Shown here one piece after another: positions 1 to 64,000 of a stretch of 64,000 bases of DNA. Source of the DNA: Polyangiales bacterium (lineage in GTDB: Bacteria > Myxococcota_A > Polyangia > Polyangiales > JADJQN01); the NCBI GenBank assembly GCA_964202905.1, contig CAXNJO010000009.1, forward strand, positions 32,001 to 96,000, read 5' to 3'. The position numbers and the translations under genes are program-made. Within the stretch, counting starts at the first letter, position 1. Each line of letters begins with the position of its first letter. Under the pieces are notes generated by a model that was not told the DNA's origin, ran no database searches, and worked only from the letters and a program-made list of their open reading frames with translations.

Positions 1-2
1 CG

Positions 3-3000
3 CTCGAGCACCTCTTCGCCCGACTCGTCGCGGACGGCGCCCACGACGAGGCCGTCGCGCTCGTGCGACACAGCGCGCCGCGCATCGCCACGCGCGAGCC
101 GATCCGCGCCCGCACGATGGTGGCGGACGCCCTCGCGCTCCGGCCCGACGACGCCGCGCTGGCGCGTCAGCTCGCCGCGGCGTTGGCAGGCGAAGGCCTG
201 CCCGATGCGGCGGCGCTGGTCCTCGCAGAGACCGCCCGCGCCGCCACGGACGCGGAGAAGGCGAGGCACCTCCGGCTCGAGGCCGCGGAGCAGGCCGAGG
301 AGTCGGGGCGCCCGGACATCGCCGCCGAGTTCCTCCTCGAGGCGCTCGACGCCGAGCCGTTCCTCGACGCGGTGCACGAAGCGGTCGCGCTCGACCTCGA
401 GCGGGCCGGCGCGACGCTCGACCTCGCGATCGTGTGCGAGCAACTCGCGCGCGACGCCGAGGACCCGGAGACGCAAGCCGGCTGGTGGCTGCGGGCGGCG
501 AACGCGCACGCCGCGCGCGCGGGGGGGTGGGAGGCGGCGCTCGACGCCCTGGTGCGGGCCGCCGAGCTTACCCCGGACGCGGCGGGGCCGGCGCAGGCCC
601 TCGCGGCGCTTGCCGCTGGCGCGCAGTCCGAGGCGCGCGTGGCCGACGCCTGCGAACGGGTCGCGCACGCGGCGCTCGCACGCGGGGCAACCACGACGTC
701 CGACTGGTTGCGCGCGCTCGTTCGGCTCGACGCGCCGCACGCCGACGCCGCGCCGCGCCTGCGCTGGGCCCTCGCGCGGCTGTGCGAGCGGGCGCCGGAC
801 GACGAAGACGCCCGCGCGCGGCTGGACGCCCTCGAAGCGGGACGCGACACGGAGCGCGTCTCCACGGCCGAGCGCGCGCTCACGGAGGCGACGCCCGCCG
901 CGCGCCCCGCCCTCGCCCGCGCCGCGGGGCTGCTCCTCGCGCGTGACCCGGCGCGCCGCGCGGAGGCGCTCGCCCGGCTCCGCGAGGCGGCAGCCGCGCT
1001 CCCCGACGACACGACGCTCGCCGAGTCGCTCGCGCGGATCGCCTGGATCGACGGCGACGACGCGACGCTCGCGCGGACCCTCGCCGCGCAGGCCGAGCAC
1101 GCGGGCAGCGCACGGGGACACGCCCTCGCACGCCTGGCGGCCGTGCAGAGCGCGCGCGGCGAGACGCAAGCGTGCGCCGACACCTGCGCGCAGCGGCTCT
1201 CGACGGATTCCGACGTCGACGAGGCCCTCGCGCGTCTCCAGCGTGCGGCGGCGCGCCTCGGCGACGCCCGCCTGGCGGAGCGCGCGCTCACCGGACGCGC
1301 CACACGCGCGACCGACGCACGCGCACGGTCGCGGGCCCTCGTCGCGCTCGCGCGCCTGCACGCCACGCGAGGCGACCACGCCGCTGCCGCCCGCCGCGCC
1401 GAGGAGGCCCTGGCCCTCGACGCCCAGTCGGCCGCAGCCGCGGCGATGCTCGTCGCCCTCGCCCACGCGCTGCCGACGGTGCGCGCGCCCGCGCTGCTCG
1501 AGGCCGCGCGCGCGGTGCTCGGGGATTCGCCGGCGCTTCTTGACGCACTGCGTCGTGCGGCGCGCGACGCCGGCGATGCCGCCGCAGCGGGTTCGGCGCT
1601 CGACACGTGGGTGCGCATCGCTCCGAACAGCGCCCGGCCCGCGCTCGCGCGCCTCGCGCACCGGGTCGCGGGCGGCGACGCGCGCGCCATCGTGGGCGCC
1701 GCGACGAACGCGCTCGCGCCGGAGTCGCTTCACGCGGCGACGGAGCACGCGCTCCTCGCGGCCCTCGAGCGCCTCGAGGCGCTCGGCGCGACGACGGAGG
1801 CCGTCTCGCTCGGGCTCCGTGCGCTCGACGCCCTCGGCGCGACGTGCGCGACGCTCCGCGCGCACGTGCTCTCGGCCGCGGCGCGCTGCGGCGATTCGAC
1901 CCTGCACGTCGCGGCGCTCGAACGCTGGGTGGGGGCGTCGCGTCGCCACGAGCGCCTCGCGCCCCTCGCCGCGCTCGCAGCAGTGCACCGTGCTGCCGGA
2001 GACGCAGCGGCCGAGAGCCGCGCGCACCTCCGCACCCTCGCCGTCTCGCTCTACGACCCGCACGCGCTCACGCGCCTCGAGGCGATCTACGCGGCGCATG
2101 GCGAGGGCGAGCGGCTCCTCGCCGTCCTCGGGCTACGACTCGAAGCCTGCGCGGACGACGACGCGCGACGACACCTCCTCCGCGACCTCGCGGCGGCTGC
2201 CGCGCATGTGGCGCAGGACCCAACGCGGGCTGCGCGGTTCGTCGATGCGCTGCTCCAACTCGCCGGCGGCGACACGGACGCGATCCGGCAAGCCGCGGGC
2301 GCCCTCGTCACGCTCGGCCAGCCCGAGGCGGCGGTCGAGCGCCTGCTCGCGCGCGCCGCGGAGGCGCCTCCCCGCGAGGCCGCCGTCCTGTGCGCGCACG
2401 CCGCGTCGATCGCCGAACAGGAAGCGCACGACCCGCGCCTGGCCCTGAGCGCCACCGCGCGCGGCCTCGAGCGGGCGCCGTCGAGCGCGCCGCTGCTGCT
2501 CGCGTTCGAGCGGCTCGCGATCGGGTTGCGCGACGTCGCGGAAGGCCGCCGCACGTACCGCGCCCTCGCCGACGCGGCGATGGGGCCGCACGGTCGGCGC
2601 GCCGTGCTCTACCGCGCCGCGCGCTTTCACGAGCGCTGCGACGACCCCGAGGGCGCGCTCGACGCGTTCGTCGAGGCCTTCGACCATGCGCCCTCGGCGG
2701 GCGTGGTCTTCCGCGCGATCGAGCGTCTGGCGGAGGCGACCGGGCGACTCGAGCCCCTCGCCCACGCGCTGCTCGCGCTCGCCGCGCGGGCGCGGCACGT
2801 CGATGGCCGGGTCGCGTTCGCCGTGCGCGCCGCAGAGCTGCTCGAGACGCGCATCGATGACCCGACGCGCGCCTTCGCCGCGCTGCGCAGCGCGTGGGAG
2901 GCTTCCAACGCGCGCGAGGACGAGGCGCGCGCCCGCGGGCTGCTCGGCCGGTTCGCCGCGCGCGATGCGGAGGCCGCGCGTCGTGCGGGCGACGGGTGGC

Positions 3001-4508
3001 TCGCCGCACTCCGGGCCCGCGTCGATCGCGCGTGGGACGCCGGGGAGCGCGCGGTGTGGCTCGCGCGTGCCGCGCTCGTCGAGGCCGAGGCGCTCCGCGA
3101 TCCGGCGCGCGCCGCGGCGCTGCTCGACGAGGCCGCGCGCGCGGACCGCGAGGCCGATCCCGATCCCGAATCGAGGATCCCCTACCTCTGCGACCGCGCC
3201 GAGGCCCTGCACGCGCTCCCCGGGGGCCACGAAGAAGCCATCGAATGCATCGAGTCAGCCTCGAGCGCGGACCTCGCGCACCCGCGGGTGCGCACCCTCG
3301 CCGCACGGCTGGGGGTCGTGTTGCCCGAGATCGGCACCGCGGCACCTGCGGCGCTCGACGAGCTGTCGTTCGCCGGTCTCATCGACGATCTCGAGCCTTC
3401 CACGCCTCCGGTCAGCGCCTCTGCGCCCGCGCCGGAAGCGCCGGCCGACCCCGAGGTTCGCCCCGCCTCCACGGCCCCCGCGTGGTCGGTCACGCTCCCC
3501 ACCCCGACCGGGCTCCACGAGGCGGCGCACCGGCTCCGCACGCAACTCCGCGACGATCCAGCGCGCATCGACGCACTCCGCGCCCTCCATGCGCTCGCAC
3601 GCGAGCGCGGCGCGCAGGCCGAGACGCGCGTCACCGCGTGGCTGCTCTCCTTGTTCGATCCGACGATGGACGCCCCGGAGCCGGTGCCGCTCGAGGGCGC
3701 GATCGAGCCGGAGCTGCTCGACGTCACCCAGCGCGATCCGGCGCACGCGGCGCGGCTGACGATCGTTCAATCGGTCTGGGAACACGGCGCCCAGCGCACG
3801 TTCCGGCGCTCCCTCCAGTCCCTCGGCACGCTCGGCACCGACCGCGTCCCGCCCGGCGCCCACACGCCGCTCGCGCGCGCCTTCGACGCGGCCTCCCGCA
3901 CGCTCGCACGCACGAACACGCCGCTGTACCAGCGCCAGTCCGGCGGCGCCGAACTGATCGTCGCAGCCACGACGCCGCCCGCGATCATCGTCGGCCCCGC
4001 GTTCGACGGGCCCGACGCGGAGCTGCAGTTCCGGCTCGGTCACGCGCTCGAGTTGGCCCGCCCGGGACATCTGATCATCGGCGCCCTCGAGCCCGCCGAG
4101 ACCCGCGTCGTGCTCGAGGCGACGCTCACCGCGTTCGGTCCCGCAGACGCGAGCCACGGCGCCTCCCGCGAGGCCGCGGCGCTCGCCGCCGAGTTCTGGC
4201 GCGTCATGCCGCCCGTCCATCAACGCGCGGTGCGCGAGGCGGTCGCCGCGCTCGACGCCCCTCTCACCGAGGCGTCGCTGCGCACCGAGATCCTCGACGC
4301 CGCGGCGCGCGCCGGGCTCCTCGCCGCGGGCGATCTGCGCATCGCGGCGCTCGCCCTTTGCGCGGGCGACCCCGGCCTCGCGCCACACGCTCTCGAAACC
4401 GAGGCGGGCTACAGGGCGGCTGTGACGGGCTCGCCGAGCCTGGCCGCGCTCATAGGCTTCGCCCTCTCGGACGCGTTCCTCGTCACGCTCGCGCGCGCGG
4501 GCGCGTGA
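3..4508 (+). CDS. Giant Ala-rich TPR/alpha-solenoid protein of myxobacterial type; 5'-truncated by the window edge
   Basis: The frame is open from position 3 (LEHLFARL...) to TGA at 4506-4508. Repeated TPR-like helical units (e.g. ALDALVRAAELTPD, AEEALALDAQS, LRTLAVSLYDPHAL), a Pro-rich linker at ~3390-3510 and a globular C-terminal domain. Confidence 0.7.
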   Translation, partial: LEHLFARLVADGAHDEAVALVRHSAPRIATREPIRARTMVADALALRPDDAALARQLAAALAGEGLPDAAALVLAETARAATDAEKARHLRLEAAEQAEESGRPDIAAEFLLEALDAEPFLDAVHEAVALDLERAGATLDLAIVCEQLARDAEDPETQAGWWLRAANAHAARAGGWEAALDALVRAAELTPDAAGPAQALAALAAGAQSEARVADACERVAHAALARGATTTSDWLRALVRLDAPHADAAPRLRWALARLCERAPDDEDARARLDALEAGRDTERVSTAERALTEATPAARPALARAAGLLLARDPARRAEALARLREAAAALPDDTTLAESLARIAWIDGDDATLARTLAAQAEHAGSARGHALARLAAVQSARGETQACADTCAQRLSTDSDVDEALARLQRAAARLGDARLAERALTGRATRATDARARSRALVALARLHATRGDHAAAARRAEEALALDAQSAAAAAMLVALAHALPTVRAPALLEAARAVLGDSPALLDALRRAARDAGDAAAAGSALDTWVRIAPNSARPALARLAHRVAGGDARAIVGAATNALAPESLHAATEHALLAALERLEALGATTEAVSLGLRALDALGATCATLRAHVLSAAARCGDSTLHVAALERWVGASRRHERLAPLAALAAVHRAAGDAAAESRAHLRTLAVSLYDPHALTRLEAIYAAHGEGERLLAVLGLRLEACADDDARRHLLRDLAAAAAHVAQDPTRAARFVDALLQLAGGDTDAIRQAAGALVTLGQPEAAVERLLARAAEAPPREAAVLCAHAASIAEQEAHDPRLALSATARGLERAPSSAPLLLAFERLAIGLRDVAEGRRTYRALADAAMGPHGRRAVLYRAARFHERCDDPEGALDAFVEAFDHAPSAGVVFRAIERLAEATGRLEPLAHALLALAARARHVDGRVAFAVRAAELLETRIDDPTRAFAALRSAWEASNAREDEARARGLLGRFAARDAEAARRAGDGWLAALRARVDRAWDAGERAVWLARAALVEAEALRDPARAAALLDEAARADREADPDPESRIPYLCDRAEALHALPGGHEEAIECIESASSADLAHPRVRTLAARLGVVLPEIGTAAPAALDELSFAGLIDDLEPSTPPVSASAPAPEAPADPEVRPASTAPAWSVTLPTPTGLHEAAHRLRTQLRDDPARIDALRALHALARERGAQAETRVTAWLLSLFDPTMDAPEPVPLEGAIEPELLDVTQRDPAHAARLTIVQSVWEHGAQRTFRRSLQSLGTLGTDRVPPGAHTPLARAFDAASRTLARTNTPLYQRQSGGAELIVAATTPPAIIVGPAFDGPDAELQFRLGHALELARPGHLIIGALEPAETRVVLEATLTAFGPADASHGASREAAALAAEFWRVMPPVHQRAVREAVAALDAPLTEASLRTEILDAAARAGLLAAGDLRIAALALCAGDPGLAPHALETEAGYRAAVTGSPSLAALIGFALSDAFLVTLARAGA

Positions 4509-4562
4509 ACCTGCGATGCCGTGTAGCCGCCCTCCGGCACCGCTCGGTCGGCGCGTGACCGC

Positions 4563-5222
4563 TCAGGGAGCGCCGCAGGTGCTGGGGGCGTAGCGGTAGG
4601 CGTCCTGCCCGACGAAGCACTGCGACTCGAACATCGTCCCGCACGGGGCGGCGAGACAGCCCGTGCACACCTCGACCGGCCAACTCCAGGGGTTCGCGTC
4701 GATCACGGACCCGCCCGTCGTGCGTCCGAAGAACGTGAGGCGCGCGACGATGGTCGTCGTCCCCCCGCCAAGCGCGCCCGCGAGCTCGGTCGCGACCGAC
4801 GCGGGGATCGCCTCGACCAGCGAGGTCCCGACGCCGGGGGCCACGCCAAGCGCAGGCGGGACGAACGCGCTCGCCGCGACGGTGAACGACGAGGTCGTGA
4901 TCGGCAGCGCCGAGCCATCCTGCGCCGTGAGCTCGACCACGGCGCCCTCGATCTGGATCGCGTTCGGCTCGACAGCGGGCGTGGCCGGACGGAGCGGCGC
5001 GCGCGCGACGAGCCAGGAGTTGAAGAGCGGCGCCACGTAATAACCGTGTGGGAACGCGACGTCGTACACGCCGCGCGCGACGAATGCACCGCCCCCTGGC
5101 GCGAAGAGACACATCTCGTCGGCCTGCACGTTCCCGGTGACGACGAGGCCCGGGTTGTCGTCCGCGCAACCCGAGAGGGCGCCGGCAGCAGCAGCGAGAA
5201 CGGCGATGAGCACACGACGCAT
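4563..5222 (-). CDS. Lipoprotein of unknown function with a Cys-rich C-terminus
   Basis: GGAGGAG Shine-Dalgarno before the ATG at 5222; signal MRRVLIAVLAAAAGALSG-C (lipobox); C-terminal VCTGCL...C...CFVGQD. Confidence 0.75.
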   Translation of the reverse strand: MRRVLIAVLAAAAGALSGCADDNPGLVVTGNVQADEMCLFAPGGGAFVARGVYDVAFPHGYYVAPLFNSWLVARAPLRPATPAVEPNAIQIEGAVVELTAQDGSALPITTSSFTVAASAFVPPALGVAPGVGTSLVEAIPASVATELAGALGGGTTTIVARLTFFGRTTGGSVIDANPWSWPVEVCTGCLAAPCGTMFESQCFVGQDAYRYAPSTCGAP

Positions 5223-5254
5223 ACGGCTCCTCCAAGCGGGAATCACGAAAGCGG

Positions 5255-5283
5255 AGCCTAACCGTGCGCGCACGAGAATCCAA
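5255..5283 (-). promoter_or_regulatory. Putative sigma70 promoter for the 4563-5222 lipoprotein
   Basis: Minus strand TTGGAT-N17-TAGGCT in the intergenic gap, upstream of the SD. Confidence 0.4.
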
Positions 5284-5285
5284 AT

Positions 5286-6869
5286 TCACGGCCGACAGAG
5301 TCTCTCGACGTCCGTCGGCGCGAGCGGCACGACACGGACGTCCCCGGGCGCGGCAGGCGCGAGGAAGCGCACCTTCCCGCCCGAGCGCTTCTTGTCGGCG
5401 CCGAGCCAGCCCCACGTCGTCGGCGCGAGGTGGGCGTCGAGATCCGTCGGGAGCCGGAGCGCGCCGAGCAGCGACGTGATGCGCGCGCCGAGCGACGCGT
5501 CGGCGAGCCCGAGCCGGACGGAGACGCGCGCGGCAGCGACGAGACCGAGCGCGACGGCCTCGCCGTGCCGGAGCGCGTAGCCGCTCTGCGCCTCGAGCGC
5601 GTGCCCGACGGTGTGCCCGAGGTTCAACAGGATCCGCGTCCCGCGCGTCTCGAGCTCATCCTCGGCGACGACGTCGGCCTTGAGTCCGATGGCCATCCGG
5701 ATCGCCCGCTCGGTCGCGTCCGGAACGCCCGCGAGGAGGTCCATCGCGTCGCGCTCGAGGGCAGCGAGCGCGGCTTCGCCCGAGAGAAGCGCGCACTTCA
5801 CGACCTCTCCGAGCCCCGCGCGGCGCTCCGCGGACGGCAGCGTCGCGAGCAGCCCCACGTCGCAGAGCACGAAGCGCGGCTGGTGAAAGGTCCCGACGAG
5901 GTTCTTGCCCTCCGGCCGATCGATGCCGGTCTTGCCGCCGACCGAGCTGTCCACCATCGCGAGCAGCGTCGAGGGCACCTGCGCAAAGGCGACGCCGCGG
6001 AGCAGCGTCGAGGCTGCGAACCCGGCGACGTCCCCGATCGCCCCCCCGCCGAGCGCGACGACCATCGCGTCCCGGTCGACACCGGCGCCGAGCGCGGCGT
6101 CCCAGATCCGAGCCGCGCCCGCGAGCGTCTTGGCAGCCTCACCGCGTGGCAGCGTCACGGGCACGACGTCGAGGCCGGCGAGCGCGAGAGCGTCGCGCAA
6201 CGGCCCGCCCCATTGCGCACCGACGACCTCATCCGTCACGAGCACGCAGGCCCCGCGCGCGTGCGCCCGGATCCGCTCGGCGAGCGCGTGCCGCGCTCCG
6301 TCACCGACCTCGATGCGATACGTCCGCGCCCCGAGCGCGACCACGACCCCCGCGTTCGACACCAGCGCGACGACGCGCGCTGCGACCTCCGCCGGCGTGA
6401 GCGCCGCGGTGTCGATCACCCCGTGGCACTCCGCGTACGCGTCGTGACGGGCCTCGCGCAGCGCCGCGAGCGCGAGCGTCGCGTCGCGCCCCGCCAGCAA
6501 CGGACGCGTCCGCGCGTCCCCGATCCGGCCCGCCAACACGTCCGCTGGCGCGTCGAGCGTGACGAGCACCGCGTCCCTGAGCCGCGCGCGACGCAGCGCG
6601 CGCGACGTCACCGCGCCGCCCCCGAGCGCGATGGCCGCGCCGGTCTCCGCCGTCTCCGCGACGAGCGCGTCGAGCACCTCGGCCTCGACTACGCGGAACG
6701 CGTCCTCCCCATGGTCCGCGAAGATCCCAGCGACGCTGCCGCCGACGCGCGCCTCGATCTCCGCGTCGAGATCACGCACCGGGACGTCGAGCGCCGCGGC
6801 CACCAGCCCGGCCACCGTGGACTTCCCACTCCCCATGGGCCCCGAGAGCAGCACACGCGGGCGCGCCAT
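5286..6869 (-). CDS. aroKB: Bifunctional shikimate kinase / 3-dehydroquinate synthase
   Basis: N-terminal GPMGSGKST Walker A and GEDAFRVVE (AroK). Then GGGAIGDVAGF, PSTLLAMVDSSVGGKTG and LNLGHTVGHALE (AroB). The ATG overlaps the aroC stop (TGATG). Confidence 0.95.
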   Translation of the reverse strand: MARPRVLLSGPMGSGKSTVAGLVAAALDVPVRDLDAEIEARVGGSVAGIFADHGEDAFRVVEAEVLDALVAETAETGAAIALGGGAVTSRALRRARLRDAVLVTLDAPADVLAGRIGDARTRPLLAGRDATLALAALREARHDAYAECHGVIDTAALTPAEVAARVVALVSNAGVVVALGARTYRIEVGDGARHALAERIRAHARGACVLVTDEVVGAQWGGPLRDALALAGLDVVPVTLPRGEAAKTLAGAARIWDAALGAGVDRDAMVVALGGGAIGDVAGFAASTLLRGVAFAQVPSTLLAMVDSSVGGKTGIDRPEGKNLVGTFHQPRFVLCDVGLLATLPSAERRAGLGEVVKCALLSGEAALAALERDAMDLLAGVPDATERAIRMAIGLKADVVAEDELETRGTRILLNLGHTVGHALEAQSGYALRHGEAVALGLVAAARVSVRLGLADASLGARITSLLGALRLPTDLDAHLAPTTWGWLGADKKRSGGKVRFLAPAAPGDVRVVPLAPTDVERLCRP

Positions 6870-8041
6870 CAGTAGGTCCTCGTGTGCTCGCGCCAGGCGG
6901 CGAGGCGCGCGACGATCTCCCCGAGCGAGTCGCCGCCGAACTTCTCGAGCAGCGCATCCACGAGCGTGATGCACACCATCGCCTCGCCGACGACGCTCGC
7001 CGCCGCGACCGCGCAGATGTCGCTCCGCTCCGTCGCGGCCGTCGTCGGCGCCTTCGTGCGCACGTCCACGGTGTCGAGCGCGGCGCGCAACGTCGCGATC
7101 GGCTTCATCGCCGCCCGGCACACGAGTGCCTCACCATTCGAGATGCCGCCCTCGAGGCCGCCCGCGCCGTTCCGCGACCGCGCGAACCGCCCCCCGCCGA
7201 CGCCATCGCTCTCCCACGCGATCGGGTCGTGCACCTCGGAGCCGGGCACGCGCGCCGCCGCGAACCCCATCCCGAGCTCGACCCCCTTGATCGCGGGGAT
7301 CGACATGAGCGCCTGCGCGAGGCGCCCATCGAGTTTGCGATCCCACTGCACGTGCGCGCCGAGGCCGACGGGCACGCCGAGCGCGACGACCTCGAACACG
7401 CCGCCGAGCGTGTCGCCGCGGTGCGACGCCGCGTGGATCGCCGCGCGCATCCGCGCCGACGCCTCCGCATCGGCGCAGCGGAGGTCATCGTCCGCGGCGG
7501 CCGCGCGCACGGCGTCCCATCCCGCGGGGCGCTCTGACGCCTCCACATCGCCGATCGAGAGCACGTGTGCGAACACGGTGATCCCGCACTCGGCGAGCAG
7601 ACGCCGACACACGGCGCCCACCGCCACGCGCATCGCGGTCTCGCGGGCGCTCGCGCGCTCGAGCACATCCCGCAGGTCGGCGCGGTCGTACTTGATGCCG
7701 CCGGCGAGGTCCGCGTGCCCCGGACGCGCGCGGGTGAGCGGCTCGGGGACGTCGGCGAACGGCGCAGGCCCCATGCGCCCCTGCCAACTCGCGAAATCGC
7801 GGTTCTCGACGAGCATCGCGATGGGTCCGCCGAGGGTCTCGCCACCGCGGACGCCGCCCTGCAACACCACGCGGTCCTGCTCGATCTTCATCCGTCCGCC
7901 GCGCCCGTAACCGCGCTGACGTCGCGCGAGATCCGCGTCCACGTGCTCCGCGAGGAGCCGCAACCCCGCGGGGATCCCCTCCACGATCGCGACGAGCCCG
8001 GGCCCGTGCGACTCACCCGCCGTCATCCACCGGATCCGCAT
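6869..8041 (-). CDS. aroC: Chorismate synthase
   Basis: [34 protein letters not shown] and MKPIATL motifs. Confidence 0.97.
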
Positions 8042-8094
8042 CGCGCGTTCCTATAGCGCACCGCGCCCGAACGAACGACGCAAGGTCCCCGACA

Positions 8095-8129
8095 CGACGA
8101 AGGGGGAGGCTCGCGCCTCCCCCTCGTCG
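8095..8129 (-). terminator. GC-rich hairpin, probable intrinsic terminator after pilQ
   Basis: Perfect 10-bp stem AGGGGGAGGC-tcgc-GCCTCCCCCT (8101-8124), extended by CGACG/CGTCG, ~30 nt past the pilQ stop. The U-tract is weak. Confidence 0.6.
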
Positions 8130-8157
8130 ATCACGCCCATCGTCGCGCCGACTGGCG

Positions 8158-10347
8158 CTACTGCACCGTCGACTCGGCGCGGTTCACGATGCGCGGCGTC
8201 AAGAAGATCAGCAGCTCGCTGCGCTCGTCCCGGACGCGGCGCCGCTGGAACAGCAGGCCGAGGATCGGGATGTCGCCGAGCACGGGGATCTGGTCGCGGT
8301 TGCGGCCCGCGGTGCGCGTGTAGATGCCGCCGATGACGGCCGTGTGCCCGTCCTCGACGAGCAGCTCCGTCTCCGCCTCGCGCTTGAGGATGGTGGGGTC
8401 GCCTCGGACCGAGGTGCGCGAGAAATCGGGCTCGTCGCGCGTGATCTTCACGTGCATCGAGACCGAGCCGTCGCTCGTGACGTGCGGGCGCACGCGGAGT
8501 TCGAGTTTCGCTTCCTGGAAGGCGGTCTGCACGCCCTGCGCGCTCACCTGCGAGTACGGGATCAGGGTCCCCTGCGCGATGTGCGCCTCGTGGTTGTCGA
8601 GCGTCAGGATCCGCGGACTCGACACGATGCGCAGGTTTCCGTTCGCCTCGGCCGCCGAGAGGCGGACGGCGAGGTTCACGTTGCCCCCCACCGATCCGAG
8701 CGAGACGCCGATGGCGCCACCCGCGCCGGCACCGACCGCCGCCGGCAGGTTCACGGCGAAGTTCGAGGGCAGGATGGGCGCACCGGTGAAGGGCGAGAGA
8801 CCCGCCGTCTGCGTCTGGGCATCGTAGGCACCGCCCGCGACGCCGATCGTCGACGGGAACGTGAGCCCCGTCGGGTTGCCCGTGGAGGCGCCCGCCGTGA
8901 CGTCACCGCCCCACTGGATGCCGACGTCGCGGAGGTACTGGCTCGTCGCCTCGACGATGCGCGCCTCGACGAGCACCTGCGGGGTCTGCGTGTCGAGCGT
9001 GCGCACGAGCTCCTCGACGTCGTCGAGGTTCTCGACGATGTCGCGGACGATGAGCACGTTCGTGCGCTCGTCGACCGAGACGTTGCCGCGTGACGAGAGC
9101 AGGTCGCGGACGCGCGGCTGGAGATTGGTCGCGCTCGCGTAGCTCACCGGGACGATCCGCGTCTCGAGCGGCGCGAGATCGACGTTCTGCTTGCGACGGG
9201 CGAGCGCGAGCTCGCGCTCCTTCTCGAGCGTCGTCAGCAACGCGACGCGGATGAGGTTGCCGCGGCGCACCATGCCGAGCCCCTTGGCCTGGAGGATGAC
9301 GTCGAGCGCCTGATCCCAGGGGACGTTGCGCATCCGGATCGTGACCGACCCCGCGACGTCGTCGCTCGTGATGATGTTGACACCGCCGACCTCCGCGAGG
9401 AGCCGCAGGATGTTGTGGATGTCTGCGTCCTTGAAGTCGAGATCGATGCGACGCCCCGAGAAGCGCTGCCCGCCGCGCACATCGCGGACCTGCAGCGCGA
9501 CGTCGCTGAGGAACCCAGCGACCTCGGCCGTGTCGCCCTCTCCCTCGTCCGCTGCGTCGTCCGACACGCGCTCGCGCGCCACCGTGCGCGAACGCGTCCG
9601 GCGCTCGGCGTGCGGGTCCGCCGCGAAGAGCCACACGACGCGGTTGCCCTCGCGGATCGCGGTCGCCGTCGCGCCCGCCTGCTGGTCGGCGTCGAGGATC
9701 ACGCGCCCGGCGCCGCGCGAGATGCGCAGCCCGCGCAGCGCGCTCGCCGCATCGCCGCTCAGCTGCGCGGGGACGTCCTCGGAGAGCGACGCGCCGGGCA
9801 ACTCGAGACGCGCGCGACCGTGGCCGGTCGGCACGACGCGGAAGTCCGAGGGCCGGTCGAGCTGCACGATCACCCGCTCGCGCCCGTCGCGGCGCTCGAT
9901 CGAGACGCCTCGTACGGTGCTCGGGCCGCTCACCGCCGGGCTCTCGCCCTCGGCCGCGACCGCCTCGAGGGGCTCGAAGGACACGATGATGCGCCCGCGC
10001 TCGACCCGCGCCCGGTACGCGGCGGGGCGCGCGAGGGCGACCTCGATCCGCACGCCGCGCGCCGTCGTGCTCGCGGTCGTCCGCGCGACGAGCGGGCTCG
10101 AGCCGGCGACGCTCGCCCCGTCGGGGAGCGAGGCGCCGCTCACGTCGAGCACGACGGTCAGCCCGCCGTCCCGAGCACGCACCGCGTAGGACGGCTCCTC
10201 GAAATCGCCGCGAACGACGAGCTCCGCGTGCCCGTCGCCGGACTCGAGGGCGACTCCCACTGCCATTCTCTCGGGGCTCTGAGCGTGGGCCGTAGCCGCA
10301 AGGCCGAGCATGACGCCGAGCGCCAAGCGGCCAATTCGATCGCGCAT
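8158..10347 (-). CDS. pilQ: Type IV pilus secretin PilQ with N-terminal AMIN-like domains
   Basis: AGGAG SD 7 nt before the ATG at 10347; signal peptide ending AHA-Q; IDLDFKDADIHNILRLLA, VPWDQALD, QVLVEARIVEA, IPVLGDIPILGLLF and ELLIFLTPRI secretin motifs. Confidence 0.95.
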   Translation of the reverse strand: MRDRIGRLALGVMLGLAATAHAQSPERMAVGVALESGDGHAELVVRGDFEEPSYAVRARDGGLTVVLDVSGASLPDGASVAGSSPLVARTTASTTARGVRIEVALARPAAYRARVERGRIIVSFEPLEAVAAEGESPAVSGPSTVRGVSIERRDGRERVIVQLDRPSDFRVVPTGHGRARLELPGASLSEDVPAQLSGDAASALRGLRISRGAGRVILDADQQAGATATAIREGNRVVWLFAADPHAERRTRSRTVARERVSDDAADEGEGDTAEVAGFLSDVALQVRDVRGGQRFSGRRIDLDFKDADIHNILRLLAEVGGVNIITSDDVAGSVTIRMRNVPWDQALDVILQAKGLGMVRRGNLIRVALLTTLEKERELALARRKQNVDLAPLETRIVPVSYASATNLQPRVRDLLSSRGNVSVDERTNVLIVRDIVENLDDVEELVRTLDTQTPQVLVEARIVEATSQYLRDVGIQWGGDVTAGASTGNPTGLTFPSTIGVAGGAYDAQTQTAGLSPFTGAPILPSNFAVNLPAAVGAGAGGAIGVSLGSVGGNVNLAVRLSAAEANGNLRIVSSPRILTLDNHEAHIAQGTLIPYSQVSAQGVQTAFQEAKLELRVRPHVTSDGSVSMHVKITRDEPDFSRTSVRGDPTILKREAETELLVEDGHTAVIGGIYTRTAGRNRDQIPVLGDIPILGLLFQRRRVRDERSELLIFLTPRIVNRAESTVQ

Positions 10348-10435
10348 GTTCATCTCCTGGTCAACTGCTTCGGGGCCATCATCGACCGGCTCTCGGCGTG
10401 GACGCAAAAAAGCGGTTCGTGGTACCCCGTCGCCC

Positions 10436-12376
10436 ATGACCACCGCACGCGGCTGGAAGGCCAAGCTCCGCTATCGCGCCGACGAGTTCCTCGGCGGGGG
10501 CGCGGGCAAACAGCTCGCGTTCCTCTTCGCTCTCACCTGCCTGCTCGTCGCGGGGTTCACCGGTCTCGCCGCGCTCGCGTCGCGCACGGCGCCTGAGCTG
10601 CACATCGCGGACGGGGACGTCGTCGATCAGGCCTGGTGGTACTTCACCCGCCTCATCGACGCCGGCACGATGGGCGGCGACACCGGCACCGTGAACCGGG
10701 TCGTGTCCACCGCCGCGACGATCCTCGGCGTGGTGGTCGCCGGCCTCCTCATCTCGTCGCTCGCGGGGAACTTCCAAGAGCGGCTCGAGGCCATCAAGCA
10801 GGGCGGATCTCCCGTCATGGAAGAGGGCCATTTCCTCATCCTCGGCTGGTCCGAGAAGATCTTCCCGGTGATCGATCAGCTCGCGGAGGCCTACGCCGGC
10901 GAGTCGCTGGTCTGCGTGGTGCTGGCAGAGCAGGACAAACTCGAGATGGAGGCCGCGCTCCGCGACAAGGTCGTGAACACCTCGCGCGTGAAGCTCGTCG
11001 TTCGCTCGGGGAGCAGCGTCTCGCTGAACGACCTCGAGCGCGTGTCCTTCGCCGAGGCGCGCGCGGTCGTCGTCCTCGTCGATCAGCGGGACGTCGAGGA
11101 TCCGAACCGCGCCGACGGGCGGATCATCAAGACGCTCCTCGCCCTCTACAACCACCCGCAGACCCGCGGCCATGCGCGTCCGCCGCGCGTCACCGCCGAG
11201 GTGATGCTCGCAGAGAACCAGGAGATCGCGCTCATCGCCTCCAACGGGCGCGCGCAGGTCGTCAAGACGAACGAGCTCATCTCGAAGATCCTGCTGCAGA
11301 CATCCCGCATCGCGGGCCTCTCGCTCGTGTACGACGAGCTGCTCCGCTTCGAGGGCAACGAGATCCACTACAAGCGCGTGCCGCAGGTCGTCGGTCGGCG
11401 CTTCGCGGACGTGCTCCTCGACTTCCCGAACGGCCTCGTCGTCGGCACCGCGCGCAGCGATGGATCCGGCCACCGGCTCAACCCTCCCCCCGACACCGTG
11501 ATCCAGGCCGAGGACGAGCTGCTCATCCTCGCCGAGGACGCGGACATCCGGTACGCCCCCTACGCGGGGCCGCTGCGCTTCGACGCGCTGCCGCGGCTCG
11601 AGGCGGCGGCGCGGCGGCCCGTCGAGCACATGCTCGTCCTCGGGTGGAACGAGAAGGTCTTCCCGATTCTCCGTGAGTTCGACAGCTACGTCGGCGCGGG
11701 CTCGACGCTCACGCTCGTGAACTCGCTGCCCGAGGCGGACCGGCTCGCTCGGCTCGCCGAGAACGTCGGCGCGCTCGCGAACGTGTCGGTCCGCCACATC
11801 GTCGGGGCGTTCACGAGCCGCACCCTCATGGAGGAGCTGCAACCGCAGCGCTATCCGACAGTCATGGTGCTCGGCGACGCGCTCGACTCGCGGAGCGCGG
11901 AGGACGCCGACACGCGCGCCATCATCGCGCTGCTCCTGCTGCGGGACGCGCGGCGGCGGCACGGCGTGCCTCGGCAGGAGGTCTGCTCGGAGATCCTCGA
12001 TCCCAAGAACCGTGAGCTCGCTGCGACGACGGAGATCAACGACATCGTCATCAGCAACGAGATGGTGTCGATGGTGCTCGCGCAGATCACGTACGAGCCG
12101 CGCGTGCGCGCCGTCCTCGAAGACCTGTTCCAGTCCGACGGCAGCGAGATCTACCTGAAGCCCCTCGAACTCTACGTGCCGCCCGGGCAGACCACGACGG
12201 TCGAGTACCTGGCGCTCGCGGCGCACGCGCGCGGCGAGGTGCTGATGGGCGTCCAGCGCTTCACCGACGACGCCTCGAAGCGCTTCGGGCTCGCACTGAA
12301 CCCGAAGGACCGCGGCGCGGCCTTCACCCCCGGCCCGAGCGACCGGGTCATCGTCCTCGCCGAGGACGATGGCTGA
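10436..12376 (+). CDS. CASTOR/POLLUX (DMI1)-like ion channel with two RCK domains
   Basis: TM helix, pore helix and filter WWYFTRLIDAGTMGGD, second TM helix, GHFLILGWS (RCK1), YDELLRFEGNEI, HMLVLGWN (RCK2) and DLFQSDGSEIYLKP. Confidence 0.85.
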   Translation: MTTARGWKAKLRYRADEFLGGGAGKQLAFLFALTCLLVAGFTGLAALASRTAPELHIADGDVVDQAWWYFTRLIDAGTMGGDTGTVNRVVSTAATILGVVVAGLLISSLAGNFQERLEAIKQGGSPVMEEGHFLILGWSEKIFPVIDQLAEAYAGESLVCVVLAEQDKLEMEAALRDKVVNTSRVKLVVRSGSSVSLNDLERVSFAEARAVVVLVDQRDVEDPNRADGRIIKTLLALYNHPQTRGHARPPRVTAEVMLAENQEIALIASNGRAQVVKTNELISKILLQTSRIAGLSLVYDELLRFEGNEIHYKRVPQVVGRRFADVLLDFPNGLVVGTARSDGSGHRLNPPPDTVIQAEDELLILAEDADIRYAPYAGPLRFDALPRLEAAARRPVEHMLVLGWNEKVFPILREFDSYVGAGSTLTLVNSLPEADRLARLAENVGALANVSVRHIVGAFTSRTLMEELQPQRYPTVMVLGDALDSRSAEDADTRAIIALLLLRDARRRHGVPRQEVCSEILDPKNRELAATTEINDIVISNEMVSMVLAQITYEPRVRAVLEDLFQSDGSEIYLKPLELYVPPGQTTTVEYLALAAHARGEVLMGVQRFTDDASKRFGLALNPKDRGAAFTPGPSDRVIVLAEDDG

Positions 12377-12439
12377 CGCGTCGAGCCCCGCGCAGCCCGC
12401 GCACCTCGGGCAGCGCGGAGCGACTCGCTGAATGGCGAT

Positions 12440-13039
12440 TCAGCGCTGCGGCAGCTCGTTCGGGTCGTGCAGCGGCAGCACCCGCGTGAGCGGCGGACGG
12501 TTCGGCGCCGTCGGGTCCTCGCGGGTGAGGACCACCTCTCCATCGCGGATCCGGTCGACGCGCCAGTTGAGAACGACGGAGATGCCATCCTCACCACCGG
12601 TCTGGACCGTCTCGCCGCGCCCGATGTAGTCGCCGCGCTCGACCGCGTAACCCACGCGCGCGCCGTCGAGGAACATCGCGCGCGGGTTCGCGACCCCGCT
12701 GACGATGGCGATGAGTTGCAACTCATCGATGCCCATCGTCGGCATGATCACGGTGCGCTGCGGGGCGTCGAGCGGACGCGCGCGGAACATCTTCGCGAAG
12801 CTGCGGAAGGGGTCGCGGTTGACGTTGGATTCGACGAAGTCGTCGTCCTGAAAGCGGGGACCCGCCGTGCCGGCGTCGACCCCAGCGTCGACCGGCGCGG
12901 CTGGTGTCCCGCCCGCGGGTGCCGTGCCCCCGGCGGGCGGAGGCGGCGGGGGGCCCGCCTGATAGTCGGGCTCGCAGCCCGCACCGAGGAGCGCGACCGC
13001 GACGAGCAGCACGGAGAGGTTCGCGGGGGTACGCATCAC
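12440..13039 (-). CDS. pilP: Type IV pilus lipoprotein PilP
   Basis: Lipobox LGAG-C; RDPFRSF; LQLIAIVSG...RAMFLD...GYAVERGDYIG; position after pilO. Confidence 0.9.
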   Translation of the reverse strand: MMRTPANLSVLLVAVALLGAGCEPDYQAGPPPPPPAGGTAPAGGTPAAPVDAGVDAGTAGPRFQDDDFVESNVNRDPFRSFAKMFRARPLDAPQRTVIMPTMGIDELQLIAIVSGVANPRAMFLDGARVGYAVERGDYIGRGETVQTGGEDGISVVLNWRVDRIRDGEVVLTREDPTAPNRPPLTRVLPLHDPNELPQR

Positions 13040-13656
13040 TGGGCTCCTGCCGCAGCGGGGGCTGCGGGCGCAGCGGGGGGCGTCGGCAGGCGGAACGTCG
13101 TGGCGAGCACGGCGACCTTCAGCAAGACGTCCTCCCCGGCGACGGCCGGGTCGGTGAGCCGGACGTTCTCCATGCTGATCGCGCGGTCGAGCTGGCTCAC
13201 GTTGAAGAAGAACTTCGCGACCTGGTGGTAACGCCCGGAAAACGCGAGGGAGACGGGGATCTTCACGTACTGCGGCTCGGCCTCGTCCGGCCGCGGCTCG
13301 ACCAGCTCGAGGCGCAAGCCGCTCAGCTCCGCGAGGCGGTTGAGGTCTTGGAGGAAGGACGGGATCTCGGCGCGCTCGGGGAGGGTGCGCTTGTTCTGGC
13401 GGTCGATGGCGGCGCGGCCGTCGAGCTCGGCGCGCACCCGCAGGTACTCGCGCTGCCGCTCCTCGGCCTGCGCGAGCTGCTGCCGCAGCTGCATGTTCGT
13501 GCCGTCCGCCTCCTCGATCTCCGTGACGAGCGGCGTGTGCAGCGCGAGGTAGTAGACGAGGCCGATGATCGCCCCGAGCAGGATGCCGAGGAAGACCTTG
13601 GCCGCAGCGGGGAGCGCGCCGAACGACTGCGCTTGCTTCTTGGCGGGCGGGGCCAT
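13036..13656 (-). CDS. pilO: Type IV pilus alignment protein PilO
   Basis: N-terminal TM, coiled coil, LPERAEIPSFL, YVKIPVSLAFSGRYHQVAKFF. Confidence 0.93.
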   Translation of the reverse strand: MAPPAKKQAQSFGALPAAAKVFLGILLGAIIGLVYYLALHTPLVTEIEEADGTNMQLRQQLAQAEERQREYLRVRAELDGRAAIDRQNKRTLPERAEIPSFLQDLNRLAELSGLRLELVEPRPDEAEPQYVKIPVSLAFSGRYHQVAKFFFNVSQLDRAISMENVRLTDPAVAGEDVLLKVAVLATTFRLPTPPAAPAAPAAAGAQ

Positions 13657-14321
13657 CAGTAGATCACCTTGCAGGTCAGCTCGAAGCCGATGAGCGAGAG
13701 CTGCGTCTCGGGGTCGACGGCGGCCTGGGTGCGCTGGAGCGTCACCTCCTCGAACATGTCGGAGAGCGCGAGTCGCGCGAGGAACTCGGCCACGTCTTCA
13801 TTCGTCTTGCCGACGCCCTTGATGTGGCAGGAGCGGTGCTCCTCCTCGAACTGCGAGATCCACAGGCGACGCGAGTCCCAGCCCGCGTTGTAGCCGGCGA
13901 GCGGATTCTCGCGGCGGATCTCGTCGAGCCGCTGCGGGTCGATCGTCGGGCCGCCACGGGAACCCTCGCTGAGGATCTTCGCGATCTCCATGAGGACGCG
14001 CGTCGGACCGAGCTGCGCGCGCTGCAACTCGCCGACGACGCGCTCGAGCTCTCGACTCTGGTTGAGGCGCCCCTGCAGCTCCTCGAGCATCGCGCTGTTG
14101 GCTTGCGCGTCGCTGATCTGGCGCCGGAGGTCGGCGTTGACCTGGAGTTTCTCCTCGAGGACGCCGCGGTCGATCACGTAGAGCGCCAGGAGGGCGCCGC
14201 CGGTCACGAGCGCGATGAAGGCGTAGGCGACGAACCACGCTTGCCCACCGGCGCTCGACGAGGAGGCCGCGGCGCCCTTCGCGCCGCGCTTCTGCCCGGG
14301 AAGGAGGTTGATGCGGATCAC
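13656..14321 (-). CDS. pilN: Type IV pilus alignment protein PilN
   Basis: GTG start overlapping the pilM stop; N-terminal IRINLLP motif, TM helix and coiled coil. Confidence 0.92.
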   Translation of the reverse strand: MIRINLLPGQKRGAKGAAASSSSAGGQAWFVAYAFIALVTGGALLALYVIDRGVLEEKLQVNADLRRQISDAQANSAMLEELQGRLNQSRELERVVGELQRAQLGPTRVLMEIAKILSEGSRGGPTIDPQRLDEIRRENPLAGYNAGWDSRRLWISQFEEEHRSCHIKGVGKTNEDVAEFLARLALSDMFEEVTLQRTQAAVDPETQLSLIGFELTCKVIY

Positions 14322-15373
14322 GACGTCTGCTCCCGATCCTTGCGGAGCGCGAGCCCGCACGCGACCACGGCCTGAAGCTCGCGGCCCCCGAACAAGAGCG
14401 CGTCGACGCGCTTCGGGTCGGGCGTCGCGACCCGTGTCACGTCGAGGGTCTCGACGGGCACACGCGCGCGGCGCGCGACCGAGTCACGGAGCGCCGCGAC
14501 GTTCGCCGTGCCGCCCGAGACGACGATGCGATCGACGTCCCGATCGCCGCTCGTCGCGAGGTAGAAATCGAGGGAGCGCTGGATCTCGCCGGCGAGCCCC
14601 TCGACCGCCTGCCCGATGATCTCCGGCACTTCCTTCGGCACGAGGCCGCGCGCGCCGCCGCACTTGAAGGCCTCGGCCTCTTCCTGCGAGATGTTGAGGC
14701 GGCGCTGGATCTCCTCGGTGATCGCGTTGCCACCGTTGGCGATGTCACGCGTGAACGCCGTCGCCCCCGCGGAGAGGATGTTGAGCGTCGTGAGGGAGGC
14801 GCCGACATGCAGGAGCACCACCGTCTGCCCCGGCTGCGGCGCACCGAACGCGACCTCGAAGCAGTTCTGCACGGCGAAGGCGTCGAGGTCGACGACGCGC
14901 GGCTTGAGCTTCGCCTGGACCGCGAGGTTCGTGAGGTCGGTCAACTCCTCTTTCTTCGCGGCGACGAGCAGCACGTCCATCTGCCCCTGCGCGGCCCGCT
15001 GCGTGAGGATCTGGTAATCGATCTGCACATCCGACAACTCGAACGGGATGTGCTGTTCGGCCTCCCAGCCGATCTGCTCGGAGAGCTCATCGGCCGTCAT
15101 CATGGGCATCGTGATCTTCTTGATGATCACGGAGTGCCCGCTGGCGCGGAGCGCGACGTCACGGCGCTTCTGCTTGTGGAAGAGCCTCTCGAGGCCCTCC
15201 ACGATGGCGCCGGCGTTCATCACGTGGCCATCGACCACGGTCTGCGGAGGAAGCGGGTGATAGCCAAAGCGCACGAGTGCGCGCTGGCCCTTACGCTTCT
15301 CTTCGATTTCGCAGACCTTGATCGAGCTCGACCCGATGTCGACCCCGACGAGGTTCTTCCCTTCTGAGGACAT
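14318..15373 (-). CDS. pilM: Type IV pilus actin-like protein PilM
   Basis: VGVDIGSSSIK, WEAEQHIPF, VLLVAAKK, EIQRSLDFY, VSGG. Confidence 0.95.
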   Translation of the reverse strand: MSSEGKNLVGVDIGSSSIKVCEIEEKRKGQRALVRFGYHPLPPQTVVDGHVMNAGAIVEGLERLFHKQKRRDVALRASGHSVIIKKITMPMMTADELSEQIGWEAEQHIPFELSDVQIDYQILTQRAAQGQMDVLLVAAKKEELTDLTNLAVQAKLKPRVVDLDAFAVQNCFEVAFGAPQPGQTVVLLHVGASLTTLNILSAGATAFTRDIANGGNAITEEIQRRLNISQEEAEAFKCGGARGLVPKEVPEIIGQAVEGLAGEIQRSLDFYLATSGDRDVDRIVVSGGTANVAALRDSVARRARVPVETLDVTRVATPDPKRVDALLFGGRELQAVVACGLALRKDREQTS

Positions 15374-15382
15374 GGGCGAGCA

Positions 15383-15990
15383 TCACTCCTCCTCGCCGAA
15401 CACGCGCACGCGGTCGTCGAGGCTCAGACCCAAGGCCTCGAGGATCTTCCGCTTGGTGTCCATGCGGCACCCGAAGCCCTTCTCGATGCGATCGATGGTT
15501 AAAACCGAGAGATTCGCACGACGCGCCAGCTCCGCCTTGGACATCATCCGCTCGATGCGGATCTTGCGGACGTTGTTCTTCTGCTTGGCCGCGCCCGCAG
15601 GTGCGGCCTGCTTGCGCCCGCCCCGAGGCGACTCCGGGGCGGATTCCTGCTCCGCAGGCCGCTGTGATGCTGACGGCTGTGCTGGCGGCGGCTGACCCGC
15701 CGACGGCGCAATCGCCGACGGCTGCCCCGTGGACTCGCCCGCGGGGGACGACGCGAGGGTGACCTCGGGGTGTTCCCGCGTTGCCCCGCGCCCACGCGCG
15801 GCGGAAGCCACCAGTGCTGCGGACTGCGTGGTCGACGTGCCGCGCACCGCGGGCGGCGGCGCGCTCCTCGTCCTGCGCCGCCGGCGGCCCCCGAAGTGCC
15901 ACCCTGGCTCCCCGCGGCGAGCGCCACCTCGTGGGTGGGCTCGTTCGACGGCGCGTCGGCCGGGTCGATGGGGAGGTCGTGCGGTGACAT
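15383..15990 (-). CDS. XRE-family helix-turn-helix regulator heading the pilMNOP operon; start uncertain, possible frameshift in a disordered N-terminus
   Basis: C-terminal NNVRKIRIERMMSKAELARRANLSVLTIDRIEKG...KRKILEALG is a clear HTH_XRE domain (~15383-15580). The first ATG downstream of the promoter (15990, MSPHDLPIDP...) is in a different frame from the HTH. Confidence 0.75.
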
Positions 15991-16037
15991 CGGTGGGGTG
16001 GTGCGACCGGGAGGCGCCTGCCCCGCCGGAAACCACC

Positions 16038-16067
16038 ACGTTATGGGGGCCGGACGTGAGTCGTCAA
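16038..16067 (-). promoter_or_regulatory. Putative sigma70 promoter of the XRE-pilMNOP operon
   Basis: Minus strand TTGACG-N18-TAACGT in an AT-enriched intergenic region. Confidence 0.55.
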
Positions 16068-16080
16068 GGAATATGGGGTT

Positions 16081-16094
16081 AATTAGACCTAATT
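16081..16094. promoter_or_regulatory. AT-rich palindrome, candidate operator
   Basis: AATTAG-ac-CTAATT perfect inverted repeat, 14-27 bp upstream of the -35 element; conspicuous in such GC-rich DNA. Confidence 0.55.
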
Positions 16095-16372
16095 CATAGG
16101 CCATTGGATCGAAGGTTCGCGATCTTCAACGCCCGGGGCGCGATCCGAGGACGCGATGACGTGCCCACGACGCGCCCGGAAGACCGAGCTGGTCTCGTGC
16201 TTGCTCTCGGTTGTCAAACAGCGATCGACATCCACCCCCGCACGATCGCGGCTGTGCGGGCGACTGTCTCACTTCGCAGGGTGCGGCGCAAAAAAGTCGC
16301 ATCGGCCCCGCGGCGCTGAAAAGACAACCGGCCCGGACACGCTGCGCGTCCATCGGTCATAGTCCGGCCTCC

Positions 16373-17419
16373 GTGCCCCGCTTCCCCGCCGCGTTCGCGC
16401 TCGCCGCGCTGCTCGTCGTTGTTCCGGTGCTCGCGCCCCGCGTCGCCCGGGCGCAGCGACGCCCCGCCGCGCAGGCGACGGCCACGCCGCGTGAGCATCG
16501 GGTGCGCGCGGGCCAGAACCTGGCGCGCATCGCACGCCGCTACGCGATCCCGGTCGAGGCGCTCGCCGCGGCGAACCGCCTGCGCCCCGACTCGGCCCTC
16601 CAACTCGGGCAGCGCCTGGCGATCCCGGTCGCGGGGACGGTCGCCGTGCGGCGCGGGGACACGGTCGAGAGCCTCGCGCGGCGCCACGGCGTGCCGAGCG
16701 AGGCGCTGAGGCGCGCGAACCACCTGCGCGAGGGCGCGACGTTGCGCGCCGGTGAGGCCCTCGTGCTGCCGGGCTCGCTCGCGGACCGGAGCCCGGCGAG
16801 CCGCTGGGGACAGCCGCGGCGGCCGGGCGTGGCGACCCTCACGCGGCTCGCGACGCACCGCACCGCCAAGGTGCGCCTCGTCGACCGACGCGGCGTCGCG
16901 CGGCGTCAGGCGCTGCGCGACCTCGCCGCACTGCTCGCGCCGCGGCACGGAGGCGGACGCAAGGAGCCGCACCCGCGCCTCGTCCGGCTGCTGGCCCGGG
17001 TGAGCGATCACTTCGGCGGTCGACCGGTCGAGGTCGTGAGCGGCGTGCGGCCGGCCGGCGGCTTCACGCGGCGCGAGAGTCGGCACGTCGCCGGTGAGGC
17101 GATCGACTTCCGCATCCGAGGCGTTCCGAACACGGAATTGCGCGACTTCTGCCAGTCCTTCGATCACGTCGGTGTCGGCTACTACCCGAACAGCCTGTTC
17201 GTACACCTCGACGTGCGGCGCGAGAGCGCGACCTGGGTCGACCTCTCGCGCCCCGGCGAGGCACCGACATACGCGCGCCAGGGGGGCGGCACGGTCACGG
17301 ACACGGCGGACGACACGGGCGCCGCGGGCGACGACGACGAGGCCGGTGGCGAGCCAGAGTCCTCGGACGACGGCGCGGCTCCGGTCGACGACGCCCCCGG
17401 GCAACTCAGCGACGAGTGA
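16373..17419 (+). CDS. Secreted LysM x2 + DUF882/YcbK (peptidase M15-like) peptidoglycan endopeptidase
   Basis: Signal peptide from GTG 16373; two LysM repeats (HRVRAGQNLARIARRY, VRRGDTVESLARRHG); VVSGVR, SRHVAGEAIDF and FVHLDVR zinc ligands; acidic tail. Confidence 0.85.
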   Translation: MPRFPAAFALAALLVVVPVLAPRVARAQRRPAAQATATPREHRVRAGQNLARIARRYAIPVEALAAANRLRPDSALQLGQRLAIPVAGTVAVRRGDTVESLARRHGVPSEALRRANHLREGATLRAGEALVLPGSLADRSPASRWGQPRRPGVATLTRLATHRTAKVRLVDRRGVARRQALRDLAALLAPRHGGGRKEPHPRLVRLLARVSDHFGGRPVEVVSGVRPAGGFTRRESRHVAGEAIDFRIRGVPNTELRDFCQSFDHVGVGYYPNSLFVHLDVRRESATWVDLSRPGEAPTYARQGGGTVTDTADDTGAAGDDDEAGGEPESSDDGAAPVDDAPGQLSDE

Positions 17420-17459
17420 CGCGCCGGAGCCCGAGACGGTCGCGCGCTGCCCGGACGCC

Positions 17460-17702
17460 TCAAGGCATGATCGCGCAGGGGTTCTCGAGGCTTCGCGCCC
17501 CCTCGCAGCGCTGATCGACGCACGCCGCGAGCAGGCCGCACACCGCGCCGGCATTGCAGTCAGCGACGGAGGCACACGCGCGTCCTTCGGGACGGGGCGG
17601 GTCCTGCGGCTCGGGCGGGCACCCGGTGAGCCCCACGGCGAGCGACGCAAGGAGGAGAATGAGCCTCGAACGCCCGGCGACCCCGCACCGCTCACCGCGC
17701 AT
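17460..17702 (-). CDS. Small Cys-rich lipoprotein
   Basis: LILLLASLAVGLTG-C lipobox; CASVADC...CGLLAACVDQRC...PC. Confidence 0.65.
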   Translation of the reverse strand: MRGERCGVAGRSRLILLLASLAVGLTGCPPEPQDPPRPEGRACASVADCNAGAVCGLLAACVDQRCEGARSLENPCAIMP

Positions 17703-18087
17703 CGCTCGCACCGTCTCCCGCGTCCGTGGACGCTGCAGCCGGCGCACCGGCGTCGGCCGGGGGAGAAGGTGGCGCAAAGTCCCGGGAGCGCCAGTCGCGC
17801 GGCCCGATCGCCGGAGGCACGAGCCGCGGCCGTGCACCGCGCACGGCGTCCTCGAGATCGAGGTCAGGCAGCGGCGCGGGCGCCCCGGCATCCTCGGCCC
17901 CGCCATCCGTCGAGGCCGCACCGGGCCCCGCGTCGCGTCCCGCCGCGAAGTCGGGATCGAGCGCAGGCGGGACGGGCTGCGCACCGCCCACGCAACCGCC
18001 GAGCAGAACGACGGGCAGAACGAACCGCAGCACGGCTGCGCCCCACCTGCGCTGCGCGGGCGCAGGCGCGATCAGGCGGGACGTCAT
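17692..18087 (-). CDS. Small Pro/Ala/Asp-rich lipoprotein
   Basis: GGAGGAG SD; VLPVVLLGG-C lipobox; overlaps the start of the next lipoprotein gene. Confidence 0.6.
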   Translation of the reverse strand: MTSRLIAPAPAQRRWGAAVLRFVLPVVLLGGCVGGAQPVPPALDPDFAAGRDAGPGAASTDGGAEDAGAPAPLPDLDLEDAVRGARPRLVPPAIGPRDWRSRDFAPPSPPADAGAPAAASTDAGDGASDAR

Positions 18088-18116
18088 CGGCTCCTCCGGC
18101 GCATGGCGGCTCCCCA

Positions 18117-18132
18117 AGCACGCGGGGTGCCA
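18117..18132 (-). promoter_or_regulatory. Sigma54 (-24/-12) promoter for the two lipoprotein genes
   Basis: Minus strand TGGCAC-CCCGC-GTGCT with exact GG-N10-GC spacing, ~30 nt upstream of the ATG and directly downstream of a sigma54 activator gene. Confidence 0.7.
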
Positions 18133-18229
18133 TCCATGTGCGCGCCGCGGAAACGGCGTCGAGCGCGTCGCTGGAGCCGCCGCAGAGGGACGCGACACCC
18201 GGCCGTGCGGCGCAGCGGCGCCCGCGCGC

Positions 18230-18246
18230 GGCACAGCCCGGCACAC
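18230..18246. promoter_or_regulatory. Candidate enhancer (UAS): GGCACA repeats at 10-bp period
   Basis: GGCACAGCCC-GGCACAC about 100 bp upstream of the sigma54 -24 box; the same motif occurs at 23395-23423. Confidence 0.45.
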
Positions 18247-18247
18247 G

Positions 18248-21200
18248 CTACGCCCCCGAACCGTCGAGGATCCCGTGCTCGCCGAGGCGCCGGTAGAACG
18301 TGCGGCGCGGCATGCCGAGCCGTTCGGCGGCCTTCACGCGGTTCCAGCCGCACGCCTCGAGCGCCTCGAGAATCCGGCGCTTCTCCGCGCTCTTGTGCGC
18401 CTCGAGCGTCTCGGGGGGCGCGGACCCGCCGGGCGAGCCCGGCGCCGACGCGGCGGTCCTCGCGGGAGCCGGCTGCGCGGCGGCCGGGGCGGGCGGCTCG
18501 AGACCGAGGTCGGACGCCTCGATGATCGCGCCGTCCGCGAGCACCCAGGCGTGCAGCAGGAGATGCTCGAGTTGGCGCACGTTGCCCGGGAGCGGGTGGG
18601 CGGCGAGGCGCTCGACCGCGGCGCGCGAGAGGCGCTTCGGCCCGTCGCCGTGGCGCTCCGCGAAACGCGCGAGGAAGTGCTCCACGAGGAGCGGGATGTC
18701 GTCCGGCCGCTCGCGCAGCGGCGGCAACGACAGCGCGACGACGCTCAAGCGGTAGAAGAGATCCTCGCGGAACTGTCCGCGCTGCACGAGCGCGGCGAGG
18801 GACTTGTTCGAGGCCGCGATGACGCGCACGTCGACCGCCTCGTCGCGCTCGCCGCCGACCGGCCGCACGCGCCCCTCCTGCAGCACGCGGAGCAGCTCGA
18901 CCTGCATCTTCGGGGGCATGTCGCCCACCTCGTCGAGGAAGAGCGTGCCGCCGCTCGCCTGCGCGAAGACACCGCGGCGCTCGCGGTCAGCGCCCGTGAA
19001 CGCGCCCCGGACGTGACCGAAGAGCTCGCTCTCGAGGAGCGCCTCGGGGACGGCGCCGCAGTTCAGCGCGACGAAGGGGCGCTGCGCGCGCGCCCCCCCG
19101 TAGTGGATCGCGCGGGCGACCAGCTCCTTCCCGGTGCCGCTCTCGCCGTGAAGCACGACGGGGACCGCGGTGTCGCGGACGCGGTCGATCACGGCGAAGA
19201 CGCGCCGCATCGCGTCGCTGCGGCCGACGATCCCGTCGCGGTCGAAGGTGCGCACGAGTTCCGTGCGCGCGCGGTCGAGCTCGCGCCGCGCGTCGTCGAG
19301 CTCGGCGGTGCGGGCGACGAGCAGGCGCTCGATCTCCGCGTTGGCCGTCGCGAGGGCGCGGTTCGCCTCCTCGAGCTCGCGTCGGCGGCGCTCGTTCTCG
19401 TCGATGAGGCGCGCGTTCTCGAGGGCGATGGCGGCCTGATCGGCGAACGCGAAGAGCAGGTCGAGGTCGGCCTCGTCGAAGCGGCCCCGCCGCAGCCGGT
19501 GCTCGAGGTAGAGCACCCCGACCGTGCGCGCGCGTCCCCGGATCGGCAGGCACGCCACGGAGCGCAGCATCAGTTTGTGCACGGACATGTACTCGCTGAG
19601 GCGGCGGTCGTCGCGGGCGTCGACCGTGACGATGGGCTCGCCGTCGATGAGCACGGCCTCGGCGATCGACTGACTGAACGCGACGTGGGCGTCGCCGGGC
19701 TGCGTGGTGTCGCGCGCCGCATGCGAGACCAGCGCGCCCGACGGGTCGACGAGCAGCACGAAGCCGCGCTCGGCGCCGGAGAGCTCCACGGCCGCGTCGT
19801 TGATGCGCTCGAGCAGACGCGTGACGTCGAGCTCGGTCGCGAGGCGCTTGGTGATCTCGAGCAGGCGCGCGGCGCGGTCCGCGAGCCCCCCCCCCGATCC
19901 ACGCGGGACGGCCGACTCCCCCGGCTCCGGCGCAGCCTCGGCACGGCTCGCGCGGCGGCGGACCTCACGGCGACGCGGGTCGTTCCAGAACGGCTCGCGA
20001 TGGTCGCGCGCGAGGCTCCCGGCGATGGCCTCGAGCGCCTCGACGGCCATCTGCTCGTGGCGCCGCGAGAGAAAATCAGCGCCGCGCTGCGCGTGGACGT
20101 GCCCCGCCGCCGCGAGCACCTGCCACTCGAGGTCGCGATCGCCGGCCGCGCGCACGTCGCGGAGGGCCTCTTCGAGGTCGCGGGCCGCGCCGTCCACGTC
20201 GCCCGCGGCGCCGCGCGCCCGCGCCAGCAAGACCCGCAGCCGCAGCCGGAAATCGCCCGTGCCCTCCTCCGCGGCGAGCGCGCGCGCCTGCGCGAGACGC
20301 GCCGCCGCGGCCGAAGCATCCGCGGGGCCGTCGCGGTCGAGCAGCACCTCCGCGCTGTCGAGCAGCGTCTCGGTGACCTCGCGCGGCTGACCGAGCGCGC
20401 GGTAGCGGGCGGTGGCGTCGTCGTAGCCGGCGAGCGCGCCATCGACGTCGCCCTCGCGCGCGGCCCGCTCGGCGAGCACGCTCGTCGCCTGCGCCGCGAT
20501 CGCGCGGAGCCCCGCCTGCCCGGCCTCGAGGAGGACGTGCGCGGCCTCGGCGCGCGCGCGCTCGTACAACCCGAGATAGACGAATACATTCGCGAGGTTG
20601 ACGCGCGCACCGAGATCGGCCGGGACGCGACCGGCGCGACGCGCGAGCCGCGCGGCGGCCTCGTAGTGCTCGGCGGCGCGCGCGGGGTCGCCGAGCGCGT
20701 AGGACACGGTGCCGAGGTTCAGCGCGAAGGTCGCCATGCTGCCGACGTCACCGAGTTCGCGCGCGATGTCGAGGCTCTGCGCGTAGAGGTCCCGCGCCTC
20801 CGCGAGTTCTCCGGCGCGCTGGTGGTCGATCGCGAGGAAGGTCAACACGTTCGCCTCGTCGCGGCGGGCGCCGGCAGCCCTCGCGACCCCGAGCGCCTCG
20901 TCGTAGCGGCCCCGCGCGCGCGCCCGGTCGCCGCGATAGCTCGCGACCATGCCCGCGGAGGTGAGCAGCTCGACGCGCACGGGGTCGGCGGTGCCGCCCG
21001 GTATCGCGGCGAGGGCCCCGAGGCCGTCCTCGGCTGCGGCGAGCGCCGCGTCGTAGTCGCCACGGCGGAGATGCACCTTCGCGAGCTCGCGATCGGCGAG
21101 GGCCCGCGCGCGTGCGGGCAGCTCCTCGGGCAGGGTCGCGAGCACCGCCACGGCCTCGTCGTAGCGGCCCGCCGCGGTGAGGGCGCGGCCCTCGGCCACG

Positions 21201-23376
21201 CGCGCGGCCGCGTACTCCGACGGGCTCGCGCCCGGCTCGGCGCACACGGCGCGTGCGGCCGCGCAGGCGGCATCGTACTCGCCGGTCGCGTAACGCAGGC
21301 GCGAGAGTTCGAGTCGCGTCGCGCGGCCCCCCGCCGCGTCGGTATGGGGCAGCGCGGCCTCGAGGAGCCCCGCGGCGACCCGCGTCGCCCCCTGGGCCTC
21401 GAGTTCGCGCGCGGCGGACGGCGCATGCAGTCGGACCGCGACGGGGTCTCCGGCCGCGAGCGCGAGCCGCGCACGCAGCAGCACGACGGCGGGGCCCGAC
21501 TCGAGCGGCGCCGCGAGCAGCCGCGCCGCGAGCGACCGCGTGCCCTCGGCGCCGAGCTCGTCGCGGACCGCGGCGGCGAGCGGCGCGTCGGCGAGCGCGA
21601 GGTCTCGCCGGAGCGCACGACGAGCCCCAGCGACTCGAGCCCCCACAGCCCCGTCGCCGCCACGCTGTCCGCGCCCCAGCAGCGCGCGCCCGAGCGCGCC
21701 CGCCACGCCCTCGGCGGTGCGCCCGCGAGCGCGAGCACTCGAAGCAGCGGCAGCGCGCCCGCCGGCGCCGAGGCGAGCCGCACCTGCGCGAGGCGCGCGC
21801 CCGCCTCACCAGGCGGCAACGCGTGCACGTCGTCGGCGGTCGGCGCCGGCAACGTCGAGAGCGCCGCGAGCGCCTCCACGACGGCCCCGGCGACGCCGCC
21901 CGTGCGCGCAGCCACCGCGACGGCGACGGCCGCATCGACCGGGCCGAGCGCCTCCGCGGTGAGCGCCGCGACGTCGGCGTCGGAGAGCGGGTCGAGCGCC
22001 ACCCGCTCGTGCCCCCCGAGCGCCGCGACGGATGGGGCGCGGGCGTCGGCCGCGCTCGCCACGATCAGCGTCCCCTCGACGCCCTCGGCGTGGAGCGCGC
22101 CCCGCAGCGCGGCGCCAAAGCCTGGCTCGGCAGCGTCCAGGTCATCCACGAGCAGGACGGCGCGCCCACGTCGTCCGACGGCCGCGAGCAGACGCACGAG
22201 CGCGTCCGTGAGCGCCGAGTCGCTGCCGCCCTCCCCCCGCGCGAGCGCCTCGAGCGCGCGCTCCCCGACGTGCCGCGCGAGGTCGTCCTCGCTCGCGAGC
22301 ACCACGGCTTGCCGGACGAGCTGCGCGAGCGGCGCGAGCCCGTCGCCGCCCCGGGCAGCCGCCTCGAGCACCCGCGTGCCCCGCACCTGCAAGCGCCACT
22401 TCAGCTCGCGCAGCAGGGTCGTCCGCCCGGCGCCCCGCACGCCCTCGACCAGCGCGACGGGCGACGCGAGCGCCGGACGCTCGACGACCCAGCGGTCGAG
22501 CTGCGCGAGCGCCGCGCCGTGCCCGCGGGGCCGAGGCGCGACGAAGCCCGGAGGGGCCGCGACGCGCGCCGCGGTCGGGAGCAGCGCGGCGAGCGCGACG
22601 GCGAACTCATCGACCGACGCGACGCGCAGGGACGGGTCGGCCGCGAGCGCGCGCAGCGCGACCGCGAGCGCACGCGCCTCGAGCGGCGGCACACCGGTCG
22701 GCACGACGGGCAGCGCCCCCGCGAGGCGCGCGGCGAGGCCCTGGACGGCACCGTCCACATGCGGTGGCGCGCCGCGCAGGACGGCCCAGAGCGTCGCGCC
22801 GAGCGCGTACACGTCGCCACGGACCGACGCGGCCCCGCCCACGAGCAGCTCGGGCGCCATGAACCCCGGCGTCCCACCCGAAGGCTCGGCGACCCCGCGC
22901 TCGCGGCCGCTGCGCGCCAGCCCGAAGTCGATGACGTGCGGGTCACCGGCGCGATCGACGATGACGTTCCCGGGCTTCAGGTCCCCGTGCACGATGCCCT
23001 GCCGGTGGAGCGGCGCGACGACCGCGGCGACGCGCGCCATGAGCGCGACGCGCTCTTCGACCGGGAGCCGGGCCGCGACGCGATCGAGCGGGTCCCCGTC
23101 GATGTAACTCCGCGTGAAGAATGGGCCGCCGGGGTCGTCGCCGTCCCGCTCGGCGAGGCCGAAGTCGAGGACGCGCGCGACGCCCGGCAGCGCGATCTGC
23201 GCGAGCACCACGAACTCGCGCTCGAACGAGGCGCGGAGCAATTCGTCGGCGCGCGCGGCGAGGCGCTTCAGCGCGACCGGCGGACCGCCGCGGACACGGT
23301 CCTCGACGAGGTAGACGCCGCCCGCCGCCCCTGCGCCGAGCGTCCGCAGCACGTGGTAGCGGCTCGAGGTGCGCAC
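18248..23376 (-). CDS. Ser/Thr kinase - STAND-like ATPase - TPR - GAF - sigma54 AAA+ - Fis HTH activator; frameshifted at ~21600-21720
   Basis: Kinase motifs GAGAAGGV, VALK, HGDLKPGN, DFG, APE; degenerate P-loop GVRGAGRT and LLVDD; TPRs; GAF (SGAERGFVLL...SVACLPI); GESGTGKE, GAFTGA, FLDEVGD, FREDLFYRL; C-terminal HTH. Two overlapping ORFs join by indels. Confidence 0.85.
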
Positions 23377-23394
23377 GGGGCGACTCTACGAACT

Positions 23395-23423
23395 GGCACA
23401 GCCTCGCACAAGACGGCACAGCC
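23395..23423. promoter_or_regulatory. Three GCACA repeats at 10-bp period over the activator's own promoter
   Basis: GGCACAGCCT-CGCACAAGAC-GGCACAGCC, just upstream of a TAGAGT -10 box that lies 6 nt before the GTG start at 23376. Confidence 0.45.
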
Positions 23424-23450
23424 GGGGCCGCACCGTTCCAAAAAAGCGGG

Positions 23451-24659
23451 TCAACTGCGCTGGATTTGGAAGCCGCCCGCCGCGATCGCGCGCTCGATCT
23501 CGTCCACATGGTCGAACCCGCGTGTCTCGAGCGTCAGCTCGACGGCGACGTGCCCGAGTTCGTAGCGCGCCGCCGTCCGCTCGTGGAGAATCTGCAGGAC
23601 GTTCGACGCCTGCGCGCCGAGGATCCCGAGCAGGCCGCTGAGCGCGCCGGGCAGGTCGGGCACGAGCACGCGCAGTCGCATCAGGCGCCCGCTCTTGACG
23701 AGGCCGCGGTCGATGATGCGCGAGATGACGTTGACGTCGATGTTGCCACCGCAAACGACGGCAGCGACCTTCTTGCCGAGCAGCTGCGGCAGGCGCTGGT
23801 GCACGAGCGCCGCGAGCGGGGCCGCGCCCGCGCCCTCGGCGACCGTCTTCTCACGCTCGAGCAGCAGCAGGATCGCCTCGGCGATCTCCTCCTCGTCCAC
23901 GAGCACGACGTCGTCGAGGTAGCGCTGACACACCGCGAAGGTGCGTGCGCCGACGGTCTTCACCGCGACCCCGTCCGCGATGGTCTTCGCGGCCGGCACG
24001 GTGACGGGCGCGCCCGCCTCGAGCGCGAGCTTCATCGAGGGCATCGCCTTCGGCTCGACGCCGTAGACCTTGATACGCGGGTTCGTCTCCTTGATCGCCG
24101 TCGCGACACCCGCGGCGAGGCCGCCACCACCCACCGCGACGACGACCGCGTCGAGGTAGGGGTTCTGCTCGACGAGCTCGAGGCCGATGGTGCCCTGCCC
24201 GGCCATCACGTCGTCGTCGTCGAAGGGGTGGATGAACGTCAGCCCCTCCGCCGCCTCGATGCGGCGCGCCTCCGCGTAGGCCTCGTCGTAATTCGCCCCG
24301 TGCAGCACCACCTCGGCGCCGAAGCCGCGTGTCGCGCTCACCTTCACGAGCGGCGTCGCGTTCGGCATCACGATGACCGAGCGCACCCCGAGGCGTCGCG
24401 CGTGGTAGGCGACGCCCTGCGCGTGGTTGCCCGCGCTCGCCGCGATGACGCCGCGCGCCCGGTCTTCCTCGGGGAGCGCGAGCAGCTTGTTCGCGGCGCC
24501 CCGCTCCTTGAAGGAGCCGCTCATCTGCAGGTTCTCGAGCTTCAGGTACAGGCGCATCCCCGTGAGGTCGGAGAGCGTCTTCGTGTAGGCGCACGGCGTT
24601 TGGTAGACGGCGTCGCCGATGCGCTTCCGCGCGGCCTCGATGTCAGCGAAACTCAGCAT
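23451..24659 (-). CDS. ilvA: Threonine ammonia-lyase with C-terminal ACT domain
   Basis: ENLQMSGSFKERGA (PLP lysine), SAGNHAQG, GQGTIGLE, VGGGGL, CGGNID; ACT domain PDLPGAL. Alternative start at 24668. Confidence 0.93.
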   Translation of the reverse strand: MLSFADIEAARKRIGDAVYQTPCAYTKTLSDLTGMRLYLKLENLQMSGSFKERGAANKLLALPEEDRARGVIAASAGNHAQGVAYHARRLGVRSVIVMPNATPLVKVSATRGFGAEVVLHGANYDEAYAEARRIEAAEGLTFIHPFDDDDVMAGQGTIGLELVEQNPYLDAVVVAVGGGGLAAGVATAIKETNPRIKVYGVEPKAMPSMKLALEAGAPVTVPAAKTIADGVAVKTVGARTFAVCQRYLDDVVLVDEEEIAEAILLLLEREKTVAEGAGAAPLAALVHQRLPQLLGKKVAAVVCGGNIDVNVISRIIDRGLVKSGRLMRLRVLVPDLPGALSGLLGILGAQASNVLQILHERTAARYELGHVAVELTLETRGFDHVDEIERAIAAGGFQIQRS

Positions 24660-24698
24660 CTGATTCATCTCCCCGGCGGGTCGCGGACGCGCGGGACG

Positions 24699-26183
24699 TC
24701 AGCGCTCGCCCGGCTCGTCGTCGTCCTCGAGGCGGCGCCGGAGGTCGCGCATGTAGTCCCCGGCCCCCGGCGCGATGCTCGGCGCGCGCTTCGGCGACGC
24801 GAGCAGCACGACGGGGTCGCGGCCCGCGTCGCCGTCGTCGAGTTCGAACAATTCGGGGGGCAGCGACGAGCGCCGCGCGAACGGCGCCGCGCCCGGCCCG
24901 TGCGGACGCGGAGCCGCGCGCGCGTCGTCGAAGCGCGCCGCGACGAGCGGCTCGGGCGGGAGACTGTCGAGCAGCGACTCCACGTCGTGGTCGGAGTCGG
25001 TCAGCGCGAGCAGCTCGACGGGTAGGCGCGCCGCCCCCGCGAACGACAACGCGGGAGGCGCGCGGAGCGTGAGCGGGTCGGCGTCGTCGACGCCGGGCGC
25101 GGGCGGCAGCTCGCTCAGCAGCCGCAGATCGTCGAAGAGCGTGTCGTCGTCGAGCTCGAGCGCGACCGGCCTCCCGCTCATCGTCGGCTGGGCCGCGGGC
25201 TCGCGCCAGTTGCCGAGCGCGGGCGGCGAACTCCCGACGTCCACGATGCCCGCGCTCTCCTCGTTCAGGCGCTCGTACGGGAAGACCTGCAACACGTGCC
25301 GCGCGACCGTACGCGGCCCCACGAGGAGGCCGTTGCGCGTGGCGAACTCCTCGAGCGCGAGCGCGAGGTGCGAGGCGCTCGGCGTGCGCTGACCGCGGTC
25401 GCGCTGCAGTGCCTGGAGCACGATGCGCTCGAGGTCGGGCGGGTAGTCCACGACGCGCGTGGAGGGAGGCGCCGCGTCCTGCTCGACGACCTGCGTCATC
25501 ACGTGGACGTCGGTGCCGCGGAAGAGCCGCGCGCCCGTCGTGAGTTCGTAGAGGATGACGCCGAGCGCGAAGACGTCGGCGCGCTTGTCGAGGGGGCGGG
25601 CCCGCACCTGCTCGGGGGCCATGTACGCGAACGTCCCCTTGACGACGCCGGCGTCCGTGTCGCGCCTCGCGGACGTGCGCGCGATGCCGAAGTCGAGCAG
25701 CTTCACGACGCCGTCGCGCGTGACCATGAGGTTCTGCGGGGTGACGTCGCGGTGGACGATGCGCAGCGGGCGCCCGGCCTTGTCGCGGCGCTCGTGCGCG
25801 TGGTGAAGGGCCTCGCAGGCCTGCATCACGATGCCGATCGCGACGGCGAGCGGCATCGGCTGGTGGCTGCGCGCACCGACCACGAGGAGGTCCGAGAGGT
25901 CGTGCCCGTCGACCCACTCGAGCGTGATGAACCAGTGCCCCCCCTCGGCGCCCAGCTCGAAGACCTGCGGGATGTTCGGGTGGCAGAGCTCCGCGAGGAG
26001 CCGCGCCTCGTCCTGGAACATCCGCAATTGCCGGTCGTCGTCCGCCAGATTGCGGAAGATCCGCTTGATGACCACGTCGCGGAAGAAGCCGCCCTCGCCG
26101 CGCTGCCGCGCGAGGAAGATCTCCGCCATGCCGCCCGCGGCCAACTTGCGGAGGAGCTCGTATCTGCCGAAGAGCTGGGTCAT
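24699..26183 (-). CDS. Soluble Hanks-type Ser/Thr protein kinase
   Basis: LAAGGMAEIF, VVIKRI, HRDVTPQN, DFGIA and YMAPE all intact; low-complexity acidic C-terminal tail; no TM helix. Confidence 0.92.
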   Translation of the reverse strand: MTQLFGRYELLRKLAAGGMAEIFLARQRGEGGFFRDVVIKRIFRNLADDDRQLRMFQDEARLLAELCHPNIPQVFELGAEGGHWFITLEWVDGHDLSDLLVVGARSHQPMPLAVAIGIVMQACEALHHAHERRDKAGRPLRIVHRDVTPQNLMVTRDGVVKLLDFGIARTSARRDTDAGVVKGTFAYMAPEQVRARPLDKRADVFALGVILYELTTGARLFRGTDVHVMTQVVEQDAAPPSTRVVDYPPDLERIVLQALQRDRGQRTPSASHLALALEEFATRNGLLVGPRTVARHVLQVFPYERLNEESAGIVDVGSSPPALGNWREPAAQPTMSGRPVALELDDDTLFDDLRLLSELPPAPGVDDADPLTLRAPPALSFAGAARLPVELLALTDSDHDVESLLDSLPPEPLVAARFDDARAAPRPHGPGAAPFARRSSLPPELFELDDGDAGRDPVVLLASPKRAPSIAPGAGDYMRDLRRRLEDDDEPGER

Positions 26184-26359
26184 CGTGGGGGGCGAGCGGA
26201 GGGAGCTCCGCGCGGCGCCGGAGCATAGCGCGGCCGCGACGCGTGGATAGCGCAGACTTCGCGGCGCGCGGGCGCCCGCCGCACCACGGCGTCCGGCGAC
26301 GCCCCGTCGCGGGGGGCGTGCGGCGTGCATCCGAGCGCGCCGTCTCCCGCCTCGCACCC

Positions 26360-26389
26360 TTGAATCGGAGCACCCCGAGCCGTTAGCCT
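26360..26389 (+). promoter_or_regulatory. Putative sigma70 promoter with very short or no leader
   Basis: TTGAAT-N18-TAGCCT ending 9 nt before the ATG at 26399; no SD. Confidence 0.5.
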
Positions 26390-26398
26390 CCGCCCACC

Positions 26399-28381
26399 AT
26401 GACCCTGCCCTCCCCCGACGCTGCGACCCGCGCGCCCGTCACCGCGGGTGCCGTCGTCGGCGGCCGCTTCCGCGTCGAGCACACCGTGAGCGAAGACGCG
26501 CTCGGCGCCGTGCTCGCCGCGACCGACCAGAAGACCGGGAAGATGATCGCGTTGCGCATGCTGCCGCGCGAGTCGCTCGCAGACACGGCGGCCGCGGACT
26601 TCCTCCGCGCCGAGGTCCGCGCGGCCGCGGCGCTGCCACACAAGAACCTCGTCGCGGCCTTTGGGGCCGGGCAGGATCCGCACACGGGCTGGTACGTCGC
26701 CGGCGAGTGGGTCGACGGCGAGTTGCTCTCGCACACCGTCGCGCGGCGCCGCGCGAGCGGGCTCGGCGGCATGTCGCTGCGCGGTGCGATCGAGGTGGTG
26801 CAGCAGATCTGCGCCGCGCTCACGGCCGCGCACACGAAGACGGTCCACGGCGGTGTTCGGCCGAGCGTGGTCTGGGTCGGACGCAGCGGCCGCGCGAAGC
26901 TCGGCGACCTCGGCGTGACGCGCGCCCTGCTGCGCAGCGCGGGCGCGCAGGCGTTCGGCGACTCGGAGCAGGCGTGGCTCGCGCCCGAGGTCAAGGCCGG
27001 CGCGGAGCCGGACGCGCGCAGCGACGTCTTCGGACTCGGAGCGCTGCTCTACGCGATGCTCACGGGCCGCTCGCCGACGGAAGACTTCGTGCCCCCATCG
27101 CAAGCGCACCCGCACGCCGGGGCCGCGCTCGACGAGGTCCTGCTCGCCTGCCTCGCGCCGAGCCCCGCGGGCCGCATCGCGACCACGGAGGACGTGCGCG
27201 CACGACTCGACCCCTTCCTCCTCGACGCGCCCCCCGCGGCGGACGACGACTTCGGAGCCGTCGGCGCGCACAGCGAGCTCGCGATCGACGTCGGCCTCGC
27301 GACCGTGCGCCCGAGCCGCACCGACACCCTCGCCCCACCGGTGCCCGCGATCCCCGGCGCGGCGCGCCTCCCCGACGCGCGCCCGAAGGTCGGGCAGCGC
27401 GTCGCCGCGGGCGAGCAGTTCCGCACCTCGCTCCCCGGCGGCCCCGCGCCGCGAGCGCCCGCGCAGGAACCCGCCCAGGGCCGCGTGTCCTCCGGCGTGG
27501 ACCTCGGCACCTTGCTCGCGCGGATCACGGAGAACGACGCCCCGCGCTGGATGGTCGTCAAGGACAACCTCGATCACGGGCCCTTCTCGGGGCGCGAGCT
27601 GGTGCAGGCGATCCTCAAGGGCGAGGTCCTCGCCGAGCACGGGCTCCTCAACATGGACACGGGCGAGCGCAAGAAGGTGCGCGAGTTCGTCGAGTTCACC
27701 GAGTTCCTCGAGCAGCACCGGTTGCGCAAGACCGAGGCCGATCAGAAGGCCGCGCTCGAGCGCTCGGAGACCGTTCAGAAGGCGGGCAACGCGGCCAAAC
27801 TCCTCGTGGCCCTCGTCGTCCTCGGCGTCGTCGGCCTCGGCGTCGGGATCTTCATCGTCACGCGTCCCGACAAGGCGAACGAGCGCGTCGCCGATGCAAA
27901 CCTCGCCGATCTCTACGAGCGCGGCGAGATCAACATCACCGGCACCGCCGGCATCCTCCCTCCCCCGCCACGCGGCGCGGGACGACGGAGCGGCGGCTCG
28001 GGCCGATCGGGCGGCGGTGGTGGCGGCGGTGGCGGCATGACGTACGAGGAGGCCATGAATCAGGCCGTCAACCTCGGCGATGTCAGCGGCGGCGGCGGCG
28101 GCGGCGAGCGCCAACTCACCCCGAACGACGTCGCGGGCGTGATGAACCGCAACCTCAACGGGCTGTTCTCGTGTGTGAGCGCCGAGCTCCGCAGCGGCGG
28201 CGCGCTCTCGACGGTGCAGATCGACCTCGCCATCGCGGGCAGCGGACAGGTGCTCGGCGCCTCGTCGCGTCAGGGCAGCGGGACCTTTAAGACCTGCATC
28301 GGCAGCCGCGCCCGCGGCATCCGCTTCCCGACCTTCCCCGCGCCGCGCATGGGTGCGCGCTACTCCTTCTCGGTGGACTGA
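26399..28381 (+). CDS. Pseudokinase - GYF_2-like - TM - AgmX/PglI(TonB_C-like) C-terminal domain protein
   Basis: Kinase fold with dead motifs (SEDALG Gly-loop, IALR, HGGVRPSV, DLG; APE and SDVFGLG retained); WMVVKDNLDHGPFS GYF-like motif; TM helix; Gly linker; C-terminal domain with two Cys (FSCV...FKTCI...IRFPTF). Confidence 0.75.
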   Translation: MTLPSPDAATRAPVTAGAVVGGRFRVEHTVSEDALGAVLAATDQKTGKMIALRMLPRESLADTAAADFLRAEVRAAAALPHKNLVAAFGAGQDPHTGWYVAGEWVDGELLSHTVARRRASGLGGMSLRGAIEVVQQICAALTAAHTKTVHGGVRPSVVWVGRSGRAKLGDLGVTRALLRSAGAQAFGDSEQAWLAPEVKAGAEPDARSDVFGLGALLYAMLTGRSPTEDFVPPSQAHPHAGAALDEVLLACLAPSPAGRIATTEDVRARLDPFLLDAPPAADDDFGAVGAHSELAIDVGLATVRPSRTDTLAPPVPAIPGAARLPDARPKVGQRVAAGEQFRTSLPGGPAPRAPAQEPAQGRVSSGVDLGTLLARITENDAPRWMVVKDNLDHGPFSGRELVQAILKGEVLAEHGLLNMDTGERKKVREFVEFTEFLEQHRLRKTEADQKAALERSETVQKAGNAAKLLVALVVLGVVGLGVGIFIVTRPDKANERVADANLADLYERGEINITGTAGILPPPPRGAGRRSGGSGRSGGGGGGGGGMTYEEAMNQAVNLGDVSGGGGGGERQLTPNDVAGVMNRNLNGLFSCVSAELRSGGALSTVQIDLAIAGSGQVLGASSRQGSGTFKTCIGSRARGIRFPTFPAPRMGARYSFSVD

Positions 28382-29172
28382 TGCGCGCGCTCACCGTTGC
28401 GTTGTGGTTCGCGCTCGCCCTCGGCGGTTGTGACGCCGCCATCGCCGGCGGCCTCGACGAGGCGCAGGCCAACGAGATCGTCGTCGCCCTCGACGGGCAG
28501 GGGATCTCGGCGCTGAAGGCGCGCGAAGAGGGCGCGTCGGAGACGCCGACCTTCCGCGTCGACGTCTCGCGCGAGGAGACGGCCCGCGCGCTCACGGCGC
28601 TGCGCACGGCCGAACTGCCACGGGCGCGGGAGCGCGGGATCGAGGAAGTGTTCGGCGCCGGGGGCCTCGTCCCGACGGCGACAGAGGAGCGCGCGCGCTT
28701 CACCGCGGCGCTCTCCGGCGAGCTCGTGCGGACGCTCGAGTCGATCGACGGCGTCCTCGACGCGCGCGTGCATCTCGCGCTCCCCGAGCGCCGCGATCTC
28801 CCGCTCGACGCGCCCCCGGCCCGGCCGCGGGCCTCGGTGCTGATCAAGTACCGCCGCGGGCCGACGCGGCCCTGGGACGACGCCTCGGTGCGCGCGCTCG
28901 TCGCCGGCGCGGTCGATGGCCTCGACGCCGCCGACGTGACGGTCGTCGGTGTGCCTGCGCCCGCGCCTCCGACGGGCGCGCAGGCAGCGCTCGTACGCTT
29001 CGGGCCGATCGCGGTGACTCGTGGCTCGGCCGGCGCGCTGAAGGCGCTCCTCGCCGCTTCGCTCCTGCTGAACGTGGCCGTGACCCTCGGCGCTGCGCTG
29101 TTGTCACGCCGCCGCGCGCGCGCGGCCGCAGCCCCCGACGACGCGGAGGCCACGCCGGTCGCCCCGCGCTGA
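28381..29172 (+). CDS. sctJ: SctJ/YscJ/PrgK-family inner-membrane ring lipoprotein with no partner genes in the window
   Basis: Lipobox LGG-C; GLDEAQANEIVVAL; LVPTATEERARF...ELVRTLESIDGVLDARVHLALP; ASVLIKY; C-terminal TM and basic tail. The ATG overlaps the upstream TGA. Confidence 0.88.
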   Translation: MRALTVALWFALALGGCDAAIAGGLDEAQANEIVVALDGQGISALKAREEGASETPTFRVDVSREETARALTALRTAELPRARERGIEEVFGAGGLVPTATEERARFTAALSGELVRTLESIDGVLDARVHLALPERRDLPLDAPPARPRASVLIKYRRGPTRPWDDASVRALVAGAVDGLDAADVTVVGVPAPAPPTGAQAALVRFGPIAVTRGSAGALKALLAASLLLNVAVTLGAALLSRRRARAAAAPDDAEATPVAPR

Positions 29173-29228
29173 AGACGGCGCTATCGTCGCGCCCGCACGG
29201 CGCACCATGCGCCCCACCGGGAGTTCCC

Positions 29229-30170
29229 ATGCGCGTCCTGATCACCGGCGGCGCCGGCTTCATCGGCAGCCACATCGCAGAGCACGCCCTCGCCCGAGGG
29301 CACGAGGTCCTCGTCGTCGACGACCTCTCGAGCGGTCGCCGCGAGAACGTGCCCCACGGCGCCACGCTCGAGGTGCTCGACGTCCGCCGCGTCGACGACG
29401 TGCGCGCCGTCTTCGAGCGCTTCCGCCCGGAGGCCGTGACCCATCAGGCCGCGCAGGCCTCGGTCGCGGTGAGCATGCGCGAGCCGGTGCGCGACGCCGA
29501 CGTGAACGTGCTCGGCGGGCTCTCGGTGCTCGAGGCCTGCCGCGCGGTCGGCACGGCGCGCTTCATCTTCGCGAGCACCGGGGGCGCGATCTACGGCGAG
29601 GTCCCCGAGGGCGCGCGCGCGACGGAAGCGACAACGCCCGGGCCACTCAGCCCGTACGGCGCCGCGAAGCTCGCCCTCGAAGGCTACCTGCCGACGTGGG
29701 CGCACCACTTCGGGCTCGCGCCGACGGTGCTCCGCTACGCGAACGTCTACGGCCCGCGTCAGGATCCGCACGGCGAGGCGGGCGTCGTCGCGATCTTCGC
29801 CGAGCGCGCGCTCCGCGACGAGCCGCTCCGTGTGAACGCGCGGCAAGCCCGCGGCGACGACGGCTGCGTCCGCGACTACGTCTACGTGCGCGACGTCGCG
29901 CGGGCCAACGTCGCCGCGCTCGAGGGAACGCTGGGCGAGCGACTGCTGAACGTGGGCAGCGGCGCGGCGACGACGACGGGCGCCCTCGCCCGCGCCGTGT
30001 GCGCGGCGACCGGCTCGCGCTCAGAGCACGTCCCGAGCGACGTGCGGGCTGGCGACCTCGCGCGGTCCGTGCTCGACCCCTCCCGCTACGAGCGGGCGCT
30101 CGGCCCGACAACCCCCCTCGAGGCGGGGCTCGCCGAGACGCTCGCGTGGTTCCGCGCGCGCTCGCGCTGA
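29229..30170 (+). CDS. NAD-dependent epimerase/dehydratase (GalE-like extended SDR)
   Basis: ITGGAGFIGSH, YGAAK (YxxxK), RYANVYGPRQ, RDYVYV. Confidence 0.92.
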   Translation: MRVLITGGAGFIGSHIAEHALARGHEVLVVDDLSSGRRENVPHGATLEVLDVRRVDDVRAVFERFRPEAVTHQAAQASVAVSMREPVRDADVNVLGGLSVLEACRAVGTARFIFASTGGAIYGEVPEGARATEATTPGPLSPYGAAKLALEGYLPTWAHHFGLAPTVLRYANVYGPRQDPHGEAGVVAIFAERALRDEPLRVNARQARGDDGCVRDYVYVRDVARANVAALEGTLGERLLNVGSGAATTTGALARAVCAATGSRSEHVPSDVRAGDLARSVLDPSRYERALGPTTPLEAGLAETLAWFRARSR

Positions 30171-30240
30171 CGCCTGCGGGAGGCTCGACCCGGTGGCGGC
30201 AACATCACGAAAAGCCCCGGGAAACGGCCCTCCACACGCG

Positions 30241-30270
30241 TTGACATCGCGCGCCGCGTGCTGCTAGCGT
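30241..30270 (+). promoter_or_regulatory. Sigma70 promoter with consensus -35 and extended -10
   Basis: TTGACA-N18-TAGCGT with TG at the extended -10 position. Confidence 0.65.
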
Positions 30271-30319
30271 GCATGCGGCGCGTCGCGCAATGGCCCCTCG
30301 CAACGCTCAGGCCAAGCTC

Positions 30320-30389
30320 CCACGCAGCACGCTTTCCACGCAGCACGCTTTCCACGCAGCACACTTTCCACGCAGCACACTTTCCACGC
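30320..30389. repeat. 16-bp tandem repeat, about 4.4 copies
   Basis: CCACGCAGCACGCTTT x2, CCACGCAGCACACTTT x2, then CCACGC; lies between the promoter and the SD of the 30436 gene. Confidence 0.95.
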
Positions 30390-30435
30390 CCCCCGTCCAC
30401 CACGGCCGGGGTTCGACGCAGGGAGTAACGACGAG

Positions 30436-31233
30436 ATGTCCGAGCAGAAGGAAAGCTCCGTTCTCTTCAACCTCAAGGAGTTGATGGGCCTCGAAGAGGA
30501 CCGCATCAAGACCGAGGACGACGACCGCCGCCGCCGCGAGGAAGACGCGCAGCGGAAGATCGAGGAAGAAGCGCGGCGCAAGCGCGAAGCCGAGGAAGCG
30601 GCGATCCGCGCAGCGGAAGAGACCCGGCTCGCGGAAGAGCGTCGCGTGCGCGAAGACGCCGAGCGCAAGCAGCGTGAGAAGGAAGAGAGCGAGCTCCGCG
30701 TCCGCCTCGAGGCCGACCAGCGCGCCCGCCAGGCCGAGCAGGAGCGTCTCCTCACGCACGAGCGCGAGATGCAGACGATCGCCGCGCAGAAGAAGAAGGG
30801 CGGCGTGCACCCCGCGATTCTTGCGGTCGCCGCCTTGCTCTTCATCGGTGTCGGCGCCGGCGTCTACTTCGGCGTCGTCAAGCCTTCGCAGGAGGCCGCC
30901 AAGGAGCAGACGGAGGCCGCTCAGCGCCTCGCCGAAGAGCAGGTGACGCAACGTCGGCGCGCGGAGGAAGAAGCCCAGCGGCAGGCAGGCCTCCTCGAGT
31001 CCGAGCGGCGACGCGCCGCCGACGCAGCACGGCTGCGCGAAGAAGAGATCGCCGCGCAGCGCGCGCAGGCGGAAGCGGCCGAGGGGGCCGCACGCCCCGC
31101 GGGCGGCGCCGTTCGTCGCCCCGCAGGCGGCGGCGGTGGAGGCGGCGGTGGAGGCGGTCGGCGGCCGGCAGACGGCGGTGGCGGCGGCGGCGGGAACTCC
31201 GACGATCCGCTGGGCGGACTGGACGACCTCTGA
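30436..31233 (+). CDS. Bitopic membrane protein with long E/R/K helices on both sides of the TM
   Basis: GGGAG SD; N-terminal [12 protein letters not shown] motif; ~95-aa E/R/K-rich helix; [23 protein letters not shown]; second helix; Gly linker; [10 protein letters not shown] end. Confidence 0.8.
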
Positions 31234-31250
31234 GCGCGATCCGCTTGGGG

Positions 31251-31967
31251 ATGGATGCGCGCGAGCGGCTCATCCATCCCCTCGATGTCGCGAGCCTCGA
31301 GGAGGCGCGCGCGCAGGTCGCGTTGCTGGCGGGTGAGGTCGGCGTCTTCAAGGTCGGGCTCGAGCTGTTCACGGCGGCCGGTCCGGCCGCCGTTCAACTC
31401 GTGCACGACGCCGGTGCGCGCTGTTTCCTCGACCTGAAGTTGCACGACATCGGCGAAACCGTCGCGCGGAGCGTGGCCGCGGCGGTGTCGCTGCGCGTCG
31501 CCTTCCTGACGGTGCACGCCGCCAACGGCGGGCGTGCGCTGGCCCGCGCAGCGGCCGCGGCCGCTGGGAGCGAGACGACGCTGCTCGCGGTCACCGTGCT
31601 CACGAGCCTCGACGATGCGGACCTCGCCGAGATCGGCGTCGCGGGCCCGACGGGCGCCGCGGTCGAGCGACTCGCCCGGGTCGCGGTCGAGGCGGGCGTG
31701 CCCGGCCTCGTGTGCTCACCCCAGGAGTGCGCTGCGCTCCGCGCAGCATTCGGACCCGCGGGGACGGGCCCCGTGCTCGTCGTACCCGGCGTGCGACCCG
31801 CAGGCGCGGCCACGAACGACCAGCGACGCGTCGCGACGCCCGCTGAAGCGATCCGCGCCGGAGCCGACCATCTGGTCGTCGGGCGCCCCATCCGCGACGC
31901 CGCAGACCCCCGCGCCGCGGCCCGCGCCGTCGTCGCCGCGATTTCGGAAGCGCTCGGTCCCGCGTGA
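31251..31967 (+). CDS. pyrF: Orotidine-5'-phosphate decarboxylase
   Basis: [44 protein letters not shown]. Confidence 0.96.
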
Positions 31968-32701
31968 AGCGTCTCCTCGTCGGCCGTCATTCGGTGCTCG
32001 AGGCCCTGCGCGCGAGCCCGCAGAGCATCGCCGTCGTCTACCTCGACCCGGACGACAAGGCCGCGATGCGCGAGCTCGGCGAGGAGTCGCGGCGGCGCGA
32101 CGTGCGCCTCGAAGAGCGCTCGCCCGCGGAGCTCGACGCGCTCGCGGGTGGGCTGCGCCACCAGGGCGTCATCGCCATCACGGGCGAGTACTCCTACCTC
32201 GACCTCGACACGCTGCTCCGTCGGCTCCCTGCCGAGCGCCCGCTGCTCGTCGCGCTCGACGAGATCACGGACCCCCACAATTTCGGCGCGATCGTGCGGA
32301 GCGCGGTCGCGTTCGGCGCCGACGGCCTGCTCACGCTGAAGCACCGCGCCGCGCCCGTCACCCCCGTCGTCGTGCGGGCCTCCGCCGGCGCGACGGAGCA
32401 CGCGGCCATCGCGCGCGTGACGAACCTCGCGCAGAGCCTCGACCTGCTCGCCGAGCGCGGGATGGACGTCGTCGGCCTCGACATGGGCGGAGACCTCGAG
32501 ATCGATGCGATCGAGGTGGGGCCCGGTGGGCTCGTGCTCGTGGTCGGCAGCGAGGGGAACGGCCTGCGCCGCCTGACGCGCGCGCGCTGCACGCACATCG
32601 CGAGCATCCCGATGTACGGACCGATCGCCTCGCTCAACGCGAGCGTCGCAGCGGGCATCGCGATCCACCACGCGAGCCGCGCCCGCCTGCGCGCGCCGTG
32701 A
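31964..32701 (+). CDS. rlmB: 23S rRNA 2'-O-methyltransferase RlmB (TrmH/SpoU family)
   Basis: [45 protein letters not shown]. Confidence 0.9.
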
Positions 32702-32719
32702 TCGCGCCCGCCTGCGCGG

Positions 32720-33724
32720 TCAGTGAGGTTGCGCGTCGAGGACGAACGCGACCACGGCGTCGAGCTGGGACGGGTCGTCGGCGAACATCGCGACGCCGTG
32801 CGAAACACCCGGCACGAGGCGCAGCGTCGAGCGGGTGACGATGCGGTCGAGCACCTCGCCCGTCTCCTGCGACATCGCCTCGTCCGTCGCGCGCAGGACG
32901 AGCAGTTCACGCTCGCCGAGGCGCGAGGCCGGCACAATCGCGTCGAAGCCCCGGTAGGCGCGGCCGGGCGAGAGCACCACCACCCGCACGGCGCGCGGGT
33001 CCTCGGCGGCGGCGGCGAGGCAGGCCGTCCCGCCGATGCTCGAGCCGATCAGCACGATTGAGCGCGCGTCGGGACCCTGGAGACCCGCGAGCCCTTCGAG
33101 CCCCGCGAGGTGGTCGATCGCCGCGCGCACGTCCTTCGCGGTCGCGCGCCAGTCCTCGTCGCGGAACGCGCCGTACACGAGCGTGCGCGGCCGCGGTCCG
33201 GCGATCGCGGTGCTCGCGCCGTGCCCGCGCAGGTCGATCGCGAGCGTCGTCAGGCCCTCGGCGGCGAGCCGCGCGACGAGCGGCTCCCACTCGGCGCGCG
33301 TGCTGCCGAGCTGGTGCACGAGCACGACCGGGACCGTGCCCGGGCGGCCGCGTCGCAACGTCGCGGAGATCGAGACGCCGTCCGAGGTCGGGAAGACGAC
33401 GACCTCCGGTGCACCGGAGGGCTCCGCCGGCGAACTCGGCGGCGGCGCGGTCTCTGCGGCGGTGCGCGTGCGATCGGCCGGTGTCGTGACGCGCTCCCGA
33501 GGCGACACGGACGCCGCCGGCGACGTGCGGGCGGGCCCCGGCGCGCCGCGTTCGGGCTGCTCGCGACGGCAGCCGCCCACGAGGACGGCGACGAGCGCGA
33601 CGCCCGCGAGCGCTCCGACGACACGGCGCGATCCCAAGGGCGCGACGCGCCCGGATGAGGCCTGCAGACGAGGGGCGAGGCGCGGCGTGGAGCGCGAGGT
33701 ACGCGCGGGTCGGGGCGGTCGCAT
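32720..33724 (-). CDS. Alpha/beta-hydrolase lipoprotein
   Basis: VALVAVLVGG-C lipobox; AIDLRGHGAS; GSSIGG nucleophile elbow; C-terminal HG. TATGCT -10 box 9 nt before the ATG at 33724. Confidence 0.8.
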   Translation of the reverse strand: MRPPRPARTSRSTPRLAPRLQASSGRVAPLGSRRVVGALAGVALVAVLVGGCRREQPERGAPGPARTSPAASVSPRERVTTPADRTRTAAETAPPPSSPAEPSGAPEVVVFPTSDGVSISATLRRGRPGTVPVVLVHQLGSTRAEWEPLVARLAAEGLTTLAIDLRGHGASTAIAGPRPRTLVYGAFRDEDWRATAKDVRAAIDHLAGLEGLAGLQGPDARSIVLIGSSIGGTACLAAAAEDPRAVRVVVLSPGRAYRGFDAIVPASRLGERELLVLRATDEAMSQETGEVLDRIVTRSTLRLVPGVSHGVAMFADDPSQLDAVVAFVLDAQPH

Positions 33725-33769
33725 GCGCCCGCGAGCATAGCGCAGCCGGGGCTCGTGTAAGCTGGGCCG

Positions 33770-34501
33770 ATGCCGAGGACCGCCGCCGTGCTCGTGATCG
33801 GGAACGAGATCCTGACGGGCAAGATTCAGGACCAGAACGTCGCGTTCGTCGCGCAGGAGCTGTTCGCGCTCGGCGTGTCGCTGCGGCGGGTCATCGTGTG
33901 CCCGGACGAGGTCGAGGTCATCGCGAGCGACCTCAACGCGCTGCGCCACGCGCACGACTTCGTGTTCACGACCGGCGGCGTCGGCCCGACGCACGACGAC
34001 GTGACGATCGCCGGCGTCGCGGCGGCCTTCGGGCGCGCGGTCGTCCGCGATCCGCGCATGGAGACGATGTTGCGCGCGCACTACAAGGACCGCCTCGGTG
34101 AAGGGCACCTGCGCATGGCCGACGTGCCCGAGGGGGCCGCGCTGCTCAGCACGCCCGAGGTGCCGTGGCCGACGGTGAACCTCGAGAACGTCTTCATCTT
34201 CCCGGGCGTGCCGGAGCTCGTGCGGCTGAAGTTCCCGCAGCTGCGCGAGCGACTGCGCGAGGGGGCGGGCTTCGTGAGCCGCGCCGTCTACACGACGAGC
34301 GACGAAGGCGACATCGCAGCGCTGCTCGATGCGGTGGTGGCCGCGTTCCCGGAGGTGTCCATCGGCAGCTACCCGCAGTGGCGCGAGCCGTCGTACCGCA
34401 CGAAGCTCACCGTCGACGGCCGCGATCCGGAGCGCGTCGAGGCCGCGATCGTGCGGCTGCGCGAGGGCCTCGGCGAGGCGCGCCTCGTCACGCCTCCGTG
34501 A
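33770..34501 (+). CDS. CinA N-terminal-like / molybdopterin-binding domain protein
   Basis: VIGNEILTGKIQDQN, TTGGVGPTHDDVT, FPGVP, IGSYP. Confidence 0.88.
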   Translation: MPRTAAVLVIGNEILTGKIQDQNVAFVAQELFALGVSLRRVIVCPDEVEVIASDLNALRHAHDFVFTTGGVGPTHDDVTIAGVAAAFGRAVVRDPRMETMLRAHYKDRLGEGHLRMADVPEGAALLSTPEVPWPTVNLENVFIFPGVPELVRLKFPQLRERLREGAGFVSRAVYTTSDEGDIAALLDAVVAAFPEVSIGSYPQWREPSYRTKLTVDGRDPERVEAAIVRLREGLGEARLVTPP

Positions 34502-34616
34502 AGGAACGCGATCACGCAAGACGCCCGCGGCGGACGACACACGACGTCCAATTCAGGATATCGGTTGCACGAATCGGGATTCGCGATCTGAAGATCGCCT
34601 GACGCGCGACGCGCGG

Positions 34617-34943
34617 TCAGGGAGGAACGGCGCGCAGGCCGACGCGCACCGTCGTGATTCCCGGGCGCAGCGTGACGGTCACGTCGTGGGGGAAGTAGCC
34701 GTCCGCCTGCACCGTGACGTGCCGCGCGCCCGGCGCGAAGGCCAAGGGGCGCAGCGCGAGCAGACGTGCGCTGCCGGCGAAGCGGTCGTCGACGTAGACC
34801 GTGGCGGTCTCCGGGACGGCGACGACGCGCAGCCGCGCGGGCTCCGGGCGCACCGGCAGCGGCGTGCAGGCGGCGACGCCGAGCGCCGCGAACAACGCAG
34901 AAACGGCGTGCGCCCGGCGCACGGCGCGGAGCGTGCCGCGCAT
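34617..34943 (-). CDS. PEGA-domain lipoprotein
   Basis: LGVAA-C lipobox; PETATVYVDDRFAG...PGARHVTVQADGYFP; the ATG overlaps the guaA stop. Confidence 0.75.
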   Translation of the reverse strand: MRGTLRAVRRAHAVSALFAALGVAACTPLPVRPEPARLRVVAVPETATVYVDDRFAGSARLLALRPLAFAPGARHVTVQADGYFPHDVTVTLRPGITTVRVGLRAVPP

Positions 34944-36490
34944 CACTCCCACTCGATCGTCGCGGGCGGCTTCGAGGAGATGTCGTAGACGACGCGGTTG
35001 CAGCCCCGCACCTCGTTGATGATGCGCGCGCTCACCTTGCCGAGCAGCTCGTAGGGCAACTTCGCCCAGTCGGCCGTCATCCCATCGCGCGACTGCACCG
35101 CGCGGATCGCGACGACGGAGTCGTACGTGCGCTCGTCGCCCATCACACCCACGGTGCGCACCGGCAGGATCACGCAGAAGCTCTGCCAGACGCTCTCGTA
35201 GAGGCCCGCCGCGCGGATCTCCGCGTCGAGGATCGCCTCGGCCTCACGGAGGATGCGGAGGCGCTCCTCGGTCACCTCGCCGATGCAGCGGATCGCGAGA
35301 CCGGGCCCGGGAAACGGCTGCCGCCAGAGGACATGGTGCGGCATGCCGAGCGCGGCGCCGACCTCGCGGACCTCGTCCTTGAAGAGCTCGCGCAGCGGCT
35401 CGACGAGCTTGAGCTTCATGTGCGCGGGCAGTCCGCCGACGTTGTGGTGGCTCTTGATGACGGCGCTCGGCCCCTTGAACGACACGCTCTCGATCACGTC
35501 GGGGTAGAGCGTGCCCTGCACGAGGTGCTTCACGTCGGTCAGCTTCTTCGCCTCGTCGTCGAAGACCTCGATGAAGACGCGCCCGATGATCTTGCGCTTC
35601 TGCTCGGGGTCGGTGACCCCTGCGAGGGCGTCGAGGAAGCGCGCCGCGGCGTCGACGTGCACGAGGTTCAAGTGGAAGTGGTCGCGGAACATGCGGACCA
35701 CCTCGCCGGCCTCGTCCTTCCGCAGCACACCGTTGTCGACGAAGATGCAGGTGAGGCGCTCGCCGATCGCCTTCGACACGAGCATCGCGGCGACCGAGGA
35801 GTCGACGCCGCCCGAGAGCCCGCAGACGGCCGACGCGTCGCCGACCTGCTCGCGGATGCGCGCGACCGCCTCGTCGACGAAGGAGCCCGGCGTCCAGCTC
35901 GGCGCGCAGCCCGCGACGCCGAAAAGGAAGGACGCGAGCATCTCGGCGCCGCGCGGCGTGTGCACGACCTCGGGGTGGAACTGCACGCCGTAGATGCGCC
36001 GCGCGTCGTCGCCCATCGCGGCGAACGGCGTGCTCTCGGTGGTGGCGAGCACCTCGAAGCCGGGCGGGATCGCCTCGACGCGGTCGCCGTGGCTCATCCA
36101 CACGTCGACGTCGTCGCCCGCCGAGAACGCGCCGAGCAGGCCTGCGCCCTGCGCGACGCGGATGCTTGCTGCGCCGTACTCGCGGTGCTCGGCGCGCGCG
36201 ACGTGGCCGCCGAGCAGGTGACACGTGAGCTGCATCCCGTAGCAGATGCCGAGCATTGGCACGCCGAGCGCGAAGAGCGCGGGGTCGACCGTCGGTGCGC
36301 CCTCCCCGTACACGCTCGCGGGGCCGCCCGAGAGCACGATCGCGCGCGGCGCGAGCGCGCGGATCTGCGCGAGCGGGAGCGTGCACGGGTGGATCTCGCA
36401 GTAGACGTGCTGCTCGCGGATGCGTCGCGCGATCAGCTGCGTGTACTGCGAGCCGAAGTCGAGGATGAGGACGAGCTGGCGGGTCGTCAT
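34943..36490 (-). CDS. guaA: GMP synthase (glutamine-hydrolysing)
   Basis: [51 protein letters not shown]. Confidence 0.98.
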
Positions 36491-36555
36491 GAGGCCGCGG
36501 ACCTATCACGCGCGCGCCCGCCTGGGTAGCGGGCTGAGCGCGCCGCGGCCGGACT

Positions 36556-40333
<3,778 letters not shown>

Positions 40334-40534
40334 GGGAGTTCCCGGATGAAAAGAAGGGCCCGCGGGGAGGCGGGCGGGGGCGGAGCGTGGCGACCGCTCG
40401 GGGGGCCGTCAACCCCGGGCGCTCGGACGCAGCGCGCCCGGAGACATTCACCCGCCGCGCCGGGCGCACGCGACACACGCCGTCGACGCGCCGCGTCGTC
40501 GCGGTTGCGGGGCCCGGTGCTAAGGCTGCCAGCC

Positions 40535-42243
40535 ATGACATCCCCGACGATCTCCGGCCCGCGCCCGGTGCGCGCCCCGCGCGGCACGACCCTGCGCTGC
40601 CGCGGTTGGCAGCAGGAAGCCGCGCTGCGGATGCTCATGAACAACCTCGATCCCGACGTGGCCGAGCGGCCGGACGACCTCGTCGTCTACGGCGGCACGC
40701 GGCAAGGCCGCGCGCTCGTGGGCCGCGTTCGACGCGATCGTCGGCGACGCTCGAGCAGCTCGACGACGACGAGACGCTGCTCGTGCAGTCGGGCAAGCCC
40801 GTCGGGCGCTTGCCGCACGCACGCCGACGCGCCGCGCGTGCTGCTCGCGAACTCGACTCGATCGTCCCGCACTGGGCGACGTGGCAACGAGTTCCGACGA
40901 CCTCGAGGCCAAGGGGCTGACGATGTACGGCCAGATGACGGCCGGCTCGTGGATCTACATCGGCACGCAGGGCATCTTGCAGGGCACCTACGAGACCTTC
41001 GCCGAGGCGGGGCGGCAGCACTTCTCGGCGGACGGCGTCGCCGGGCCGAAGAACTGGGCGGGGCGCTGGATCCTCTCGGCGGGGCTCGGCGGGATGGGCG
41101 GCGCGCAGCCGCTCGCGGCGACGATGGCGGGCGCGTCGTTCCTCGGCGTCGAGATCGATCCGCAGCGCGCGCAGCGGCGCCTCGAGACGCGCTACGTCGA
41201 TCGGCTCACGCACTCGCTCGACGAGGCGCTCGCGTGGATCCGCGAGGCGTGCGCAGCGCGCGCGGCCGTCTCCGTCGCGCTCGTCGGCAACGCGGCGCAG
41301 GTCTACCCGGAGCTCGTGCGGCGCGGCGTCACGCCGGACTTCGTCACCGAGCAGACGAGCGCGCACGATCCGCTGAACGGTTACGTGCCCTCCGACGTGT
41401 ACGCTCGCCGACGCGCGGGGGCTCGCGCGAGCGCGATCCAGCGCGGCTTCGAGCAGCGCGCGCGCGAGGGCATGGCGGCCGAGGTCAACGCGATGCTCGA
41501 GATGGTGCGGCGCGGCGCGTTCGCGCTGCGACTACGGCAACAACATCCGCGAAGAGGCGCGGCGCGCGGGCGTCGAGCGCGCCTTCGACATCCCGGGCTT
41601 CGTGCCGGCGTACGTCCGGCCGCTCTTCTGCGAGGGCAAGGGGCCCTTCCGCTGGGTCGCGCTCTCGGGCGATCCGGAGGACATCCGCGTCACGGACGCC
41701 GCGATCAAGGAGCTCTTCCCCGCGGACGCCGCCCTCCACCGCTGGCTCGACATGGCCGAAGAGCGCGTCGCCTTCCAGGGGTTGCCCGCGCGCATCTGCT
41801 GGCTCGGCTACGGCGACCGCGCGAGGGCGGGCCTGCGCTTCAACGAGCTGGTGCGCGACGGCAAGGTGAAGGCGCCCATCGTCATCGGCCGCGACCACCT
41901 CGACTGCGGCTCGGTCGCGAGCCCGAACCGCGAGACGGAGGGCATGATCGACGGCTCGGACGCGATCGGCGACTGGCCCGTGCTCAACGCGATGCTCAAC
42001 GTCGCGAACGGCGCCACGTGGGTGAGCATCCACCACGGCGGCGGCGTCGGCATCGGCTACTCGCTGCACGCAGGCGACGTCATCGTCGCCGACGGCACGC
42101 CCGACGCAGCGCGGCGCCTCGAGCGCGTGCTCACCGGCGACCCCGGCATGGGCGTCATCCGGCATGCGGACGCCGGCTACGAGATCGCGATCGAGACGGC
42201 GGCGAAGAAGGGCGTGCACGTGCCGCACCGGACCGCGGGATGA
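40535..42243 (+). CDS. hutU: Urocanate hydratase; many single-base frameshifts, probably assembly errors
   Basis: [82 protein letters not shown] and HHGGGVG are spread over three frames. Confidence 0.93.
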
Positions 42244-43500
42244 AGGTCGACCTGCTGGTGCGCGGGGCGCGCGTCGCGACGTGCGCGGGCCCAGCGTCGG
42301 GCACGCCAACCGAGCGACTCGGCCTGATCGCGCGGGGCGCAGTCGCCATCACAGAAGGTCGCATCGCGTGGGTCGGACCGGACGACGAGGCCGCGTCGAT
42401 CGCGCAGGACGCGGCGCGCACGATCGACGCGCGCGGCTGCGTGCTCCTGCCCGGGCTCGTCGATCCGCACACGCACCTCGTCTTCGCGGGGAGCCGCGTC
42501 GACGACCTCGCGCGGAAGCTCGCTGGCGAGAGCTACGCGTCGATCGCGGCCGCGGGCGGCGGCATCGCCTCGACCGTCCGCGCGACGCGCGCCGCCGACG
42601 ACGACACGCTCTTCGCGCTCGCGAAGGCGCGGGCCCTCGCGATGCGCGCGGGCGGCACCACGAGCGTCGAGGTCAAGAGCGGCTATGGCCTCGATACCGC
42701 AACCGAGTTGCGATTGCTCGCGATTGGGCGGCGCCTCGCGCGCGAGGGTCTCGTCCACACGACGACGACGCTCCTCGGCGCGCACGCCGTGCCGCCCGAG
42801 CGCCGCGACGACCGCGCGGGCTATCTGCGCGAGGTGCGCGAGGCGATGATCCCCGCCGCGGCGAACGCACGGCTCGCGGACACGGTCGACGTCTACTGCG
42901 ATGAATCGGCATTCAGTCTCGCCGAGACGCGCGGCGTCTTCGCAGCGGCGCGGCGCGCGGGGCTGGCGGCTGCGCGCGCACGTCGGGCAGTTCCGCGACC
43001 TCGGCGGCGCGGAGCTCTGCGCGGAGTTCGGCGCGCTCTCGGCCGACCACCTCGAGGAGGTGAGCGACGACGGCCTGCGCGCCCTCGCCCGCGCCGGGAC
43101 GACGGCGGTGCTGCTCCCGGGCGCGTGGCGCACGCTGCGGCAGCGCCCGCCCGACGCCGCGCGGCTGCGGGCCTTCGGCGTGCGCGTCGCCGTCGGCACC
43201 GACTGCAACCCCGGCACGAGCCCGTCGACCGATCTCGGCCTCGCCGCTGCGCTCGCCGCGCGCGACGCGGGGCTCTCGCTCGAGGAGGCCGTCCTCGCCG
43301 TGACGTGCGAGGCCGCGCGCGCCGCGGGCCTGCGCGACGCGGGCCGCATCGTGGTCGGCGCCCGCGCGGATCTCGCGCTCTTCCCAGGGGATGACCCCCG
43401 CCTCGTCGCCTATGCGCTCGGCGGACTGCGCGCCGCGCTCGTCGTGCTCGGGGGCCGCGTCGTCGTTGAGAACTCGTCCGGGGACGCGCGGCTCTGGTAG
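42240..43500 (+). CDS. hutI: Imidazolonepropionase; frameshift near 42965
   Basis: [40 protein letters not shown]; second frame [16 protein letters not shown]. Confidence 0.92.
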
Positions 43501-43514
43501 CGTCGCGGCGTCGC

Positions 43515-43880
43515 ATGGAACCGGAATTCGATCTCGACGCGGCCTACGAGCTCTATCTCGAGCGCTTCGCCAAACGCTTCGGCGACAAGCCTCTCGGCGC
43601 CTTCGTCAAGGTGGACCGCCACATGGTGACCAAGCTCGCGCGCGGCGAGTTCGCAGAGCGCCTCTCCGAGTACCTGCGCATGCACGAGGCCTGCAAGCAG
43701 ATGCTCAGCTCGGGCGCGACGATCAACGACGCGATTATGCTCGACTTCGCCGAGGTCGCGGCCTGGGTGTGCGTGCAGGCCCCCGACATGCTCGCCATGT
43801 TCCGCGGCGAGCTGGGCGACCCCGACGCGACGGCGCCCCTGGCGCGCACGACGCGCCCCGCAGGCCCCAGCCCCCGCTGA
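43515..43880 (+). CDS. Hypothetical protein (121 aa)
   Basis: Protein-like composition, unlike the Arg/Ala-rich shadow ORFs; TGgTAGCGT -10 box upstream. Confidence 0.7.
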   Translation: MEPEFDLDAAYELYLERFAKRFGDKPLGAFVKVDRHMVTKLARGEFAERLSEYLRMHEACKQMLSSGATINDAIMLDFAEVAAWVCVQAPDMLAMFRGELGDPDATAPLARTTRPAGPSPR

Positions 43881-43904
43881 CGAGCGCCGCGCGCGAGCCC
43901 GGCA

Positions 43905-43958
43905 CAGAGAGCGCGGCGCAGAGAGCGCGGCGCAGACATCGCGGCGCAGAGAGCGCGG
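43905..43958. repeat. 14-bp tandem direct repeat x4
   Basis: CAGAGAGCGCGGCG, CAGAGAGCGCGGCG, CAGACATCGCGGCG, CAGAGAGCGCGG; intergenic, 38 nt past the RHH gene stop. Confidence 0.9.
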
Positions 43959-43996
43959 ACGGACGCGCACCGCGCCGGCCGCTCAACGCGCGCCGC

Positions 43997-44344
43997 TCAC
44001 CAGCTGCGCGGGAGCGTGGCGGTGTCGACGTGCGCGAGCGCGTAGCGGATGAGCGCGCTGCGGCTCATCTTGCGGTGCCCGCCTGCCTTCAGCGCGCGGA
44101 CCTTCTCGTCGAGCGCCGCGAGGTCTTCGCGGTAGAGCGAGATGCAGATCACCTCGTAGGGGAGCGCCTCTTTCGGGAGGGCGCGCGAGGGTGGCTTGGC
44201 GCGGCGCGCGGGCGGCGCGGGCGGCGCGGGGAGCGCCTCGTCGGGCGCGCTCCGGAAGAAGGTGTCGCGGAGGACGTCGCGCACCTCCTCGCCTTCGAAC
44301 AACGCGTGCGCCGCGGCGCTGCGGCTTCGGTCGGACGTCGTCAT
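43997..44344 (-). CDS. Small ribbon-helix-helix-like DNA-binding protein, probable ParA partner
   Basis: GAGGAG SD; flexible N-terminus and Pro linker, then beta strand EVICISLY, helix REDLAALDEKVRALK, turn, helix SRSALIRYAL (typical RHH helix B). Confidence 0.7.
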   Translation of the reverse strand: MTTSDRSRSAAAHALFEGEEVRDVLRDTFFRSAPDEALPAPPAPPARRAKPPSRALPKEALPYEVICISLYREDLAALDEKVRALKAGGHRKMSRSALIRYALAHVDTATLPRSW

Positions 44345-44366
44345 CGGATCTCTCCTCGCGGCGCGC

Positions 44367-45485
44367 TCAGAGCGCCGCGCGCATCTCCGTGAGGGGCTGA
44401 ACCGGGCGCGCGACGGCAGCGGGCAAGTCGTCCGCGAGCGCGCCGACCGAGGCCGCGAGCACGCGCTCGACGAGCGCGAGGTAGTCCTGCGCGCCGTGGC
44501 TGTCGGGGGCGTACTCGAAGATGGTCTTCTTCACGCTCGGCGCCTCGCGCAGCTTCGTGTTCACGCGGATGGGCGGCAGGCAGTGCGCGCCGAAATGCGC
44601 CGTGAGCGCAGCGACCGCCTCGCGCGCGGCCTTGTTGCGCACGTCGTAGAACGTCGGCACGACGCCAAGGATCGCGACGTCGTGCTTGAGCATCTCGCGC
44701 ACGTTCTTCAGCGTGCGCAACACCTGCTTGACCCCGACCAGCGAGAGGTAATCGCACGAGACGGGGATGATCACGCTGTCCGCGTACACGAGCGCGTTCT
44801 GGTTCATGAGCGAGAGCGCGGGGGCGCAGTCGAGCACGACCACGTCGTACGCGTCGGCGCGGCCGCCGAGGCGCTCGCGCATGACGCGGTCGCGGTTCGG
44901 ACGACCGGCGAGGTAGAGCTCGGCGGCGGCGAGCAGCTCGTTCGAGGTGAGCACGTCGAGCCCGTCGCGCACCGGCACCGCGCACTCCTCGACGGACGCG
45001 CCGTTCACGAGCACGTGATAGAGCGAGCGCTCGCCGCGGATGCCGAGCGAGACGCCCACGTTGCCCTGCCCGTCCGCGTCGACGAGCAGCACGCGCTTGC
45101 CCTTCTCCGCGAGCGCGGCGGCGAGGTTCACGGCCGTGGTCGTCTTGCCAACGCCGCCCTTGTGGTTGAAGACGGCGATGCGACGCGGCCCCTCCGCCTG
45201 CACCGCGCCGCGCGCGCGCACCGCGCCGACGCCACGCTCACGGCAGCCCGTCGAGCAGAAGTAGACCGGCGCGCCATCGTGCGTCGCGCACTGGTACGCG
45301 TACTCGAACACGAAGGGCTTCGCGCAGACGCTGCACGCGCACGCGGCCTCGGCGCGGACGCCGCGCGCCTGGCACGCCTGCGAGCAGAAGTGGACGAAAC
45401 GCCCGCCCTCCTCGCGCACCTGATAGCGGAACTTCGGCGCGAACTCCTTGCTGCACACGCTGCACGTCGACGCGGACGACTCCAT
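44367..45485 (-). CDS. Soj/ParA-family ATPase with two N-terminal TRASH/YHS-like Cys4 domains
   Basis: Two CSVC-x22-C(S)xxC repeats ending FCSQAC and FCSTGC; KGGVGKTT deviant Walker A, DADGQGN, LDCAP Walker B, PTFYDVR, IRVNTKLREAPS; GAGGGGAG SD. Confidence 0.9.
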   Translation of the reverse strand: MESSASTCSVCSKEFAPKFRYQVREEGGRFVHFCSQACQARGVRAEAACACSVCAKPFVFEYAYQCATHDGAPVYFCSTGCRERGVGAVRARGAVQAEGPRRIAVFNHKGGVGKTTTAVNLAAALAEKGKRVLLVDADGQGNVGVSLGIRGERSLYHVLVNGASVEECAVPVRDGLDVLTSNELLAAAELYLAGRPNRDRVMRERLGGRADAYDVVVLDCAPALSLMNQNALVYADSVIIPVSCDYLSLVGVKQVLRTLKNVREMLKHDVAILGVVPTFYDVRNKAAREAVAALTAHFGAHCLPPIRVNTKLREAPSVKKTIFEYAPDSHGAQDYLALVERVLAASVGALADDLPAAVARPVQPLTEMRAAL

Positions 45486-45514
45486 CTCGGCTCCCCTCGC
45501 AGGCGCGGCGCGCG

Positions 45515-45530
45515 GCACTTGCCGAAGTGC
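45515..45530. promoter_or_regulatory. Inverted repeat in the parA leader, candidate operator
   Basis: GCACTT-gccg-AAGTGC; a related GTGCTT half-site at ~45551 overlaps a possible TAAGCA -10 box. Confidence 0.4.
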
Positions 45531-45612
45531 TTCGCGGCCGGCTTGCGGAGGTGCTTAGCGAAGAACGCCGCCGCGGGGCAACAAAGCGGCAGACGGGCGT
45601 CGCGGCCGCGGC

Positions 45613-47529
45613 CTAGAGGTCGAGGTCGTCCGCCTGCACGCCGCGCGCGTGCTCCATGATGAAGCGGAAGCGCGGCGCCGGGTCCTTGCCCATCAGCTCG
45701 TTGAGGATGCGATCCGTCTCGAGCTCGCCCTCGATCGTCACGCGCATCGCGCGACGACGCTTCGGGTCGAGCGTCGTGAGCTTGAGGTCGATGGCGTCCA
45801 TCTCGCCGAGGCCCTTGAAGCGGCTGACGTCGGGTTTGACGTTCTTCGGGAGCTTCGCGAGGAGCGCGTCCTTCTCCGCGTCGTCGAGGGCGAAGTACGT
45901 CTCCTTGCCCGCGTCGATGCGAAAGAGCGGCGGCATCGCGATGAAGACGTGGCCGTTGCGGATGAGGCCCGGCAGCACGCGGTAGAAGAACGTGAGGAGC
46001 AGCGTCGAGATGTGGTAGCCGTCGCTGTCGGCGTCCATCAGCAGGAAGATCCGGCCGTAGCGCAGCTTCGTGAGGTCGAAGTCCTTGCCGACGCCGCAGC
46101 CGAGCGCGGAGACGATGTCCTGCAGCTCCTTGTTCGACGAGATGGCCTGCACGTTCGCCCGCTCGGCGTTGAGGACCTTGCCCCGGAGCGCGAGGATCGC
46201 CTGCGTCTTGCGGTCCCTCCCCTGCTTCGCGCTGCCGCCGGCGGACTCGCCCTCGACGAGGAAGAGCTCGCTGTCGGACGGGTCGGTGCTCGAACAGTCC
46301 GCGAGCTTGCCGGGCAGGTTGAGCCGATGGCTCACCGCGCCCTTGCGCTTGACCTCGGTCATCGCGGCGCGGCTCGCCTCGCGCGCCCGCGCAGCGAGCA
46401 CGATGCGCGCGAGCACCGCGTCGGCCGTCTTCTTGTTGTCGTGGAGCCACTGCTCGAGCGCGGTGCGCACCGCGCCCTCGACCTGCCCGCTCACCTCGGT
46501 GTTGTTGAGGCGATCCTTCGTCTGGCCCTGGAACTGCGGCTCGGCGACGTAGACGCTCACGAGCGCGACGAGGCCCTCGCGGATGTCCTCGGCGGTGATC
46601 GTCACGCCCTTCGGCGTGAGGTCGTGCGTCGTCATGTAGCCGCGGACGGCGCGCGTCACGGCCTGCTTGAGGCCCGCGTCGTGCGTGCCGCCGTTGTGCG
46701 TGGGGATGCCGTTCGCGTAGCTCCGCAGCGACTCGCTCGGGGACTCCGTCCACGTGAGCGCGACCTCCATGCGGATGGGGTCCTCACGCTCGAGCGTGAA
46801 CGGCGCCAGCGGGATCGGCGGGTGGCCCGACTCGGCGACGATCTTGCCGAGGTACTCGACGATGCCGCCCGGATGCTCGAACTCGAGGCGCTCCTTCGTC
46901 TTCTCGTCGCGGAAGAAGAGGCGCAAGCCCTTGTGGAGGTAGGACTTCGCCTCGAGGCGCTCCTTGACGACGTCGACGTCGAACTCCGCCTTCTCGCCGA
47001 AAATCTTGGTGTCCGGACGGAAGTGGATGGTCGTGCCGTGCGCACGCAGCCCCTCCTGCACCTTCTCGATCGGTCCCGTCGCGACGCCGCGGCGGTACGA
47101 CTGCCGCCACTCGGCACCACCCCGCTTGATGGTCGCGACGAGCTTCTCCGAGAGCGCGTTGACCACCGAGGAGCCGACGCCGTGGAGGCCGCCGGAGACC
47201 TGGTAGCTCTTGCCCTCGAACTTGCCGCCCGAGTGAAGCGTCGTGAGGATGAGCTCGAGCGCGGGCTTCTTGAACTTCGGGTGGATGTCGACGGGGATGC
47301 CGCGACCATCATCCGAGATGGTGGCGCCGCGCCGATCGGCGTCGATCAGGACCTCGATGCGCTTGGCGTGGCCGTTGATCGCCTCGTCGACGCAGTTGTC
47401 GAGGATCTCCCAGAGGAGGTGGTGGTAGCCCGTCTTGTCGGTGCCGCCGATGTACATCGCCGGCCGCTTGCGCACGGGCTCGAGGCCCTCGAGGACCTCG
47501 ATGTCTTTCGCTGAGTAGTTCTCGGACAT
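45613..47529 (-). CDS. parE: Type IIA topoisomerase subunit B (topo IV ParE-like)
   Basis: LEGLEPVRKRPAMYIG, DDGRGIP, GGLHGVG, LFLVEGESAGGSAK, MDADSDG, RFKGLGEM; 638 aa, with no large proteobacterial GyrB insert. Confidence 0.88.
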   Translation of the reverse strand: MSENYSAKDIEVLEGLEPVRKRPAMYIGGTDKTGYHHLLWEILDNCVDEAINGHAKRIEVLIDADRRGATISDDGRGIPVDIHPKFKKPALELILTTLHSGGKFEGKSYQVSGGLHGVGSSVVNALSEKLVATIKRGGAEWRQSYRRGVATGPIEKVQEGLRAHGTTIHFRPDTKIFGEKAEFDVDVVKERLEAKSYLHKGLRLFFRDEKTKERLEFEHPGGIVEYLGKIVAESGHPPIPLAPFTLEREDPIRMEVALTWTESPSESLRSYANGIPTHNGGTHDAGLKQAVTRAVRGYMTTHDLTPKGVTITAEDIREGLVALVSVYVAEPQFQGQTKDRLNNTEVSGQVEGAVRTALEQWLHDNKKTADAVLARIVLAARAREASRAAMTEVKRKGAVSHRLNLPGKLADCSSTDPSDSELFLVEGESAGGSAKQGRDRKTQAILALRGKVLNAERANVQAISSNKELQDIVSALGCGVGKDFDLTKLRYGRIFLLMDADSDGYHISTLLLTFFYRVLPGLIRNGHVFIAMPPLFRIDAGKETYFALDDAEKDALLAKLPKNVKPDVSRFKGLGEMDAIDLKLTTLDPKRRRAMRVTIEGELETDRILNELMGKDPAPRFRFIMEHARGVQADDLDL

Positions 47530-47538
47530 GCGCGCGCC

Positions 47539-49911
<2,373 letters not shown>

Positions 49912-50088
49912 TCGCTCGTTCCGGGGGCTGTACCGCCGTTCAGGTGTCGCAGCGGAGCGCGATGCTGCAACGCGCCTGCCGCACGCGCAAGGGCGGCGCA
50001 GGACGCCGGGCGTGGGCCGCGTCGCGCGGACGACCCGGCCTGCGTGCGGAGGCGCGCGGGGCCGCGGTGCGCGGACGCGCGGCGGGGA

Positions 50089-52207
50089 CTACTCGCAGGG
50101 ATCCGTCTCGAGGCCCGGCGCGGGTACGCGCGCGGTCCCCGTCGCGAGGTGCGACGCGAGGAAGCAACCATATTGATGCTTCACCGCGTCGAGCTGCGTG
50201 TAGATGGCGTGAGGGTCGTAGATCCCGTCGCCCTCGTACTGCACGACGACGCCCGTGAAGGGCGCGCCCGTCTCCGACATCACGTTGTCGACGACGGGAT
50301 AGGAAAGGAGCCCGTCGCGGCCGGTGAGCGCGAGCGCGTCCTGCATCGAGGGCCACACGACGTCGCCCGCCTGCTCGTGCCCGTAGGAGAGCGCGATCGC
50401 GTCGAAAGTGGGCGTCGCGAAGTACGAGTCGCCGAGGCCGACGGGCTCGTAGACGTCCCGCACGGGGTGGCCCGGCAGCGGCCGGCGCGCGAGGCGCGGT
50501 GTGTAGACGATCGGGTCCACGGCCTCCCACGCGGTCTCGTAGATCTGCAGCGCCGGGTGCAGGAAGGTGAGCGGCGCCGAGGTGCCGATGAGGAAGGTCC
50601 CGATGAGCGCGCCCGGGTTCGGGAAGAGCGGCGTCTCGAGGATGAACTGGCTCCAGTAGCCGCCCGCTCCGGTGGGCAGCAGCGGCGAGGACGCGCGGCT
50701 CGACGGCGGAGAAGAGGTTCGTGTACTGCCCGCCCATCGACTGGCCCTGCGTGTAGATGTGTCCGCCGTCGAAGCGGTACCTCCCGAGGCCCGCAGGCAG
50801 CGAGAGCCCGGTGCACGCGGCCACGCTGGCGGGGGTGATGCGCAGCGCGAGGAGGGCCTCGAGGAAGAGCCGCTGCTCGATCACGCCCTGCCGGAAGAGG
50901 TCACGCCCCGGGCCGAGGTTGTTGAAGTTGAGGTACTCCTGCTCGGACGCGCCCGGCACGCGCTCGGGGTTCACGGGGAGCGCGCTGCTCGCGACGGCGA
51001 GGCCGTGGCGCGCGAGGACGTGCGCGGGGCCCTCGCCCTTCACGTTGCAGCCCGTGCGGCCCTCCCACTCGCCGAGCCTCCCCTCGGGGCAACGCGTCGC
51101 GTCCGTCTCGAGCCGCCAGGTGCCGCGATCGGCGCTCGCGGTGCTGAGGCCGCCCGAGCCGTGGAAGTACATCGTGAGCGGGAACCCCGCCTCGGGCATC
51201 GCGCCGAGCGGCAGCGACACGGTGATCGGGACCGTCTCACGACGCTGCTCGACGAGCGCGCCCGCGCCGTCCCGCACGAAGAGCCCGCCCGTGTCGAAAG
51301 GCGCCTCGCCGGCCTGGAACTGCGGGAAGGAGATGGTCCCGCGCAGCTCGCAGTAGCGCGGGTGCGCGGCGCCATCGTCGGGATCGACGACGAGGTCCGC
51401 GATCGTCGCGTCGAAGCGCGCGAGCGCGTCGTCGGAGAGCGCGGCGAGCTCGGCGACCACGTCGCCCGTCGTGAAGACCGTCGCCGTCGCGACCTGAGCC
51501 GCCGGGACGCCGAGGGTCGCGAGCGTCTCGAGGAGCGGCGCCGTCAGCGTGCGCAGCGCCTCGCCGCGCGCGCCTGGGGGCGTCTCGCCGCGCGCGAGGG
51601 CCGCGAAGGCGGGCGCGGGCGCGACGGGCTCGCCCGCTGCGTCGAGGAGCGCCGTCGTGACGACGAACGCGTAGGTGCGATCGGGTTGCAACACGAAGCC
51701 GGGGCGCGCGGCGACACCGAGCAGGCCGGCCGGCGTGTAGGCATCACGCGGGAGCGTCGCGGCGACGACGGGCGTGAGCGCGCCGCGCTCGGGCGAGGCG
51801 GGGTCGATGTCGACGAGGAGGATGGGCGCTGTGGCCACAGCGGGGACGACATCGGCCGGGACGCGCGGCGCAAGGTCGCCATCGAAGCGCAGATAACCCA
51901 CGGGAACCACTGGGAAACCCGGGTGCTGACCGGCGACCTCGACGAGCCCCTCGATGATGCTGCTGCGAGCCGAGACGGGGACACCGCGCAGGTCCGGCGT
52001 GCCCGCCGCCGTGAGGCGGAGATCCGAGGGAAACGGGAAGTCGTAGAAGGTCTCGGGCGCGTCGAGCGCGACCGCGAGATCGACGATGGCGGTGGTCGCG
52101 AGCGGGGGCAGGAGCGGCGCGGGGTCGTCGTCACCGCCGCATGCGACGAGCGCGCCGACGAGACAGAGGCCGAGGAGCGGGGTGCGAGCGAGGGGCCGCG
52201 ACGTCAT
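50089..52207 (-). CDS. Large lipoprotein with Ig-like N-terminus and alpha/beta-hydrolase domain; frameshift ~50677
   Basis: ALVA-C lipobox; FPFPSD; YFHGSGG oxyanion region; GQSMGG nucleophile; continues in another frame as PTGAGGYWS...VDPIVY...YDPH. Confidence 0.78.
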
Positions 52208-52257
52208 CCGCGCACGCTACCATGCAGCCCTCGCGCCCCGCAGCGCCGCGCGCGAGG

Positions 52258-53740
52258 TCAGGGCGTGAGGGCCCGGCGCGTGCGGACCGAAAGGCGCGGG
52301 TCGACCCACGCCCCGCGCGCGACGGCGGCGCGCACCTCGGCGACGGGGACGGCCACCTCCCCGAGCAGAGCGAGTCGCACGCAGCGCGGCCCCCCGGGCG
52401 CGTCGTCCACCACGAAGACGTCACGCGGCGCGACACGCGTGGCGAGATCCGCGAGCACGAGCGGCGCGAGCCCGTGCGCGACGACGACCGAGGTCCCCGG
52501 GGCGCGGACCGCCCGCGCAGAGACCGAGCGCGCGGCGACGAACGCGGGGTCCGCCCACGCGCGACCGTAGTGGTGCGCGACCGCGACGCCCGTCCCGACG
52601 CTGCCGATCGCGACGAGCGCGACGAGCGTCGCGACGACCGCGCGCGAGGGGCGCGCCCGCAAGACGTGCACGAGCCCGACGAGCCCGCCGACCCAGAAGA
52701 GGTCCCACCGCTCGATGAGCGCGGGCTCGTAGAGATACGGGAACACGAGCGAGACGAGCAGCGCGGCGGCGAGCTCCGGACGCGCGCGCAGCGCGGCCCC
52801 GAGCGCCTGACCGCGCGCGGCGACGAGCTGGACCACGAGGGCGAGCGCGAGCGCGCAGGACACCGCGGGGATCCAGGTGCGCAGCGCCGCGTCGAGCGCC
52901 GGCGTGAGGCGCATCAGGTGCACCGAGGGCGTCAGCGCGATCGCGCGGAGCCCGCCGACGTATTGCTCGAGGCGCGCGGCGGAGCCGAGGGGGGTCGTCG
53001 ACTGCGCGAAGTCCTGGAGCCGCAGCGCCTGCGGGAGAAACGCATGGAGCGCGTTCAGCGCGCCCGTGAAGGGGACGAGGTGCGCGAGGTGATACACGCC
53101 GAGCGCCGTCAGCCCCGCGACGGCGAGCCCGCCTGCGCGCGCGGGATCGCGCCGCGCGACCCACGGCGCGACCGCGAGCGGGAAGAGGAGCACGAGCAGC
53201 GACACGTTCACGAGCATCGCGGCCGCGAGCAGCACGCCGAGCAGGACGCCGCGCCGACGCTCGCCGCGGGCCTCGACGCTGCGCCGCGCGAACAGCGCGA
53301 ACACGCCGAGGACGAGCGGCAGGTAGAGCACGTTGTCTTCGGCGAGCAGGAAGAGCGAGACGAGGCCGGGGCTCCCGATCGTGGACGCCGCGAGCACGAG
53401 CGCCGGTCGCCCGCCCCGAGAGCCCGGCGCGTCGCGCGACGCCGAACACACCGAGCAGGAACGCCGCCGCCCCCGCGGCCGTGAGCCCGACGACCGCCGC
53501 GCGAGGCGTCACGCCCACCGCCATCAGCGCGCGCATGGCGCCGTGGTAGAGCAGGTGACCGTCGAGGTAGAGGTCGGGGCGGTAGCCGCGAATGAACGCG
53601 AGGCGCGCGTACGTGTCCCAATCCCAGAGCCCCACCTCACCGCGCCGGACGAGGACGAGCGCGGCCGTGAGCGCCGCAGAAGCCGCCGCCCAGCCGAGCC
53701 CGGCGAACACGGCGTTCCGTCGTGACGCGGCCACGCTCAC
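52258..53740 (-). CDS. Multi-pass membrane protein, GT-C/DUF2723-like glycosyltransferase; frameshift ~53405
   Basis: GTG start overlapping the upstream TGA; TM1 then acidic loop WDWDTY and GHLLYH; about ten hydrophobic segments; short soluble C-terminal domain. Confidence 0.55.
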
Positions 53741-56700
53741 GGCCCCTCCCGCACGTCGAGCCGGGATGGCCCGAACACCCGCGGCGGCGCGAGGCGGATC
53801 CGGATGGCCTCGCCGGTCGGTGAGAGCGAGGCGCGCAGGTACTCGAGGGCGCGCCGCTGAACACGGACGGTGACCGTCCCTGTCCGCGGCCCGAGCTCGA
53901 GGAGGGTCTCGCGGTACGGATGCGCGGCGACGGTTTCCGTCGCGCCATCGCTCCAGCGCACGCCCGCCTGCGAGGCCCCGAGCCCCTCGAGGACGAGCAG
54001 ACGCCCGTCCACGTCGCCCTCCACCGCCGGCAGCCGAAAGCGGAGAAACACGAGGCCGGCGCGGTCCTGTGCAGAGGGCGAGAACGCGCCGTAGGTGCGA
54101 CCGTCCGTCGACACCTCGAGATCGAGGACGGCGCGCATGGGGCCGGGCGCATCGAGGGTGATGCGCCCGTCGATCGGCGCGAGCTCGACCCCGTTCACGC
54201 GCGCGCTGCGCCACGAGGGCGGCACGGCGATCGCGAGCGCCCCCCCCTCGAGGACGTCGCCGACGAGGCCCTGCGCATCCCGCGCGACGACGCCGACGCC
54301 CTCCCCGAGCGGCACCGGTCCGCCCGTCGCGTCGGGCACCGCGAGCCGCGCCTGCGCCTGCCCGCGCAGGCCCGCGTGCGAGGAAAATTGCGCGGCGACC
54401 GCGAGGAGCGGATAGCCCGCTGCGCGACGCAGCGCGTCGAGCGGCGCAGCCCACTCGCGCTCGCCCGCGGGCGCGAGATTTCCGATCGCCCATCGCTCGG
54501 CGCCGACCGCGAGCGTGAGACCGCGCAGCGCGTACGGGCGCACGTTCCGGACCCGCACGCGCAACGTGCGATCGCTGGCGAGCACCTGCGGCGTCAGCGC
54601 CTCGAGCGTGACGTCCGCGAGCAGCGCGCGGAGCGTGTCGAGCTCGGGCTTGGGCCGGCCGCGCTCGTCCCAGAAGCCGCGGCGGTCGTCGGCCATGTCG
54701 GGGCTCCACGGGTCGTTGAAGGCGCCGGGCGGCACGGCTTGCGCCCAGTTGTCGTGCGAGGCGTAGAAGACGGCCCCTGACGCGCCGAGCACGTCGAGCG
54801 CACGCCACTGCGCCGCGAGACGCCAGCGGCGCAGCGCCGTGGGCGGCAGCTCGTAGAAGGCGACGAAGCCGCCGAGCTCGCTCGCGTAGAACGGGCGCCC
54901 ACGCGCAGGCAGCGCAGCGAGCGCGTCCGACCAGTACGTGGCGCCGGAGTCCAGCATGTTCACGCCGAGCACCTCGGGGTGATAGTCGACGAAGGTCGCG
55001 AAGGTCGCGTAGCTCGTCGGGAGTTGGCGCGGCGACGCGTTGGCGCGCGCGACGAGACGCGTGAGCGCGGCGAGCGTCGTCGCGCGGCGGTCGTGGATCT
55101 CCAGCTCGTTGCCGACGTTGAGCAGCAGCCCGTAGGGGAAGCCGTCGAGCGTCGCGACCAGCTCGTCCCAGTGGCGCGCGTGGGCACGCCGGTCGCGCGC
55201 GCTCTCGACGTCGACGGCGTCCCAACTCGAGCTCTCGGGCTGCGCGATCACGAGCAGCTGAGTCGCGCGTGCGGCCGCGAGGATCGCCGGCGTGGGCGGA
55301 TGGTAGAGCCGCACCGCGTTCACGCCGAGCCGCGCCAGCGCGGGATAGCCCTCGGCCGCGCTCAGTCCGAGCGCAGGCGTCGAGAAGGTCGGCACCATGC
55401 CCTTGAGGACGAAGGGCTCGCCGTTGACGCGGAGCCGCTGGCCGCGCGCGTCGACCACGCTCGTCGCGATCGCGCGGTCGACGGCGCACTGCACGCCCGC
55501 GCCGGAGACCACCATGCGCACCGTGTGCGCCCGCCAGCCCACCGGCCGCCGGAACCGCGCGTGGTGCGCCGAGGGACGCGCCGAGGCGGGGATCCGCTCG
55601 GTCGCGACGAGCGCGCCGTCGACGAACGTGCGGAGCGTGCGTGCCTGCGTCGATGGCGACACCCGGCCGACGACGTCGATCGCGACCACACCACCGGCGA
55701 GCGACTTGCTGGGCTCGAGCGCGAGCAGCGGCGCGTACGCCCGGGCTGCGAGCAGCGGCGGCCACAGCAGCGCCCGCTCCTCGCCGCAAGGCCCCACGGA
55801 GAAGACCTCGTTCGCCGCGACGACGGCGAGCGCGAAGGCCGCGCCCCAGAGCACGAACGCCGTCCCGCGCCGCCGCTCGCGCGTCACCGCGAGCTGCACG
55901 CGGAGCGCAGGCTCGAGCGCGCCCTCCGAGAACTCGTGCGTCCGATCGATCGGCGACCACTCGCGGTGCCGGAGCACGAGATCCGCGAGGCCGAGCAGCG
56001 CGCCGAGCAGCTCGAAGAACACGACCAGCGGCGAGGTCACGACGAACACGAGCAGGTCGCGGACAGGGCACGGACCGCAGCAGCGCCCACGCGAGCAGGA
56101 CCGCGCCGAGTCCGCCGACGAGCAGCGCGCCCTGCGCGGCCCACAGCGCGCCCTGGTGCGGAAACGAGGTGAGGAAGTAGTAGGTCTCGCGCTCGAACAC
56201 CTGAAAGAAAAGCGCGCCGGCGGTGCTCACGTAGGGCGCGATCGCCGACACGCAGACGACCGCGTCGCGCGACTGCGTGCTGCGGCGCCACGACAGGTAG
56301 AGCGAGAGCGGCACGCCGACGCCCACGGACACGAGCAGCACGAGCCCGCGCACCGCGGGCGTCGCCTGCAGAAAGTCGTAGAGGCCCTGCGCGGTGAAGA
56401 AGATCTGGACCGCGGCGGCGACGAGATAGAACTGCCCGAGAAAGAGCGCCTCGAAGCGGGTGCGGACCGGCGCGCCGCCGCGCAGGAGCACGCGCGCGTG
56501 GCCGAGGAAGGCGTGCGTGTGACCCGCGGCCCAGCGCCTCCGCCGAAGCACGAAGCTGCGCAGGTTCGGCGTGGTCTCTTCGACCGAGCCCACCTGCGGA
56601 TCGTAGGCGATGCGTCGCCCCGCGAGCGCGAGCGTGAGCGTGAGCCAGGTGTCCTCGGTGATGCAGTCGGCGAAGCGCGTGCGCGCGAGGATGTCGCCGC

Positions 56701-57376
56701 GGAAGACGGCGGTGCTCCCGGTGAAGCTCACGCGCCCCGAGCGCGCCCACGCGGCGCGGTTGAAGAGCTCGAACACGGTGTGCGAGAGCAGCGCGTCCCA
56801 CACCTGCGCGACGCGATCGGTGCCGAGGGGACGCTTGCGACACTGCACCGCGGCCGCGTCCTCGCGCGCGAGCGTCCGCAGCGCCGACTGCAGCCAGCCC
56901 GGCTGCGCGCGGTGGTCCGCGTCGAGGATCGCGATGAATTCGGCTGAAAAAAGGGCGAGCGCGTGGTTGAGCTTGAGGTGTTTCGCGCGGTGTCCGGTGG
57001 CCACCACGCGCACCTGTCGGCGCGGCTCGTCGACGAGGACCTGGATGCGCCCGCCCTCCTCCTCGCGGCGCCCCCCGAAGACGCCGCGGAGCGCCGCGAC
57101 GGACGCGTCGTCGAACGCCTCGACGAGCACGCACACGAAGACGCCCCCTTCGTGCGTCTGCGCGAGGAGCGTGCGCACCGTGTCGATGAGCGCTGCGCCC
57201 TCGTGGTGCGACGGCACCAGCACGAGCACGTCCCCCGCGACGGCGGGCGCGTCGCGGGGCGCGTCGAGTCGGCGCGCGCCGTTCACGAGCACGAACCCGA
57301 GCAACGCAGCCCAATACCCCCCGAAATACGCGAGCGCGCAGACGGCGACCAACAGCAGGGCGCCCGAGAGCGTCAT
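53737..57376 (-). CDS. Processive GT2 glycosyltransferase fused to an extracytoplasmic clan GH-A glycoside hydrolase; frameshift ~56065
   Basis: GT2: VPSHHE, KHLKLN, LDADH, ITED, RRRRWAAG, then TMs and WSPIDRT. Hydrolase: LRVNGEPFVLKG, GVNAVRLYH, NVGNELE (acid/base), ASELGG (nucleophile). Confidence 0.8.
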
Positions 57377-57427
57377 CGATCAGGCCGTGCGGGGCCGGTC
57401 CATGCGAGGCCCGGCCGCGCGCGCCGC

Positions 57428-58189
57428 TCAGGGCGCGACGACGCAGGTATCAACGCCCTGACAGCCCGATGTGGGTCCGTCGCAGTCGCCCGGGTCACGA
57501 ATCCCGGGCCGCAGCGGGTCTCCGCAGGATCCGGAGGTGCCGTATCCGCAAAAGCATTGGGCCGCCGCGCACACGCGCTGCATGCAATCGAAATCGACGC
57601 ACTCGCAGTGCAGCGAAGCGCAGGCCGAGTCGCTCGCGCACGCGGCCCCCTCACCGAGCGGCGCCGCCGCGTCCCCCCCGCTCCCCGCGTCGCGCGTGGG
57701 CGGCGTCAGCATGAAGGGCGGGAACCGGATGGGATCGACGTCCGCAGAGATACACCGTCCATCCGGGGCGCACGTCTCGCCTTCGGCGCACTCGACCTCG
57801 ACGCACGCGGACAGCAAGGCCATGCGCACGACGAGGCGCCGCCCTTCGATGAAGCTCGTGCGGACCTGCGTCGAGACCTGCCGGACGCCGCCGCGCAGAC
57901 CGGACGCGCGGATCGAGACCGGCGCGTCCCCGGCGACCCGCGGCCGCAGACCGAGCGTGACCGGCAGCGACACGCTCCCGGCTCCGGCGAGCAAGGCGCT
58001 CGAGGTGCGGGGCAGACCGCTCGCGCCCTCGACCTCGATGCGCACCTCGTCGATCACGGACGGCACGGGGAGCTCGCTGTCCACGACGACCACAAGCTCC
58101 GTGGGGGTCGCCTCCGCGCAGGACACCGCGCCGGCTGCGGCGAGCGCGACGATCCAGAAGGACCAGACGTGCCTCCCGAAGAAAATCAT
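57428..58189 (-). CDS. Cys-rich lipoprotein of myxobacterial type
   Basis: AGAVS-C lipobox; TELVVVVDSEL...SLPVTLG beta domain; EGF-like CVEVECAEGETC; C-terminal Cys cluster. Confidence 0.75.
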   Translation of the reverse strand: MIFFGRHVWSFWIVALAAAGAVSCAEATPTELVVVVDSELPVPSVIDEVRIEVEGASGLPRTSSALLAGAGSVSLPVTLGLRPRVAGDAPVSIRASGLRGGVRQVSTQVRTSFIEGRRLVVRMALLSACVEVECAEGETCAPDGRCISADVDPIRFPPFMLTPPTRDAGSGGDAAAPLGEGAACASDSACASLHCECVDFDCMQRVCAAAQCFCGYGTSGSCGDPLRPGIRDPGDCDGPTSGCQGVDTCVVAP

Positions 58190-58238
58190 CGGCGGGACGG
58201 TACCACGTGCGCCTGCGTCGGCGTGAGTTCCGAGTGCG

Positions 58239-59204
58239 TCAGCGCGGCGACGGCTCGGAGGCGCGCCGCACGAGGAGCGCGAGGAGACGACCCGCGCGCT
58301 CGTTGCCGGGATCGAGCACGAGCACCTGCTCGAGCGCCGCGCGCATCCCCTCCACGTTGCGCCGCGCGAAGAGCTGCCCCGCGAGCGCGAAAAGGACGTC
58401 CATCGCCGCGGCGTCCTCGCCCGCCTCGAGGTGGAACTCGGCGACGCGACGCGCGAGCAGCAGGTCGTTCGGGTAGCGTGCGCGGAGCTTGTCGAGCTCG
58501 CCGCGCACCTGCGCCTCGTGGCCCCAGCGCCGCAGCGCGGCCATGTCGGCGAGCCACCGCTCGAGCTCGCGGGGCGGCATCTCGCCGTCCTCGCCGCGCT
58601 CGGCGGCCGGGCGCGCCGGCGGTGCGACGCGCGCGACCTCGGGGACCACGGCGCGGGCCTCGCGGCGCTGCGTCGTGAGCCCGCGCGGCGAGGGCGGCAC
58701 GTAGAGCGGCTCGTCCGACGAGGGCGCGCGCACCGCGACGTCGCGGAGAGCCTCCTCGAGCCGCGCGCGGGGCGGGGGCGGATGCGTCGAGCGGCGGCGC
58801 GTGAGCAGCACCGCGGGCACCGCGTCCAGCGAGTCGTCCGCCGCGTCGGACACCACGCCGCGCGCGGTGTCGGCGTCATCCCAGCGCGCGGCGGGCGGCG
58901 CCACGCGCGGGGCCTCGGCGCGGCGCGCTGCGGGTGTCGATGCGGGCAGCGCGTGCATGCCGGTGGGCGCGTCGTCGTCCGCGTCATCGGGCTCGGGCGC
59001 GAAGCGAGCGTCGGTGCGGCGGGCGGCGACGTGCGCGGCGGCGTCGTGCGACGCGGGACGCGAGGCGTCGGCGACGCGCTCGAGGGCCGCGCGCACGGTG
59101 CGTGGATCGTGCCCGAGGTCGTTGGCGTTCCGTACGAACTCCGCGAACAGCGCCTCCGCCTCGCGGAAGAGGTGCGCGTCGCCGTCGCGCTCGTCGACCG
59201 GCAT
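58239..59204 (-). CDS. Hypothetical protein with disordered middle and C-terminal TPR-like domain
   Basis: ATG 4 nt after the leuS stop; C-terminal YPNDLLLARRVAEFH...ALEQVLVLDPGNERA. Confidence 0.7.
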   Translation of the reverse strand: MPVDERDGDAHLFREAEALFAEFVRNANDLGHDPRTVRAALERVADASRPASHDAAAHVAARRTDARFAPEPDDADDDAPTGMHALPASTPAARRAEAPRVAPPAARWDDADTARGVVSDAADDSLDAVPAVLLTRRRSTHPPPPRARLEEALRDVAVRAPSSDEPLYVPPSPRGLTTQRREARAVVPEVARVAPPARPAAERGEDGEMPPRELERWLADMAALRRWGHEAQVRGELDKLRARYPNDLLLARRVAEFHLEAGEDAAAMDVLFALAGQLFARRNVEGMRAALEQVLVLDPGNERAGRLLALLVRRASEPSPR

Positions 59205-59208
59205 CGGC

Positions 59209-61830
<2,622 letters not shown>

Positions 61831-61909
61831 GGTGGGGCCGCACGCGTATCACGCGGAGCCCCCGCGCGGCTAGATCACGGCGGGCGGCGCAGACGTGCGC
61901 CGGAGTGGA

Positions 61910-63862
61910 TCAGCGCGCGGGGCGCAGGTCCGCCGAGAGCGTGACGTCGTGCTCGGGCGTCAGCGGGATCTCGCGGCGTTCGTAGCCCGCGGCCTCGATG
62001 ACGAGGACGTGGGGCTCCCCGCGCCGCATGCGCACCGGCAGCGCGCCGACGGGCAATCCGTCGAGGCGGATGCGCGCGCGGGGCGGCACGCCCATCACCC
62101 GCACGACGACGGACGAGGTGTCGACGACGGCCGCGGACGCCGCAGCGGGCTCTGCGGGAGTCGGGCGCGGCGTCGGAGGCGGCTCGACGGCCGGCGCCGC
62201 GGAGTGGTGCACCGCGACGCGGATCGCGACGACGACGAGCGTGAGCGCGAGCGCGGCCCCGCCGCCGAGGCGCACCGCCGTCGGGAGCCCATCGAGCCAG
62301 CCGAGCAGGCCGCCGCGACGCCGCGTGACGGGCGCGGGTGGCGCGAACGAGCCGCCGCCGCGGGAGGGGAGCCGGTGGTAGCTGCGGCTCGCGTTGTGGC
62401 GCTGCGCCGCGCGCGCGGACGCCGCGAGCTGGAGCGGCGCCTCGTCGCCGCTGAGCGCACGCCCCGGGGGCGGCGCGGGGGCGAGCAGATCTGCGGTGCC
62501 CTCCGCGTCGGACGGCGCGCTCGGTTCGGCGGGACGCGATGAACGCCCAGCGCCGTCCGCAGGTGTCGCGAGGCGTGCCGTGGCTGCGCGCTCGCCCGTC
62601 GGTGCGGGTGTCACCGCGGGCTCGGCACCCCGCCCGGGGAGCGGCGTGACCGCGGGATCGCCTCGTGCGCGGGGCTGCCCTGCGCGCCGCGCCTCGCCGC
62701 TGCGCGGCGAGGGCGCGTCAGTCGAGCTCGAGCGCGGGGCCGCTCTCGGCCGTCTCGAAGTCGTCGACGAGTGGGCGCCGAGCGCTCGAGCCGACGCCGC
62801 GGCGCAGCCTACGCCCGTCAGCAGCGTCTCGAGCGGCGGCGCGGCCGCGCCCGGGGGTGGCGGACCCGGCGCGGCGACGCGCGGCGCCCCGGGCGTCGCA
62901 GGGCGCGCGCCGGGGCGACCGAGCGTGTCGAAGCCCCCCCAGGACGTCGAGGCGTCCGCGCTCCCGCCCGACTGCGAGGCGCGCCCCTCTGGCGACGCGC
63001 TCGGGGCGCGACCCACGGACGCGTCCAGCAGCAGCACGCGGAAGGCCGTCGCACTCGCGGGGCGCGCCTCCCGATCGCGTCGCATGCCCGCGAGCAGCGC
63101 CTCCTCGAACGCGGGCGTGATCTGGGCGCCGCGCTCCGTGGGGCGCAGGGGACTCGCGCGGAGGATCGACTGCAGGAGCGCGTTGTAGTTGGCCGCGTCG
63201 AAGGGCACGTCGCCGACGACGCACTCGTAGAGCACGACGGCGGCGGCGTAGACGTCGGCGCGGGCATCGAGCGCGACCTCGCCGAGCGCCTGCTCCGGCG
63301 ACATGTAGTGCGGCGTGCCGAGCACCGCGCCGGTCTGCGTGAGGTGCGAGCGCACCTCGTCGGCCTTCTGCGAGATGCCGAAATCCAGGATCTTCACGAC
63401 GGGTCGACCCGAGTGCGACGGAGGCAGGAGGAAGATGTTGTCAGGCTTCAGGTCGCGGTGGACGATCCCGCGCTCGTGCGCCGCCTCGAGGGCCTCGAGG
63501 AGCTGCGTGAACAGCTCGAGCGCTTCATCCTGCGCGAGCCGCAACTTGCGGGTGATCAGGCTCGCGAGCGTCTCGCCGTCGAGCAGCTCCATGACGAGGA
63601 ACGGCGCGCCATCGGGCAAGAGGTCGATGTCGAGGACCTCGACGATCCCCGGGTGCTCGATCGCGCTGGCCGCCCGCGCCTCGCGCCCGAAACGTTGGAC
63701 GATCGAGCGGTTCCCGAGGTAGCGCTCGTCGAGGATCTTGACGGCCACCTTGCGCCCCGTGCGCAGGTGCGTACCGCGGTACACCGCGCCCATGCCGCCG
63801 CGCCCGAGCAGCCCGTTCAGCTCGTACTTCCCGAGCAGCGTCGCGCCGGTCCGATCCTCCAC
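61910..63862 (-). CDS. Membrane Ser/Thr kinase with C-terminal PEGA-like domain
   Basis: GRGGMGAVY, VAVK, HRDLKPDN, DFG, YMSPE; long Pro/Ala linker; TM helix; PEGA-like PPRARIRLDG...EAAGY. GGAGG SD before the GTG. Confidence 0.92.
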   Translation of the reverse strand: MEDRTGATLLGKYELNGLLGRGGMGAVYRGTHLRTGRKVAVKILDERYLGNRSIVQRFGREARAASAIEHPGIVEVLDIDLLPDGAPFLVMELLDGETLASLITRKLRLAQDEALELFTQLLEALEAAHERGIVHRDLKPDNIFLLPPSHSGRPVVKILDFGISQKADEVRSHLTQTGAVLGTPHYMSPEQALGEVALDARADVYAAAVVLYECVVGDVPFDAANYNALLQSILRASPLRPTERGAQITPAFEEALLAGMRRDREARPASATAFRVLLLDASVGRAPSASPEGRASQSGGSADASTSWGGFDTLGRPGARPATPGAPRVAAPGPPPPGAAAPPLETLLTGVGCAAASARALGAHSSTTSRRPRAAPRSSSTDAPSPRSGEARRAGQPRARGDPAVTPLPGRGAEPAVTPAPTGERAATARLATPADGAGRSSRPAEPSAPSDAEGTADLLAPAPPPGRALSGDEAPLQLAASARAAQRHNASRSYHRLPSRGGGSFAPPAPVTRRRGGLLGWLDGLPTAVRLGGGAALALTLVVVAIRVAVHHSAAPAVEPPPTPRPTPAEPAAASAAVVDTSSVVVRVMGVPPRARIRLDGLPVGALPVRMRRGEPHVLVIEAAGYERREIPLTPEHDVTLSADLRPAR

Positions 63863-63950
63863 TCCGCGAGCCTCCGTGGGGTGAGCCGCGAGACTACCAG
63901 AGGACGGTCGCGGCGCGGCAGAAACCTTGGTGCGCGGGGGCGCGACGGGG

Positions 63951-63979
63951 TTGCAGACCCGCGCAAGCCGCGATAGCGA
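63951..63979 (+). promoter_or_regulatory. Putative sigma70 promoter of a divergent gene starting at ATG 63985 and running off the window
   Basis: TTGCAG-N17-TAGCGA, 5 nt before an ATG. Confidence 0.3.
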
Positions 63980-64000
63980 GGGCCATGCCGCCGACGACGC

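Follow-up and report, generated by a model that had tools for sequence, protein, structure and literature searches.

The sctJ gene that stands alone in the 64-kb window (the whole stretch of Polyangiales DNA analysed here) is best explained as one part of a scattered, secretin-less T3SS, with the membrane protein encoded directly upstream of it (the partner) as a likely envelope adaptor beside the SctJ ring; we give this reading a probability of about 0.5. T3SS genes are a textbook case of tight clustering. What we describe here is a full injectisome-type core split over eight loci, each of them tied to housekeeping genes by micro-synteny that is conserved across a myxobacterial order.

A lone sctJ overlapping its upstream neighbour

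The ORF listing gives two adjoining frames on the plus strand, both opening with ATG, at 26399..28381 (660 aa) and 28381..29172 (263 aa). Read directly, the partner/sctJ junction is GTGGACTGATGCGC, with a one-base overlap between the partner's TGA (28379-28381) and the sctJ ATG (28381-28383). A scan of positions 26000-30500 returned 0 promoter and 0 terminator sites. The features of the pair are as follows.

26399..28381, plus strand: partner gene, 660 aa, bitopic inner-membrane protein (ORF, translation, AF2 mean pLDDT 81.5 for the whole protein)
26447..27268, plus strand: partner pseudokinase domain, cytoplasmic, Hanks-type fold, residues about 17-290 (PF00069 64.9 bits, Foldseek)
27281..27493, plus strand: partner Pro/Ala-rich disordered linker, residues 295-365 (pLDDT <50, sequence)
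27503..27688, plus strand: partner GYF-like domain, residues about 369-430 (VIA-align, Foldseek)
27689..27862, plus strand: partner long helix, residues 431-488, ending in a single membrane helix at about 465-488 (DSSP, hydrophobic stretch)
27863..28030, plus strand: partner periplasmic juxtamembrane motif and Gly-rich disordered linker, residues 489-544 (pLDDT <50)
28031..28378, plus strand: partner periplasmic TonB/TolA-like C-terminal domain, residues 545-660 (VIA-align, weak NF033768 match)
28379..28383, plus strand: TGATG stop/start overlap of partner and sctJ (sequence)
28381..29172, plus strand: sctJ, 263 aa, T3SS inner-membrane ring lipoprotein (PF01514, TIGR02544, PDB profile matches)
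28381..28431, plus strand: SctJ lipoprotein signal peptide, lipobox LGGC with Cys17 (sequence)
28432..28980, plus strand: SctJ periplasmic ring-building region, residues 18-200 (profile positions 3-191 align to PrgK residues 9-194)
29032..29115, plus strand: SctJ C-terminal membrane helix, residues about 218-245, then a short basic tail (hydrophobic stretch, inspection only)

Other sct or flagellar genes were absent from the window in HMM searches. The models run genome-wide (FHIPEP, FlhB/SctU, FliP, FliQ, FliR, FliI/SctN, FliMN_C, FliH, SctD and SctC) gave only two in-window matches, namely SctJ and PilQ, the secretin of the type IV pilus, and Pfam on the 40 called window genes agreed, with no further sct or flagellar gene. 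An active Ser/Thr kinase encoded divergently upstream (24699-26183, minus strand) was considered as a conserved third partner and rejected, its counterpart being present at only 6 of 80 partner loci (67-75% identity in two, 35-43% in four).

A full-length injectisome-type SctJ

The sctJ product scored 85.3 bits against PF01514 YscJ_FliF, over the curated cut-off of 24.4. Against TIGR02544 it scored 151.2 bits (E 2.7e-44) across model positions 3-189 of 193, with the cut-off of 161.95 lying 10.8 bits higher; the score for FliF was 30.2 bits. The lipobox Cys17 is kept in at least 90% of 45 aligned homologues, and the family profile matched PrgK (9.5e-30), MxiJ (2.7e-28) and EscJ (2.4e-20) in the PDB. 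By this profile alignment, the periplasmic region shows homology to both ring-building domains of PrgK/EscJ, and we regard the product of 28381-29172, judged from its sequence, as a full-length, true SctJ ring lipoprotein. It shares with SctJ of injectisomes (YscJ/PrgK/MxiJ/EscJ) full-length homology, the lipobox Cys, the periplasmic region and the C-terminal membrane helix, but here it is alone with a non-T3SS partner, outside any T3SS cluster, in a genome without an SctD or SctC match.

A dead kinase head on a TonB-like membrane protein

The N-terminal domain of the partner matched PknB/PknA/PknI in Foldseek (E 1e-17, TMt 0.78-0.87), and the Gly loop, beta3 Lys, HRD Asp and catalytic Asn are all missing from it: IALRML stands for VAIK (Arg for the beta3 Lys), HGG/HGA for HRD and Val for Asn, and there is no GxGxxG. 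All 20 family members in an alignment that included two canonical kinases of the window showed this loss, and the head is accordingly predicted to be a dead Hanks kinase, lacking these marks of an active Ser/Thr kinase. The GYF domain aligned best to that of GltJ (7z3c; VIA-align Z 7.0, Foldseek probability 1.00), followed by GIGYF1 (Z 6.9) and Smy2 (Z 6.4), and its D-H-G-P is invariant in 21 sequences. Beyond it, the hydrophobic stretch LLVALVVLGVVGLGVGIFIV forms the membrane helix and is followed by a juxtamembrane motif, LADLYERG..I.GTAGILP, conserved in the family alignment.

In the C-terminal domain, both Cys are invariant in 21 sequences. In structure it aligned to the TonB CTD 9dc4_T (VIA Z 6.0, 82 aligned, rmsd 2.9) and to TolA (5.4-5.6), and more than 20 TonB, TolA, FusB and HasB chains aligned over 75-83 residues at middling Z of 4-6. 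TonB/TolA-type transducers carry a polar/His motif in the membrane helix that couples to ExbBD/TolQR; conserved His/Ser was missing from the partner's membrane-helix columns across the 21 sequences. In searches by sequence, the tail scored 25 bits against NF033768 AgmX/PglI, below the cut-off of 40, neither of the GltJ/GltG equivalog models NF033761/NF033760 matched the partner with E of 0.1 or less, and the partner profile returned one chance-level row (E 0.1) among PDB sequences.

The sequence-only reading, made from the letters and their ORFs, had described this much of the locus correctly. Its full-length SctJ/YscJ homologue overlapping the partner stop (TGATG) was confirmed by the ORFs, the sequence, PF01514 and TIGR02544; its statement that the 64 kb hold no sctD/R/S/T/U/V/N or flagellar gene was borne out by the genome-wide HMMs and Pfam; and the pseudokinase-GYF-TM-TonB_C architecture that it likened to GltJ/AgmX was right, given the kinase motif loss and the GYF (Z 7.0) and TonB CTD (Z 6.0) alignments.

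The rest of the T3SS is scattered through the genome

Whole-genome HMM searches recovered the injectisome-type core besides SctJ, namely sctV, U, R, S-T, N, Q and L, at seven further loci. The core set sctJNQRSTUV is thus all present, on eight loci in total, the sctJ locus included. Each carries at most two sct genes, with housekeeping genes around them (for example, priA-sctU, dnaJ-sctN and sctT-hpt). The genome also has a flagellar cluster, the injectisome-type core being a second set. Sct models beat flagellar ones for 6 of the 8 proteins scored (for example, SctV 767.5 versus FlhA 667.9); SctS scored similarly with both model sets (FliQ 96.3, SctS 93.4), and a FliO-like gene adjoining sctR matches a flagellar model.

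Two injectisome components were not found genome-wide. For the SctC secretin, the best TIGR02516 match reached 138.8 bits against a cut-off of 238.45 and was the PilQ of the window. For SctD, the best TIGR02500 match reached 31.4 bits against a cut-off of 86, over the FHA part only, and we rejected it as SctD, as it is a 321-aa FHA protein with no membrane helix seen. The same genome encodes another bitopic protein with a tail of the AgmX/PglI type upstream of sctS-sctT, and a TonB-like protein occupies this position at 13 of 29 relatives' loci.

The gene pair is conserved across Polyangiales

Among relatives, the partner lies directly upstream of sctJ on the same strand at 23 of 29 SctJ loci, and three of the six loci without it are at contig ends. 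Viewed from the partner, 80 loci (from a set that has genomes in common with the 29 SctJ loci) have SctJ within 400 nt downstream in 57 cases and 1.4-2.1 kb downstream in 5; 4 of the remainder stop at a contig edge and 14 are without SctJ. The gap between the two genes, a rough estimate from 79 rows drawn from the two overlapping sets of loci, puts 17 rows at <0 nt, 36 at 0-30 nt, 17 at 31-120 nt and 9 at >120 nt. The partner-sctJ pair is therefore conserved across Polyangiales.

The sequence-only reading had called for a genome-wide search for other sct genes and for a survey of the pair in Polyangia, and would have yielded to a T3SS cluster lacking only sctJ together with an unconserved adjacency. 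Neither was found: the core turned up, but scattered, with no cluster missing only sctJ, and the adjacency is conserved by both counts (23/29 SctJ loci and 57/80 partner loci). Of the two identities that it had offered, a 'dispersed T3SS* component with a dedicated regulator' stood as to dispersal (the core lies at seven other loci and SctJ tracks SctT), whereas 'dedicated' proved too strong, because one Polyangiales family has the partner although SctJ, SctU and SctT were not found there, and because sct genes overlap housekeeping genes. The other, a 'repurposed ring scaffold', is the less likely of the two, as SctJ tracks SctT and a complete core exists elsewhere in the genome.

A putative envelope adaptor beside the SctJ ring

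We reasoned that partner and SctJ are likely to be made together, co-translated from one mRNA, and that the partner may be in physical contact with the SctJ ring. It is predicted to be placed as an envelope adaptor, in the topological position of SctD, which was not found. Its periplasmic domain would extend to a partner in the outer membrane or cell wall in the way that the tails of TonB, TolA and GltJ do. Cytoplasmic partners would be recruited by the dead kinase and GYF head, by analogy with the GltJ GYF domain and its binding to a proline-rich sequence.

The nearest model is GltJ/AgmX (and GltG/PglI) of the Agl-Glt gliding machinery of Myxococcus xanthus, with which the partner shares a GYF head, one membrane helix, a flexible linker and a periplasmic TonB-C-like domain. 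According to excerpts of PMC11135422, GltJ, which has the same topology as the partner, acts as a trans-envelope adaptor, and has a ZnR-linker head with an MglA-binding linker where the partner has its dead Hanks kinase. The partner also differs in its Gly-rich linker and in being encoded beside sctJ rather than in a glt cluster. With SctD (YscD/PrgH), it shares a bitopic N-in/C-out topology, a head from a Ser/Thr-phospho-signalling module and a gene beside or near sctJ, but there is no sequence match, and the head has a kinase fold rather than FHA. Because the periplasmic domain is TonB-like, with no ring-building motif where SctD has three, the partner is not an SctD homologue.

Alternative explanations

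Inherited synteny may possibly account for the pair without any shared function. The partner would then be a GltJ-like protein of Polyangiales with a general envelope role, in signalling or as an adaptor, independent of the T3SS, and sctJ would have landed downstream of it and stayed. Consistent with this idea, the partner is retained in genomes that appear to have no T3SS. Strong full-length partner homologues occur in 8 of 8 sampled genomes of one family (f9), in two members of which (G011 and G031) SctJ, SctU and SctT were all without a match. Six further partner-bearing genomes, out of ten examined, had no FHIPEP match, and are candidate absences that may reflect incomplete genomes; YscJ_FliF was unmatched in four of five partner-bearing genomes, three of the four being among those six. 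SctJ is also present in a 100% complete genome (G019) in which the partner profile was unmatched, and lies apart from the partner in another (G035). A family that keeps the partner without a T3SS, and a genome that has SctJ without the partner, weaken the link between the two.

Moreover, tight gene coupling is not specific in this lineage, where other sct genes overlap unrelated housekeeping genes: in the genome studied here, the overlaps are those of sctU with priA, and of sctN with both dnaJ and a lycopene cyclase-like gene. The sctU-priA adjacency is retained at 13 of 28 relatives' loci, sctT-hpt is likewise conserved in relatives, and loci that lack sctJ still show the synteny of the partner-sctJ-(mla)-unk265-pyrF-spoU block. 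Three observations argue against synteny as the whole explanation. The partner-sctJ gaps are very short or overlapping at most loci, in many families; a conserved AgmX/PglI-tail protein by sctS-sctT is unlikely by chance, with only 22 matches to such domains in the whole genome (about 5.7 Mb); and no SctD was found for the outer inner-membrane ring position.

It is improbable that SctJ is a repurposed ring scaffold that, with the partner and in many relatives an Mla/Mce-type ABC lipid transporter, makes up a non-T3SS trans-envelope module. Such a module would fit the position of sctJ directly upstream of mlaF-mlaE-mlaE-mlaF-mlaD in one family (f17), its overlap with mlaF in G019 and the presence of an Mla-like operon downstream at 18 of 80 partner loci. 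At the locus studied here, however, the operon is absent and the pair intact, and we rejected the operon as an obligate partner on this ground and on its frequency. SctJ presence also tracks the T3SS core (of 40 relatives, 25 gave matches to both SctJ and SctT, 4 to SctJ alone, 3 to SctT alone and 8 to neither), the genome has a complete Sct core, and the nearest solved relatives of SctJ are injectisome rings.

Very improbable is a reading of the scattered sct genes, sctJ included, as decaying relics of a lost injectisome or second flagellum that form no machine, with the partner unrelated: the scattering, the failure to find secretin and SctD, in-frame stops in SctJ-like matches of G023, G036, G025, G018 and G027, and SctJ, SctU, SctN, SctT and SctQ scores slightly under the NCBI equivalog cut-offs all suit decay, but those cut-offs are passed by SctV, SctR and SctS, all nine sct genes have open, full-length frames in this genome, and genes and micro-synteny are retained across many families of the order.

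Relation to other secretion systems

A scattered, secretin-less T3SS has likenesses in two known arrangements. The Myxo-type needle-less T3SS (T3SS*) of Myxococcus and other Cystobacterineae is likewise myxobacterial and, as described in parts of two studies, comprises an export apparatus, an ATPase and SctJ without a secretin (PMC3459982; PMC12075869). T3SS* loci are clustered with a conserved gene order, however, whereas here each core gene (or the sctS-sctT pair) is at its own locus, and the likeness is one of gene content. Chlamydiales are the known exception to tight T3SS clustering: according to an excerpt of PMC3459982, genes at several loci can make up a working T3SS. These loci are few multi-gene clusters that include the secretin, whereas here the sct genes lie singly or in twos at eight loci.

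A broader version of our reading, which we regard as doubtful, is that Polyangiales have rebuilt the T3SS basal body from atomised export-apparatus genes, with no secretin or SctD, held by TonB-like bitopic proteins, giving a hybrid of T3SS and Glt-type adaptor wired into Ser/Thr-kinase signalling. One TonB-like anchor, with the dead-kinase/GYF head, would go with sctJ, and another with sctS-sctT.

Given that the core is scattered gene by gene, cluster-based detection could miss the system. A comparative study that used KEGG and MacSyFinder found myxobacterial T3SS mainly in Myxococcales, according to part of its text (PMC10196010). We found no paper on the partner-sctJ pair or on a scattered Polyangiales T3SS in the main text of open-access papers. 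According to PMC3459982, the injectisome tree has the myxobacterial T3SS at its root. A version that lacks secretin and SctD and has TonB-like partners specific to the lineage is therefore relevant to the original anchoring of the basal body in the envelope. The sctJ partner and the TonB-like protein adjacent to sctS-sctT are two concrete candidate accessory proteins for study in cultured species, and one such species, Sandaracinus amylolyticus, encodes a partner homologue that is 50% identical.

A conserved partner–sctJ gene pair

An ORF listing returned the two open reading frames claimed by the sequence-only reading, with the stop/start overlap it had described (GAC TGA TG; stop 28379–28381, ATG 28381–28383, one base in common):

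26399–28381, plus strand, 660-aa protein (the partner)
28381–29172, plus strand, SctJ, 263 aa

Other genes were called by our own GC3-based script, an unvalidated gene finder whose start codons are uncertain. The window is C9:32001–96000 of genome G000 (5.68 Mb, 19 contigs, 94.5% complete) and has about 70–80% G+C.

Conservation of the pair, which had been proposed as a check, was borne out: among 29 SctJ loci fetched from 40 same-order relatives, 23 have the partner immediately upstream in the same orientation, and three of the other six are at contig ends. A search with the partner found relatives encoded in 341 stretches of species-representative genomes. In the best 80 of these 341, SctJ lies at most 400 nt downstream in 57 and 1.4–2.1 kb downstream in 5; 4 run into a contig edge, 14 lack SctJ, and a kinase-like head is present in 76. 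The two sets of loci have genomes in common and the relatives are not independent. By a rough estimate over 79 rows, the genes overlap in 17, are separated by 0–30 nt in 36 and by 31–120 nt in 17, and lie further apart in 9. The partner is likely to be co-expressed with SctJ. The partner profile gave strong matches over its full length (>290 bits) only within the order, and named homologues come from Sandaracinaceae, Sandaracinus amylolyticus, Polyangiales and Myxococcota metagenome-assembled genomes.

Five relatives carry SctJ-like matches with in-frame TGA stops (G023:C141:4447–5145, G036:C95:4437–4919, G025:C1:367068–367813, G018:C191:4864–5532 and G027:C79:19158–19643), which may be pseudogenes or assembly errors. 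Two further neighbours were considered:

24699–26183, minus strand, canonical Ser/Thr kinase, divergent from the pseudokinase gene
30436–31233, plus strand, 265-aa protein: highly charged region resembling a coiled coil, a single hydrophobic helix, Gly-rich tail

The kinase was rejected as a conserved neighbour: no more than 6 of 80 loci have a divergent kinase upstream (67–75% identity in two). The 265-aa gene, which matches no Pfam family, is kept together with pyrF and spoU on the downstream side of the pair at 26 of 80 loci, some of which have no adjacent sctJ and lie in genomes that gave no FHIPEP match.

SctJ probably belongs to a scattered, injectisome-type core

SctJ matches PF01514 at 85.3 bits (Pfam cut-off 24.4) and TIGR02544 end to end (model positions 3–189 of 193, E = 2.7e-44), scoring 151.2 bits, slightly below the cut-off of 161.95, against only 30.2 bits for the FliF model. 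Its translation has a lipobox (LGGC), whose Cys17 is kept in at least 90% of 45 aligned homologues, and a hydrophobic C-terminal helix. Against the PDB, a profile of its homologues matched PrgK best (9.5e-30, query 3–191 to chain 9–194), followed by MxiJ, EscJ and then FliF.

The sequence-only reading had called sctJ lone. This describes the window and does not hold for the genome, because whole-genome HMM searches revealed, besides the flagellar copies, another copy of every core gene at other places in G000; SctJ is not an orphan. Overall, NCBIfam Sct models outscore flagellar models on this second set.

Second, injectisome-type set in G000: position from HMM searches; Sct versus flagellar model score
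sctV, C6:7356–9425; 767.5 versus 667.9, over cut-off
sctU, C3:443 kb; 336 versus 277
sctR, C5:176 kb; 211.6 versus 174.5, over cut-off
sctS–sctT, C3:175–176 kb; SctS 93.4 versus 96.3 (about equal), SctT 107.9 versus 93.1
sctN, C1:470 kb; 587.7 versus 556.9
sctQ, C3:528 kb; 95.7 versus 48.5
sctL-like, C2:407 kb; 62.6 versus 57.7 (HrpE/YscL best)

SctC and SctD were not found in G000: the best SctC score (138.8, cut-off 238.45) belongs to the PilQ of the window, and the best SctD score (31.4, cut-off 86) covers an FHA part only. The top-scoring FHA protein was rejected as an SctD candidate (321 aa, no membrane helix seen). Divergent from the injectisome-type sctR, about 700 nt away, is a FliO-like gene (C5:177867–178250; locus L011:10868–11251, plus strand; TIGR03500 60.5 bits, over cut-off); FliO is normally a flagellar component.

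The sct genes are embedded in housekeeping contexts. In G000, sctU and priA overlap (C3:440996–444420; L010:6997–10421), as does sctN with both its neighbours, dnaJ on the upstream side and a lycopene cyclase-like gene on the downstream side (C1:468514–472138; L065:6515–10139); beyond sctT come a gene of unknown identity and hpt, and sctV is flanked by an outer-membrane beta-barrel gene and msrA. This arrangement is old: priA adjoins sctU in 13 of 28 relatives' loci and hpt adjoins sctT in 21 of 29. Wide spacing also holds for relatives whose contigs are long; in G040, a single-contig genome, sctJ, sctT and sctV lie at 3.46, 3.89 and 3.92 Mb. Since the priA–sctU and dnaJ–sctN pairs also overlap, a stop/start overlap says little about shared function in this lineage.

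A GltJ-like partner with a pseudokinase head

The partner scores 64.9 bits as a Pfam kinase domain, and its residues 10–290 are modelled by AF2 at pLDDT 95–98, with PknB, PknA and PknI as Foldseek matches (E about 1e-17). In an alignment of 20 family members with two canonical kinases from the window, every family member had Arg for the beta3 Lys (IALRML) and HGG or HGA for HRD, and lacked the catalytic Asn and the Gly loop; the head is a conserved pseudokinase. A disordered, Pro/Ala-rich stretch (AF2, 295–365) leads to a GYF fold at 369–430, which matches the M. xanthus GltJ GYF structure (7z3c; Z 7.0, Foldseek probability 1.00), GIGYF1 (Z 6.9) and Smy2 (Z 6.4). The single membrane helix is the end of a long helix (431–488) and is followed by a Gly-rich disordered stretch. 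The last domain (545–660), with two invariant cysteines, resembles more than 20 TonB, TolA, FusB and HasB C-terminal domains; Z values are middling (best TonB match 9dc4_T, Z 6.0, 82 residues aligned, rmsd 2.9; TolA 5.4–5.6), and the matches are consistent and span the whole domain. The NCBIfam AgmX/PglI tail model reaches 25 bits, below its cut-off of 40.

This topology is that of GltJ, which the portion of PMC11135422 available to us describes as a GYF-bearing cytosolic head, a single helix, a flexible stretch and a TonB-C domain. The partner, however, carries a dead kinase at the position of the ZnR-linker of GltJ, and neither of the NCBIfam equivalog models, for GltJ and for GltG, matches it.

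Is the partner part of the secretion system?

Our main reading, to which we give a probability of roughly 0.5, is that SctJ serves a scattered injectisome-type T3SS that lacks secretin and SctD, and that the partner would sit beside the SctJ ring as an envelope adaptor, sharing topology with SctD, not ancestry.

SctJ itself goes with the T3SS core. Among the 40 relatives, 25 have both SctJ-type and SctT matches, 4 SctJ alone, 3 SctT alone (two of these genomes being only 70–79% complete) and 8 neither; five genomes without a strong SctU match have one FHIPEP gene each. A second bitopic protein points the same way for the partner:

G000 C3:176988–178010 (L064:8989–10011), minus strand, 340-aa TonB-like bitopic protein, upstream of sctS–sctT

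Its cytoplasmic part is short; a single helix and a spacer rich in Pro and Ala lead to an AgmX/PglI tail (41.2 bits, over cut-off). In 13 of 29 relatives' loci a protein of this kind is encoded upstream of sctS–sctT in the same orientation, often as the immediate neighbour. G000 has only 22 matches to the tail domain (15 over cut-off), and its presence at two of eight sct loci is, on a rough argument, more than expected by chance, which would favour a functional link.

Several results argue against a dedicated SctJ–partner partnership. In family f9, all eight sampled genomes have strong partner homologues (E 1e-88 to 1e-115), and the family members G011 and G031 (99–100% complete) gave no SctJ, SctU or SctT match; G019 has SctJ, and the partner profile matches nothing there; family f17 has sctJ next to a divergent Snf2 helicase and directly upstream of mlaF-E-E-F-D; and this Mla/Mce-type ABC operon stands downstream of sctJ or of the partner at 18 of 80 loci, that of a same-genus relative (L105) included, and was also noted at L250 (G019) and L166. 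The operon is missing at the G000 locus, where only an epimerase gene (29229–30170) remains; in L105 the epimerase lies between the two mlaE genes. Of ten further genomes with a partner homologue and no adjacent sctJ, six had no FHIPEP match, and a YscJ_FliF search in five such genomes found none in four (completeness not given for either). Its retention in genomes without a T3SS shows that the partner plays, or is able to play, another part.

The needle-less T3SS of myxobacteria is related in kind, but those systems are clustered in Cystobacterineae in the excerpts seen of PMC3459982 and PMC12075869, whereas the G000 genes are scattered. Partial texts place myxobacterial T3SS mainly in Myxococcales (PMC10196010) and note that Polyangia have several copies of sctV and of sctR (PMC11509652); in the excerpts our literature search returned, neither the partner–sctJ pair nor a scattered Polyangiales T3SS is described.

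Other features

Two window ORFs with high GC3 have no Pfam match at E ≤ 0.001. PilQ (AMIN-domain) is the sole secretin in the window.

63–4508, plus strand, 1,481-aa ORF
8158–15373, minus strand, type IV pilus pilM-N-O-(P)-Q cluster
41602–42243, plus strand, urocanase, C-terminal domain only called, 213 aa
53737–56049, minus strand, 770-aa ORF

The N-terminal part of the urocanase may lie in another frame within the uncalled 40312–41602 (a frameshift), or the start may have been called late.

Myxobacterial movement is usually described as independent of flagella (PMC10196010, in the part available). HMM searches placed a full flagellar cluster outside the window, at G000 C3:765000–791775 (L012, L013), with FlgB, FlgC, FlgD, FlgE, FlgF, FliA, FliE, FliF, FliG, FliI, FliL, FliM, FliN, FliP, FliQ, FliR, FlhA, FlhB, FlhF and a MinD/FlhG-like gene. 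FliF-sized matches also occur in many relatives of the order.
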